Below, one piece after another: positions 1 through 64,000 of a DNA stretch of 64,000 nucleotides. Source of the stretch: Macrostomum lignano (taxonomy: Eukaryota). Every line of letters begins with the position of its first letter. The first letter of the stretch is position 1. The position numbers were made by a program, and so were the translations under genes. The notes below the pieces were generated by a model. That model ran no database searches. It saw nothing but the letters and a program-made list of their open reading frames with translations, and was not told the origin of the DNA. The DNA is taken from NCBI GenBank assembly GCA_002269645.1, contig NIVC01000190.1:186001-250000 (forward strand), given 5' to 3'.

Positions 1-622
1 ACTAACTCTGTACAGTGAAATGTATGTAACTCCCGTTTTTTTTATAAACGAATAGAAAGCAATACTATTCAGTTGTGATTAGGCTACAATATTGAATTTT
101 GACGGTACTAGTTTGTTTGTCATTGTGCAGGCAATATGTACGAGTATCCAGCATGCAGTAAAGGCAACCAGCATGCAGGATATGCATGTTTATCGTACCT
201 AAAATTGTGCTGAATTCGCGTATAAACTGCTGACACGGGTGACCATTTCGGCGAAAAATTTATTCCAAGCTTTGTTGAAGAGTTTTTTGTTTTAGAAGAA
301 AGTTAAAAAGAAAAACGACGAACTTTAAAAAGACTAATTTTATCGTGACATGTTTTTGTTTTGTCGCAGTTAATTTAGTTGTTTTATTAGATGCCTTATT
401 AGATGGTGGAATTTCAAAGTACGATTTTAGGAGCCTTTGAATTATTATAATCTGAAAACCACACCGTCATCATCCCTAATCTATCGACTGCATATCGATA
501 GATCGCATGTACATAACATAGCTACGAGCTGAGTCATGAGTTTTTAAATTTTCTAACTGCAAATAATTTGCAGCAATGAACAATTTATTAAAAGCTTCAA
601 TCACCAAAGTGGTATATTTGCA

Positions 623-1582
623 ATGGCAGTGCTTATCCCCACGGTACCGTAGGAATAATTTCTGTCTTATTCCAATGGTACCGTGGGGATAATTTTCTGC
701 TTATTCGCACGGCACACTGACGGGATGGCTGCCCCATCTTCTACATATGCCGTGGGTTCATAATTTAGTTTAGTACTTACGGTTTGAGTGCAGTATAGCA
801 ACATAACTTTGCTTGGCCATTATTTTTATAGAAGTAAAGATTTAATGGCCTTTTTACACAAAAAAACACTTTTTTGTATTTATGACGTATGATTTAAGAT
901 GAACTGCTCTAGTAATTGTTTACAATTTAAGAACTTTTAGCAACTAGTCTAATCCCGACATCCCCGAAAAGTCCATTGCCGCTGCTTCTGTAGACTTCTT
1001 ACTAGACATGTAAATTCTCAATTTTTTTGTATAGATTATTGCATTGGTTCCTGGACACTTCGTCATCTTACCACTTCGTCATCCACTTATATTTCTAGAC
1101 ACTTCATCATCTTACCACTTCGTCATCTATGATACTATTGTGGACACATCGTCATCTACTCCCTAGACACTTCGTCATCCACTTTGTCTAAAAAACTTAT
1201 TGAATAGCTATATGTAACTTCGTCAGCTAAGTTGGATCGAGTAGTCATAAATATAGGTGGCTACACTGAGGATTAAAAAACTAACTGATTAACTGACTGA
1301 TAAGTGATAATTAATAAGGATTAATTACGACAGGGTAAGAGCTGGAGAAGGGAAGAGATCGCGATCGCAATCAGTACTTGAAAATTGAATTCTACTACAA
1401 TTGCTTGTAGAATTACAATTCACCTGTGCAGATAAGCAGAAAATTATTCCCACGGCATATGTAGAGGATGGGGCAGCTGTCTCGTCGGTGTGCTGTGCGG
1501 ATAAGCAGAAAATTATCCCCACGGTACTGTTGGAATAAAACAGAAATTATTCCTACGGTACCGTGGGGATAAGCACTGCCAT
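623..1582. mobile_element. Putative non-autonomous DNA element bounded by ~134-bp imperfect inverted repeats (623-756 / 1449-1582)
   Basis: ATGGCAGTGCTTATCCCCACGGTACCGTAGGAATAATTTCTG...CATATGCCGTGGG at 623-756 is the reverse complement of 1449-1582, with scattered mismatches. The interior has short ACACTTCGTCATC repeats (~1050-1180). No ORF and no clear TSD. Confidence 0.6.
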
Positions 1583-3639
1583 ACGTAGCCCATCTTTTCG
1601 CCAAACTGGTCACTTTCTTTCGCCGAAATGTACATCTATTAAAACCTAAAATTCACTTTCGCTAAGGCGTCTTTCGCCAAAAATTTCTTATTTTTAGGCT
1701 TGTTAAGTTGGTTGGCCTTGGCTTAGGCTTAGCTAGCTAGATTAGGTCTAGGCCTAGCTAGGCCTAGCCTTAGTTAGCAAGCAATACTTTTTTAAACTGT
1801 AGAAATATAGAAAATTAGAAATAAAAAAAGATTTTTTTACCAAAATAGGGGATTTTTTTAACACTGCCTGTCCTTATCAATTGCCTCATAAATCTGTCAA
1901 TTTGTTCCTGTCATTCTGTCTTCCGTCATACTGTCAATTCTGTCAAGATCCAACTCTATAAAGTTTTTTTCCTAGAAAAATGCGCTGTTAAAAATGCTTT
2001 CTAGTAGGCAGTAAGCTACCATATAAATATAAATATTATTGCCATATAAATATCATTGTCCATGACAATTTTATATAAATAAAGTGATTTTTTAAAGTGA
2101 AGAAGCAATTGGTATTTAAGAAAATGTGCATTTTTAATTGTTTTCCATGAACTATTTTTGCTCCTTGCTTACTGAGCACCTCGAAAGAAGGCTGCATTAG
2201 ATTGCTATTGCTCGTAGCATTTCTTAAAATCTTGCACATTTTCTTATTGTTAAAGTGTAATAGGCCTATAACAATTATTTTGAATATAAAATGCCTAAAT
2301 CTATAGAAATCTACTAATGTATTTTGTTTCTATGCATAGTTAAAAAACTTTTTACTGTTCTGTTCATCAAACGCAATTAGCATATTAACATCAACACATT
2401 GATTCATACATAATACTGATGTATATATATAGGAGTACTAAGTAGGCCTAGCATAATGGGTATTGTAATGTGCTTTGCTTTTGCTTTTAGTTGTTTTAAA
2501 TATCAAAATGTGAGTTATCAGTTACCACAAATTATATGGCTAGCATTTTATGTCTTTTAAGGGCCTAGCTTACCCTTGCCTACAAGTTTGACATTACTCA
2601 TTAGTCATTAGGTGGTTATTAGCGGCTTCTAGTCAATCTAGCAACAAGACGATCTGGCAACAGAAAATCTGGCAACAGTCAAATTGGTGACAAATTTTGT
2701 ATTGTAGATTTTACAGATTTTAGATACAAACAAAACTTACATAAATATAGTTTTAATTGAATTTTGCATGTACTAGGTGTGGTTTGTAGAGAATTCTTTT
2801 TAGGATAGCTAGTATCTTTTTTAAAATAAAACTTGTAGACTATATGGCTATAGCTAATTGCCTGTACAGTCTGTACTTTGACATAATTTAAAATGTCATA
2901 GGCCATAGCAAACATAATACATTTTGCTATAATAATTTTAGTAGGGCCCCCTACCCTACCCCCATGGCCATAGGCCTATATAGATGTATCTGATTAGAAA
3001 ACTAAAAAGTAGCCTTTTTGTGAAAAAATACATCAATTTAATGCAATGTCCCTTTTTTATAGCAATATTATAACAAGGATTTTGAACCCAAACCTGCTAA
3101 ATTCCAATCCTAGCAAAGCAAACAATTAGAGCCTTTTCCCTTAGTTTTTTGACATAATTGGCTCTTAACTAGTTTTAGCTAGCCTAGATCTAGGTCTAGT
3201 CTATGATAATGGGCTTAGGAGATAAGTTTGTTTATAGATTATATTTATAGGTCTATGTTTTTAATTATAATAAAAAATATTTGATTGGGTTCTTAAGTTA
3301 GCTAGGCTAGGTATAAGCCTAGGCCTAGCTATGTACATGTGCATGTCTAACTTTTGGCATACAAGGCTAATGCATGCCTAAATTTTTGGGTATATATTAT
3401 AAGGGTTATTTGGAAAGTCCTCAATCAAACATTTCTAACAGATTAATAGATTGAGCAAATGTAACACTACTCTTCTTATTTTTCAACATAGGCACCCTTA
3501 AGACTTATGCACTTGTCCTATCTCTTAGGCAACTTCTTGATGCTAGCAGCATAAAAATCAGTAAGTGACCCCCTGACCTATTGGCTGATAGCTAATGCCA
3601 GGGTCTATAGGCCTAAAGAACTCAGGAGTATAACATTTG

Positions 3640-3860
3640 CTTGCGGGAAGTTTGCTTGCCAAAGTTTGCTTGCAGTAATTTTGCTTGCCGAGCTTTGCTT
3701 ACAGAATTTTGCTAGCCAAACTTTGCTTGCCGAACTTTGCTTGCCAAACTTTGCTTGCCGAAGTTTGCTTGCAGGAAATTTGCTTGCAGGAATTCTATTG
3801 CCAAAGTTTGCTTGCAAGAACTTTGCTTGCCAAACTTTGTTTGCAGAATTTTGATGTCTG
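3640..3860. repeat. 14-15-bp tandem repeat (AAAGTTTGCTTGCC-like)
   Basis: About 15 degenerate copies with a TTTGCTTGC core. Confidence 0.8.
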
Positions 3861-4562
3861 CTTCCTAGAAATTCACAATCACAATTGCAAGGTTTTGACT
3901 TGCCAAATTAGAATATTTTCTTGTCTGCTTGCTTGTTTTGATTGCTTGTGAAGTTGGTCCGTCAATTATTATTTACTACAGATGCTTTGCAAGTGGATTC
4001 TTATCAGCGTTGACATAAACTGACTTGACACTGAGCTTTCAAACTAGGCTTATAGAGTTTCATTCTAAGAATTTAGGGGTCACAATATATAGCTGTCATA
4101 GCGTAAGTTTGATCGTGCATTGGAACTTTTACACTGCAGAGATAGGAGCTAAGAACAATCTTATCTTGAACGATGTTCTGCATTAGGGCTTTTCAAATCT
4201 GCCATATCCTCATACAAAATCATAACACTATAGGCAACTTCCACAAATCTTAGGTCTTGGGTCTTGTCCTAAGCCAAGATTAAGATAGAATAGTGTTGAT
4301 ATTTGCATTGTATTGTTTTTAATTTTATGACTAACTTTATTTATCTTATAATTGGCCTATTGACAAATTTACTAAAGAAGTGGCCCCCTTTCCACATGTG
4401 GACAAGCTGACAAAATGACTAGGATCCACTTTAACCAGGTCATTTATGCTTGGTGTCTATGAACATGATTTTGGCTATTTTATATTGATATTTGAATATT
4501 TCTAGGTATTCTACAGTTTATCTACAATCAACTTTCTAGCTCTGTGTTAAATAGAAGCAAAA

Positions 4563-6753
<2,191 letters not shown>

Positions 6754-7424
6754 ATAAAAAAGCTGTAGTCTGTAAATGCTCGACCCCATTAATGTTTCTG
6801 CTATACATCTAATTATTGGAACACATGGTTAAATATAGACTAGTGTAGACACCATTGGAAATGTAACGTTTTGAATTTAAAATTTCTTGAAGGTAAACCA
6901 TTACCAAGGTATAAAAGATGATATACAATGTGTAATTTGTTTTGGCTGTCCGGTTGAAAACCTTACCCTAACAAGAATTGCGAAAGAGTCATTGCAAACA
7001 ACTCACTGGTGACTCTGGGGCGACTTGTACCGTTTATGACTCGTTTGATATTTTTATTTGGCTATTGGTGTCGGTTTATATCGATTTTTTTGTAAATTGT
7101 AAGTAAGACTATCTACTATATCTTCAGTAGTGTGTAACGCTTGTAATACAGTAAATTGTAACGATTGTAACGGTGTCAAATGCATTCCCTATGACAATTT
7201 ATTCAGTTTTGAAATGTAAACTGTATACAGTTCTGATTTTAGTAGATTTAGTTTTGAGAGAGTCAAGTACTGCTTTGATCAAATGCCATTCATATAAATA
7301 CACTGCTTCTAGAATTGTTTAACTTTTTTTGTTTGTTTAATGTTTTTGTTGAATAGCTTGCCAATTTACTGTAAATAGATATTGTCATCGTGAAGTATCT
7401 CTGCTAAAACGACTTAAAAAACTT

Positions 7425-9450
7425 CCTTAAAATCGCCCCATAATCTCCCTTAAAATCGCCCCAGAATCTCCATTTTAGAATCGCCCCAGAATTGCCCTTT
7501 AAATCGCCCCAGAATCCCATTTAGAATCGCCCCAGAACCTCCCTTAGAATCGCCCCAGAATTCCTCTTTGAATCGCCCCAGAACCTCCCTTAGAATCGCC
7601 CCAGAATACCACTTAAAATCGCCCCAGAACCTCCCTTAGAATCGCTCCATAATCCCCCTTAGAATCGCCCCGGAATCCCCCTTAGAATCGCCCCAGAACC
7701 TCCCTTAGAATCGCCCAGAACCTCCCTTAGAATCGCCCCAGAATCCCACTTAGAATCGCCCCAGAATCCCCCTTAGAATCGCCCCAGAATCCCCTTAGAA
7801 TCGCCCCGGAATCCCCCTTAGAATCGCCCTAGAATCCCACTTAGAATCGCCCCAGAATCGCCCCAGAACCTCCCTTAGAATCGCCCCAGAATCCCCCTTA
7901 GAATCGCCCCAGAATCCCCTTAGAATCGCCCCGGAATCCCCCTTAGAATCGCCCCAGAATCCCACTTTGAATCGCCCCAGAATCTCCCTTAGAATCGGCC
8001 CAGAATCCCCCTTAGAATCGCCCCGGAATCCCCCTTAAAATCGCCCCAGAATCCCACTTTGAATCGCCCCGGAACCTCCCTTAGAATCGCCCCAGAATCC
8101 CCCTTAGAATCGCCCCAGAATCCCCCTTAGAATCGCCCCGGAATCCTCCTTAGAATCGCCCCAGAATCCCACTTAGAATCGCCCCAGAATCCCCCTTAGA
8201 ATCGCCCCAGAATCCCCTTAGAATCGCCCCGGAATCCCCCTTAGAATCGCCCTAGAATCCCACTTAGAATCGCCCCAGAATCGCCCCAGAACCTCCCTTA
8301 GAATCGCCCCAGAATCCCCTTAGAATCGCCCCGGAATCCTCCTTAGAATCGCCCCAGAATCCCACTTAGAATCGCCCCAGAATCTCCCTTAGAATCGCCC
8401 CAGAATCCCCCTTAGAATCGCCCCAGAATCCCACTTTGAATCGCCCCAGAATCTCCCTTAGAATCGGCCCAGAATCCCCCTTAGAATCGCCCCGGAATCC
8501 CCCTTAAAATCGCCCCAGAATCCCACTTTGAATCGCCCCGGAACCTCCCTTAGAATCGCCCCAGAATCCCCCTTAGAATCGCCCCAGAATCCCCCTTAGA
8601 ATCGCCCCGGAATCCTCCTTAGAATCGCCCCAGAATCCCACTTAGAATCGCCCCAGAATCCCCCTTAGAATCGCCCCAGAATCCCCTTAGAATCGCCCCG
8701 GAATCCCCCTTAGAATCGCCCTAGAATCCCACTTAGAATCGCCCCAGAATCGCCCCAGAACCTCCCTTAGAATCGCCCCAGAATCCCCCTTAGAATCGCC
8801 CCGGAATCCTCCTTAGAATCGCCCCAGAATCCCACTTAGAATCGCCCCAGAATCTCCCTTAGAATCGCCCCAGAATCCCCCTTAGAATCGCCCCAGAATC
8901 CTCCTTAGAATCGCCCCGGAATCTCCCTTAGAATTGCCCCAGAATCCCCCTTAGAATCGCCCCGGAATCTCCCTTAGAATCGCCCTGGAATCCCCCTTAG
9001 AATCGCCACAGAATCCCCCTTAGAATCGCCCCAGAATCCTTAGAATCGCCCAGAATCCTCCTTAGAATCGCCCCAGAATCTCCCCTTAGAATCGCCCCGG
9101 AACCTCCCTTAGAATCGCCCCAGAATCCCACTTAGAATCGCCCCAGAATCTCCCTTAGAATCGCCCCGGAATCCTCCTTAGAATCGCCCCGGAATCTCCC
9201 TTAGAATTGCCCCAGAATCCCCCTTAGAATCGCCCCGAAATCTCCCTTAGAATCGCCCTGGAATCCCCCTTAGAATCGCCACAGAATCCCCCTTAGAATC
9301 GCCCCAGAATCCTCCTTAGAATCGCCCAGAATCCTCCTTAGAATCGCCCCAGAATCTCCCCTTAGAATCGCCCCGGAACCTCCCTTAGAATCGCCCCGGA
9401 ACCTCCCTTTGAATCGCCCCGGAACCTCCCTTAGAATCGCCCCAGAATCC
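7425..9450. repeat. ~23-bp minisatellite (TTAGAATCGCCCCAGAATCCCCC) between YIPF1 and selU
   Basis: About 2 kb of tandem copies ending ~80 bp before the selU ATG. Confidence 0.95.
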
Positions 9451-9532
9451 AATCGCTCTAAGAGCCTCCTGGAATTTTGTAAAGATTTTTAAAAATCGCC
9501 CTAATTATCAAAAACGTACCTTGAATATTATC

Positions 9533-12500
9533 ATGCATAACCTGTCACTGGCTTGGTTGCAGTTCGGTCGCTGCCGTGTCACCACCGCGGCCTTAGCGAC
9601 GGTGTGTCGCGTGTTCAGCCGCTACCAGTTAAACAGGTGCAGCACATTTAGCTACAACATCAAGCATAACAATAACAACAGTTCAATTCTAACAGAACCC
9701 AACCCATTGAATTGGGCAGCCTATGACGAAGTGATTGACGTTCGAACTCCGTCAGAATTCGCAGACGATCACCTGCCCGGAGCTGTTAATCTGCCGCTAT
9801 TAGGCGACGGGGATCGAGCAGCGATTGGTAAAACATTCGCCCGATCGCCGTTTGATGGGCGACGCTTGGGAGCATCTGTGATTAGTCAGAAAATCGGTGA
9901 ACTGCTGGGCACTCACTTTGCTGATAAGAGTGTCGATTTTAGGTAAGTCTAGCGTCCTAGAATCCTACATAATCCTTATTTCCTAGAATCCTACAAAATC
10001 CTTATTTCCTAGAATCCTACAAAATCCTTATTTCCTAGAATCCTACAAAATCCTTATTTCCTAGAATCCTACAAAATCCTTATTTCCTAGAATCCTACAA
10101 AATCCTTATTTCCTAGAATCCTACAAAATCCTTATTTCCTAGAATCCTACAAAATCCTTATTTCCTAGAATCCTACAAAATCCTTATTTTCTAAAACTCT
10201 ACAAAATCCTTATTTCCTAGAATCATACAAAATCCTTATTTCCTAGAATCATACAAAATCCTTATTTCCTAGAATCCTACAAAAAATCCTTATTTCCTAG
10301 AATCATACAAAATCCTTATTTCCTAGAATCATACAAAATCCTTATTTCCTAGAATTCTACAAAAAATCCTTATTTCCTAGAATCATACAAAATCCTTATT
10401 TCCTAGAATCCTACAAAAAATCCTTATTTCCTAGAATCATACAAAATCCTTATTTCCTAGAATCCTACAAAAAATCCTTATTTCCTAGAATCATACAAAA
10501 TCCTTATTTCCTAGAATTCTACAAAATCCTTATTTTCTAAAACTCTACAAAATCCTTATTTCCTAGAATCATACAAAATCCTTATTTCCTAGAATCCTAC
10601 AAAAAATCCTTATTTCCTAGAATCATACAAAATCCTTATTTCCTAAAATCCTACAAAAAATCCTTATTTCCTAAAATCCTACAAAAAATCCTTATTTCCT
10701 AGAATCATACAAAATCCTTATTTCCTAGAATTCTACAAAAAATCCTTATTTCCTAGAATCATACAAAATCCTTATTTCCTAGAATCCTACAAAAAATCCT
10801 TATTTCCTAGAATCACACAAAATCCTTATTTCCTAGAATCCTACAAAATCCTTATTTCCTAGAATCCTACAAAATCCTTATTTTCTAAAACTCTACAAAA
10901 TCCTTATTTCCTAGAATCATACAAAATCCTTATTTCCTAGAATCATACAAAATCCTTATTTCCTAGAATTCTACAAAATCCTTATTTCCTAAAATCCTAA
11001 AAAATCCCTATTTCCTAGAATCATACTGTGGTGACTTGGCTGGGTTGATTTTTGTTATTGATGTTAGCTTGTACTTTATTCTGTGTTTGGGGGTGGTGTT
11101 TTTACCTGTCTTGCTCTGTGCGCCTTTCTACAATATCTTGATGTACGCTCTTACTCATGTACTTTCTTCAATCTGGCTAATCTTGTTCTCCACCCCTAAG
11201 CCTTATCCACTAAATGTAGCGTGCTCAATATTTACAATAAAAATCGCAGTCGCTTGCCTTGTATCAAGCGTTTATCGTTCTACAATCTAAAGTGAAGTCT
11301 TTAAACCTACAAAATCCCCATTTCTTAGAATCCTACAAGATCCCTATTTCTTAGAATCTTTCAAAAATCCCCCTTTTCCTAGAATCCTACAAAACCCCCC
11401 CTTTCCTAGAATCTTTAAAAAATCCCCCTTTTCCTAGAATCCTACAAATCCCCCCTTTCCTAGAATCCTACAAATCCCCCCTTTCCTAGAATCCTACAAA
11501 ATCCCCCTTTCCTAGAATCCTACAGAATCCCCCTTTCCTAGAATCCTACAAAATCCTCCTTTCCTAGAATCCTACAAAATTCCCCTTTCCTAGAATCCCA
11601 CAATATCCCCTTTCCTAGAATCCCACAATATCTCCTTTCCCAAAATCCTGGTTAGAAACTGACTAAATGGAGTAGATGTGTCTACAAAATCCCCTTTTCC
11701 CATTGCAAAAAATCCTTAAATTATCAGAATTCTATCTTCGCATCCCAATATCTTAGTGCCCTAAAATGCGTCGCAAGGTGTCTTGCAAATTTCATAATTC
11801 TTCATAATTATTGAAATCCTCGCCAGGCCGTTAATCTACTGCTGGCGCGGCGGCCAGCGCTCCCACTCTCTAGCGATCGTGCTTTCCCAGATTGGCTACC
11901 AGCCAACAGTTCTTGCCGGCGGCTACCGGGCCTACAGGCGCGTCGTTGTGAAGTCACTGAATGACCTTGCCGGTGTTGAGCCGCCTGTTGGACGACTTAA
12001 ACGCGCAGTGGTTTTAGCTGGGCTGACAGGTTCAGGCAAGACTTACCTGCTTGAACGATTGGCTAGACAAGGAGAGCAGGTATGCAATTCTACTGCTTTA
12101 TAGAGTTTACAGTAGATCTCGTCTAGTTTTTAAAGCGCTGCCCGAAAAGAGCCGTTTTAAGTTTAGCCATTTTAGGTGTAAGTTTTTGCTTACGAGCATA
12201 ACATTAGTTAGTAATCTGTAATTACCTGCCTGAAAAGGGCCGTTTTAACTGAACTAGATGTAGTAGAACTAGAAGTGTCTGTAAGTAACCTGCCTGGAAA
12301 GTGCCGTTTTAACTGACTAGATGGAGTAGAACTAGAAGTGTCTGTAAGTAACCTGCCTTAAAAGGGCCGTTTTAACTGACTATATTTAGTAGAACTAGAC
12401 TAGAAGTGTCTGTAAGTAACCTGCCTGGAAAGTGCCGCTTTAACTGACTAGATGGAGTAGAACTAGAAGTGTCTGTAAGTAACCTGCCTTAAAAGGGCCG

Positions 12501-13728
12501 TTTTAACTGACTATATTTAGTAGAACTAGACTAGAAGTGTCTGTAAGTAACCTGCCTTAAAGGGGACGTTTTAACTGACTAGATGGAGTAGAACTAGAAG
12601 TGTCTGTAAGTAACCTGCCTTAAAGGGGACGTTTTAACTGACTAGATTTAGTATAACTAGAAGTGTCTATAAGTAAGATGCCTTAAAGGGGCCGTTTAGC
12701 TGACTAGATTTAGTAGAACCAGTAGTGTCTGTAAGTAAGCTGCATTAAAAGGGCCGTTTTAACTGAACTAGATGTAGTAGAACTAGAAGTGTCTGTAAGT
12801 AACCTGCATTAAAAGGGCCGTTTTAACTGAACTAGATGTAGTAGAACTAGAAGTGTCTGTAAGTAACCTGCATTAAAAGGGCCGTTTTAACTGAACTAGA
12901 TGTAGTAGAACTAGAAGTGTCTGTAAGTAACCTGCATTAAAAGGGCCGTTTTAACTGACTATATTTAGTAGAACTAGAAGTGTCTGTAAGTAAGCTGCCT
13001 TAAAGGGGACGTTTTAACTGACTAGATGGAGTAGAATTGCCTGTAAATAACCTGCCCGAAAAGGGTCATTTAAAACTTTATTTCATACATAAACCCTTTT
13101 TTACAATTGCCAGGTAGTCGATCTGGAGTCCCTAGCAAATCACCGAGGCTCCCTACTCGGGTCCGATCCCAACAGACCCGATCAGCCAAGTCAGAAATCG
13201 TTCGAATCGTCGCTTTATCGAACTCTCAGCCAGCTGGACGCGGACAAGCCGGTGTGGCTGGAATGCGAGTCGGCTCGCATTGGGTATCGCTCTCTGCCGC
13301 AGTCGCTAGTAGCCACCCTGGCCCGGTCGCCCAGAATACTTTTAGAAGCAGAAAGTGCAGACGATCGAGTCAAGCATCTGATTAAACAGTACGGCTCACT
13401 TGTAGAACGTACTGAACTGCTGATTGAGAGGCTCAATCTACTCGGCAGGCATCATTCGAAATCCACAAAAGCAAACTGGCTTGCCGCAGCCGCTGCAGGC
13501 GACATCCCCAAGCTGGTCCATCTATTGCTAGCTGATCATTACGATCCGCTGTATCGCCATAGCAGGCGCCGCTATTTCTTAGAGACTGATAGCAGACGCG
13601 TGATCCGACTGGCCTTGAACTGCAACACTATTCATAGTGACGAGATTTTAGTTCAGCTTAAACAGGCTAGGGATTCACTGCTGTTTGATAATGAACCGTC
13701 TGGCAGAATAGCTGTGAACCGCATTTAG
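9533..13728 (+). CDS. selU: tRNA 2-selenouridine synthase (SelU/MnmH/YbbB family), ~425 aa, with N-terminal presequence; exons 9533-9942, 11827-12079, 13114-13728
   Basis: Rhodanese domain (IDVRTPSEFADDHLPGAVNLPLL...) with active-site loop YCWRGGQRS, then LAGGYRAYR, P-loop GLTGSGKT, DLESLANHRGSLLG, QPSQKSFES, VWLECESARIG and LLADHYDPLY. All are co-linear with bacterial MnmH (E. coli IDVRAPIEF, CCARGGQRS, GCTGSGKT, DLEGLARHRGS, EDESRMIG, LLEEYYDPMY). Introns: AG|GTAAGT...CCAG|G (phase 2) and CAG|GTATGC...CCAG|GTA (phase 0). The spliced frame is open. Confidence 0.95.
9955..11025. repeat. 26-bp minisatellite (CCTAGAATCCTACAAAATCCTTATTT) in selU intron 1
   Basis: About 40 tandem copies starting 12 bp after the donor site. 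Confidence 0.95.
11305..11640. repeat. Variant of the 26-bp minisatellite (CCTAGAATCCTACAAAATCCCCCTTT) in selU intron 1
   Basis: About 12 diverged copies. Confidence 0.85.
12225..13060. repeat. ~63-bp minisatellite in selU intron 2
   Basis: Unit AACTAGAAGTGTCTGTAAGTAACCTGC...GGGCCGTTTTAACTGA..., about 13 copies. Confidence 0.9.
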
Positions 13729-13959
13729 GTAGCTTTTTAGTAATATGGATGAATTAAGTCCAGTGTTTTCAACTTTCTGAATATATTATTATGCATGTCG
13801 AACTTGCTTCTTGTTAAGCAGTACTTAGTTAATTTTGTTGTTTTGATTTTCATTTATACTTTGAGAGACAGACAAAAACCAGGGATAGAGACATTAGCTA
13901 TCAAGGCATGTAGACAACAATATACGAGTGCTAAGGACACAGGACACTTAGGAATTAAG

Positions 13960-14940
13960 ACAGACACCAAAGGGTAGGACAGACACCAAAGGGTAGGACA
14001 GACACCAAGACAGACACCATGACACTAGGACAGACACCAAGACAGACACCATGACACTAGGACAGACACCAAGACAGACACCATGACACTAGGACAGACA
14101 CCATGACACTAGGACAGACACCAAGACACTAGGACAGACAGACACTAGGACAGACACCAAGACAGACACCAAGACACTAGGACAGACAGACACTAGGACA
14201 GACAGACACTAGGACAGACACCAAGACACTAGGACAGACAGACACTAGGACAGACACCAAGACAGACACCAAGACACTAGGACAGACAGACACTAGGACA
14301 GACAGACACTAGGACAGACACCAAGACAGACACCAAGACACTAGGACAGACAGACTCTAGGACAGACAGACACTAGGACAGACACCAAGACACTAGGACA
14401 GACAGACACTAGGACAGACAGACTAGGACAGACAGACACTAGGACAGACACCAAGACACTAGGACAGACAGACACTAGGACAGACAGACTAGGACAGACA
14501 GACACTAGGACAGACACCAAGACACTAGGACAGACAGACACTAGGACAGACAGACTAGGACAGACAGACACTAGGACAGACAGACACTAGGACAGACACC
14601 AAGACACTAGGACAGACAGACACTAGGACAGACAGACTAGGACAGACAGACACTAGGACAGACAGACACTAGGACAGACACCAAGACACTAGGACAGACA
14701 GACACTAGGACAGACAGACTAGGACAGACAGACACTAGGACAGACAGACACTAGGACAGACACACTAGGACAGACAGACACTAGGACAGACAGACTAGGA
14801 CAGACAGACACTAGGACAGACAGACACTAGGACAGACACCAAGACACTAGGACAGACAGACACTAGGACAGACACCAAGACAGACACCAAGACACTAGGA
14901 CAGACAGACACTGGGACAGACACCAAGACACTGGGACAGA
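13960..14940. repeat. GGACAGACA-based compound minisatellite between selU and KAT8
   Basis: CTAGGACAGACA(CCAAGACA/GACA) units over ~1 kb. Confidence 0.9.
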
Positions 14941-15043
14941 CAATGGCAGATTCAGCCCAATCAAGCAACTCCACTCGTGTCGCCATTCCAGCCTTCCAAC
15001 CCCCGGCAAAAGCCAGCCAGCCTAAACCAAGCCAAACCAGCAA

Positions 15044-16731
15044 ATGTCCTCAGCCATCGCTTCATCATCCTCGGGCGCATCAAGTGCAGCAGCAGCGGCT
15101 GCAGGTCCGCAGCCGGCCCTGGAGATCGGTGGCCGGTTCCCAGTGCTGCGAGTTGCGGACGGGCAGTGGTACCCGGCCGAGATCGTGCACAAACGGGAGA
15201 CCGCCGATCGGGCCAACTCGCAGGAGTATTTCATTCACTATCTGGACTTTGACAGGCGACTTGACGAATGGGTCGGCATTGACCGGATCGATGTGAGCAA
15301 CCCAGCTGGGACTCTCGAGTCCGCCGGGCTGGACCCGCTGGCCTCCAGCGGCGGGGACAAGACCCGCCTGACTCGGCACCAGAAGCGGAAATTTCACGAG
15401 ATTCACCACGTGCCGCAGTCGGTTGAAGAGATGGACGCTGCCACTGCCGCGTTGGAGAGGGAGCACCAGGAGCTGACTAAGGTGCCTAGCTTGGGGAATT
15501 GAGTGATTGATTGATCAGTTTATTGGTTGGTTGGTAGATTGATTGATGTTTTATTAATTGATTGTTTCATTGATTAGTTGATTGATTGGCTCATAAGTTG
15601 ATCGGTTGATTGATAGATACGAGCTAGATCAATTGATTGATTTAATGGTTGGTTGATTGATTGATTGATTAGTTGGTTGGTTGGTAGATTGATTGATAGA
15701 TAGATAGATTGATTGATTTAATGGTTGGTTGATTGATTGATTGATTAGTTGGTTGGTTGGTAGATTGATTGATAGATAGATAGATTGATTGATTTATTGG
15801 TTGGTTGATTGATTGATTAGTTGGTTGGTTGGTAGATTGATTGATAGATAGATAGATTGATTGATTGATAGATAGATAGATTGATTGATTTAATGGGGTC
15901 CATGAGAAATGCCCGCAGACGAATTGCCCGCCGAGATTTGCCCGCAGGAGATTTGCCCGTGGAGATTTGCCCGCCGAGCTTTTCCCGCGGAGATTTGCCC
16001 GCAGTGCATTTTGCCCGTGAGCGAATTGCCCGTGGAGATTTGCCCGCCGAGATTTGCCCGCAATGCAATTTTCCCGCGAGCGAATTGCCCGCCGAGTTTT
16101 TTCCCGCCGAGGTTTGCCCGCAATGCTTTTTTCCTGCAGCGCATTTGGCCACGCGGCAGATTTTGTCTGCATTGCCTTCCCATGCTTAGTACGTGTTAAT
16201 CTCAATAAAGAGATTTACACGATCAAAACTTTTTGATAGTAACTGCATATCAAATGCATATTTTGGGGGTAGCAATGTATAGACAGAATCTAGCTGCCAA
16301 ATGCGCTGCAAAAAAGGATCGCGGGCAAACCTCGGCGGGAAAAAACTCGGCGGGCAATTCGCTCGCGGGCAATTCACTCGCGGGAAAATTGCATTGCGGG
16401 CAAATCTCGGCGGGCAATTCTCGGCGGGCAAATCTCCACGGGCAATTCGCTCACGGGCAAAATGCACTGCGGGCAAATCTCCGCGGGAAAAGCTCGGCGG
16501 GCAAATCTCCACGGGCAAATCTCCTGCGGGCAAATCTCGGCGGGCAATTCGTCTGCGGGCATTTCTCGTGCTCCCGATTTAATGGTTGGTTGGTTGATTG
16601 ATTAGTTGGTTGGTTAGTAGATTGATTGATAGATAGATAGATAGATAGATTGATTGATTGATTGATAGATAGATTGATTGATTTAATGGTTGGTTGGTTG
16701 ATTGATTGATTAGTTGGTTGGTTAGTAGATT

Positions 16732-16766
<35 letters not shown>

Positions 16767-18471
16767 TGATTGATTGATTAGTTGGTTGATTGGTTGATTG
16801 ATTGACTCGTGGATTGATTAATCGATAAACAAATTTGCAGATGTTTTACTAATCAATTGATTGATTGATATAATAATTTATTCACAAGTTGCTCAGCAGA
16901 CCACCTGCCCACCCGCACCGCCCCCATCCCAGGTGAAGTACATCGACCTCATCCAGATTGGCAAATACGAGATCACCACCTGGTACTTCAGCCCCTATCC
17001 TGACGAATACGGCAAGCAGACAAAGCTGTGGATCTGCGAGTACTGCCTGAAGTACATGGGCCTGGAGAAGTCGCACAGATATCACCTGTCCCAGTGCGAA
17101 TACCGCCAGCCCCCTGGCAGAGAAATCTACCGCAAAGGCAATCTGTCAGTATTTGAAGTGGATGGCAAGCAGCGCAAACTCTACTGCCAGTGCCTCTGCC
17201 TGCTGGCCAAGCTGTTCCTGGATCACAAAACTCTGTACTTTGACGTGTCCGGCTTCCTGTTCTACATTCTGTGCGAAGTGGACCGGCACGGCTGTCACAT
17301 TGTGGGCTATTTTAGCAAGGAGAAGGACTCGCCGGATAGCAACAACCTGGCCTGCATCCTCACCCTGCCGCCGCATCAGCGCAAAGGCTACGGCAAGCTG
17401 CTCATTTCGCTGAGCTACGAGTTGGCCAGGGTTGAGGGGCTGGTCGGCGGCCCCGAGAAACCGCTTAGCGATTTGGGGAAAGTCACCTACAGGTAGGGAG
17501 CTTCTGTGTCCCTGCTGGGTCTGCCTGTGTCCCTGCTGGGTCTGCCTGTGTCCCTGTTGTGTCTGTCTATGTGTCTGCCTCTGTCCCCGCTGTGTCTGTC
17601 TCTGTGTCTCTGCTGTGTCTGCATCTGTGCCTCTGCTGTGTCTGCTGTCTGTCTCTGTCCCTGTTGTGTCTGTCTCTGTGTCCAAGCTGTGTCTGCTGCC
17701 TGTCTCTGTCCCTGTTGTGTCTGCATCTGTGCCTCTGCTGTGTCTGTCTCTGTGTCCCTGCTGTGTCTGCATCTGTGCCTCTGCTGTGTCTGTCTCTGTG
17801 TCCCTGCTGTGTCTGCATCTGTGCCTCTGCTGTGTCTGTCTCTGTGTCCCTGCTGTGTCTGCTGCCTGTCTCTGTCCCTGTTGTGTCTGCATCTGTGCCT
17901 CTGCTGTGTCTGTCTCTGTGTCCCTGCTGTGTCTGCATCTGTGCCTCTGCTGTGTCTGTCTCTGTGTCCCTGCTGTGTCTGCATCTGTGCCTCTACTGTG
18001 TCTGTCTCTGTGTCCCTGCTGTGTCTGCATCTGTGCCTCTGTCGTGTCTGTGTGTCCAAGCTGTGTCTGCTGTCTGCCTCTGTGTCCCTGCCGTGTCTGC
18101 CTCTGTCTCTGCTGTGTCGCCCCCCGTATCCACTGCCCTGTGCTTCGCTAGATCACCGATTCAATCCCAACCCCCACAGGAGCTACTGGGAGTACGCCAT
18201 CCTAGACTACATCCAGTCGCATCCGTCCTGCACAGTCCGCGACATCTGCTCAGCCACGGCGATCTCTCGCGATGACGTGCAAGACACTCTGCACGGGCTC
18301 GGCCTGTTGCAATACTGGCGCGGCAGCTACGACCTGTGCCTGCCGCAGCGCACCGTTCAAGAGCACCTGCTGCGCATCTTGCCGAGGAAGCCGCAGCTCA
18401 TCGATGCCGCCTGCCTGCAGTGGTCGCCGCTGTATCCGAAGTCGCCCAAGGCTGAGAAACGGGTGCGGTAA
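15044..18471 (+). CDS. KAT8: MYST-family histone acetyltransferase KAT8/MOF; exons 15044-15481, 16933-17492, 18180-18471
   Basis: Chromo-barrel (WYPAEIV...[16 protein letters not shown]), linker [14 protein letters not shown]...[16 protein letters not shown]2HC finger (CEYCLKY...HLSQC), HKTLYFDV, acetyl-CoA motif [18 protein letters not shown], and C-terminal YWRG...CLQWSP. Splice phases are consistent. Confidence 0.95.
15505..16865. repeat. (GATT/GATA/GGTT)n microsatellite mosaic in KAT8 intron 1, interrupted by a foldback element
   Basis: Arrays at ~15505-15890 and ~16585-16865. Confidence 0.9.
15896..16575. mobile_element. 680-bp foldback/MULE-like non-autonomous element with long subrepeat-containing TIRs and 9-bp TSD
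   Basis: Arm 15896-16149 is the reverse complement of arm 16296-16575, both built from TTGCCCG(C/T)...GAGAT subrepeats. GATTTAATG flanks both ends (15887-15895 and 16576-16584). Confidence 0.85.
17500..18115. repeat. ~46-bp (2x23) TGTC-rich minisatellite in KAT8 intron 2
   Basis: Unit CTGCTGTGTCTGTCTCTGTGTCCCTGCTGTGTCTGCATCTGTGCCT. Confidence 0.9.
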
Positions 18472-19139
18472 CTTGCGGCACTGGTGCCCGACTGATCAAT
18501 ATTTAACTGTGCTTATTTTTTACATTAATATTAATTCTACTTTTATTTAGGTAAGTTTAAGATTAGAAAATTCGCATTTTTTACATACTACTCACATCTA
18601 TTTTATTCGGTAGTATAATTCGGTACTGTAAATAGTAAAAGTTGCGTTTTAAATAACATGTACGGTTATAGAAAACAAAATTGCTGTTTTGTCATTAAAC
18701 TAATTATAGTTTAGCAGCTTGAGTACATTCTGTCAATGTATATCCATTCTTATAAGCCCGTTTGCCGCATGCTTACTTATTGTTATTCGTTTTCTTATTT
18801 AAGTCCTTTGTTTATTAATTAATGAAATTAATAAATCGTTAGCAATGGCAACAAACGCGTGTGTTTATCAAGCGGTGGCAATTCAGTCAAGAAATCCATT
18901 TCTGTTATTCTATTGTCGCATTAAAGTTAAAATTTAAAACTAAAAAAGAAAACTTATCATGGTCTTTGTTTGTGTGTCCTTTTACAAGCTAAAAAAACAA
19001 AAAATGTAAAATCCAGAAATTAAAGATAAACAAAAAGTGGAATTGAGAAAAATACGGTGTGAACTTTGAGCAGCACCGAGTCCTGCTCAAGAAAAAACAA
19101 CCCATTCGATCTTTCACAAAGAAGTTGTCAGTAATTCAA

Positions 19140-20640
19140 AGATATCAAATCCCAGGTGCTGCAAATCACAAATCCAAAATCCCAGGTGTTGCAGCTCACA
19201 GATCCCCAAATCCCAGTTGTTGCAGCTCACAGATCCCTAAATCCCAGTTGTTGCAGCTCACAGATCCCCAAATCCCAGGTGTTGCAGCTCACAGATCCCC
19301 AAAATCCCAGGTGTTGCAGCTCACAGATCCCCAAATCCCAGGTGTTGCAGCTCACAGATCCCCAAAATCTCAGGTGTTGCAAATAACAGATCCCCAAATC
19401 CCAGGTGTTGCAGCTCACAGATCCCCAAATCCCAGTTGTTGCAAATCACAGATCCCCAAATCCCAGTTGTTGCAGCTCACAGATCCCCAAATCCCAGTTG
19501 TTGCAGCTCACAGATCCCTAAATCCCAGGTGTTGCAGCTCACAGATCCCCAAATCCCAGGTGTTGCAGCTCACAGATCCCCAAAATCTCAGGTGTTGCAA
19601 ATCACAGATCCCCAAATCCCAGGTGTTGCAGCTCACAGATCCCCAAAATCTCAGTTGTTGCAGCTCACAGATCCCCAAATCCCAGGTGTTGCAGCTCACA
19701 GATCCCCAAAATCTCAGGTGTTGCAAATCACAGATCCCCAAATCCCAGGTGTTGCAGCTCACAGATCCCCAAATCCCAGGTGTTGCAGCTCACAGATCCC
19801 CAAAATCTCAGGTGTTGCAAATCACAAATCCCAAAATCTCAGGTGTTGCAAATCACAGATCCCCAAAATCCCAGGTGTTGCAAATCACAGATCCCCAAAA
19901 TCCCAGGTATTGCAAATCACAGATCCCAAAACCTCAGGTGTTGCAAATCACAGATCCCCAAAATCCCAGGTATTGCAAATCACAGATCCCAAAACCTCAG
20001 GTGTTGCAAATCACAGATCCCCAAAATCCCAGGTGTTGCAGCTCATGGATCCCCAAATCCCAGGTGTTGCAAATCACAGATCCCCAAAATCCCAGGTGTT
20101 GCAAATCACAGATCCCAAAATCCCAGGTGTTGCAAATCACAGATCCCAAAACCTCAGGTGTTGCAAATCACAGATCCCCAAAATCCCAGGTGTTGCAGCT
20201 CATGGATCCCCAAAATCCCAGGTGTTGCAAATCACAGATCCCAAAATCTCAGGTGTTGCAAATCACATCCCCAAAATCCCAGGTGTTGCAAATCACAGAT
20301 CCCAAAATCCCAGGTATTGCAAATCACAGATCCCAAAACCTCAGGTGTTGCAAATCACAGATCCCAAAATCCCAGGTGTTGCAGCTCATGGATCCCCAAA
20401 ATCTCAGGTGTTGCAAATCACAGATCCCCAAAATCCCAGGTGTTGCAAATCACAGATCCCAAAATCCCAGGTATTGCAAATCACAGATCCCAAAATCCCA
20501 GGTGTTGCAAATCACAGATCCCAAAATCCCAGGTGTTGCAAATCACAGATCCCCAAATCCCAGGTGTTGCAAATCACAGATCCCAAAACCTCAGATGTTG
20601 CAAATCACAGATCCCACGATCCCAGGTGCCACAAACCAGA
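19140..20640. repeat. 31-32-bp minisatellite (AAATCACAGATCCCAAAATCCCAGGTGTTGC) downstream of PLCXD copy A
   Basis: Tandem array; the same family occurs at 26330-27545. Confidence 0.95.
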
Positions 20641-20706
20641 TATCCCAAATTTGAAAAACCAGCACCATCCCAGTAACTCCCTCTCAAATCCAGACTCTCC
20701 GCGTCA

Positions 20707-23700
20707 TCACTGGAAGTTGAGCCCGGCAACCGCCTGCACGAAGTCGCTGTCCTCCACAAAGTCGGTGATGGCCACGTTCACGCCTTGGCAGCCGAGCGCC
20801 TTCTTGCCCTGCCGCAGCCAGCTCACGAATGCCCGGTTGCCGGGCAGGCTGAGGGAATTGCGCAAGCTGCTCAGGGGATGCCGCAGGATGAAGCCGGCAT
20901 CTGGCGTGAGCACAGCCTGCAGTACCAGAAAGTGGTTGCCATGTGGCATGGAGTAGGTGCGGTCCAGAGCCGCCACCATCTCGCCAATGTCGGTGGTGTT
21001 GGGCCACGGACTGGGCATCCAGGTGCCGCTCTCCCACAGGGCTGGCAGTTCGCTGCGGTCGAACTGGGAGGCCTGAAATGCCAGCACCGACTGGTTCTGG
21101 GAGCGCAGCTGGGCCAGGCTCGGCACCTCGGAGGCTGGCGGGCTGAGGCGGCGGCCCAGCTTGGAGATGAGCAGCTGCTGGAAGGCCCGCATGTCCGACA
21201 GGCTGTCCATGCTGTAGAAATGGTTGAAGTCCAGCAGCACCGCCTCGGCGGGGTGCGCCGCCACGAAGTCGGCAATCTGAGGGTTGGGTTTGGCCGTGTC
21301 AAACGTGTCAATCTCAAGGCCGGTAATTGCTCGAGCAGAGCCAAGCCGAGATTCCAATTTAGTCTCAAATTAATGTAACTGCACTTGGAATCGAGCCTGG
21401 GCCGCTGGCACAGAGCGCAGGTAAGAGTGTCCAACCTGATCCAGCACCTCCTCCAGGCTGATGGAGATCAGCGAGTGCAGCAGCCGGAATCCGTCGTCAA
21501 ATTTAGCGACTCGCAGGTCCAAATAGCGAATGCCGAGGTCCAGCTGCTGGCGGATGGTCAGCGACTGGGTGCGCCACCACCTCCTCAGGTAGAGGCGGCC
21601 TGCCGTGTTGTTGAAGTAGCTGCAAGAGCCGGAGCAGTTACTACGGCGGATTAATATTGTATGAGTGGATTAGCTAGAGATGAGCATTATGGAGTCAGTA
21701 TTCAGGATGGATTAAGAGTCAGTATTCAGGATGGATTAAGAGTCAGTATTCAAGATGGATTAAGAGTCAGTATTCAGGATGGATTAAGAGTCAGTATTCA
21801 AGATGGATTAGGAGTCAGTATTCAGGATGGATTAAGAGTCAGTATTCAGGATGGATTAAGAGTCAGTATTCAAGATGGATTAAGAGTCAGTATTCAAGAT
21901 GGATTAAGAGTCAGTATTCAAGATGGATTAAGAGTCAGTATTCAGGATGGATTAAGAGTCAGTATTCAAGATGGATTAAGAGTCAGTATTCAAGATGGAT
22001 TAAGAGTCAGTATTCAGGATGGATTAAGAGTCAGTATTCAGGATGGATTAAGAGTCAGTATTCAGGATGGATTAAGAGTCAGTATTCAAGATGGATTAAG
22101 AGTCAGCATTGAGGATGGATTAAGAGTCAGTATTCAAGATGGATTAAGAGTCAGTATTCAGGATGGATTAAGAGTCAGTATTCAAGATGGATTAAGAGTC
22201 AGTATTCAGGATGGATTAAGAGTCAGTATTCAAGATGGATTAAGAGTCAGTATTCAGGATGGATTAAGAGTCAGTATTCAAGATGGATTAAGAGTCAGTA
22301 TTCAGGATGGATTAAGAGTCAGTATTCAGGATGGATTAAGAGTCAGTATTCAGGATGGATTAAGAGGCAGTATTCAAGATGGATTAAGAGTCAGTATTCA
22401 AGATGGATTAAGAGTCAGTATTCAGGATGGATTAAGAGTCAGCATTGAGGATGGATTAAGAGTCAGTATTCAAGATGGATTAAGAGTCAGCATTGAGGAT
22501 GGATTAAGAGTCAGTATTCAAGATGGATTAAGAGTCAGTATTCAAGATGGATTAGGAGTCAGTATTCAGGATGGATTAAGAGTCAGTATTCAGGATGGAT
22601 TAAGAGTCAGTATTCAAGATGGATTAAGAGTCAGTATTCAAGATGGATTAAGAGTCAGCATTGAGGATGGATTAAGAGTCAGTATTCAAGATGGATTAAG
22701 AGTCAGTATTCAGGATGGATTAAGAGTCAGTATTCAGGATGGATTAAGAGTCAGTATTCAGGATGGATTAAGAGTCAGCATTGAGGATGGATTAAGAGTC
22801 AGTATTCAAGATGGATTAAGAGTCAGTATTCAGGATGGATTAAGAGTCAGTATTCAAGATGGATTAAGAGTCAGTATTCAGGATGGATTAAGAGTCAGTA
22901 TTTAGGATGGATTAAGAGTCAGTATTCAAGATGGATTAAGAGTCAGTATTCAAGATGGATTAAGAGTCAGTATTCAAGATGGATTAAGAGTCAGTATTCA
23001 GGATGGATTAAGAGTCAGTATTCAAGATGGATTAAGAGTCAGTATTCAAGATGGATTAAGAGTCAGTATTCAGGATGGATTAAGAGTCAGTATTCAGGAT
23101 GGATTAAGAGTCAGTAATCAGGATGGATTAAGAGTCAGTATTCAAGATGGATTAAGAGTCAGCATTGAGGATGGATTAAGAGTCAGTATTCAAGATGGAT
23201 TAAGAGTCAGTATTCAGGATGGATTAAGAGTCAGTATTCAAGATGGATTAAGAGTCAGTATTCAGGATGGATTAAGAGTCAGTATTCAAGATGGATTAAG
23301 AGTCAGTATTCAGGATGGATTAAGAGTCAGTATTCAAGATGGATTAAGAGTCAGTATTCAGGATGGATTAAGAGTCAGTATTCAGGATGGATTAAGAGTC
23401 AGTATTCAGGATGGATTAAGAGTCAGTATTCAAGATGGATTAAGAGTCAGTATTCAAGATGGATTAAGAGTCAGTATTCAAGATGGATTAAGAGTCAGTA
23501 TTCAAGATGGATTAAGAGTCAGCATTGAGGATGGATTAAGAGTCAGTATTCAAGATGGATTAAGAGTCAGTATTCAAGATGGATTAAGAGTCAGTATTCA
23601 AGATGGATTAAGAGTCAGTATTCAGGATGGATTAAGAGTCAGTATTCAGGATGGATTAAGAGTCAGTATTCAAGATGGATTAAGAGTCAGTATTCAAGAT

Positions 23701-25712
23701 GGATTAAGAGTCAGCATTGAGGATGGATTAAGAGTCAGTATTCAAGATGGATTAAGAGTCAGTATTCAGGATGGATTAAGAGTCAGTATTCAGGATGGAT
23801 TAAGAGTCAGTATTCAGGATGGATTAAGAGTCAGCATTGAGGATGGATTAAGAGTCAGTATTCAAGATGGATTAAGAGTCAGTATTCAAGATGGATTAAG
23901 AGTCAGTATTCAGGATGGATTAAGAGTCAGTATTCAAGATGGATTAAGAGTCAGCATTCAGGATGGATTAAGAGTCAGTATTCAGGATGGATTAAGAGTC
24001 AGTATTCAAGATGGATTAAGAGTCAGTATTCAAGATGGATTAAGAGTCAGTATTCAGGATGGATTAGGAGTCAGCATTGAGGATGGATTAAGAGTCAGTA
24101 TTCAAGATGGATTAAGAGTCAGCATTGAGGATGGATTAAGAGTCAGTATTCAAGATGGATTAAGAGTCAGTATTCAAGATGGATTAAGAGTCAGTATTCA
24201 GGATGGATTAAGAGTCAGTATTCAAGATGGATTAAGAGTCAGTATTCAGGATGGATTAAGAGTCAGTATTCAGGATGGATTAAGAGTCAGTATTCAAGAT
24301 GGATTAAGAGTCAGTATTCAGGATGGATTAAGAGTCAGTATTCAGGATGGATTAAGAGTCAGTATTCAGGATGGATTAAGAGTCAGTATTCAAGATGGAT
24401 TAAGAGTCAGTATTCAAGATGGATTAAGAGTCAGTATTCAAGATGGATTAAGAGTCAGTATTCAAGATGGATTAAGAGTCAGTATTCAAGATGGATTAAG
24501 AGTCAGCATTGAGGATGGATTAAGAGTCAGTATTCAAGATGGATTAAGAGTCAGTATTCAAGATGGATTAAGAGTCAGTATTCAGGATGGATTAAGAGTC
24601 AGTATTCAAGATGGATTAAGAGTCAGTATTCAGGATGGATTAAGAGTCAGTATTCAAGATGGATTAAGAGTCAGTATTCAAGATGGATTAAGAGTCAGTA
24701 TTCAGGATGGATTAAGAGTCAGTATTCAAGATGGATTAAGAGTCAGTATTCAAGATGGATTAAGAGTCAGTATTCAGGATGGATTAAGAGTCAGTATTCA
24801 GGATGGATTAAGAGTCAGTATTGAGGATGGATTAAGAGTCAGTATTCAGGATGGATTAAGAGTCAGTATTCAAGATGGATTAAGAGTCAGTATTCAGGAT
24901 GGATTAAGAGTCAGTATTCAGGATGGATTAAGAGTTAGTATTCAGGATGGATTAAGAGTCAGCATTGAGGATGGATTAAGAGTCAGTATTCAAGATGGAT
25001 TAAGAGTCAGTATTCAAGATGGATTAAGAGTCAGCATTGAGGATGGATTAAGAGTCAGTATTCAAGATGGATTAAGAGTCAGCATTGAGGATGGATTAAG
25101 AGTTAGTATTCAAGATGGATTAAGAGTCAGTATTCAAGATGGATTAAGAGTCAGTATTCAGGATGGATTAAGAGTCAGTATTCAGGATGGATTAAGAGTC
25201 AGTATTCAGGATGGATTAAGAGTCAGCATTGAGGATGGATTAAGAGTCAGTATTCAAGATGGATTAAGAGTCAGTATTCAAGATGGATTAAGAGTCAGTA
25301 TTCAAGATGGATTAAGAGTCAGTATTCAGGATGGATTAAGAGTCAGTATTCAGGATGGATTAAGAGTCAGTATTGAGGATGGATTAAGAGTCAGTATTCA
25401 GGATGGATTAAGAGTCAGTATTCAAGATGGATTAAGAGGCAGTATTCAGGATGGATTAAGAGGCAGTATTCAAAACAGGTTAGTCCCAATTATGGTGATG
25501 GATTAGCACTGACTGGAAGAATTCTCCCCATACCGTCGGGGCGCCTCCGGCGAGTCGGGCCCAATGCACCGGTGCAGGTCCAAGAACTCTGTGCAGCTGT
25601 CGTGGGAGCCCGGCAGAGCCAGCTGGCACAGAGGCAGCCGAGCCGCAGACTCTGGCAGCTGTGACATCCAGTCGGTGCCGTTGAATGACTTTGCTGAGCA
25701 ACCGCTGGTCAT
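20707..25712 (-). CDS. PLCXD: PI-PLC X domain-containing protein, copy A; exons 25712-25534, 21619-21436, 21276-20707
   Basis: WMSQLPE...LCQLALPGSHDS (catalytic His), GPDSP, WWRTQSLTIRQQLDLGIRYLDLRV...LLHSL, EAVLLDFNHFYSM, SPWPNTTD, QAVLTP, VNVAITDFV. These are PLCXD1-3 family motifs. Splice phases are consistent. Confidence 0.88.
21690..25470. repeat. 24-bp satellite (GGATTAAGAGTCAGTATTCA(A/G)GAT), ~157 copies, in PLCXD-A intron 1
   Basis: Highly homogeneous 3.8-kb array with an interspersed AGCATTGAGG variant. Confidence 0.97.
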
Positions 25713-26329
25713 GGTGTCAGCTGACGGCTGCTGCAAAGACTGCGATATGATTGCGTTGCGGTCGGTGTATTGGATACCACAGGTGAACCCTCCAAGACAC
25801 AATTGCTGAACCCTCCAAGACACAACTGCTGAACCCTTCAAGACAATTGCTGAACCCATTCTTAGGCACAAAATTACTAGCATTAGAACTATAATGTTAC
25901 TAAGATTCTGCAGAATTTCAAATAAAAATTGGCACAATTAGTTTGCATATTAGAAAAAATAATTTGTCATAATTATTTATTAATAATCAAAGGCACAGCA
26001 TTATTTATTGTATTTAAATCAGATTTCAAACATCAGACGAAAGACGGGTTTAGCACAGACATCGGAAAGAATGTTACAGTCAGGGTCAATATGGGCAATA
26101 ACACTTGTTCAAATCGATTAAACTTGGTTTTACTCACGGTAACAAAAATCTAAACTACAAAACGTGATTAGAACAATGGGACACAGCTTAAAATCAAATC
26201 AAGTAATAAACTACTTCAAATATTAGCTCTAATAAGTGGAGAATCGTATTTGAATTTTTGGTCACTTGATATATGATTAAAAAGGCGCGTGTTAATATTG
26301 TGAGTTTTTATTTAGCGATAAAAAACGCC

Positions 26330-27545
26330 TGCAAATCACAAAAATCAAAATTCCTGGCGTTGCAATCTCAGATCCTCAAATCGCCGGTGCTGCAACTCAC
26401 AGATCTTAAAATCCCAGGTGTTGCAAATCACGGATCCCAAATTCCCAGGTGTTACAAATCACGGATCCCAAATTCCCAGGTGTTGCAAATCACAGTTCCC
26501 AAAATCTCAGGTGTTGCAAATCACATCCCCAAAATCACAGATCCCCAAAATCCCAGGTGTTGCAAATCACAGATCCCCAAAATCCCAGGTGTTGCAAATC
26601 ACCCCCAAAATCACAGATCCCCAAAATCCTAGGTGTTGCAAATCACATCCCCAAAATCCCAGGTGTTGCAGCTCACAGATCCCAAAATCCCAGGTATTGC
26701 AAATCACAGATCCCAAAATCCCAGGTGTTGCAGCTCACAGATCCCAAAATCCCAGGTATTGCAGCTCACAGATCCCAAAATCCCAGGTGTTGCAGCTCAC
26801 AGATCCCAAAATCCCAGGTATTGCAGCTCACAGATCCCAAAATCCCAGGTGTTGCAAATCACAGATCCCAAAATCTCAGGTATTGCAAATCACAGATCCC
26901 CAAAATCCCAGGTGTTGCAAATCACAGATCCCCAAATCCCAGGTATTGCAGCTCACAGATCCCAAAATCCCAGGTGTTGCAGCTCACAGATCCCAAAATC
27001 CCAGGTATTGCAGCTCACAGATCCCAAAATCCCAGGTGTTGCAAATCACAGATCCCAAAATCCCAGGTATTGCAAATCACAGATCCCAAAATCCCAGGTA
27101 TTGCAAATCACAGATCCCAAAATCCCAGGTTTGCAGCTCACAGATCCCAAAATCCCAGGTGTTGCAGCTCACAGATCTCAAAATCCCAGGTGTTGCAGCT
27201 CACAGATCTTAAAATCCAAGGTGCTGCAAATCACAGATTCCAAAATCCCAGGTGTTGCAAATCACAGATATCCAAAATCCCAGGTATTGCAGCTCACAGA
27301 TCTCAAAATCCAAGGTGCTGCAAATCACAGATCCCAAAATCCCAGGTGTTGCAAATCACAGATATCCAAAATCCCAGGTATTGCAAATCACAGATATCCA
27401 AAATCCCAGGTATTGCAAATCACAGATCCCAAAACCTCAGGTGTTGCAAATCACAGATCCCCAAAATCCCAGGTGTTGCAAATCACAGATCTCCAAAATC
27501 CCAGGTGTTGCAAATCACAGATCCCACGATCCCAGGTGCCACAAA
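26330..27545. repeat. 31-32-bp minisatellite downstream of PLCXD copy B (same family as 19140-20640)
   Basis: Same unit and same unique junction sequence next to the PLCXD stop codon. Confidence 0.95.
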
Positions 27546-27616
27546 CCAGATATCCCAAATCCGAAAAATCAGGACCATCCCAGTAACTCCCTCTCAAATC
27601 CAGACTCTCCGCGTCA

Positions 27617-29098
27617 TCACTGGAAGTTGAGCCCGGCAACCGCCTGCACGAAGTCGCTGTCCTCCACAAAGTCGGTGATGGCCACGTTCACGCCTTGGCA
27701 GCCGAGCGCCTTCTTGCCCTGCCGCAGCCAGCTCACGAAGGCCCGGTTGCCGGGCAGGCTGAGGGAATTGCGCAAGCTGCTCAGGGGATGCCGCAGGATG
27801 AAGCCGGCATCTGGCGTGAGCACAGCCTGCAGCACCAGAAAGTGGTTGCCATGTGGCATGGAGTAGGTGCGGTCCAGAGCCGCCACCATCTCGCCAATGT
27901 CGGTGGTGTTGGGCCACGGACTGGGCATCCAGGTGCCGCTCTCCCACAGGGCTGGCAGTTCGCTGCGGTCGAACTGGGAGGCCTGAAATGCCAGCACCGA
28001 CTGGTTCTGGGAGCGCAGCTGGGCCAGGCTCGGCACCTCGGAGGCTGGTGGGCTGAGGCGGCGGCCCAGCTTGGAGATGAGCAGCTGCTGGAAGGCCCGC
28101 ATGTCCGACAGGCTGTCCATGCTGTAGAAATGGTTGAAGTCCAGCAGCACCGCCTCGGCGGGGTGCGCCGCCACGAAGGTGGCCACCTGGGTGAACGAAA
28201 TGAATTAGTGAAATTGGGAATTATGGCGGACTGGTCTGAATGCGGTGAGTGACTGAGTGAATCAGCGAGTGACTGAGTGAATCACCGAGTGACTGAGTGA
28301 ATCACCGAGTGACTGAGTGAATCAGCGAGTGACTGAGTGAATCAGGGAGCGACTGAGTGAGTCAGGGAGTGACTGAGTGAGTCAGGGAGTGACTGAGTGA
28401 GTCAGGGAGTGACTGAGTGAATCAGCGAGTGACTGAGTGAATCAGGGAGTGAATGAGTGAATCAGGGAGTGAGTGAGTGAATCAGTTAGTGACTGAGTGA
28501 ATCAGCGAGTGACTGAGTGAATCAGAGAGTGACTGAGTGAATCAGGGAGTGACTGAGTGAGTCAGGGAGTGACTGAGTGAATCAGGGAGTGACTGAGTGA
28601 GTCAGGGAGTGACTGAGTGAATCAGGGAGTGACTGAGTGAATCAGGGAGTGTCTGTCTATGGCCCAGTCGCTCCTCACCTCATCCAGCGCATCCGGCACG
28701 CTAATGGCAACCAAAGAGTGCAGCAAATAGAACTGGCCCTTGATCAGCGCGACCCGAAGGTCCAGGTATCGAATCCCCGACTCCAGCTGACGTAGCAGAC
28801 TTAACGATTGAGTCTTGGACCAGCGCAGTACCAGCCGTCTGCCTAGCCGATTATTCAACAAAGCCAGCAGCAGCTCGGGTGAGTCCGGGCCCAAAGACCG
28901 GTTGAGATCGAAGCTCGAAGCGAAGCTATCGTGAGAGCCAGGCAGAGCCAGCTGGCACAGCGGCATCGCAGCAACAGCTGGTGGAAGCTGGGACATCCAG
29001 TTGGCGGGGTCGAAATTCGGGACCACGGCACCGTCTGGAGCTGCAGCGGCGGTGGCGCCGGCAGCTTCTGATGCTCTTGATGAGGATCGTCGAGACAT
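27617..29098 (-). CDS. PLCXD: PI-PLC X domain-containing protein, copy B; exons 29098-28679, 28186-27617
   Basis: NWMSQLPP...LCQLALPGSHDS, GPDSPE, RWSKTQSLSLLRQLESGIRYLDLRV...LLHSL. The terminal exon is almost identical to that of copy A. GAG|GTGAGG...CCCAG|GTG junction. Confidence 0.88.
28250..28650. repeat. 20-bp minisatellite (GTGACTGAGTGAATCAGGGA) in the PLCXD-B intron
   Basis: About 20 copies. Confidence 0.9.
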
Positions 29099-29124
29099 GC
29101 AAATAGACGCATGACCGATCAATG

Positions 29125-29635
29125 GTTAGTGGGTCAGTGTGGTGAGTCAGTGATTGGTGGGTCAGCGATTGGTGAGTCAGTGATTGGTGAGTCAGTGATT
29201 GGTGAGTCAGTGATTGGTGAGTCAGTGATTGGTGAGTCAGTGATTGGTGAGTCAGTTATTGGTAAGTCAGTTATTGGTGGGTTAGTGATTTGTGAGTCAG
29301 TGATTGGTGGGTCAGTGTGGTGAGTCAGTGATTGGTGAGTCAGTGATTGGTGGGTCAGTGTGGTGAGTCAGTGATTGGTGGGTCAGTGTGGTGAGTCAGT
29401 GATTGGTGGGTCAGTGATTTGTGAGTCAGTGATTGGTGGGTCAGTGTGATGAGTCAGCAATTGGTGGGTCAGCGATTGTTGGGTCAGCGCGGTGAGTCAG
29501 CGATTGGTGGGTCAGTGTGGTGTTCAGGGATTGGTGGGTCAATGATTAGTGGGTCAACGGGGTGAGTCAGCGATTGGTTGTTCAGCGGGCTGAGTCAGTG
29601 GGTCAGCGATTGGTGGGTCAGAGTGGTGAGTCAGG
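29125..29635. repeat. 15-bp minisatellite (GGTGAGTCAGTGATT) upstream of PLCXD-B
   Basis: Array abuts the 5' end of the CDS. Confidence 0.88.
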
Positions 29636-30105
29636 TATGAAATAGTTTTTAGGACTATATTGTATGCAAACAAGATTTGATGAAAAAACTAAAACACAAT
29701 TTAAGCGTTTTTTATAACAATAAATATAGCTGATTTCTATTTAATTATTACAAGCCATTTTTGCCGCGCACTATTGAGCCGCAGTATTGGGTCCTAGCGG
29801 TTGAAAATGACAAAAATACAATGCTTCAAAGGAATATCGATACAATCATTAAGCACATCGATTAGAGTCAAGGGAACGCTGTTGCGAGTGTATTAAAAAT
29901 CGAATTCAAAATTAATAGATTATAGCAAAAAATTCCTAATAGCGTTTCAACTATGAACTTTTTTCTTTGATTGATTATAAAACCAAGTAATTAAACTCGT
30001 TCACACTACTAGCAAAAGAGTAGCTTCAACGAGTTTTTTTGTTTGGTCAACTATCTTGGATTTTATTATTAATTAATTGTCTATGGCCAAACCTCTAAAT
30101 ATAAT

Positions 30106-31849
<1,744 letters not shown>

Positions 31850-31884
31850 GACTGATTAGTGCGGATTCAGCAATTGGGAAATTA

Positions 31885-33195
31885 GGTGATGGAGTAGATA
31901 GTGAAGTGGTTGGGTAGATAGTGAAGTGGGTAGTGAAGTGGGTGAAGTGGGTACACAACGAAGTGATGGGGTAGATGATGAGGTGATGGGGTAGATATTG
32001 AGGTTATGGGGTGGACAGTGAAGTGATGGGGTAGATAGTGAGGTGATGGGGTAGACAGTGAAGTGATGGGGTAGATATTGAGGTGATGGGGTAGATAGTG
32101 AAGCAATGGGGTAGATAGTGAAGCGATGGGGTAGATAGTGAAGCGATGGGGTAGATGATGAGGTAATGGGGTAGATGATGAGGTGATGATGTAGATAGTG
32201 AAGCGATGGGGTAGATAGTGAAGCGATGGGGTAGATAGTGAAGCGATGGGGTAGATGATGAGGTAATGGGGTAGATGATGAGGTGATGGGGTAGACAGTG
32301 AAGTGATGGGGTAGACAGTGAAGTGATGGGGTAGACAGTGAAGTGATGGGGTAGATAGTGAAGCGATGGGGTAGATATTAATGTGATAAGGTAGACAGTG
32401 AAGTGATGGGGTGGACAGTAAAGCGATGGGGTAGACAGTGAGGTGATGAGGTAGATGATGAGGTGATGGGGTAAACAGTGAAGTGATGGGGTAGATAGTG
32501 AGGTGATGGGGTAGATAGTGAAGCGATGGGATAGATAGTGAAGCGATGGGGTAGATATTAATGTGATAAGGTAGACAGTGAAGTGATGGGGTGGACAGTA
32601 AAGCGATGGGGTAGACAGTGAGGTGATGAGGTAGATGATGAGGTGATGGGGTAAACAGTGAAGTGATGGGGTAGATAGTGAGGTGATGGGGTAGATAGTG
32701 AAGCGATGGGGTAGATAGTGAAGCGATGGGGTAGATATTAATGTGATAAGGTAGACAGTGAAGTGATGGGGTGGACAGTAAAGCGATGGGGTAGACAGTG
32801 AGGTGATGGGGTAGATAGTGAGGTGATGGGGTAGACAGTGAAGCGATGGGGTAGACAGTGGGGTGATGGGGTAGACAGTGAGGTGATGGGGTAGACAGTG
32901 GGGTGATGGGGTAGACAGTGAGGTGATGGGGTAGACAGTGAGGTGATGGGGTAGACAGTGAGGTGATGGGGTAGATAGTGAGGTGATGGGGTAGACAGTG
33001 AGGTGATGGGGTAGACAGTGAGGTGATGGGGTAGACAGTGAGGTGATGGGGTAGACAGTGAGGTGATGGGGTAGACAGTGAGGTGATGGGGTAGACAGTG
33101 AAGTGATGGGGTAGACAGTGAAGTGATGGGGTAGACAGTGAAGTGATGGGGTAGACAGTGAGGTGATGGGGTAGACAGTGAAGTGATGGGGTAGT
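31885..33195. repeat. 20-bp minisatellite (GATGGGGTAGACAGTGAGGT) between TTC37 and DECR1
   Basis: About 65 copies ending ~35 bp before the DECR1 ATG. Confidence 0.95.
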
Positions 33196-33521
33196 TACAT
33201 AGGTGATGAAGGAAGCAACGAGGTGAATAATACGTATTGATAATGAGAATAGGGGTTTGTAGACAGTGAGCTGACAGGACCGGCTATTAGACAGTCTTAT
33301 AAATTAGACAAATAACTAGTTTACTATGTTAATAATAAAGAGCAGTTAGAGATTTAAGAAAATTTACTAATGATAATTCCAAACTATTACGGCTAACAAA
33401 TAACACTCGTAAAAACCGAATGAACGGGTTTATTTACTATTTATCGAATAATTTTACCTCACAAGGTAGCTAGACCGGTAAATTAGTAAAACAAAGTAAA
33501 GTAAATGTTTTTTTATGTTTC

Positions 33522-34725
33522 TTAAACCCGCACAGCATCAACAATGTCCGACAGAGCAGGATGGCTTGGCCAACTCGCGCATAGATGCTTCAGCGAGACT
33601 CGAACTCCGGACCTCAACGTACTTCCAGTACAGAGAGCTTTTAGCAAAGGCGAGACAGACAGACAAGCGGCCACTTCGTCCAGGTACTGGCGACCGACGT
33701 AACCTGCCGAAACCGCTGGCACTTTGATGCGGTCCAGCTGGCGAAGGCATCGGTCGAAAAGTGCAACAGAGCCCAACGATTTCAAACTCGAAACTGGCTT
33801 CGAGTCGTGCTCGAATTTCATCGTCGCCAAAGTGCGCAGAGCCGCTATCCAACCAGCCGCTTGCGATTGCTCAGCTGAGCAGCGAGTCAGCCGCAGAGCG
33901 GTTGCTATGGCAACGTTTGAGTCACCGGAGAGTAGAGCTTCGGTTACTTCGGTTAGGCCAATCTGAGGATCTGAGTCAGCGGTTCCCGGGGGCAACAGAT
34001 CGCGAAGCATAGTTAATCCTGGCGGCACCTGTGGAATAATTGCAAGTGATTATTTTGCTGTAGTGGGAAATGGGATGTTTATGAAATATGGGATATTTAT
34101 TAAATATGGTATATTTATGAAATAAATGATACTTATGAAATATGGGGTATTTATGAAATATGTGGTATTTATGAAATATGTGATATTTATGAGATACGGG
34201 TTATTTATGAAATAAGTGACATTTATAAAATATGGGATATCTGTGAAAAAAATGGATATTTATAAAAAAGGGGATATTTATGAAACTGGGATATTAGCTA
34301 AAAATAGGATAAACTGAAAAACACAGGATGTCAAGGAAAACGTGATATTTCTAGAAAGGATTAGGAAACTAGGAACAATATCAAGAGCACCCACCATAGC
34401 CGGCACGTAGTGTGACACATAGGCCAGTACACAGCGGACAACGTTGACATCTGCTGGCGCCCTCTCCAACGCCGACCGCATAGCGTCTTTGGCGGTGTCT
34501 TCCATGCTCAGGTGCTCCGCCGCCGCCATGAAGGTGGCCCACACGGAACCGGCCAGCTCGCTGTGGGTCACCCGTTCCACGGCCAAGCAGAAGTAACTGG
34601 ATGCCAGCTCCAGCTGTTCGTACGCGTCCGGTGCGTCTCTGGTTGACAGCTTCGCTATGCTGAACCCGATGTAGCACAGGTCCTGGGATGGGTTCGGGTT
34701 GCCGGCTGTTGCGTTTCGTCAGGAC

Positions 34726-34756
<31 letters not shown>

Positions 34757-34757
34757 C

Positions 34758-34824
<67 letters not shown>

Positions 34825-34825
34825 C

Positions 34826-34880
<55 letters not shown>

Positions 34881-34945
34881 CACAGACAAACAGACAGACA
34901 GACAGACACACAGACAAACAGACAGACAGACAGACACACAGACAA

Positions 34946-34976
<31 letters not shown>

Positions 34977-35036
34977 CACAGACAGACAGACAGACAGACA
35001 GAATGACAGAAAGACAGACAGACAGACAGACAGAAT

Positions 35037-35080
<44 letters not shown>

Positions 35081-35081
35081 C

Positions 35082-35112
<31 letters not shown>

Positions 35113-35121
35113 CACAGACAA

Positions 35122-35180
<59 letters not shown>

Positions 35181-35277
35181 CACAGACAGACAGACAGACA
35201 GACACACAGACAAACAGACAGACACACAGACAAACAGACAAACAGACAGACAGACAGACACACAGACAAACAGACAC

Positions 35278-35326
<49 letters not shown>

Positions 35327-35335
35327 ATGACAGAA

Positions 35336-35374
<39 letters not shown>

Positions 35375-35376
35375 AT

Positions 35377-35416
<40 letters not shown>

Positions 35417-37130
35417 GCTCCGCCTCTCACCTGAGCAGAAAGATCGCTGCCCAGGCAGTCCCGCAGGTAGTCAGCATTGGCCGCCACCTCCTCGTACCGA
35501 CCAGCCAGGCTGAGGCACCTCAAGCAGTTGGACACGGTGGCTCGCAGCTCCAACGAAGACTCCGGAGGAGCGGCGGCGGCAGCTTCGGCCGCGCCCTCGG
35601 CAAGCCGCATGTCATCCAAAGCGAGGCTGAACAAGTCCAAAGCGGTATTGGCAGCCTCTTTCATCAGGCCGAGACGTTCCAGGCACAATAGCCGGTGGTT
35701 GAGCAGGGCCAGGCGATCACGGGGGGTCTGGGCCAGAGGCTGAGCAGACTCGGACGCTGGAACGGCCAGCCTACTCAGGGCGTCAATGAAGTCGGCGGCT
35801 AGTCGGGAGTTTTCAGTTGGCAATTCTTCGCGCCCAGTGATTTCCAGAGCGACGCAGCGAACGAAACCGCGTAGGGCCTTGAGAAAGTTTTATGGATTCG
35901 TTTTTTCGATACATATCGGCAGTTGGATATTGAGCATGTGCGGAGTGGGAGTTTATGGGTTGGGGAAATTTTTATGAGTTTATTGGGTGGCGAGTTTATG
36001 GGGTGGTGAGTTTATGGGTGAGGAGTTTATGGGTGAGGAGTTTATGGGTGAGGAGTTTATGGGTGAGGAGTTTATGAGGTGAGGAGTTTATGGGGTGGTG
36101 AGTTTATGGGTGAGGAGTTTATGGGTGGTGAATTTTTGGGTGAGGAGTTTATGGGTGAGGAGTTTATGGGTGAGGAGTTTATGGTTGAGGAGTTTATGGG
36201 TGAGGAGTTTATGAGGTGAGGAGTTTATGGGGTGGTGAGTTTATGGGTGAGGAGTTTATGGGTGAGGAGTTTATGGGTGAGGAGTTTATGGGTGAGGAGT
36301 TTATGGTTGAGGAGTTTATGGGTGAGGAGTTTATGAGGTGAGGAGTTTATGGGGTGGTGAGTTTATGGGTGAGGAGTTTATGGGTGAGGAGTTTATGGGT
36401 GAGGAGTTTATGGGTGAGGAGTTTATGGGTGAGGAGTTTATGGGTGAGGAGTTTATGGGTGAGGAGTTTATGGGTGAGGAGTTTATGGGTGAGGAGTTTA
36501 TGGGTGAGGAGTTTATGGGTGAGGAGTTTATTAAAGTGAGGAGTTTATGAGTTGATGAGTTTACGGTGACGGAGCCTAGGTCGACGTTTATTAAGAGAAG
36601 AGTTTCTTGGATTTAAGTTTATATGAGTGATATTTTAGCGTGGAAATATTATAGTAGTAAGGTAATGAATTTTATTGTGGCAAAGGTTTTATGATATCGT
36701 AGTCTAAAGGGAGAGACCGACTTTACTTTGATAGATTTAAAGATTAAAGAGAGGCTACTTCGATATTAGGGTGCAGGATTAGGGTGTTACACAAAAGCCA
36801 ATTCGCTCACTTCTAATGGCGGATTAGCCAGGCTGCACGCGTGCCGCAGCAGATCCCGGGTCTGGTCCGCCCTGCCGTCCAGGCGCGCGGCCACGGCGCA
36901 TCCGGCCCAGGCTGCCGACGAGGTCGGATCCGCGTCTACCGCCTTGTTGAAGCAGGCGGCGCCGTGCTCCAGTTTGTACAGCTGGCAGTAGAACAGGCCG
37001 AGTGCGGTCCACACATCGGCTTGGCCGGGGTCCAGCTGCAGCGATTTGATGAAGCAGTGCTGCGCCAAGGCCCGGTTCTCTCTGTGAGTCTGAATGGGGG
37101 TATTTGGTTGGTTAGTTAGTTAGTTTTTTT

Positions 37131-37162
<32 letters not shown>

Positions 37163-37249
37163 GTTTGTTTGTTAGTTAGTTAGTTGGTCAGTTAGTTAGT
37201 TAGTTAGTTAGTTAGTTAATTAGTTAGTTAGTTAGTTAGTCAGTTACTC

Positions 37250-37288
<39 letters not shown>

Positions 37289-40200
37289 CAGTTAGTTAGT
37301 CAGCCAGTTAGTTGGTTAGCTAGTTAGTTAGTTAGTTAGTTAGTTAACTAGCTAGTTAGCTAGTTAGTATTCACTAGCTCACCTCAATCAAGCCCATGAT
37401 GTACCAAACATCCGGTCGATCAGGCCTCAGTTTCAACGAGCACAGGCAGTGTTCCGTTGCGCTATTCAACACTTCAGACTCTCTGCCGCCAGATCTGGAG
37501 GCTTCCGTCGCCGTCTCGGCGGACACGCGAAAGACGCGCAAGAGTACAAGTGCGCAGTCGAGTCGCGCATTGGATTCTAATAGACTACCGCCAGCTGAGC
37601 TTTGGCCTGCGATAGAGATGAAGCTTGATAAGTTTAAAGGTTTTTTCAGGCTTATAGACAGTTTATATAGGCAACAGACTTCAGTTTATATAGGCTACAG
37701 ACTGCAGTTTACATGGGCTACAGACTGCAGTTTACATAGGCTACAGACTGCAGTTTACATAGGCTACAGACTGCAGTTTATATAGGCTACAGACTACAGT
37801 TTAGATAGGCTACAGACTGCAGTTTACATAGGCTACAGACTACAGTTTACATAGGCTACAGACTGCAGTTTATATAGGCTACAGACTACAGTTTAGATAG
37901 GCTACAGACTACAGTTTATACAGATTAGTTTACATAGGCTACAGACTGCAGTTTACATAGGCTACAGACTGCAGTTTACATAGGCTACAGACTGCAGTTT
38001 ATATAGGCTACAGACTACAGTTTACATAGGCTACAGACTACAGTTTACATAGGCTACAGACTACAGTTTACATAGGCTACAGACTACAGTTTACATAGGC
38101 TACAGACTGCAGTTTACATAGGCTACAGACTGCAGTTTACATAGGCTACAGACTGCAGTTTATATAGGCTACAGACTGCAGTTTACATAGGCTACAGACT
38201 GCAGTTTATATAGGCTACAGACTGCAGTTTACATAGGCTACAGACTGCAGTTTAGATAGGCTACAGACTACAGTTTATACAGATTAGTTTACATAGGCTA
38301 CAGACTGCAGTTTATATAGGCTGCAGACTGCAGTTTACATAGGCTACAGACTACAGTTTATATAGGCTACAGACTGCAGTTATATAGGCTACAGACTGCA
38401 GTTTTATAGGCTACAGACTGCAGTTTTATAGGCTACAGACTGCAGTTATATAGGCTACAGACTGCAGTTTTATAGGCTACAGACTGCAGTTTATATAGGC
38501 TACAGACTACAGTTTACATAGGCTACAGACTGCAGTTTACATAGGCTACAGACTGCAGTTTACATAGGCTACAGACTGCAGTTTACATAGGCTACAGACT
38601 GCAGTTTACATAGGCTACAGACTGCAGTTTACATAGGCTACAGACTGCAGTTATATAGGCTACAGACTGCAGTTTACATAGGCTACAGACTACAGTTTAC
38701 ATAGGCTACAGACTACAGTTTACATAGGCTACAGACTACAGTTTACATAGGCTACAGACTGCAGTTTACATAGGCTACAGACTGCAGTTTACATAGGCTA
38801 CAGACTGCAGTTTATATAGGCTATAGACTGCAGTTTACATAGGCTACAGACTGCAGTTTATATAGGCTACAGACTGCAGTTTACATAGGCTACAGACTGC
38901 AGTTTAGATAGGCTACAGACTACAGTTTATACAGATTAGTTTACATAGGCTACAGACTGCAGTTTATATAGGCTGCAGACTGCAGTTTACATAGGCTACA
39001 GACTACAGTTTATATAGGCTACAGACTGCAGTTATATAGGCTACAGACTGCAGTTTTATAGGCTACAGACTGCAGTTTTATAGGCTACAGACTGCAGTTA
39101 TATAGGCTACAGACTGCAGTTTTATAGGCTACAGACTGCAGTTTATATAGGCTACAGACTACAGTTTACATAGGCTACAGACTGCAGTTTACATAGGCTA
39201 CAGACTGCAGTTTACATAGGCTACAGACTGCAGTTTATATAGGCTACAGACTGCAGTTTACATAGGCTACAGACTGCAGTTTACATAGGCTACAGACTAC
39301 AGTTTATATAGGCTACAGACTGCAGTTATATAGGCTACAGACTGCAGTTTTATAGGCTACAGACTGCAGTTTATATAGGCTACAGACTGCAGTTTACATA
39401 GGCTACAGACTGCAGTTTACATAGGCTACAGACTACAGTTTATATAGGCTACAGACTGCAGTTATATAGGCTACAGACTGCAGTTTTATAGGCTACAGAC
39501 TGCAGTTTATATAGGCTACAGACTGCAGTTTACATAGGCTACAGACTACAGTTTATATAGGCTACAGACTGCAGTTTTATAGGCTACAGACTGCAGTTTA
39601 TATAGGCAACAGACTGCAGTTTATATAGGCTACAGAACTACAGATTTTATATAGGCTACAAACTAATTATATATCCAACCTTACCCTTAGCAGCCATAGC
39701 CTGGGCCTGATTCAATCTACTAGCATAAGCATTGGTGCATCCCTGCAGTACACGGGACTGACAGGAGGTGCCATTAGGAATGAGCTGATTCAACTGCTCA
39801 GAGAAGGGCAGCTCATTTAGCAAAGCGGATTCGTAGACGCCAAGGCGATAGAGTGAGTCGCCCAGCAGTTTCCAGACGCACACAAGATTATTATTGATGT
39901 GCACGGCTTCGCAGGCGGCGTTGGCGGCCAAGGCCAGATGCTCGGCAGCGGAGAGGTGCTGGCCGCTGCCAGAGCAATCCACGCCAAGCTGCAGGTGGGA
40001 CTCGGAGAGCTGCTTGTAGGCTAGGAGCTTTAGGGATATCTGCGGAGGGTGGGGTGGGGATGCGGGCTTCACTTCAGATATGGTGCTGGGAACGGTGGGA
40101 ATGGGTGTGGGAATGGGTGTGGGGAATGGGTGTGAGGGATGGGTGTGGGAAATGGGTGTGAGGAATGGGTATGGGAATGAGTGTGGGGAATGGGTGTGGG

Positions 40201-43200
40201 GAATGGGTATAGGGAATGGGTGTGGGAAATAGGTATGGGGAATGGGTATGGAAATGGGTGTGGGGAATGGGTATGGGGAATGGGTGTGGGGAATAGGTAT
40301 GGGGAATGGGTATGGGGAATGGGTGTGGGGAATGGGTATGGGGAATGGGTGTGGGGAATGGGTATGGGGAATGGGTGTCGGGAATGAGTGTGGGGATCGA
40401 ATGGGTGTGGGGAATGGGTGTGGCGAATGGGTGTGGGGATCGAATGGGTGTGGGGAATGGGTGTGGGGAATGGGTGTGGCGAATGGGTGTGGTGAATGGG
40501 TGTCAGGAATGAGTGTGGGGATCGAATGTGTGTGGGGAATGGGTGTCAGGAATGAGTGTGGGGATCGAATGTGTGTGGGGAATGGGTGTGGGGAATGGGT
40601 GTGGGGAATGGGTGTGGGGAATGGGTGTGGGGAATGGGTGTGGGGAATGGGTGTGGGGAATGGGTGTGGGGAATGGGTGTGGGGAATGGGTGTGGGGAAT
40701 GGGCGTGGGGAATGTGTGTTTAGAATGGGTGTGGAGAATGAGTAGAAAAGAAATTTCCCAAAAGCAGAAAACGGAGCCTGTTAAGAAGGCATTTTGAATA
40801 CCTGGCTATCCCACAGTCAGCCGATGCACCGAAAGCATCCTCCTCAGACAGCAGCTGATTTAGCAGGCTGACAGCACGCAAAAACTGGCGCTGCTTGTGC
40901 AGCACGGAGGCCAACTGAAGTCGGGAGTACCAATCGTTTGGCGCGAGCTTAACAACTCGCTCGAATACCTGCAGTTGCGAAAGAGTTTTAAAAAGCTGTT
41001 GCACTTTGCAATTTGGCACAGCAAAAGTGTTCCTTCTAGTCATGCCGTTCCTTGTCTGAATGTTTGAGAATGGGGGCTAATTTTTCCCACTCTCATTCTT
41101 CCCGGTGTGACTCTTCCAACTTCAATGCTTCTATTTGGATTCTTCCCGCTTTGGGGAAGAAAAATTTCTCATATCTATTGTCCCTAGTCACATTCTTCCC
41201 ATATCTATAATCCTCACTTCCATTCTTCCCATATCTATAATCCCCACTCCTATTATTCCCATATGTTATCCCCAACTGCCCATTCTATTATCCCTAACTC
41301 TCATTCTTTCCCATATCTATTATCCTCACTCCCATTCTTCCCATATATATTATCCTCACTCCCATTCTTCCCATATATATTATCCTCACTCCCATTCTTC
41401 CCATATATATTATCCCCACTCCCACTCTTCCCATATATATTATCTCCAACTCCTATTCTTCCCATACCTGTTTTTACCACATATATTATCCCCACTCCCA
41501 TTCTTTTCATATCTACCATATTATCCCCACTCCCACCAGTCCGTGTCACCTTGCCAGCAGACTCGTAGCTGCCCCTAAGCCGATAGGCCTCTCCCAAGCA
41601 GGTCCAAGCGTGCGGATTAGACTTATCCAGGTGCACAACTCGCTGCAGACAGTCAATAGCGTCGTGATAATTGGCCATATTGAGGTGGGCCAGGCCCAGT
41701 TTAAAGTAGCACCACGGCGCCACCCTGTAGAACCTGGCAGCAAATCGGGTTAATAATTCAACACATTCGGTCTCGCGGTGACTGCGCAACAGCAAATCGC
41801 AGAGGCGTTTCAAAGCCGCCTCGTGATCGCCATCTAGCTGCTGAGCGCCTGAGTACATCTGCTCGGCTAGGGCTTCGTCATGCATGGCGTCCTCGGCGAG
41901 GCAGCCGTACCAGTAGTATGCGTCAGCGTAGTAGCTGGAGTTTGAGTTTTGAGAACGAGTTTGGAGGACGGATGGAAGCTAAAAACTTTTCTGTGGTGCT
42001 TCATTGGCGTTTCTTGGCGCTAACCTCTGTCTGTGGCGCTTAATTGGCGCTAAACTGTTTGCCTGTGGCGCTTAATTAGCGCTAAACTCTGTCTGTGGCG
42101 CTTTATTGGCGCTAAACTTTTCGCCTGTGGCGCTTTATTGGCGCTAAACTGTTTGCCTGTGGCGTTTTTTTTCCGCTAAACTTTGTCTGTGGCGCTTTTT
42201 TGGCGCTAAACCCTTTGCTTGTGGCGCTTACTTGGCGCTAAAATCTACCTGTGGCGCTTTATTGGCGGTAAACAAATACTCGTAATTTCAGGGCTGTGGG
42301 CACTCTGAAATCAACGCGACCCCCACAACCAGCGCTGACGGCAATTCTACCCATTCCGTTGACTCCTGAGCACATGCAAGAGCGCCAATACTGTACACAC
42401 GCTCACACAGGGTGTACAGCGGCCCTTTGACTTTCTAATCATCAGGCATGTACAGTCTCTGTGCCTTGGGGACTGAGCTGCACTCCTCCCCTACAATAAG
42501 CAGGAAGATCGACAGCAGCGTCAAACTAACCGATCTTCCTCGGTGCAGCGGCGCAACTGAGCAGCGATCTCGGCAGGCTCCTGATTCAAAGCCCACATAC
42601 AACGAGCCAGCATCAATCGATCCCACGGTCGCCGCCGAATCAATCCGACGCCTTCAACAGAATCGGCCTCCTTAATTCCTAGATTAATCAACTCGTCAAG
42701 TAGGTCCCGAGCTCGACTCCAGTCGCCGGCTTGAAACGCTAGAAACGCTTGAACTCGACGTCCAATTAAACCGCGCTTGCTGGGCCAAACAGCTGAAGCT
42801 TTTTCAAGCCGTCCAAGCCGGCCAAGAGCGATCGACAGGGAAGCTGACACCCAATAACTCCAGTCCTGGATGTCCTCCTGGTTGGTGTAGTCCTCAGCAG
42901 CCGCCTGAGCAGACATTGCCTCGAGTTCGCCGGCCGTCAACAGCTGCTCGTCGGCGTAGCAAGCCAGACAGCGCCATCCGATGCGTCGCGACCAGCCGTC
43001 CAGCAGGTGCCGGGCTCCGCTGGTCAGACAGCAGATTTTCCTATGCTGACTGACCGAATCCGCCACCGATTGAAGCTGCTGGAGAGCGGCCGAGCAGTCG
43101 GCGTATCGACGGCTGGCCTTGGCGCACAGGACGCCAACGAGAGCGGAGACAATGGAACCCGACGGAGCGGAGAGGGCCACGGCTGCTTCGATGGGAGCGG

Positions 43201-46200
43201 GCGGCAAAGACCAGCGAGGCGATCTGAGAGCAGCCAGAGCTTCGGTCAGTTTGCCGCGAATTGCTGGCGAGACCACCTGGTATTTTTAGGCAAATTGAGA
43301 TAATAAATTTGAACAGTAAATTTTGTCCTAAAATGGGAAATCTATCTGTGAATGATCCCCGTGTCAATTCAGAATTGACGAATTGCAATCGAAAATAAAG
43401 GCGATCTTAAATGAAAAAAACAGAATATCTGTAGAGAATTAGGGGAATCCCAGACGTATATTGATGGGAATCTCAGCCGTATAATGAGGGGAATCCCAGC
43501 CATATAATAATGGGAATCCCAGCCGTATAATGAGGGGAATCCCAGCCATAGAATGATGGGAATCCCAGCCGTATAATGATGGGAATCCCAGCCGTATAAT
43601 GATGGGAATCCCAGCCGTATAATGATGGGAATCCCAGCCGTATAATGATGGGAATCCCAGCCATAGAATGAGGGGAATCCCAGTCGTATAAAGAGGGGAA
43701 TCTCAGCCGTATAATGAGGGGAATCCCAGCCGTATAATAAGGGTAATCCCAGCCCAATAAAGGGGAATCCCAGTCGTATAATAAGGGTAATCCCAGCCCA
43801 ATAAAGGGGAATCCCAGTCGTATAATGGGGGGAATCCCAGCCATAGAATGAGGGGAATCCCAGCCGTATAATGAGGGGAATCCCAGCCGTATAAGGAGGG
43901 GAATCCCAGCCTCATAATGAGGGGAATCCCAGCCTCATAATGAGGGGAATCCCAGCCATAGAATAAGGGGAATCCCAGCCATAGAATAAGGGGAATCCCA
44001 GCCATAGAATAAGGGGAATTCCAGTTCTCAGTTGAAAAACATGGAGAATCCCGGTCGAAAAAGTGTAGAATATCCTGGTTGGAAATTTCAGTCTCAGCCT
44101 TCTCACTTGATCTGAAAAATCCACAGCCACGGAGCCAGAAACCTCCACGGAGCCAAGATGCTTAGCCAGCTTAGTCAGCCGCCAACCGTGACAGACAATG
44201 CCCAGTTCGGCTCTGGCAAATGCCAATCGATCAACAGCTTCAACATCGTCAGGGCACTCGTTAACAGCGTCCGACAGAGCGCGCAATCTTCGCTCGGGAT
44301 CGGCGCCGCGCTTAGCCAGAAAATCGCAGTAACGATCGTGAAGCAGTTGAAGCGGGCTTCGCTCACGATCTGCTGATGATGATTCTGCTCCTGCTGTTGC
44401 ACCGCTGCTGGCTAATGCCGATTTTGGCAGGCTTAAAACTGACTCGAACTGGCTGAAAAGCTCCTGGAATTAGATAGCGTATATAAGATATGTCTTTCGG
44501 TAATAAGTATTCTTACTTCTGAAATAAAACCCTGTTTATTAAATAAGTCTACTTAGTTAACTATGGATTAATTTCACAAATAATAAATTAAGTCTGAATA
44601 TTGTACGCGCGCTTCCTTTGATACTCCCCTAATCAGTAGGCCTATAGCTCAACCTCCCTCTTTTTTCTGCCAGTATATGTACTCGTTGATGTACGCCACT
44701 ATGTACGCCTATGTACGCCACTGACAAACCCCAACCCCACCCATGACACTTAAGGCCTAGCCCATCTTAGGATGCTTAGTAGTAGTACATAGATACGTGC
44801 CTAATAAAACCCCACCCAATTAATAGGCCTAGCCTTCCCTTTCTTTGCTCCCGACAGTCTATGTACAAATGCCACTGATAAAACCCCCACCCCAATCAGG
44901 TCTAGCCCTCCCTTTTCAGCCAGTCTATGTACAAATGCCACTGATAAAACCCCCACCCCAATCAGGTCTAGCCCTCCCTTTTCAGCCAGTCTATGTACAA
45001 ATGCCACTGATAAAACCCCCACCCCAATCAGGTCTAGCCCTCCCTTTTCAGCCAGTCTATGTACAAATGCCACTGATAAACCCCCACCCCAATCAGGTCT
45101 AGCCCTCCCTTTTCAGCCAGTCTATGTACACACGCCACTGATAAAACCCCCACCCCAAGCTCTACAGTCAGCCGTGCCCAGACCTTTCTACGCTAGTATA
45201 TGCACACGAGCCTTTTAATAAAACCCCACCCAATCAGAGGCCTAGCACAGCACTCACAATTTCCGACAGTCTACGTACACGCCTTTTCAATAAAACTGCA
45301 CACCACTCAGCAGGCGTAAGCCCTAACTTTTTCTCCACTGGGCTACATGTACAAGCACTTGCTTCTAATGATAAAACCTTATTCTTAATCCCCAAACGCC
45401 GGATTTGCGGGACAAAACCCCGACAACACAAAAAACCACAGCCAGCCTTTCGTTGTTTATTCTTACAGTACGAGCTATCTGGCAAAGTGCGGACAATGCT
45501 AGACATTTTATGAAGTCACTAAAAGCAGCAATATTGAAACACTACTAGCCTCATCAGGTACTCCTTCGCTGGCTTTTTCCATAACATCCAACAATTGCAA
45601 TTGCACTCGAACTCTAGCTTCAGACGTTGTGTAGCGGGTCAACCAAAATTGGCCAGTATCAACAGCTCGACGACTCTGGCGCTGCCTACAAAGTAATTCA
45701 ATTAATTTCGCAAGCGTTTCAGCGTGTCTAGCGTCGGTAGGGTCCGTCAGCTCTAGCACTTTGTCGTAGACATCTGGCAGCTCCTGCTTTAAATGCCGAT
45801 CGTAGTGCGATTCGCAGTACCTAAAATTTGATTTTTTAGCCTTTTTATTAACTGATTAAACATATATTATTATTCGCATAGCCGGTATCAATTACAAGAA
45901 AAAAGCTTTTTAGTGTGACGTTAGTGGTTCTTTTATTCTCCCAGTTCGTCGATTATAACATCTACTAAAAATATTTAATATGTTTTTTATTTATATCAAT
46001 TGGTTTGATTTAAAAAAAAAATGGTTTCATTTTTCAATTTCAATTTTCATTTTCAATTTCATTTTATTGAAAATAGTAAACAATGTTTTGTTTTACTGAA
46101 TGAAAATAGTTATATTTAACATTTTGAATTCTGTGGCTTCGGAGAAGACTGGCGTGGAGTGCGGCTGCTGTTCCTATCGCCAGAAATTTGATTTCCGTAG

Positions 46201-47538
46201 CATTGATAAACAGTAGTTTAAAATCGCTCTCAATTAAGTAGTTTCCCACTAAGGTCATCTTCGAAGCCATTACATCGACACTGCAGCTGTTCGTTACCAA
46301 TTTAACCTGTTTAGCATCAGCTATTTACCACTACATGTACCGTTCGTGTCTGTAAACTACAAATATACATAATCCGTAATCGAATAATCGACTCCGTCAG
46401 TATCGGTCACCACTAACTAGATATTCACCACTAGATATCACCACTAGATATTCGTCACATAAGAAAAATTATAGCATATAGGATAGATAGTAGCTACTTT
46501 ACTTGGATTTCTACTGACTCTACTACTGACTCTACTGACTCTGGATTTCTAGATGGTTAATAAATTCAAGCTTTTAAAACGTAGTAGCAGATAAGTTTTA
46601 TGGCATTTTCAGTAGATGGGCAAAATATTAAAAAAAAAAAACTATTTCGAATGTTTGTAATGCCGTTCAAGAATCACGGGCAGTTATTACATGTTTAAGT
46701 AAAACTAACACGCGGTTAAATATTAGCCGAAAAATTTCTAAGAAAAAGACTGTATTGTTTAAGCAACTGTTTCTAAGAAACAAGCGTGCGTACACTGCGT
46801 ATTAGTCAGTGGCGTACATGGGATTTTGAAAAGGGGGGGATAACTTTTAGGGACAAAATGGTATACTAATAAAATGGTTCTTTTGCAATAATTGCTTAAA
46901 GTATGCATTTAGAAACTACCAAAACCATGTTTATTTAGCTAAAAAACTTTAATTTGTTAAAATCAGAAAAAAACCGGCAGACGTCTGTCCTGTCTGCGGC
47001 ATTTTAGAAACTAGGGATTCACCGGAAATATCGTTTAAAACATTTTAATATTAATTTACGGGTGAAATAAGCCAATTTTTGGCAATTTTGGTAAGTCTAA
47101 GCCGCTTTATTTTGCATTTTTTTCAAAAAACCTAATGCTCGTTTCCTATAAATCATCAAATGGGGGGGATATATCCCCGTATCTCTCCCCCCCCTATTTA
47201 CGCCACTGAGTTTTAGTAATTGACTACCACGTTTCTATGAAAGTAGTTTTCATTTTAAACACGTTTTGCGTTTCTTAGAAAATCCGTTATAAAAAGTCTT
47301 ACTTAGCCATAGCTTTCCAACCCAGCAGTTGCTTAGGCTGATCGGTCGTCGCTTTCCTATAACAGGCCAACGCTTCATCATCGCGTTTCAATCCTTCATA
47401 AGCGGCGCCAAGAAATATATTAGCATTGTAATTGTCTGACGAATCTTTGAGCACAGCCTGGCAGAGTTCCGCCGCTTCGTCGAACCGCTCAGCCGAAAGA
47501 GCTTCGTTAGCCGATTTTAAACGAGCTCGAATCGACAT
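33522..47538 (-). CDS. TTC37: Superkiller complex TPR protein TTC37/SKI3; exons approx. 47538-47303, 45820-~45550, 44463-44107, 43276-42531, 41934-41550, 40968-~40802, 40039-39685, 37606-37383, 37089-36811, 35877-35431, 34682-34395, 34028-33522
   Basis: N-terminal LKSANEAL...[12 protein letters not shown]...YRKA...[10 protein letters not shown], internal [32 protein letters not shown] and [12 protein letters not shown]...VWTALGLFY match TTC37/SKIC3 motifs. A few junctions (near 45550-45460 and 40800-40040) are uncertain. Confidence 0.87.
34725..35415. repeat. (GACA)n microsatellite in a TTC37 intron
   Basis: Directly visible. Confidence 0.95.
35985..36530. repeat. 15-bp minisatellite (GGGTGAGGAGTTTAT) in a TTC37 intron
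   Basis: Directly visible. Confidence 0.93.
37110..37370. repeat. (GTTA)n microsatellite in a TTC37 intron
   Basis: Directly visible. Confidence 0.93.
37675..39655. repeat. 23-bp minisatellite (ATAGGCTACAGACTGCAGTTTAC) in a TTC37 intron
   Basis: About 2-kb array with a higher-order block duplication (variant CAGATTAGTTT recurs). Confidence 0.95.
40090..40735. repeat. 14-bp minisatellite (GGGAATGGGTGTGG) in a TTC37 intron
   Basis: Directly visible; G-quadruplex-prone on the + strand. Confidence 0.92.
41165..41530. repeat. ~30-bp minisatellite (TTCTTCCCATATATATTATCCTCACTCCCA) in a TTC37 intron
   Basis: Directly visible. Confidence 0.85.
42010..42270. repeat. ~30-bp degenerate repeat (TGTGGCGCTT...TTGGCGCTAAAC) in a TTC37 intron
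   Basis: About 8 copies. Confidence 0.8.
43445..44020. repeat. 23-bp minisatellite (GGGGAATCCCAGCCGTATAATGA) in a TTC37 intron
   Basis: About 25 copies. Confidence 0.9.
44860..45140. repeat. 66-bp tandem repeat in a TTC37 intron
   Basis: About 4 near-identical copies of CAGTCTATGTACAAATGCCACTGATAAAACCCCCACCCAATCAGGTCTAGCCCTCCCTTTTCAGC. Confidence 0.88.
46807..47208. mobile_element. ~400-bp MITE-like element in TTC37 intron 1
   Basis: Termini CAGTGGCGTA...TACGCCACTG, each with an adjacent G7 or C-run (subterminal inverted similarity). AGT directly flanks both ends. No ORF. Confidence 0.6.
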
Positions 47539-47744
47539 GATTTTGTTGCTGTTGCTTTTAAAAAATGTTTGTATGGGTCTCCTGTCCTTTCAAGAACAGG
47601 AAATTGAGACAACTATTGCAAAATTAGAGCATTATATTGATCAAACCCAGCGAAATCGTACATCTTAAGCTCGAATTTACTGGGGATAGCTACCGTGATT
47701 AAACTACAAAAACTTAGTTCTTAAAATTTTGACTGCTGATGACA

Positions 47745-48085
47745 TTTGACTACCAGTGACATTTGACTGCCAGTGACATTTGACTACCAGTGACATTTGA
47801 CTGCCAGTGACATTTGACTACCAGTGACATTTGACTGCCAGTGACAATTGACTACCAGTGACATTTGACTACCAGTGACAATTGACTACCAGTGACATTT
47901 AACTGCCAGTGACAGTTTGACTACCAGTGACATTTGACTGCTGATTACATTTGACTGCCAGTGACATTTGACTGCCAGTGACATTTGACTACCAGTGACA
48001 ATTGACTACCAGTGACATTAAACTACCAGTGACATTTAACTGCCAGTGACAGTTTGACTGCCAGTGACAGTTTGACTACCAGTGA
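47745..48085. repeat. 17-bp minisatellite (TGACATTTGACTACCAG) between POLK and TTC37
   Basis: About 20 copies. Confidence 0.9.
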
Positions 48086-48697
48086 CTTTGATAACCGACC
48101 ATTGAGGGTATTGCTAGGTTAAGGTTATGATTAGGGTTTAGAATAAATATTAGGGCCAGGGACAAGTTAAACTAACTAGTTTAATTAGTTTCAGTTGTCC
48201 CTGATTAGGGATCAGGTTAAGGGTTAACATATTCTTTTCTGAATGAAAACCAAAATAAACAAATGAGTTTGCATGCAAAAAGATCAATAAGCTACAGATC
48301 GATGATCTATTCAATTTTACAGATTTATTTTACTCGATTGAACATAAAATTAAAATAATAAATGAAATACAATTTAGAAAAAATCTTAGAATGCAAACAG
48401 TTCAAGTAAACGCAGACAACTGGATAATAAAAATGGCGTCACTTTTGCCATCTGCTGGATAAATAAAACGTAATTTGAATATATACTAGGTAAATTATTA
48501 TAGGTAATGCCACTAATAGTAAAAGTACACGAAATGTTGAAAATAACGCATTTATGCAAGTACGAAAATAGGGTAAAATAAACAAAATGATTTTGAATTT
48601 AAACACGATTGAACAATATGCAACGCAAAATCTAGCTAGTTTAAATGCCCACCTTTCTTGAAGTTGCCTGACATCGTACGGGCGCAACACTAATGAT

Positions 48698-51600
48698 TTA
48701 GTCAGTCTTTGGCTTAGCAAAATAACGCTCAATAGTACCAACGCCGGTTCGTCCATCCGCTGCAATCCTGGCTCGTTTTCCACCGCCGGATGCTGATCCA
48801 CCGGCAGGTCTACCAGACGATGAAGCTGCTTCAATTCGTTTCCGACTACTAGCAGAGTTGGAGCCTGGTGTGAAGCACGCCGAGCCATCGTTTGAATAAT
48901 CGTTAACGGCTGTTTGAATAGCAGATCGACTTAAACAAAAGTCCAGATGACGATTGAGACCCACTAGGCCGCCTGGCTGCGACGCTGAGCAGATTGGGCA
49001 TGACAGTGCAGATTCGCTAGCACTACTGGCGCTAGTCTTTGTTTCAACGCTCGTTGATTCAACTGAGTTGAATTTCGATGCGTTTTCTGATGTTGAACTC
49101 GTCACTGGCGTAGACGATTTTGAAACAGTTTCGTTAGAACTGGAGGAACAAACAGCCGCAGTAGTACTGGTCTTTGTTGAGGTTTCAGCGATAGTCTTTG
49201 TCGATCTGACGAGCAGCTCATCTAACCGAGCCTGCTTTGGTCCTGCACTGCCGACACCGCTGCTGCAGTCAGCAGCAATGACGGCCTTCCTAGGCGTCAA
49301 CGAGGACACCCGGACGCCCAGCAAACGAATACGCGGTGCCGGACGTCCCGGCAGGAACTCCTGGCGCAGCAAAGCCGCGGCAGCTGATTGGATCGCCTGC
49401 ACAGAATCCGTAGCCGAGGGCAAGCCGTGACTTCTAGTGAGCACCTCGAACGTGTCCAGCTTTAATTTAATAGTCACCGTTCGACCAAGGAAGCCGGACT
49501 TGGTCAGGTGTCGCACAAGAGATTCGCACAGCTCCGGAAGTTTCTCGTCTAGTAGCCAGGTTAAACTGTCAGTAGCTTGAAAGGTTCGCTCAACACTGAC
49601 ACTTTTCCTATCGGAGTCCGTTTCGCTGCTAACTGAGCTGCTCGACTGTTCTGTCTGAATATGATGAGAAAAATGCATTTTTTTAACAAAAACATTTTTT
49701 GTTAAAGTAGCTTTTCTAGCAGCATAAATACTCGTATGCATGTGGTGACTTAACAGCACTGCCATAGTCCTTGCCACATACAGTGTGTGATCAACAAGTC
49801 CTACCGGTCTTCTCCAATGCTCCAATTGATTTATAACCCGCTACACTTTTTCTGAGCCCTCCTGATTCTGGCATACTTTTTTAGAAGCCTAGCAAAGTAT
49901 TACAGCTTTGATACGAGCCTGGCTTGAACTAATATTTTGTGCACTTAAACAGAACAACTGCTGAAATGATGTGCAACGAGCTTGAAAACTACTTAAAGTA
50001 GGAATATCTAAATATTTCTGGAGAAATTCTCCAAAGAGGACTAAACTACTGACGTTCCAATAAGTCTCTAACAGACTTCTTATTTCTTTGCCACTAACCC
50101 CACTTTTCTGTGCTTCTTTTATGATTTGATTCCTTCTGCAAATTAGAATTCTGGGACGCAATTATTGAAACTGTCGCAACAATCTTCTTGTCCCAAATAG
50201 CACGGATCCTGCTGTACGAGCTTGTCCGAATATATTTTTTACTCACGAACTTGACCACACACAGGTACACAGATACGTATTCAGGCATACTATTTCCGTC
50301 AGGTACGAGTATGTACACATCTGTGCCTTGGGGGTTTGGCCCTTAGAGGCGTGAATCGCACGCCAAGCCCCAGACTGGCCAATTTCCACGCAAAAGCCTA
50401 AAAGCCACGATGAAAACTATTGCGTACGTTAGAGGATTGACGAAATATAAAAGTACCCTGTGTTCTTGAACTTTTAAGTGTCGATGAGCGACTGGAATTC
50501 CCCTTTAAATTTGATCCTGTGTTACATCAAGACCAAGAATCAAGCTATATTTAGAATACTTATTTGGAAACAACCATCCAGATTTTCAAAAACGAAAATC
50601 AACGAAACAGTGCAAGATATACACCAAAATTGACAGGCAGATACTATTATCTGCTGACAGATTCGTCAGAGTCAGAGATAAACTCAAATGAATGCAACAG
50701 ATGGTCACGATGGACAAGGACGCCTAAACTTAGAAATCTGGACTGGCAACTGAGCTCTCTGGCTGGGCCATTTTGCTACAGTTTTAGGCCTAAGCAAACG
50801 TATAGAAAATTCCAACGCTGATATATATTTATTCCTTTAAGCGCATTTAGTATGACCACATAGATTTGAGGTTTGAGGCTGATGGTGTCATTGTAGTGAC
50901 CCTCGCGAAATTTCTACACCGTACGATGTTTATTTCTATAAAATTCTGCGATAGAGTACCAGATAAATTCTACGAGCTGGAAACTTCTCTCTGTAGCTAT
51001 TTCTAATTTCGTAGCAAATATTTATACTCAATAGATGTTTAATTACTGTAATTTATCATCATGCAAAATATGAATACCGTACGGACTATACTAACTATAG
51101 AATTTGTTTTACTTTACTAAAATGATTCTAGAAATTTCCGGAAGGCCAAATTTAAATTTAATACTAGATATTGATTATATAGTAGCTAAATCAGTTTTTT
51201 TCTCCAAGCTTCTTTCTTCTACACTCCAAGAAACTCAAGTGCTAACAAGAGAAACAAACCGAAGGCGAACCACCCACCGCCTAGCTCTGCCTTATTCCTT
51301 TCACAAGTTGCTACATCATGCAATTCACAGCCACGAGGACGAACCTAAATGCCTGAAGATAAGAAAGTCAGGGATGCTGTACATCCTGTGTGAGTGTGTG
51401 CCTGCGAACAGCATTGGCTCAGGAGTCAGCGCCAATTGCTTCAGCGCTAGCTGCGAGACGGTATCGCCGAAGGCGCTGCGCCAAAGTGCGTACAACTTTC
51501 CATTGTTAATATCCCTGATTGATGCGAAGCTTACCCCATAGCCAAATCCACCAGAAAGGCCAAGGCAGGCCCGCATATAGAATTGATAAGTGAGCGGCCG

Positions 51601-52102
51601 GCAGGCGTGGTACAAAGCGCCACGCTTTCGTACAAATCCGGCAAGTTGACACCAAGACTGTTTAACCAGGCCTCGGTTACGCGACCAATTCCGGGCATTT
51701 TCTCAACCGGAAGGCCTAATAAACTCCAGCACCCGGTCTGAGCTACCGGCAACTCGGTATTGACCGTTGGGCTTGTTAAAATCTGAACAATTTTGGCTAC
51801 CATAGGATTCGGCCCGATGCCAGCGCTTGCGGTCAGGCTGCTGGAGATGAATACTCGATAGCGCAATTCCGCTACAGCTTCAGTGGCGCTAGCGCCGAAT
51901 TGGCGCCTACCGATAGCGCCGCGAGATGACAATTGGGACAGACGCGATTGCGATCGTCTGTTCCCGCTTTGGCATCAAAGCACTCATCGTTAGCGTCTAC
52001 TGCCTTGATAACATCATCTACTTCAGCATCCGGATTTGCGTATAACATCCGCATCTACCTCAGCATCGCGTCGTCTTAACATTCGAATCCGCATCTACCT
52101 CA
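48698..52102 (-). CDS. POLK: Y-family DNA polymerase kappa, 3' part; last exon 49654-48698, preceding exon ~52100-51535 (contains indels); 5' end lies in or beyond the gap
   Basis: FGASATEAVAELRYRVF...LTASAGIGPNPMVAKI(C)SDFNKPNGQY, LPVEKMPGIGRVTE, RKSVSVERTF, GRTVTIKLK...IRLLGVRVSSL, UBZ finger CPIC...LNRHLDFC, and C-terminal PIP-like TIERYF. Confidence 0.9.
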
Positions 52103-53033
52103 NNNNNNNNNNNNNNNNNNNNNNNNNNNNNNNNNNNNNNNNNNNNNNNNNNNNNNNNNNNNNNNNNNNNNNNNNNNNNNNNNNNNNNNNNNNNNNNNNN
52201 NNNNNNNNNNNNNNNNNNNNNNNNNNNNNNNNNNNNNNNNNNNNNNNNNNNNNNNNNNNNNNNNNNNNNNNNNNNNNNNNNNNNNNNNNNNNNNNNNNNN
52301 NNNNNNNNNNNNNNNNNNNNNNNNNNNNNNNNNNNNNNNNNNNNNNNNNNNNNNNNNNNNNNNNNNNNNNNNNNNNNNNNNNNNNNNNNNNNNNNNNNNN
52401 NNNNNNNNNNNNNNNNNNNNNNNNNNNNNNNNNNNNNNNNNNNNNNNNNNNNNNNNNNNNNNNNNNNNNNNNNNNNNNNNNNNNNNNNNNNNNNNNNNNN
52501 NNNNNNNNNNNNNNNNNNNNNNNNNNNNNNNNNNNNNNNNNNNNNNNNNNNNNNNNNNNNNNNNNNNNNNNNNNNNNNNNNNNNNNNNNNNNNNNNNNNN
52601 NNNNNNNNNNNNNNNNNNNNNNNNNNNNNNNNNNNNNNNNNNNNNNNNNNNNNNNNNNNNNNNNNNNNNNNNNNNNNNNNNNNNNNNNNNNNNNNNNNNN
52701 NNNNNNNNNNNNNNNNNNNNNNNNNNNNNNNNNNNNNNNNNNNNNNNNNNNNNNNNNNNNNNNNNNNNNNNNNNNNNNNNNNNNNNNNNNNNNNNNNNNN
52801 NNNNNNNNNNNNNNNNNNNNNNNNNNNNNNNNNNNNNNNNNNNNNNNNNNNNNNNNNNNNNNNNNNNNNNNNNNNNNNNNNNNNNNNNNNNNNNNNNNNN
52901 NNNNNNNNNNNNNNNNNNNNNNNNNNNNNNNNNNNNNNNNNNNNNNNNNNNNNNNNNNNNNNNNNNNNNNNNNNNNNNNNNNNNNNNNNNNNNNNNNNNN
53001 NNNNNNNNNNNNNNNNNNNNNNNNNNNNNNNNN
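52103..53033. other. Assembly gap (931 N)
   Basis: Run of N. Confidence 1.
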
Positions 53034-53325
53034 AAGAGTTGGTCAAATGGCAGAGAAACATAACAGATGCCATGCTGCAGTACAATCATGTAATGAGCAA
53101 GCAATACTTGTTTATAGGCAAAGTTTTATTACTCAAGCGTGACTAAGCTATAAAGTTACTTTATGCTTTGGCTAAGTCTTCCGCGTTGGTTAACATGCCG
53201 TTTAAGCCATATTTATATGCAATAAGGCGCAAGGAGAAACTAATTAATCACTAAGCGCATTTATAAAATAAAAACTGCGCTAAGAGCTCATGAAATTTTA
53301 ATTCAAACCACTAATGCCTTTTCAG

Positions 53326-56300
53326 AAGATCTGACAATTTGTCGCCACACGTTGGCTGGCTTGGAGTTTGAAGGCGTCACAAGCGAAGCGTTAGTCTACG
53401 ACCTCAACACGCTCGTGACAAAACGCTCTCGTGTATTAACTGGAGTCAGGCTAGACGCGAACTGCACCAGTTATTTAACAACAACATATCAAAGCTGGCG
53501 CCAGATTGGAATCACAGTCGATGCAGAACGCCACCATTCGATCATTGGACTGTACATGCGTTTAAGAAATCGATTGGTAAGTGACGCTTTGATTTCATCT
53601 GCATTTACACCCCTCTCTCATAAATCGAACCCCAGAACAAACATCTTCCTTTTGAAGAGACCGAGTGCGTCACGCAGGAACAAACAAGCCATCTACATGG
53701 GAAACATTAGTTTGGGAAAGTTGGCAAGCCATGCTTGAACTGGGCCGATCTGCAGAACAAACGACTTGACGCGCACTATAGAAATCTTAATGCCAACTTA
53801 TGAATATAAAGCTACCAGAGATAAAGAACACGTCCAAAATACAATATGTGCCGTTCAGCTGTCGTTCTGTACAAAGATCTGGTCTGCAAACAGCTAGGAT
53901 GGAGAAGCGACAGCTCACTATTTATAGATGGCGAGGAGATTGCCGATATTGAAAATCAACCTTGGTGCCTGGTGTCCGGTCAAGGCGGCAACATTAGCAA
54001 GGAGTTTTGCGCGATTCACAGCTGCGGTAAGCTTTGCAGAACTATGTACGGTAAGCTTAATAAGTAGTTAAAAGTAATTCCATATTCGCAGTTACTCTGA
54101 CAACACCGTATTCATCTTAACTAATCGAAAAATACAACGGATTTCAGCCAATAACATACAGAGCATCTACGGAGTTATGCACATAAAACACAAGCCGTAC
54201 ATACTTTCTAAACTACTTGGTCACGAGAGCAAGTCAGAAATACTGGACTGCCAGTTCGGCTCGGTGAAGTGCACTTCGGCAGACTTCGATACCCTGCACC
54301 ATCCGTACTACGGGGCTTGTTTCAAGTTCAAAAGCGAACGCTTCCTACGTGGCCTAACCCCGAAGCAGCAAGCGAGACGAAAGTTAAACATTCGACTATT
54401 CGCGGACGATCACAGCTATAAAGGCCAGACAACACCAAGCTATGAGCACATAAAAGGCATAGTAGCTGGACCGGCTAGTCGGGAAGAATTACGGCAAGCC
54501 GGTTATTACACATTTATCCTACCACCAGGACATTTTCCAGTAATTGGCCAGGCTCACACGGCTAACACTGGCAGCCACATTGAGTTCAAGATTGCTTACG
54601 AGAGAAACAAACGCGTACCTGTTAAAGATTCGAATTGTATCGTCTCGGAACAAACTGACGATCAAGATAGCGTTGAGTATTTCATTCCTACCTGGTCTTC
54701 AGAGGGTAGACCAATAAAGGACCGGCAGATGGACAGACAGAACAAACTGACGGAAACTATGGATAATCTAGATCCGTCGTATGGGTAAGCAGGTCTATAA
54801 CTTCACTGGAAAGATATGCGAGATGAATTCCCTAATAAGACTAAGCGCTCTTTTGAAACCTATGTAGTATCTGTATGCTCATACAGAAGAGATTATACAG
54901 ATTAGCCATACCTTATCCACTTTACATAGAAATCAGTAGATACGCCGACAGAGTCTGCGTAAAACACGAATTTTTGTGAAATGTGAGACCGGATGCTGAT
55001 TAGGTAGAACTCATTCAAACTTGATGTTCTACTATAAACATGTAAGAACTGATTGCACTTTTTTGCAGCGATGTTAACAACCTAACGATGAAATTCCGAA
55101 ACACACAAGAAACCTGCATCAATGACTACGTTTTGGCGAAGTTCATTAAACGTTGCGAGTGTCTACCATACTTTCTGCCAATACCAACCAAGTACCTAAA
55201 GTATCCGTGGTGCTACCAATGGAATAAGAGCGGCACGGACGACTATGGGCCGGCGATGCGCAGGCTTATTAAAGACGACGCCTGTTCTGCCGAGTTAATC
55301 AACAGTCTGGAAGACATTAGCAGCGAAGGCTGGAATCATTGCACTGTCAATTGCGAGATTGAGCGCTACAACATCCAACAGGTAAGTTGTAGACGTCAAC
55401 GGTAAGCTTTTTAATTTCATTCAAATGACCACTCGCAACTAATTAAGGTATGACTAAAACAAGCCCTTCTCTGCACCGACATGCTAAGTACAGTCAGATT
55501 GATCACGAAGAAACAATCGAAAAGTTTGCGCGTACTAATAAGCTAATGAAAGAAAATCCGACAAAAAGCAGATTAGATCTTACATCAAACAAACTTTTTG
55601 CAGATTGTGGTTTTTCAGCCAAAGAAGACTTCGAAGCTTCTCGAAAGACAAAAACTTGTGTGATGCACTCACTCGTCTTTTAGAAAATTAAAGGCGATAT
55701 GGTTAACACGACTCAAAGGGTTTGAACATGACTCAAAAGCGACAAATGAATAACATGTCTAGCGACCCAGATAAACATACGCATTAGTAAATCAGTAAAA
55801 GTAAAAACAGTAGAAATCTAGCATTCATGATTACTTTTATTTGTCTTACCAATGAATGGAACAAAATATTATTTTAGTCTCAACCCTATCCTTCATTAAA
55901 CAGATTAACAAATACTGGCCGGACATATTCTACCATGGATTCATGACAACCCTGCAAAAGCTGCTCACGCTGAAAGGCTTTCCCAAGACAGTCAGCCCGG
56001 AGCTTGGCCTATCAATGCTATTCTACACACACGAGAAAGCCAGATCCATTTCAACAACGGAGAATGCCAGTATTGTGCAGACAATGCAACAAATGATCGA
56101 CGCGGCTAGAAGCAATCTAGTTTGGATAACAATCGGCAGTGCGGTTGAACACGGTCTAATGATCGAGGAGGAGATCTCCTACACGGCTAATAATCTACTA
56201 GCCGAGATGGGCGGCGCTCTGGGCCTATGGTGCGGCATATCGCTTTTGACATTCTGCGAACTGCTAGAACTAGCTGTCTACGTGGGCCTGGCTTACTGCA

Positions 56301-56467
56301 AACGGGTCGCCGACTGGTGGAATTGGTGGCGCATCAACGCTAGGGCAACCAAGGCTGAGATAGCTGCCACTGCTGCTGCCGCTGCTGCTGCCGCAAAGGC
56401 CGCGACTGGCACCGGCGGACAACAGGGTGAAGCTGCCGAAAATTCCGTGCCGTTAAATAAGCATTAA
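53326..56467 (+). CDS. DEG/ENaC (amiloride-sensitive sodium channel) family member 1, 5'-incomplete, with kringle-like exon; exons approx. 53326-53576, 53636-54026, 54148-~54700, 55069-55381, 55904-56467
   Basis: DLTIC, CQFGSVKCTSADF...HPYYGACFKF, Cys-rich thumb (CINDYVLAKFIKRCECLPYF...C...C...HCTVNCEIERY), and TM2 [30 protein letters not shown]. The HG motif and TM1 are not seen and presumably lie in or near the gap. Confidence 0.82.
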
Positions 56468-57566
56468 CGCAATAACTTTGATTATTAATTTACAAGAATA
56501 ACCGATCAATTTCAAACAAGAGCAGACAGACGCGGACAGAAAGACAGATGGACTTCTTATATTCAGATAGACGGACATTTCATATTCAGATGGACGGACT
56601 TTTCATATTCAGTTGACGGACTTTTCATATTCAGATCGACGAACTTATTGTTAAACCTACATTATACCCTTACACCGTAGATTCGTAGTTATACCATGCA
56701 CATTCAGAAAATTCTGGTCTCTATCAAATCCTTAAGCGATATTTTACCATTACCAAGTGTAACAGACTAAATCAGGCCATATAAGTATTACTTTTAACGT
56801 TCTTTTTTCTCCCGTTAATTAAGCGTGCACCTCTAACGAAGATAAAAAATTATTTTATAAGTTTAATATTAGGCTTATTGTATTCGGTGTTGACCCTGTT
56901 TTATTATATTGGCAAAATCCCACATGCACTACTTACAGTAACGCACTGTGTCAAGCTGTTGGATTCAACTATCAATAGGTAGCTACTCACTTGAAGTAAT
57001 TTACTAACCAATCTAATCTACTGAACACATTTTTACATGCGCTTACGAATTTAAAGGTAAGAACTTATCGATAAAAAACTACAAAGAAACAAATTTCCAG
57101 ACGAAAGCAAATCAAATGGACGACTTAATTTATTTCATTTTGTAAGCATAATTGCAGCTACACTGCATCGATTTGCACAGTAACACAATATTCACATACT
57201 GTAACTCATTTGCAATATTGCTTGAAATGAGTTATGTGGTAAAATGCATTGAAGCCATAAATTGATGCTCAAAATGCCAATTCGAGTACTGAAGTGCAGA
57301 ACAACGAATTGAAATCAAATATAGCAGATTATCATTCGTCACACCAAGGCAGCATGCAAAGATGCAAAGATCCAACATAAGCATCTCAGTCATCCTAGAA
57401 ATCCGAGATGTTTCAAACCTTTAGTGACAGAGGGCTTCCGAAATCTCAGTACCTCAAAGATACAAAGATTATCATAACGACATAAAGCATGGGGCTTTTT
57501 GCAATCTCAATAGGATATATTTGTACTGTAGGTAGGTGGTCATAACCCAAAGATCTTTAATTAGTT

Positions 57567-57858
57567 GATTGATTACTCCTGCCCCAATTGGGCCAGATGT
57601 GCAACCGACAGCTTAGCGGCAGCTAATGCGCGGCGCACCTGAAGACTACGTACGGCTGTTCAGTTCAAGGACTGGAGGTCACCACACACACCCTGAATTA
57701 CCCCAGCTAATTCTGGTACCCGTTTTACAGCTGGGGAAACTGAAGCAATGCAGAGTTAAGTGTCTTGCTCAAGGACACAAATTGTTCCAGTGGGATCCGG
57801 AATCGAACTCCCGACCTTAAGCTGCGAGTCGGACGCTCTAACCACTAAGCTACAACCC
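57567..57858 (-). mobile_element. tRNA-derived SINE with CORE-like central domain
   Basis: Minus strand reads GGGTTGTAGCTTAGTGGTTAGAGCG (A box)...GAGTTCGATTCC (B box), then TGTGTCCTTGAGCAAGACACTTAACTCT...CTTCAGTTTCCCCAGCTGTAAAACGGG. This resembles the MIR/CORE consensus (TGTGACCTTGGGCAAGTCACTTAACCTCTCTG-GCCTCAGTTTCCTCATCTGTAAAATGGG). Short (AATC)n tail. Confidence 0.82.
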
Positions 57859-58000
57859 CATTTAAGATCTTATAAGCCTATTAGTTTATCCGAGCGATTA
57901 GACAGGGGGATGACAGCTTAATGGATAGCTAGAAGTCCCAAGCACATGTAGAAATTTAAAATGACCTACAGGCATTGTAAGCCTTTTCAATTTGCTCACG

Positions 58001-58753
58001 TCAATCAGTATCCGCAGGTTCAATAACTCCCAAGCAAACGTTGGCAAAGTCTACAAACAGAGGCAGCTGCATCGCCCGCTCCAGGTCAGCTTCCGGTCTC
58101 CGACTGCCGTTAAGTCGGACGAGCAGCTCTCGCAGCTCCGGATTGCCTAGCAGCTTAATGAGCTGCGGGCACTGCCGCAGTCGGGCTAAATTTTCAGCTG
58201 CCAAATAATCTTCGCTGTCCAGACCGAGATCTAGCAGCTCGGCGCAAGGCGCGGGCGGCGGCTGCTTCTTCTGCTCTTCTGCTAGCTGACGTCGCCTTCT
58301 TTCGGCTAGAAATTCGCGAGTCTCTCGCTCCTCTTTGGCATTGCAGCTGGCGCGATGACGGGCGCAACAAGCTGTCGAACAATAGCGAGCCAGCTGGCAG
58401 CCAGGGCAGCGGTACTTCGGCGCCGGTGATTCGCATACTGAGCAGCGAAGACGATCAAGCTTAGGCAAAGGCCGCGGGCGTAGGAAACTTCCGCTGGCGC
58501 TACCGCTGCCACGACCACGACCGCGGCCGCCTCCGCGACCACGATAGCCAGAGAAGCCGCCTCTTCCGCCTCCCCTGCCTCTGCCTCTTCCTCCGCCACC
58601 TCGATAATTATTATAGCCGTTATTGATTGGCCCAGTTAGAGAAGTATTGCCGCCTGCTTCGGTTACTCCTACATCTGCAGCAGGGTTAGCGGCAGCTGCT
58701 GCTGCTGGATGGCAATTGTTGCCATGGTATCTTTGCTGCCTAAATCGATTCAT
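58001..58753 (-). CDS. ZNHIT3: Zinc finger HIT domain protein 3 (Hit1/TRIP3), intronless, with N-terminal RGG-rich extension
   Basis: zf-HIT CSVC...KYRCPGC...RYCSTACCARH and C-terminal PAC-HIT-like LLGNPELRELL...MQLPLFVDFANVCLGVIEP (human ZNHIT3: LLLNPHLRQLM...MQEPLFVEFADCCLGIVEP). Confidence 0.88.
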   Translation of the reverse strand: MNRFRQQRYHGNNCHPAAAAAANPAADVGVTEAGGNTSLTGPINNGYNNYRGGGGRGRGRGGGRGGFSGYRGRGGGRGRGRGSGSASGSFLRPRPLPKLDRLRCSVCESPAPKYRCPGCQLARYCSTACCARHRASCNAKEERETREFLAERRRRQLAEEQKKQPPPAPCAELLDLGLDSEDYLAAENLARLRQCPQLIKLLGNPELRELLVRLNGSRRPEADLERAMQLPLFVDFANVCLGVIEPADTD

Positions 58754-59828
58754 GCAATAACATTTGATTTTTTCAAATGCCAGTCCATTATATGCGAGAA
58801 ATGTGCTACCATTTCTAATAAAGCTATATAACGTTTTTACCAGTAAGAGTTTAGGCTACTGCACGCAAAGCGCAGTTTAAGTTAAAAATTATCTCATCAA
58901 GCTCAAATAATTACACTTAAAAACTGATAAAATGGCAATTAAGACAATTTACTGTCAAATTGAACCACTTATTATGCCACTAAAGAAGCTGAGTACTTTA
59001 AAGAGCTCGTGAGAGAAATAAAACAGCTACAGAAAGCAAGCAAAAAAGCAAGAACGCTTGAAGTTTCTGACTCGAAAAGCTAGCTAAAACTTGTCTGGGA
59101 CTCTCTGAGAAAGCCCACGGGCGAGCAAGGAAAGAAAAAAAACCACTTGTCTAAGCTGACTAAGGCTTGTATAGACTGAATCGAAGAAAAGAAGCTATGC
59201 GTACAATGGGGGGGGTCCTCTACCTCCCTACGATTGTAAAAAAACTAGGGTTTAAGAGTTTCAAGATGCTGCCGTAATTCGTGCACACTTTCAGGTGTGG
59301 GAATAACCAACTTGAGAGAAGTGGCAGACAGCTTGAAAATGCAGACGGTTTTGAGAGTACAATTGACTGTCTCACCCCGGAATATTTCGGACCAAATACG
59401 AGCGTAGGTTCTCAATGTACGAAAACAATCTGCCAATTACATAGAAGTATTACTAAGTAGATGCTTTTCAACTAAGTGGGGCTGAAATGGACGGTGTTCG
59501 AGAAGCAAAATGCTAATGCAACAAAAACATGAGCTTCTAACAATGGCTGCTGCAAAGGGAAATAAGAGAGACATGCTAGGGCACACAAGAGGTGAGCATT
59601 AGACTCGCACAGCCGATCTTTACGCCAGCCAATAGAACCCCGTAGAAAACCCTACTGCACCCAACAATGAAAGAAAAAAATGAGATAGATATTAGAATAG
59701 AAATATGTGCTCAATGTGGGTTGCACTGGTTCAGCATTAAGAGACTGCAATTTTCATTAGCCCAAGATCATACTGAAGCTCAAGAAGCAAACCTCTAACT
59801 GATATTCAGCAACATCACTGACTTAATC

Positions 59829-62010
59829 ATGAATAACAACGACAGTAAGCAAATCAAAGCGAATAGTCTAGGTAAAGGCAACGATCTCTATTGCCAAGTG
59901 TCTGGATTCTGTCAGCGCACAACTATACACGGCCTGTCTCATATGTACCAATCGAAAACATCAAAACGGAAAATCTTTTGGCTAACAGTATTCGTGCTTG
60001 GCCTCGTTGCTACTATAGTGCATCTGACATTTCATGCGATGCAATTTCTGGAATCGCCAACCATTATCACGTTGGATCATGAAGGTTCTGAATTCGAATT
60101 TCCCGACGTCACAATCTGCTCGCAAACGCCTACAACAAGTCGATTCTACGAACGAGGAACGGAAAAATTTCCAAACATACAAAACGGCTTTACAGCGATG
60201 GATCTTCTTTTGTATCCGGTTTACAATCAAACATACGATTCCGTACATTTGCTTCCCTACAAAGAGGAAATTCTATTACATAAAAGACTAATACAGCACC
60301 AGTATGCATCTATGCCAACAAAGCACAAAGGTTTCGCCCTCGATGAGCTGGTTATCAAATGTAGCTTTCACAAGTCAGATTGCAGATTACAGTTCACCTT
60401 ACTACAGAATCCGTATTATCTGAACTGTTATACCTTCCAACCGCCGGAACGAAACTTAAAGACTACTAGACCAGAAGACGGCCTGTTGCTGCTTCTGTAC
60501 ATAGGAAATGCCCAAAAGAACAATATCTTTCCAGGCAAAAACGCTACCATAACTAGCCGCAGTCGACCAACTAGTCAAAAAAGGGAAACTGGCAACGATT
60601 GGTTTGCTCGAATTCTTCTACCGGAGTACGAACCGGCAGGCGTGAAAATTGTCTTCCACGAAAAAGACGCATTCCCAGCTCTTAGAGCAGCTGGCTCGAT
60701 TGTGGGAGCCGGACAGTTTAGCGAGATCGAATTAGGTAGGTAAAAAATTAACTGCTTTGCTCTTATTACACAATTAGATCTGAAAAGGATCCCGCGTCGA
60801 GATGTTATCGAGGGAGTCTTTGATTACGATTTGATAAAACTTACAAAAGCTAGTCTTTAAATCACGCTTAGAAATTTGATACAAGTGAGCTGGGAGAAAC
60901 TATTAACATTACTTTAAAAACTATACTTACCTACCAACAGGTATGATACAAGAACGAAAACTAAACAAGGGATCCTCACCCTGTGTTGACACTGAACCAA
61001 AAGTGTGGTTTCTAACCAGTTTAGACGAATCTGGTTGGCCTGTGTTTCGCGAATTCAACGCCGAACCTGGCGACTGCATTTACGAATTTCAACAGCGAGA
61101 CCTATACAAGGAGTGCGGCTGCACTAGCCACCGAGTACCGCTGCAGCGAGATCACAAAATGTTTAACAGCATTGATCGTGGCGATCAAGTAGGCTGGTGC
61201 TACAACAGCACTAGCTTGTTACTAGATCTTGGGCTAGATGTCAACCAGATTGTCAAATCGGTGAAAGGGGATCCTGCCAAACTAGTTAATATCAGTAAAA
61301 CAGCGATCCAATCTAGCCACGCCAATAGTCGCCTGGTGGAGCGCTATTTACGAAGAGTCAACTGTCATGATAGCCTATTGGACAGGTTCAGCGATCCGCA
61401 CTACAACAGTATCCAACAGTGCACTGACGGCGGCGAAAAGGCGCTCTATGCCTGCCAGAAAAACGAGTACAAATCTGTTCATAGCACAGCTAGCTGGCCA
61501 AGATATTCGGATATCCAAGAAATTATCGAGGAGGATATTCTTCCAGCACTGCTCATACCGAAGAACAATCTTAGCGACGGCAATAAAACTAAAGTTGAGT
61601 ATCGACCATTAGCGCACGATCTATTCGACTTCGATTCGAACGGCCAGTGGACAGCTCAAGTGGAGTTAGTAAAAGAAAATTTTGTTAAACTGCAACTACA
61701 CCCAGTCGAGGTGCTAGTCAATGTGCACAGAGAGGAACCGGCATACAGCATCTGGGAGGCGCTCGGAGAACTAGGTGGCATCATCGGACTATGGTTGGGC
61801 ATGAGTTTCCTTGGCGTCATTGAGGTGTGCGAATTCCTTATCAATTTGACATCGGCTGCTAGACGAGGCAAGACTTTACAGTTAGTGAAGCGACAAGAGC
61901 CCGATGCAGTGAGCGGGCCCTATGGAGAAGCTGAAAGTGCAGCGCCAGAGCTTCTCCTATCGGAAATATCGAATGGTGTCGACGTGGATCAGCCGACGCA
62001 AAATTGCTGA
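59829..62010 (+). CDS. DEG/ENaC family member 2; exons 59829-60735 and 60941-62010
   Basis: FCQRTTIHGL (HG gating motif), TM1 IFWLTVFVLGLVATIVHL, FPDVTICS, CSFHKSDC...NPYYLNCYTF, Cys-rich thumb, and TM2 YSIWEALGELGGIIGLWLGMSFLGVIEVCEF. One phase-1 intron G|GTAGGT...CAG|GT. Confidence 0.92.
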
Positions 62011-62633
62011 TAATAAACACTAATTGAATTCTCAATAGACAATATACGTACTTTAGTATTAGCATAACTAACCCTAGTGAAAAATGAGATATGTTTATTA
62101 AGTTGCATTTGTTTCTATAATCGATTATAACTCTAAAATAAAGCAGGAAATATTAAAATGCGAATAGGGAAAGAAAAGTTTTTTTAATAAATCCATCTAA
62201 AAACTTTTTTTTAACTTGGCAAGAAAAACCTATAGATAAAATACCTACCGAATCTGTATACTCGATTAAAAAAGCAAAGGACAAAACATTTATAGCTTGG
62301 TTTGTTAATGTATTTAAGTGCCTTCTCATGAGAACATAACAAAATATACGTGTACACAATCATGCATGCACTGCGCAAGCGAACCAGAATGCAGCAAGCC
62401 CAGTTTGATAAACACATTTTCTGTCAACTTGATTGACAAAGTCTGGAATATACATGTAGAAATGCTTTTTTATACTTCAAGCAATTGACAACAAGCTGAT
62501 GATTTTAATATATCAAAAAGCTTTAACACAATTAACAGTGAAAAGAACAATATAAAAAACAAGAGAAAGCGAAGGCAACCAAAATAAACATGACGACCAG
62601 TTTAGGCCAAAAAGGCCCGATCAACAAACCAAT

Positions 62634-63669
62634 TCAACCAGCAGCAAAGTCCGATAAACCAATAGGAAAGCATTTCACCTGCCGATCCGACACTAAATAG
62701 TGATAAGCGGCCGAGCGCCAGTTGCCATGGCAACTAGACTCGCCGTTGTTTGAAATCAAAGCTGGCGCAGTTAAAGTCACCCGACCGTCAACCTCGGGCA
62801 GGTAGCCAGTCTCTAGAGGCTCCGCATTGATTACAAAAACTGCCAGGGACATTAGAGCGGCCGATAATGTTCTTAGTTGAACATCAGAAGAGGCCGAGTG
62901 GCAGCCAATAACAAAGAGACCGGCACTGTCCGAGCGACCGATGCGAGTTCGCTGGCACAGGCGCAGAATGGCGTGAGTTACTTCGGACGGACTGTGGCCA
63001 AGGTACACCTGCAATAGATTGATGCTGAATTAACACACAGGTATTATTGCGGATTAAGGCGTTAAAGAAATGGACGAGTAAAATCATAATGATGGATTGC
63101 AACAGTGACTAAGAGTAGAATGAAGAGCATCTGATCACGAGAATGGATAAATTGGGGATCTTTATGAGTAAAGTCCATTTGATCAGATGCAACTAACTAG
63201 GGACAAATGATAGAGAGTAGTTAAACAGACCTACCAGAGGACTAATATCTTCCAAGACTAGAATAGGTCTGCCGCCTTCGACTGCAGTCAGTGTTTCATA
63301 CTGCTGAGCTAGGTGTTCCAGAAGTCGATCCAACGAGCTTCTTTCATCGCCATCGTTAGCTAGTAAAATTTCATGTACGCTGCTATAAGTAGACGCGTCG
63401 CGTCTGGCGCCAAATTTTTGCAGAGCAGAACGCGCAGCTTCCTCACTAGTTAAAGTGGCCACCCAATGTACACGGGACGAAACAGTGGCCGAAGAGCGCT
63501 GTTGATTGGCTGAGATTAACCGAGGTGGCAGCCAATGAGCGCAGAGCTCGGCTAAAAAGGCGGTCACGTGATCGGAGGAGCCATTAACGAAACAGAGGCC
63601 GCGAGCGTCTGATGATAGCCAGTCATTTAGAAGCCCACCAGAAAGTTTTAAAGCGTGACTGCTTGACAT
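62634..63669 (-). CDS. ELP6: Elongator complex subunit 6-like; exons ~63669-63235 and 63008-62634
   Basis: PILVLEDISPL|VYLG, AEPLETGYLPEVDGRVTL and YHYLVSDRQVKCFPIGLS align with human ELP6 (PVLLVDDLSVLLSLG, AEGLATGFCRDVHGQLRI, YQYKIQDKSVSFFAKGMS). The start codon is uncertain. Confidence 0.72.
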
Positions 63670-64000
63670 GCAAGTGTTTGCCTTGGAACTTGGAAAACCT
63701 GGAGTCAAATATGGACGGTGGAAAGTACGAATAAAGGAATTTAAGTATACTTCAAATGCAAGTGCAGCTGTATAATGCAGTAGGCTATGCTGTCTGTTTT
63801 ATTTGGCCCTATGAATAATTTACAGGATTAAAAATCTGATTATTGTTTGTTTTATTTTGTGACTACAAAGGTGTACTTGTACTTGCACAAGCTAAGTAGA
63901 AGCATCTAGTTTTTTAAAATCTATAGAATACGATTTAATATTCCTAGCTGCAGCCTAAAAAGCAAGAATAATGCAAAGAAACAATAGCATACATTTATGT

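What the first reader, a model, noticed from the sequence alone, without database searches (positions are those of the whole stretch)
9533..13728. Intact, intron-containing bacterial-type tRNA 2-selenouridine synthase (SelU/MnmH) embedded in an animal gene cluster
Seen: a 3-exon, ~425-aa ORF with both MnmH modules complete and in order. These are the rhodanese domain with catalytic-loop Cys (YCWRGGQRS) and the P-loop domain (GLTGSGKT, DLESLANHRGS, CESARIG, HYDPLY). It has canonical GT-AG introns filled with host-style minisatellites and sits co-oriented between YIPF1 and KAT8. Established: SelU/MnmH converts wobble (c)mnm5s2U34 of tRNA-Lys/Glu/Gln to the geranylated and then 2-seleno form, using geranyl-PP and selenophosphate. 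It is characterised in bacteria (with a split form in some archaea) and is absent from human, fly, worm and yeast. Inference: this is a domesticated (HGT-derived or anciently retained) enzyme that gives an animal a selenium-to-tRNA pathway separate from selenocysteine. I cannot rule out automated annotations of homologs in other invertebrates, but I know of no functional description in animals.
Basis: partly seen in the sequence, partly recalled or inferred. Interest (0 to 1): 0.93.

Follow-up and report, generated by a model that had tools for sequence, protein, structure and literature searches.

The report
Flatworm nuclear gene for tRNA selenouridine synthase
The flatworm Macrostomum lignano carries an intact, spliced gene, kept under selection in three copies, for the enzyme that bacteria use to put selenium into transfer RNA; this trait is treated as prokaryote-only but also turns up, unstudied, in amphioxus and some algae.

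Summary
Three exons (9533-9942, 11827-12079, 13114-13728, + strand) with GT-AG introns give a 425-aa protein. It scores well above the curated cut-offs of three NCBIfam MnmH/SelU equivalog models. The catalytic Cys, the Walker-A Lys and 61 of 64 near-invariant columns are kept.

The window comes from the Macrostomum lignano genome. The gene is not a contaminant:
- It lies between a Yip1-domain gene and a MYST/KAT8-like gene.
- It exists in three collinear homeologous copies under purifying selection.
- Its codon usage matches the host, and its introns are filled with host minisatellites.
- Its junctions match the RNA-seq-derived GenBank models, which are unnamed.

The genome also encodes a Sec-containing SPS2 (the selenophosphate source), TRMU/MnmA (which makes 2-thiouridine) and polyprenyl synthases.

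A roughly 55-aa basic N-terminal extension without acidic residues, absent from the bacterial relatives examined, suggests import into an organelle, probably the mitochondrion.

The gene is not unique among eukaryotes. Amphioxus has a 6-exon gene auto-named "tRNA 2-selenouridine synthase-like". A cryptophyte and marine picoeukaryotes carry N-terminally extended homologues. The origin (bacterial transfer, algal transfer or ancient retention) could not be resolved. Enzyme activity is untested, and I found no paper describing it in eukaryotes.

The parts
9533..9942 (+). Exon 1 (M1 to the first two bases of codon R137): N-terminal extension plus the first half of the rhodanese domain
   Evidence: It is the only ATG in the open frame after the stop at 9410-9412, and the donor is TTTTAG|gtaagt. 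The junction is identical in GenBank and UniProt models.
9533..9712 (+). N-terminal extension (aa 1-60) not aligned to any of the 20 nearest bacterial/metagenomic relatives; looks like a presequence
   Evidence: The alignment shows no counterpart in those 20 relatives. The first 54 aa have 5 R, 1 K, 2 H, no D/E and 11 S/T, with an amphipathic stretch at aa 14-31 (muH 0.53). AlphaFold gives pLDDT below 50 with one helix. All three copies keep it.
9561..9562 (+). Candidate spliced-leader trans-splice acceptor (ttgcag|TTC); inference only
   Evidence: Read from the sequence. The M. lignano SL ends in ATG (PMC8629364), which would sit in frame with F11. The public models are 5'-partial and start at L6, G12 or V16. 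Not tested.
9943..11826 (+). Intron 1 (1884 nt, GT-AG, phase 2), GC 0.33, filled with 26-bp minisatellites
   Evidence: Intron length is 1432 nt in the C750 copy and 853 nt in the C1816 copy, with the same splice sites.
11827..12079 (+). Exon 2: rhodanese active-site loop and Walker A of the P-loop domain
   Evidence: It is 99.2-99.6% identical between copies.
11840..11842 (+). Codon for Cys142, equivalent to the catalytic Cys97 of E. coli/Salmonella MnmH
   Evidence: Alignment with E. coli SelU and 119 relatives. Cys97 is absolutely required for selenation (PMC4830565).
12020..12043 (+). Walker A motif GLTGSGKT; Lys208 corresponds to Lys155
   Evidence: The K155A change abolishes geranylation in Salmonella (PMC4830565).
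12080..13113 (+). Intron 2 (1034 nt, GT-AG, phase 0), GC 0.38, with 63-bp minisatellites
13114..13728 (+). Exon 3: remainder of the P-loop/SelU C-terminal domain (DLESLANHRGS, QPSQK, ECES, HYDPLY) and the TAG stop
4626..5960 (+). Upstream neighbour: Yip1-domain (YIPF1/2-like) gene, interrupted by a repeat-filled intron
   Evidence: PF04893, E 5e-13.
15026..17493 (+). Downstream neighbour: MYST acetyltransferase (KAT8/MOF-like) exons
   Evidence: Tudor-knot, zf-MYST, MOZ_SAS.

Best explanation
This is a working nuclear gene of the flatworm Macrostomum lignano for a tRNA 2-selenouridine synthase (MnmH/SelU). It is present in three homeologous copies.

By homology, the enzyme binds tRNAs that have 2-thiouridine at wobble position 34. 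Its P-loop domain (Walker A Lys208) moves a geranyl group from geranyl diphosphate onto the sulfur. With the rhodanese Cys142, it then replaces the S-geranyl group with selenium from selenophosphate, giving 2-selenouridine. The genome supplies the partners: a Sec-containing SPS2 for selenophosphate, TRMU/MnmA for 2-thiouridine, and polyprenyl synthases for the prenyl donor.

The protein has gained a basic N-terminal extension of about 55 aa with no acidic residues. I therefore infer import into an organelle, most likely the mitochondrion, where bacterial-type s2U34 tRNAs (Glu, Gln, possibly Lys) are made by TRMU.

Shown: gene structure, family membership, conserved catalytic residues, purifying selection, transcript-derived annotation, and presence of the partner genes. 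Inferred: enzyme activity, substrate tRNAs, location, and origin. The gene came from outside the usual animal gene set, but whether from a bacterium, from an alga, or by ancient retention is open.
For: - Family membership: NF008752 381 bits (cut-off 266), TIGR03167 307.5 (219.75), NF008750 280 (241). Pfam finds Rhodanese plus a P-loop domain.
- Residues: C97->C142, K155->K208, G67->G113 and R129->R174 are kept. 61 of 64 columns that are at least 95% conserved in 119 relatives are kept.
- Fold: AlphaFold pTM 0.81, with the enzyme body mostly above pLDDT 90. The domains resemble a SelU-type rhodanese (3g5j) and P-loop kinases or MiaA.
- Three intact copies with identical exon lengths and splice sites in collinear flanks.
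- Selection: dN/dS 0.16-0.37. Pooled changes are 16 nonsynonymous to 18 synonymous against a neutral 3:1 expectation, p = 4e-4. The CDS has no indel, while 765 nt of unique non-coding flank has 12-30 gap columns.
- Host-like composition: GC3 0.545 lies inside the host exon range, and RSCU correlates at r = 0.70 with pooled host exons.
- Expression: the GenBank models BOX15_Mlig025034g1-3 use the same junctions, and that annotation was built from RNA-seq transcripts (PMC5730564).
- Partner genes: SPS2 with an in-frame TGA at the Sec/Cys site, TRMU at 333 bits, and polyprenyl synthases.
- Family mechanism: PMC4830565 and PMC9105526.
- Extension. N-terminal extensions are also present in the amphioxus, cryptophyte and picoeukaryote homologues.
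Against: - No biochemical evidence exists for any eukaryotic SelU, and I found no paper on one.
- The stem branch is long (about 1.1-1.3 substitutions per site), so function could have shifted.
- Ala63, invariant in the 119 nearest relatives, is Gly109 here. A63P raises geranylation in Salmonella. However, Gly occurs at this site in 13 of 129 representative natural homologues.
- Mitochondrial targeting rests only on composition and amphipathicity, since no predictor was available. The part of the SPS2 first exon that I read starts close to the conserved N-terminus, with no obvious leader, so selenophosphate would have to reach the organelle.
- MnmE/GTPBP3 and MnmG/MTO1 were not detected in this genome, so the usual xm5 side chain may be missing. 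Salmonella tRNA carrying s2U alone is still geranylated at about 40%.
- The selection signal comes from few substitutions among young copies.
Confidence: 0.7

Rival explanations
1. The enzyme is real but has changed its job. It might work only as a tRNA S-geranyltransferase, stopping at ges2U, or as a sulfur/selenium carrier on another substrate, so no selenouridine is made.
For: The stem branch is long. Gly109 sits at the Ala63 position, where a Salmonella substitution raises geranylation. If the enzyme is mitochondrial, it is unclear how selenophosphate would reach it. The MnmE/MnmG partners are not detected.
Against: The Cys142 loop, needed only for selenation, is perfectly kept, as are 61 of 64 near-invariant columns. 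SPS2 is present. Gly at position 109 occurs naturally in 13 of 129 representative homologues.
Confidence: 0.15
2. The gene is a neutral or decaying leftover of a transfer. It is transcribed but does nothing useful.
For: No close relative above about 55% identity was found in any other animal. Patchy distribution is typical of dispensable genes. The copies are young (dS 0.03-0.05), so decay would barely show yet.
Against: All three copies are intact with no indel. There is a significant deficit of nonsynonymous changes (p = 4e-4). The gene has acquired introns, host codon usage and an N-terminal extension, which take long residence. Despite the long stem branch, the catalytic and near-invariant residues survive.
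Confidence: 0.08
3. The enzyme works on cytosolic tRNAs (mcm5s2U34 of Lys/Glu/Gln) rather than in an organelle, and the N-terminal extension is not a targeting signal.
For: SPS2, and so selenophosphate, is expected in the cytosol. A review lists mnm5se2U as also found in eukaryotes (PMC7694415). E. coli SelU accepts s2U-RNA without the native side chain.
Against: The extension has the classic make-up of a mitochondrial presequence. Eukaryotic homologues from unrelated lineages also carry N-terminal extensions. The protein has a single Met, so no shorter cytosolic isoform can start internally.
Confidence: 0.3
4. The locus is an assembly artefact or bacterial/algal contamination joined to animal DNA.
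For: The best-scoring homologues are bacterial or metagenomic.
Against: Three separate contigs carry it with the same animal neighbours. It has two spliceosomal introns holding the same minisatellite families as the flanks. Codon usage is host-like. Transcript-derived models span the junctions. No bacterium is closer than 47-50% identity.
Confidence: 0.01

Closest known systems
Bacterial tRNA 2-selenouridine synthase MnmH/SelU/YbbB (E. coli b0503; NCBIfam NF008752 / TIGR03167)
   Same: Same two-domain layout: a rhodanese domain with the MnmH-specific insertion plus a P-loop domain. The catalytic Cys, Walker-A Lys, Gly67 and Arg129 equivalents are kept. It scores above the equivalog cut-offs. 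It is 42-50% identical to cyanobacterial and proteobacterial members and 30% identical to E. coli SelU. It co-occurs with a selenophosphate synthetase, as in bacteria.
   Different: It is encoded in an animal nucleus with two spliceosomal introns, and is possibly SL trans-spliced. It has a presequence-like N-terminal extension of about 55 aa. It sits on a long branch. The MnmE/MnmG partners are not detected in the genome. Its activity has never been tested.
Branchiostoma 'tRNA 2-selenouridine synthase-like' XP_078605050.1 (automated RefSeq model)
   Same: It is an animal nuclear gene with introns and an N-terminal extension. It belongs to the same NCBIfam sub-model (NF008752, 423 bits) and keeps the same motifs.
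   Different: It is only 35-40% identical to the flatworm protein. None of its five intron positions coincides with the two flatworm introns. In trees it groups with unidentified eukaryotic transcripts rather than with the flatworm, although sisterhood is not rejected (p-AU 0.26).
N-terminally extended SelU homologues of algae and protists (Baffinella frigidus T484DRAFT_1901322; marine picoeukaryote clade P0210/P0356/P0212/P0213; P0242)
   Same: These are the most similar sequences found anywhere (47-55% identity). They are eukaryotic: one lies beside a 2714-aa IP3R/RyR-like gene, one contig has a GT-AG intron, and another has an AATF-Che1 neighbour. All carry N-terminal extensions. In one careful tree the flatworm is sister to the picoeukaryote clade at 79/66 support.
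   Different: That grouping is unstable once more eukaryotes are added. The extensions are not alignable with each other. The organisms are mostly unidentified environmental sequences.
Archaeal split SelU (TIGR04568 / TIGR04569, Methanococcales)
   Same: The same two modules are present.
   Different: Here the modules are fused in one polypeptide. Scores are far below the archaeal cut-offs (53 against 200, and 31.5 against 180).

Membership tests
MnmH/SelU tRNA 2-selenouridine synthase | Full-length match to the curated equivalog HMMs above their cut-offs | tested here: met
   NF008752 scores 381 (cut-off 266), TIGR03167 scores 307.5 (219.75) and NF008750 scores 280 (241), covering residues 62-393.
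MnmH/SelU tRNA 2-selenouridine synthase | N-terminal rhodanese domain, with the MnmH-specific inserted helices, followed by a P-loop (AAA_SelU) domain in one chain | tested here: met
   Pfam PF00581 covers residues 63-174 and P-loop models begin at 198. PF26341 is precomputed for the public model P0001. The segment holding the Ala63/Gly67 equivalents aligns. The AlphaFold model shows two confident domains.
MnmH/SelU tRNA 2-selenouridine synthase | Catalytic cysteine in the C-x-x-G-x-x-R loop (E. coli Cys97), required for selenation | tested here: met
   Cys142 lies in YCWRGGQRS and is invariant in the 119 relatives. The requirement is from PMC4830565.
MnmH/SelU tRNA 2-selenouridine synthase | Intact Walker A motif (G-x4-GK[TS], Lys155), required for geranyl transfer | tested here: met
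   GLTGSGKT with Lys208.
MnmH/SelU tRNA 2-selenouridine synthase | Selenophosphate synthetase (SelD/SPS2 with Sec or Cys) in the same genome | tested here: met
   A multi-exon SPS gene is present in four copies. It reads 'LKG-TGA-GCKVPQ' at the Sec/Cys site.
MnmH/SelU tRNA 2-selenouridine synthase | A pathway that makes the 2-thiouridine-34 substrate (MnmA/TRMU), usually together with MnmE/MnmG for the xm5 side chain | tested here: inconclusive
   MnmA/TRMU is present at 333 bits. MnmG/MTO1 and MnmE/GTPBP3 were not detected. The side chain is not strictly needed for geranylation in Salmonella.
MnmH/SelU tRNA 2-selenouridine synthase | Catalyses s2U34 -> ges2U34 -> se2U34 on tRNA Lys/Glu/Gln | not testable with these tools
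   This needs enzyme assays or nucleoside mass spectrometry. No published data on a eukaryotic member were found.
Horizontally acquired gene domesticated in an animal genome | Nested with strong support inside a donor clade and absent from related animals | tested here: inconclusive
   The tree excludes Betaproteobacteria (100/95) but leaves the gene in a polytomy with Cyanobacteria, Alphaproteobacteria, Verrucomicrobia, Planctomycetes and others. It is sister to a picoeukaryote clade at 79/66 in one tree and floats in another. AU tests reject neither a eukaryote-cluster position (p = 0.14) nor amphioxus sisterhood (p = 0.26). Other flatworm genomes could not be searched.
Horizontally acquired gene domesticated in an animal genome | Signs of residence in the host: spliceosomal introns, host codon usage, host flanks, expression, selection | tested here: met

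The most novel reading that the evidence does not exclude
SelU may be an old, organelle-targeted eukaryotic gene, possibly of mitochondrial-endosymbiont descent. It would survive in scattered lineages, including at least two animal phyla (flatworms and cephalochordates), cryptophytes and picoeukaryotic algae. tRNA selenation or geranylation would then be an overlooked native trait of some animals, not a prokaryote-only one. Old reports of selenium-containing eukaryotic tRNA would gain an enzymatic basis in those lineages.
Probability: 0.3. Interest if true: 0.8.

Novelty: new member of a known kind. Interest (0 to 1): 0.6.

Why it matters
Reviews of selenium biology treat selenouridine in tRNA as a prokaryotic trait (PMC9312934; PMC4561486). 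A general review of RNA modifications lists mnm5se2U as also occurring in eukaryotes, but its selenouridine passages (as far as I read them) name only the bacterial enzyme (PMC7694415).

A conserved, expressed SelU gene in an animal, together with SPS2, would mean selenium has a second genetically encoded use in that animal beyond selenocysteine, probably in organellar decoding. M. lignano has transgenesis (PMC5730564) and gene-knockdown studies. The question can therefore be tested directly by nucleoside mass spectrometry after knockdown.

The scattered eukaryotic homologues found here (amphioxus, a cryptophyte, picoeukaryotes) suggest the trait is broader than one worm. They also give a data set for asking whether it spread by transfer or was repeatedly lost.

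Tried and rejected
- Contamination or chimera: rejected on three collinear copies, introns, codon usage and transcript-derived models.
- Identifying a bacterial donor: 80 named GTDB relatives are all 38-47% identical, and the careful tree leaves an unresolved polytomy. Using E. coli SelU as outgroup only produced long-branch attraction.
- Closer relatives in other flatworms or animals: the full-length search, an exon-3-only search meant to catch genomic fragments and a full HMMER pass over 1.84 billion representatives found nothing above about 55% identity. These databases may lack other Macrostomum genomes, so absence is not shown.
- Shared introns with amphioxus as a test of vertical descent: none are shared. 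This is not decisive, because introns turn over.
- Gly109 (the Ala63 position) as a sign of a geranylation-biased enzyme: dropped as evidence, since 13 of 129 representative natural homologues have Gly there.
- Viral vector: only two IMG/VR contigs carry a homologue, at 39-41% identity.
- Exact look-up of the public protein on contigs returned nothing.
- Supplement searches for Mlig025034 expression data found nothing.
- Literature searches for eukaryotic SelU, amphioxus selenouridine, mcm5Se2U and 'selenouridine synthase-like' gave no relevant paper. One broad search was uninformative.
- No full-length SelU structure exists in the PDB for comparison.
- No tRNA or Rfam feature lies in the window.


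Full report
**What is in the sequence.** A stop-to-stop ORF scan and direct reading of 9400-13800 show three open segments on the + strand. Joined at GT-AG sites (TTTTAG|gtaagt...cgccag|GCC and GAGCAG|gtatgc...tgccag|GTA), they give a 1278-nt CDS and a 425-aa protein ending in TAG at 13726-13728. The opposite strand has only short ORFs. The window has no tRNA or Rfam match.

**Family membership.** The protein matches three NCBIfam equivalog models for tRNA 2-selenouridine(34) synthase MnmH well above their curated cut-offs: NF008752 381 bits (cut-off 266), TIGR03167 307.5 (219.75) and NF008750 280 (241). The match covers residues 62-393. Pfam sees a rhodanese domain followed by a P-loop domain.

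Jäger et al. (PMC4830565) showed that Cys97 is essential for selenation. They also showed that Lys155 of the Walker A motif is essential for geranylation, and that Gly67 and Arg129 are invariant. Aligned with E. coli SelU (30% identity, E 1e-32) and the 119 nearest relatives, these map to Cys142, Lys208, Gly113 and Arg174, all retained. Of 64 columns at least 95% conserved among the relatives, 61 are kept. One exception, Gly109 at the Ala63 position, also occurs in 13 of 129 representative natural homologues, so I give it no weight.

An AlphaFold model of the 98%-identical paralogue has pTM 0.81, with the enzyme body mostly above pLDDT 90. Its N-domain matches the SelU-type rhodanese 3g5j. Its C-domain resembles P-loop kinases and the tRNA prenyltransferase MiaA. 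No full-length SelU structure is in the PDB.

**Whose gene it is.** The best database hit (98-100% identity) is a set of Macrostomum lignano proteins. They are named only 'Rhodanese domain-containing protein' (UniProt) or 'hypothetical protein BOX15_Mlig025034g1-3, partial' (GenBank). These models use exactly my two junctions. The GenBank annotation of this assembly was built from RNA-seq-derived transcripts (PMC5730564), so the gene is transcribed and spliced as modelled. Direct read-level evidence was not available to me.

The window's other genes are plainly animal or eukaryotic. Upstream on the same strand is a Yip1-domain gene. Downstream on the same strand is a Tudor-knot/zf-MYST/MOZ_SAS acetyltransferase. 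Further along are an SDR, a long TPR gene, a Pol-kappa-like gene, ZNHIT3 and two amiloride-sensitive channel genes.

**Three copies, selection and domestication.** The genome holds three copies (contigs C190, C750 and C1816). They have identical exon lengths and splice sites but different intron lengths, and their flanks are collinear. This fits the known hidden polyploidy of the species (PMC10468722, abstract).
- Pairwise dN/dS is 0.16-0.37.
- Pooled over the three copies there are 16 nonsynonymous-codon sites to 18 synonymous ones. Neutral expectation is 3:1 (p = 4e-4).
- The CDS has no indel, while 765 nt of unique non-coding flank has 12-30 gap columns.
- CDS GC (0.53) and GC3 (0.545) fall inside the range of host exons in the window. 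Codon usage correlates with pooled host exons as well as any host gene does (r = 0.70).
- The introns are AT-rich (GC 0.33 and 0.38) and filled with 26-bp and 63-bp minisatellites. Arrays of other units (23 bp and 16 bp) fill the flanks.

Contamination or chimerism is therefore excluded for practical purposes.

**N-terminal extension.** None of the 20 nearest bacterial and metagenomic relatives aligned has a counterpart of the first 50-55 residues; their proteins begin only 15-30 residues before the conserved IDVR motif, which lies at residue 68 of the flatworm protein. The first 54 residues have five Arg, one Lys, two His, no Asp or Glu, and eleven Ser/Thr. Residues 14-31 form an amphipathic stretch. 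AlphaFold gives this region low confidence apart from one helix. All three copies keep it. These are the textbook features of a mitochondrial presequence, but I could not run a targeting predictor, so the location is an inference.

The protein has a single Met. The public models are 5'-partial. A good acceptor (ttgcag|TTC, 9562/9563) would put the ATG that ends the M. lignano spliced leader (PMC8629364) in frame. That is an untested possibility, and it would not change the character of the extension.

**Companion pathway.** The same genome encodes:
- a multi-exon selenophosphate synthetase with an in-frame TGA at the Sec/Cys position ('LKG-TGA-GCKVPQ'), that is, SPS2;
- a full-length MnmA/TRMU 2-thiouridylase (333 bits);
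- several polyprenyl synthases.

Unexpectedly, MnmG/MTO1 and MnmE/GTPBP3 were not detected with two HMMs each or with E. coli MnmG. Only generic Rossmann and G-domain pieces matched. The same tool found multi-exon SPS2, so this is probably not only a sensitivity problem. In Salmonella, tRNA carrying bare s2U (a delta-mnmE strain) is still geranylated at about 40%, so the absence does not rule out SelU function.

The family mechanism is a linear two-step reaction, s2U to S-geranyl-s2U to se2U, with the intermediate staying bound to the enzyme (PMC9105526).

**Not the only eukaryote.** A full HMMER pass over 1.84 billion representative proteins found 4104 relatives. The four most identical to the flatworm protein (47-55%) all carry long N-terminal extensions. 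Several of these extended proteins are eukaryotic:
- One cluster (P0210/P0356) lies next to a 2714-aa IP3R/RyR-like ORF.
- A contig of a related cluster (P0212) has a microsatellite-filled GT-AG intron.
- Another (P0376) neighbours an AATF-Che1 gene.

Searching with the picoeukaryote protein brought up two named eukaryotes. One is a hypothetical protein of the cryptophyte Baffinella frigidus. The other is XP_078605050.1, 'tRNA 2-selenouridine synthase-like', from Branchiostoma floridae x B. japonicum.

The amphioxus gene has six exons on a 34-Mb chromosome, between KxDL and RRM-protein genes. Two mRNA-like contigs from SRA runs of unknown organisms group with it. All of these pass the same MnmH equivalog cut-offs. 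I found no paper that mentions any of them. The 2022 review of selenium utilisation lists selenouridine as prokaryotic.

**Origin.**
- Among 80 named bacterial relatives (38-47% identity), the flatworm clade sits on a long stem (1.1 substitutions per site). It falls in an unresolved polytomy that excludes Betaproteobacteria (100/95) but mixes Cyanobacteria, Alphaproteobacteria, Verrucomicrobia, Planctomycetes and others.
- With eukaryote-like sequences added, it became sister to the picoeukaryote clade at moderate support (79/66).
- With still more eukaryotes added, it floated.
- AU tests reject neither its membership of a mostly eukaryotic cluster (p = 0.14) nor exclusive sisterhood with amphioxus (p = 0.26).
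- The flatworm and amphioxus genes share no intron position and are only 35-40% identical.

The evidence therefore does not tell bacterial transfer, transfer from an alga (the worm eats diatoms; my own knowledge) or ancient retention with many losses apart. A viral route has no support.

**Verdict.** The gene is a resident, expressed, selected animal gene. The predicted chemistry and the organellar location are inferences from homology and composition. The gene is already in public databases without a functional name, and a sister case in amphioxus has been auto-named. The novelty is therefore a new, unstudied animal member of a known enzyme family, not a new kind of system. The biological point, that selenium-modified tRNA may exist in some animals, appears to be unaddressed in the literature I could search, and it is directly testable in this model organism.

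Noticed in passing
Whole genome G000 (not in the window): The mitochondrial wobble-uridine enzymes MnmG/MTO1 and MnmE/GTPBP3 were not detectable. Only generic FAD-Rossmann and G-domain fragments matched, although MnmA/TRMU is full length. If real, M. lignano mt-tRNAs would lack the xm5 side chain.
   Followed up: partly
G000:C168:20287-28417 (and three further copies): A selenophosphate synthetase 2 gene with an in-frame TGA (Sec) at C168:20362, present in four copies. The worm therefore has the selenocysteine machinery as well.
   Followed up: partly
L119 (Branchiostoma chromosome CM027632.1:18707868-18711014): Amphioxus has a six-exon SelU-family gene of 397 aa with its own N-terminal extension, between KxDL and RRM-protein genes. 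None of its introns matches the flatworm's.
   Followed up: yes
L117/L118, L112, L115/L116, L114 (environmental contigs): Marine and other eukaryotic contigs encode SelU homologues with N-terminal extensions of 60-190 aa. One sits beside a 2714-aa single-ORF IP3R/RyR-like gene, which suggests an intron-poor picoeukaryote.
   Followed up: partly
L120, L121 (SRR30522655, SRR32906204): Single-gene, mRNA-like contigs (L121 has an AATAAA signal near its 3' end) encode SelU homologues that group with amphioxus at 98/89 support. The source organisms are unknown to me.
   Followed up: partly
window 7425-9450, 9955-11649, 12215-13036, 14085-14942: Long minisatellite arrays (units of 23, 26, 63 and 16 bp) fill the intergenic spacers and both introns. 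They run to within about 80 bp of the start codon. Array lengths differ between the three homeologous copies.
   Followed up: partly
window 19047-21470 and 26270-28250: A tandemly duplicated unit. Each copy has a proline-rich '...PQIPGVAAHRS...' coding-like minisatellite on the + strand, followed by a near-identical minus-strand ORF (20710-21369 and 27620-28204) that has no Pfam match.
   Followed up: no
window 52103-53033: An assembly gap of 931 N lies inside the Pol-kappa-like gene region. Local GC drops to 0.23 in the 52-54 kb bin because of it.
   Followed up: no
window 9540-9565: A possible spliced-leader acceptor (ttgcag|TTC) lies 30 nt into the ORF. The SL's terminal ATG would be in frame with it, which would explain why all public models are 5'-partial.
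   Followed up: partly

What the first reader, a model, noticed from the sequence alone, without database searches (positions are those of the whole stretch)
9533..9700. SelU carries a ~54-residue presequence that looks like a mitochondrial targeting peptide
Seen: MHNLSLAWLQFGRCRVTTAALATVCRVFSRYQLNRCSTFSYNIKHNNNNSSILT precedes the point where bacterial MnmH begins. It has no Asp/Glu in 54 residues, 5 Arg plus 1 Lys, is rich in Ser/Thr/Ala/Leu, and has R-2-type sites (SRY|Q, NRC|S). Established: animal mt-tRNA-Lys/Glu/Gln carry xm5s2U34 made by the MnmE/MnmG/MnmA homologs GTPBP3, MTO1 and TRMU, which is the bacterial-like substrate SelU needs. Inference: the enzyme adds a last step (geranylation or selenation) to the mitochondrial wobble pathway, so a mitochondrial selenophosphate source (SEPHS2/SelD-type) should also exist in this organism.
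Basis: partly seen in the sequence, partly recalled or inferred. Interest (0 to 1): 0.85.

Follow-up and report, generated by a model that had tools for sequence, protein, structure and literature searches.

The report
Flatworm SelU enzyme with mitochondrial-type leader
A flatworm (Macrostomum lignano) nuclear gene encodes an intact bacterial-type tRNA selenouridine synthase whose extra, acid-free, basic N-terminal stretch looks like a mitochondrial import signal, but neither its destination nor the exact 5' end of its mRNA could be verified here.

Summary
Window 9533-9694 (+) encodes the quoted 54 residues: no Asp/Glu, 5 Arg and 1 Lys.

**The gene.** They head a three-exon, 425-codon SelU/MnmH gene in Macrostomum lignano nuclear DNA. 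All catalytic motifs are intact. Three homeologous copies show purifying selection.

**The extension is obligatory.**
- The bacterial start aligns to residue ~49.
- Met1 is the only in-frame ATG in the gene.
- No ATG lies in the 2.2 kb upstream.

**It looks like a presequence.**
- Net charge is positive.
- AlphaFold2 predicts one low-confidence amphipathic helix (residues 17-33) followed by an unstructured linker.
- There is an R26-V-F|S29 cleavage-type motif.
- About a fifth of the top SelU homologues carry similar basic N-terminal extensions. Two are named protists, one a non-photosynthetic choanoflagellate.

**What is not shown.**
- Localisation was not tested and no trained predictor was available.
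- The composition is only moderately unusual (about 1-3.5% of random open frames).
- All six public gene models are 5'-partial and begin downstream of ATG 9533.
- A spliced-leader acceptor at 9557-9562 could supply an in-frame AUG, giving MFGRCRV...
- The gene's donor lineage is unresolved.

**Verdict:** partly supported. This is a new variant of a known enzyme family, and it is experimentally tractable.

The parts
7425..9450 (.). 23-bp-unit tandem array directly upstream of the gene. Together with the 82-nt unique stretch that follows, it leaves no ATG on the + strand from 7341 to 9532.
9451..9532 (+). Unique A/T-rich 5' flank, a candidate core promoter or 5'UTR. It contains no ATG. It diverges more between gene copies (7 of 82 nt versus L003) than the coding leader does (5 of 162).
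9533..9535 (+). ATG start codon. It is the only in-frame ATG of the 1278-nt coding sequence and is conserved in all three homeologous copies.
9533..9694 (+). The 54-codon N-terminal extension (presequence-like): 0 D/E, 5 R, 1 K, 2 H. Pfam and NCBIfam matches of the whole protein begin only at residues 62-67, so none covers the extension.
9557..9562 (+). TTGCAG, the only match to the published M. lignano trans-splice acceptor motif [T/C]TNCAG in 9300-9950. Joining the spliced leader (which ends ...TTGCATG) at 9563 puts its AUG in frame, giving MFGRCRVTT...
   Evidence: conserved in L001 and L003
9581..9631 (+). Residues 17-33, the only helix that AlphaFold2 predicts in the extension (pLDDT about 44-60). 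It coincides with the hydrophobic-moment peak. R15, R26 and R30 lie on one face; L21, V24, C25, V27, F28 and Y31 lie on the other.
9608..9619 (+). R26-V27-F28-S29, an R-3 (MPP/Icp55-type) cleavage pattern. Copy L003 has F28Y, which keeps the pattern.
9533..9942 (+). Exon 1: the leader plus the first part of the rhodanese domain. Donor site AG|GTAAGT.
9943..11826 (+). Intron 1 (GT...AG), mostly 26-bp tandem arrays.
11827..12079 (+). Exon 2. Carries the catalytic loop Y-C142-W-R-G-G-Q-R-S (Cys codon 11840-11842) and the Walker A motif G-L-T-G-S-G-K-T (12020-12043).
12080..13113 (+). Intron 2 (GT...AG), mostly a 63-bp tandem array.
13114..13728 (+). Exon 3: the C-terminal SelU P-loop domain. Stop codon TAG at 13726-13728.

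Best explanation
**What it is.** The window is Macrostomum lignano nuclear DNA, identical to NIVC01000190.1. [quoted passage not shown]

**The leader.** The first ~48-54 residues have no counterpart in bacterial enzymes and are obligatorily translated. The most likely reading is a mitochondrial matrix-targeting presequence with three elements:
- a positively charged amphipathic helix at about residues 15-31, which would bind the import receptors;
- an R26-V-F|S29 site, which would be cut by the processing peptidase (with Icp55 trimming);
- an Asn/Ser-rich unstructured linker (about 30-50) joining to the rhodanese domain.

**Inferred function.** In the matrix the enzyme would act on 2-thiouridine-34 of mt-tRNA-Glu and mt-tRNA-Gln. 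It would first geranylate the sulfur using its P-loop domain. If selenophosphate is available there, it would then replace the sulfur with selenium via Cys142.

**Shown:** gene structure, enzyme family membership, intact motifs, selective constraint, the obligatory extension and its physicochemical character.

**Inferred:** import, the cleavage site, the substrate tRNAs and the chemistry in vivo.
For: **Enzyme identity and integrity**
- NCBIfam MnmH equivalogs score 381 bits (cut-off 266) and 307.5 bits (cut-off 219.75).
- Every column that is invariant in the 15-sequence alignment (the flatworm protein plus 14 bacterial proteins) includes the flatworm residue. This covers YCWRGGxRS and the Walker A motif.
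- The AlphaFold2 model is confident from about residue 52 onward (pTM 0.77).

**A host gene, not contamination**
- The introns are GT-AG.
- The neighbours are Yip1 and a MYST acetyltransferase, in the same order in three homeologous contigs.
- pN/pS of the mature part is 0.16-0.34 between copies.

**The extension is obligatory**
- Met1 is the only in-frame ATG.
- No ATG lies in the 2.2 kb upstream.
- The ATG is conserved in all three copies.

**Presequence character**
- 0 D/E and net +6 over 54 residues.
- Hydrophobic moment 0.53 at residues 14-31.
- An R-3 motif and TOM20-type phi-x-x-phi-phi motifs.
- A single predicted helix, 17-33, in an otherwise low-confidence leader.
- Arginines segregate to one helical face.
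- All values fall within the range of recalled textbook presequences.
- The F28Y change in one copy preserves the cleavage pattern.

**Comparative evidence**
- About 25 of 112 top representative homologues carry N-terminal extensions, and most of these are acid-free and basic.
- Named examples are the choanoflagellate Diaphanoeca grandis and the alga Aureoumbra lagunensis.
Against: - No trained localisation predictor or experiment was available.
- The composition occurs in about 1-3.5% of random open frames from the same window. From my own knowledge, random basic sequences often work as weak import signals, so resemblance is cheap.
- Amphipathicity is not significant against shuffles (p = 0.12).
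- The helix has low pLDDT.
- There are too few substitutions in the leader to show selection on it (1-3 nonsynonymous and 1-2 synonymous changes).
- None of six public models contains ATG 9533.
- No orthologue from another flatworm was found, so conservation of the leader could not be checked.
- From my own knowledge: a selenophosphate source in mitochondria is unknown, and cytosolic tRNAs also carry s2U34.
Confidence: 0.5

Rival explanations
1. Non-targeting leader. After the gene was acquired and its original start codon lost, translation simply begins at the nearest upstream AUG. The extra residues are a tolerated, unstructured appendage. The enzyme works in the cytosol on mcm5s2U34 of tRNA-Lys, Glu and Gln.
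For: - The leader shows no detectable homology to anything.
- Most of it is modelled with low confidence.
- Its composition arises by chance in a few percent of open frames in this genome region.
- No significant excess of amphipathicity.
- No measurable constraint on the leader.
- From my own knowledge: selenophosphate synthetase is cytosolic in animals.
Against: - Complete absence of acidic residues together with regularly spaced Arg, a helix and a cleavage-type motif is what import signals look like.
- Independent eukaryotic SelU homologues repeatedly carry comparable extensions.
- From my own knowledge: the bacterial-type xm5s2U substrate is the mitochondrial one.
Confidence: 0.25
2. A different 5' end (not exclusive with the best explanation). 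The mRNA is trans-spliced at the TTGCAG acceptor (9557-9562). The AUG at the 3' end of the M. lignano spliced leader then starts translation, giving MFGRCRVTTAALATV... (416 aa) instead of MHNLSLAWLQFGR...
For: - The published leader CGGTCTCTTACTGCGAAGACTCAATTTATTGCATG ends in ATG.
- The published acceptor motif is [T/C]TNCAG, and about 30% of genes are trans-spliced (PMC8629364).
- The only such motif in 9300-9950 lies here and is in frame.
- It is conserved in all copies.
- Two transcript-based NCBI models start 3 nt downstream of it, at G12.
Against: - The motif is common (about 4.9 per kb) and has a 1-in-3 chance of being in frame.
- The UniRef models include 15 nt upstream of the acceptor, starting at L6.
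- ATG 9533 is conserved while the flank upstream of it diverges faster.
- No RNA data could be retrieved, and there are no Logan-derived members in the cluster.
Confidence: 0.3
3. The leader is a secretory signal peptide, a membrane anchor, or a signal for another compartment.
For: Two short hydrophobic runs (LSLAWLQFG; VTTAALATVC) are followed by a small-residue site, VFS|R.
Against: - The hydrophobic runs are weak and interrupted by Arg.
- The maximum 19-residue Kyte-Doolittle mean is 0.86, far below a membrane segment or a strong h-region.
- A tRNA-modifying enzyme has no substrate in the secretory pathway (established knowledge).
Confidence: 0.04
4. The gene is an unexpressed or decaying relic, so its N-terminus has no meaning.
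For: - All public models are partial.
- One copy is annotated only as a 131-aa fragment.
- No expression data could be retrieved here.
Against: - All three copies keep an intact 425-codon frame, splice sites and every catalytic residue.
- pN/pS is 0.16-0.34.
- From my own knowledge of that assembly: the annotated models derive from a transcript-based annotation.
Confidence: 0.05

Closest known systems
Bacterial tRNA 2-selenouridine synthase SelU / MnmH / YbbB (E. coli, Salmonella)
   Same: Two-domain architecture: a rhodanese domain with a catalytic Cys in YCWRGGxRS, plus a P-loop domain with Walker A. Scores lie above the curated equivalog cut-offs. Identity is 40-50% over residues ~60-390.
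   Different: - Encoded in an animal nuclear genome with two spliceosomal introns.
- Carries a ~48-residue basic N-terminal extension and a ~30-residue C-terminal tail.
- The nearly invariant bacterial Trp after the catalytic loop (IGW) is Tyr.
- Activity has not been tested.
Nuclear-encoded mitochondrial wobble-uridine enzymes of bacterial ancestry (MTU1/TRMU = MnmA, MTO1 = MnmG, GTPBP3 = MnmE)
   Same: A bacterial-type U34 modification enzyme fitted with an N-terminal presequence. It would act on the same tRNAs, one step downstream (established knowledge plus inference).
   Different: Those enzymes are universal in animals and their localisation has been shown experimentally. SelU is absent from the other animals in the databases searched, and its localisation is only inferred.
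Extension-bearing SelU homologues of protists (Diaphanoeca grandis EP00040_P043869; Aureoumbra lagunensis A0A7S3NPK4; many marine eukaryote-like metagenome and metatranscriptome sequences)
   Same: SelU core preceded by acid-poor, basic N-terminal extensions of 45-180 residues. The closest sequence by identity (P0161, 56% over the 219 aligned residues) is of this type.
   Different: - The extensions share no sequence similarity.
- Some begin with signal-peptide-like stretches, suggesting plastid targeting.
- Neighbour-joining gives no supported grouping with the flatworm protein.
Archaeal split SelU (Methanococcales)
   Same: The same two domains; weak matches to both subunit models.
   Different: It is split into two genes, and the scores here are far below the cut-offs (53 versus 200 bits; 31.5 versus 180 bits).

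Membership tests
tRNA 2-selenouridine(34) synthase MnmH/SelU (NCBIfam NF008752, TIGR03167) | Whole-protein score above the curated equivalog cut-off | tested here: met
   381 bits against a cut-off of 266; 307.5 bits against 219.75
tRNA 2-selenouridine(34) synthase MnmH/SelU | N-terminal rhodanese domain with the catalytic Cys in a C-x-R-G-G-x-R-S loop | tested here: met
   Y141-C142-W-R-G-G-Q-R-S149. These columns (apart from the variable Q147) are invariant across the 15 aligned sequences, the flatworm protein plus 14 bacterial homologues. Pfam Rhodanese matches residues 63-174.
tRNA 2-selenouridine(34) synthase MnmH/SelU | C-terminal P-loop (Walker A) SelU domain | tested here: met
   G202-L-T-G-S-G-K-T209. 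PF26341 AAA_SelU is recorded for the 98%-identical P0001.
tRNA 2-selenouridine(34) synthase MnmH/SelU | Geranylation and selenation activity on s2U34 tRNA | not testable with these tools
   Needs an enzyme assay or nucleoside mass spectrometry.
Mitochondrial matrix-targeting presequence (MPP-cleaved) | N-terminal, about 15-60 residues, net positive, essentially free of acidic residues, rich in Arg/Ser/Thr/Ala/Leu | tested here: met
   0 D/E, 5 R + 1 K, first acidic residue at 55. Such composition occurs in 1-3.5% of random open frames.
Mitochondrial matrix-targeting presequence (MPP-cleaved) | Can form a positively charged amphipathic helix | tested here: inconclusive
   Hydrophobic moment 0.53 at residues 14-31, but p = 0.12 against shuffles. 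AlphaFold2 predicts a helix at 17-33 with low pLDDT. Arg lies on one face.
Mitochondrial matrix-targeting presequence (MPP-cleaved) | Processing-peptidase motif (R-2, R-3 or R-10) | tested here: met
   R26-V-F|S29 (R-3) and R35-C|S37 (R-2). F28Y in copy L003 keeps the pattern. These are short patterns with low specificity.
Mitochondrial matrix-targeting presequence (MPP-cleaved) | Positive call by a trained predictor (TargetP, MitoFates, DeepLoc) | not testable with these tools
   No such predictor was available. Only hand-computed features, plus a calibration on sequences recalled from memory.
Mitochondrial matrix-targeting presequence (MPP-cleaved) | Is actually translated: the mRNA contains the start codon | tested here: inconclusive
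   Met1 is the only in-frame ATG, and it is the first ATG for 2.2 kb. However, all six public models start at nt 9548-9578, and an in-frame spliced-leader AUG is possible.
Mitochondrial matrix-targeting presequence (MPP-cleaved) | Directs import and is cleaved in vivo | not testable with these tools
   Needs a fusion-protein or fractionation experiment.
Secretory signal peptide | Uninterrupted hydrophobic h-region of 7-15 residues with high hydropathy | tested here: not met
   The longest uncharged run, VTTAALATVC, has mean KD 1.8 and is flanked by Arg. The maximum 19-residue KD is 0.86.
Horizontally acquired gene in an animal | Physically integrated in host DNA: host neighbours, spliceosomal introns, several homeologous copies | tested here: met
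Horizontally acquired gene in an animal | Supported phylogenetic nesting inside a donor clade | tested here: inconclusive
   Neighbour-joining with 200 bootstraps gives no grouping of the flatworm protein above 13%. The nearest sequences are a mix of bacterial-like and protist-like ones.

The most novel reading that the evidence does not exclude
An animal uses a SelU-type enzyme inside its mitochondria to geranylate and/or selenate the wobble 2-thiouridine of mt-tRNAs. This would be the first enzyme-backed selenouridine/geranyl-thiouridine pathway in a eukaryote. More broadly, SelU homologues with organelle-targeting leaders would form an unrecognised, patchily distributed eukaryotic trait spanning choanoflagellates, algae and this flatworm.
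Probability: 0.35. Interest if true: 0.8.

Novelty: new variant of a known kind. Interest (0 to 1): 0.6.

Why it matters
- Reviews treat selenouridine as a prokaryotic (and Methanococcales) trait. A modification compendium nevertheless lists mnm5se2U for eukaryotes, and the papers I could search named no eukaryotic enzyme.
- An intact, constrained SelU gene in a transgenic-tractable flatworm gives a concrete way to test whether eukaryotic tRNAs are selenated or geranylated, and in which compartment.
- If mitochondrial, it adds a step to the GTPBP3/MTO1/TRMU wobble pathway. It also raises the question of how selenophosphate or geranyl diphosphate reaches the matrix.
- It is a clean case of a foreign-looking gene acquiring introns and an N-terminal leader.

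Tried and rejected
1. **Homology search with the leader alone.** It returned nothing. It even missed P0001, which shares the sequence, so this negative result is uninformative.
2. **Profile search built from extension-bearing homologues.** It was meant to pull out named eukaryotic relatives. The top 120 hits were again almost all bacterial-type sequences and yielded no newly named eukaryote.
3. **Selection test on the leader.** The copies differ by only 2-5 nt in 162, so no conclusion is possible.
4. **Phylogenetic placement by neighbour-joining with bootstrap.** The flatworm protein sits on a long branch and its partner changes between replicates. I therefore do not claim a bacterial or a protist donor.
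5. **Transcript evidence.** The 90% identity cluster contains only six database models and no RNA-assembly members. A literature search for the gene ID found nothing.
6. **Sigma-70 promoter and terminator scan.** Irrelevant for a eukaryotic gene.
7. **Literature search for M. lignano selenophosphate synthetase and for the mitochondrial tRNA anticodons.** Nothing usable was found.
8. **Contamination.** Considered and rejected, given the host neighbours, the introns and the three syntenic copies.
Full report
**Where we are.** The window is eukaryotic nuclear DNA packed with tandem arrays. The spliced product of the gene at the finding is 98-100% identical to six Macrostomum lignano database proteins. 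Locus L002, from contig NIVC01000190.1 of assembly GCA_002269645.1, is base-for-base identical to the window in every segment compared.

**Gene model.** Three exons on the + strand: 9533-9942, 11827-12079 and 13114-13728. The splice sites are AG|GTAAGT...CAG|G and CAG|GTATGC...CAG|G. Together they give an uninterrupted 425-codon frame. Both introns are mostly tandem repeats.

**Enzyme identity.**
- The protein scores 381 bits against the NCBIfam MnmH equivalog NF008752 (cut-off 266) and 307.5 bits against TIGR03167 (cut-off 219.75). The matches begin at residues 62-65.
- Pfam finds the rhodanese domain at 63-174.
- The closest solved structure is only an isolated rhodanese domain.
- In an alignment with 14 bacterial homologues, the flatworm protein keeps every invariant residue. 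These include Y-C142-W-R-G-G-x-R-S and the Walker A motif G-L-T-G-S-G-K-T.
- An AlphaFold2 model is confident from about residue 52 onward (mean pLDDT 80.6, pTM 0.77).

**The gene belongs to the animal.**
- Two further homeologous loci (L001, L003) carry the same gene between the same neighbours, a Yip1-family gene upstream and a MYST acetyltransferase downstream.
- I reconstructed all three coding sequences. Each is intact.
- For the mature part, pN/pS is 0.16-0.34, which indicates purifying selection since the copies diverged.

**The observation.** The quoted 54 residues are exactly what 9533-9694 encodes: 0 Asp/Glu, 5 Arg, 1 Lys, 2 His, with the first acidic residue at position 55. Bacterial start methionines align to residue ~49, so the true extension is about 48 residues.

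**The extension must be translated.**
- Met1 is the only in-frame ATG in the 1278-nt coding sequence.
- No ATG lies on the + strand between 7341 and 9532. Any transcript starting within 2.2 kb upstream therefore meets this AUG first.
- The ATG is conserved in all three copies.
- The 82-nt unique flank just upstream diverges more than the leader does: 7 of 82 nt against 5 of 162 nt, versus L003.

**How presequence-like is it?**
- The hydrophobic moment peaks at 0.53 over residues 14-31.
- AlphaFold2 predicts one helix, residues 17-33, in an otherwise low-confidence leader, followed by an unstructured Asn/Ser-rich linker.
- On a helical wheel, R15, R26 and R30 lie opposite L21, V24, C25, V27, F28 and Y31.
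The only substitution there among copies, F28Y, keeps the pattern.
- On simple measures the leader falls within the range of eight textbook presequences and outside seven of the eight cytosolic N-termini tested.

**Caveats on the resemblance.**
- 3.5% of stop-free 54-codon windows from this same DNA are acid-free with at least 6 K/R. Among ATG-initiated windows it is 1 of 117.
- The amphipathicity is not significant against shuffles (p = 0.12).
- The leader has too few substitutions to test for selection.
- A signal peptide or membrane anchor is unlikely (maximum 19-residue hydropathy 0.86).

**Comparative evidence.**
- An exhaustive HMMER search found 4084 homologues.
- Among 112 top representatives in which the IDVR motif could be located, the median motif position is 21, the bacterial type. 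About 25 have it at position 55 or later.
- Most of these extensions are acid-free and basic over the first 40 residues.
- Two carry taxon names: a complete transcript ORF of the choanoflagellate Diaphanoeca grandis (MFMSRIRFRPRVMRTV...) and a protein of the pelagophyte alga Aureoumbra lagunensis.
- The sequence most identical to the flatworm protein is P0161 (56% over the 219 aligned residues). It sits on a 997-nt transcript-like contig and has a 76-residue basic extension.
- N-terminal leaders therefore recur in eukaryotic SelU homologues. In a non-photosynthetic choanoflagellate, the mitochondrion is the only organelle that contains tRNAs.
- The origin of the flatworm gene is unresolved. 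Neighbour-joining bootstraps never support any partner above 13%.

**The 5' end is the weak point.**
- All six public models are 5'-partial. They start at L6 (nt 9548), G12 (9566) or V16 (9578), and none includes ATG 9533.
- Because no alternative ATG exists, these are incomplete models rather than evidence for a downstream start.
- M. lignano trans-splices about 30% of its genes to a 35-nt leader that ends in ATG. The acceptor motif is [T/C]TNCAG (PMC8629364).
- The only such motif in 9300-9950 is TTGCAG at 9557-9562. Joining the leader at 9563 puts its AUG in frame, giving MFGRCRVTTAALATV....
- Two NCBI models begin 3 nt downstream of that point. The UniRef models extend 15 nt upstream of it.
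- Either start keeps residues 11-54, so the core of the putative signal is unaffected.

**Literature.** Reviews describe selenouridine as a prokaryotic and Methanococcales trait. A modification compendium lists mnm5se2U for all three domains without naming a eukaryotic enzyme. No paper on a eukaryotic SelU or on Mlig025034 was found.

**Assessment.**
- Shown: an intact, constrained, intron-bearing SelU/MnmH gene in an animal genome, with an obligatory ~48-residue basic, acid-free N-terminal extension.
- Inferred (about 0.5): the extension is a mitochondrial presequence, and the enzyme modifies s2U34 of mt-tRNA-Glu and mt-tRNA-Gln.
- From my own knowledge, not tested here: rhabditophoran flatworm mitochondria read AAA as Asn and use tRNA-Lys(CUU). 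mt-tRNA-Lys is therefore probably not a substrate.
- The need for a matrix selenophosphate source is unaddressed. Without one, the enzyme would stop at geranylation.
- The main rival is a cytosolic enzyme with a functionless leader.

Noticed in passing
window 9557-9562: TTGCAG matches the published M. lignano spliced-leader acceptor motif. It would place the leader's terminal AUG in frame with the SelU coding sequence, replacing the first 10 residues with a single Met.
   Followed up: partly
window 7341-9532: A 2.2-kb stretch without any ATG on the + strand. It consists mostly of a 23-bp tandem array (7425-9450) that abuts the gene's 82-nt unique 5' flank. An A/T-rich TTTTTAAAAAT element lies at 9486-9496, about 40 nt upstream of the ATG.
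   Followed up: partly
P0214, P0190, P0161 (L004), P0129-P0133, P0142, P0159, P0174, P0196, P0200, P0234, P0250: Many SelU homologues from protists or eukaryote-like marine contigs carry basic N-terminal extensions of 45-180 residues. Some start with signal-peptide-like stretches, which may indicate plastid targeting. In the papers found, selenouridine is treated as a prokaryotic trait.
   Followed up: partly
L001 (NIVC01001816.1), L002 (NIVC01000190.1, identical to the window), L003 (NIVC01000750.1): Three homeologous copies keep the Yip1 - SelU - MYST acetyltransferase order. Exon and flanking-sequence divergence is about 1-3%, while intron repeat arrays differ in length. The public model for the L003 copy is only a 131-aa fragment, although the full 425-codon frame is intact.
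   Followed up: yes
window residue Y161 (exon 2, 11897-11899): The Trp that is nearly invariant in bacterial SelU (motif IGW) is Tyr in the flatworm protein, and Phe or Tyr in many extension-bearing homologues. This may be a marker of a eukaryotic subgroup.
   Followed up: no
window ~52100-53050: A run of N (assembly gap). It explains the apparent 23% GC in the composition profile and the long 'X' ORFs.
   Followed up: no
window 48698-49825 (-), 58001-58753 (-), 59829-62010 (+): Other ORFs that look like host genes, judged by eye from the translations only: a DNA polymerase kappa/IV-like C-terminal region, a zf-HIT-type protein with a Gly/Arg-rich N-terminus, and two adjacent DEG/ENaC-like channel exons.
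   Followed up: no
The word-indexed protein search with the 62-residue leader reported no candidate, although P0001 contains 57 of those residues identically. Short or low-complexity queries can give false negatives in this tool.
   Followed up: no
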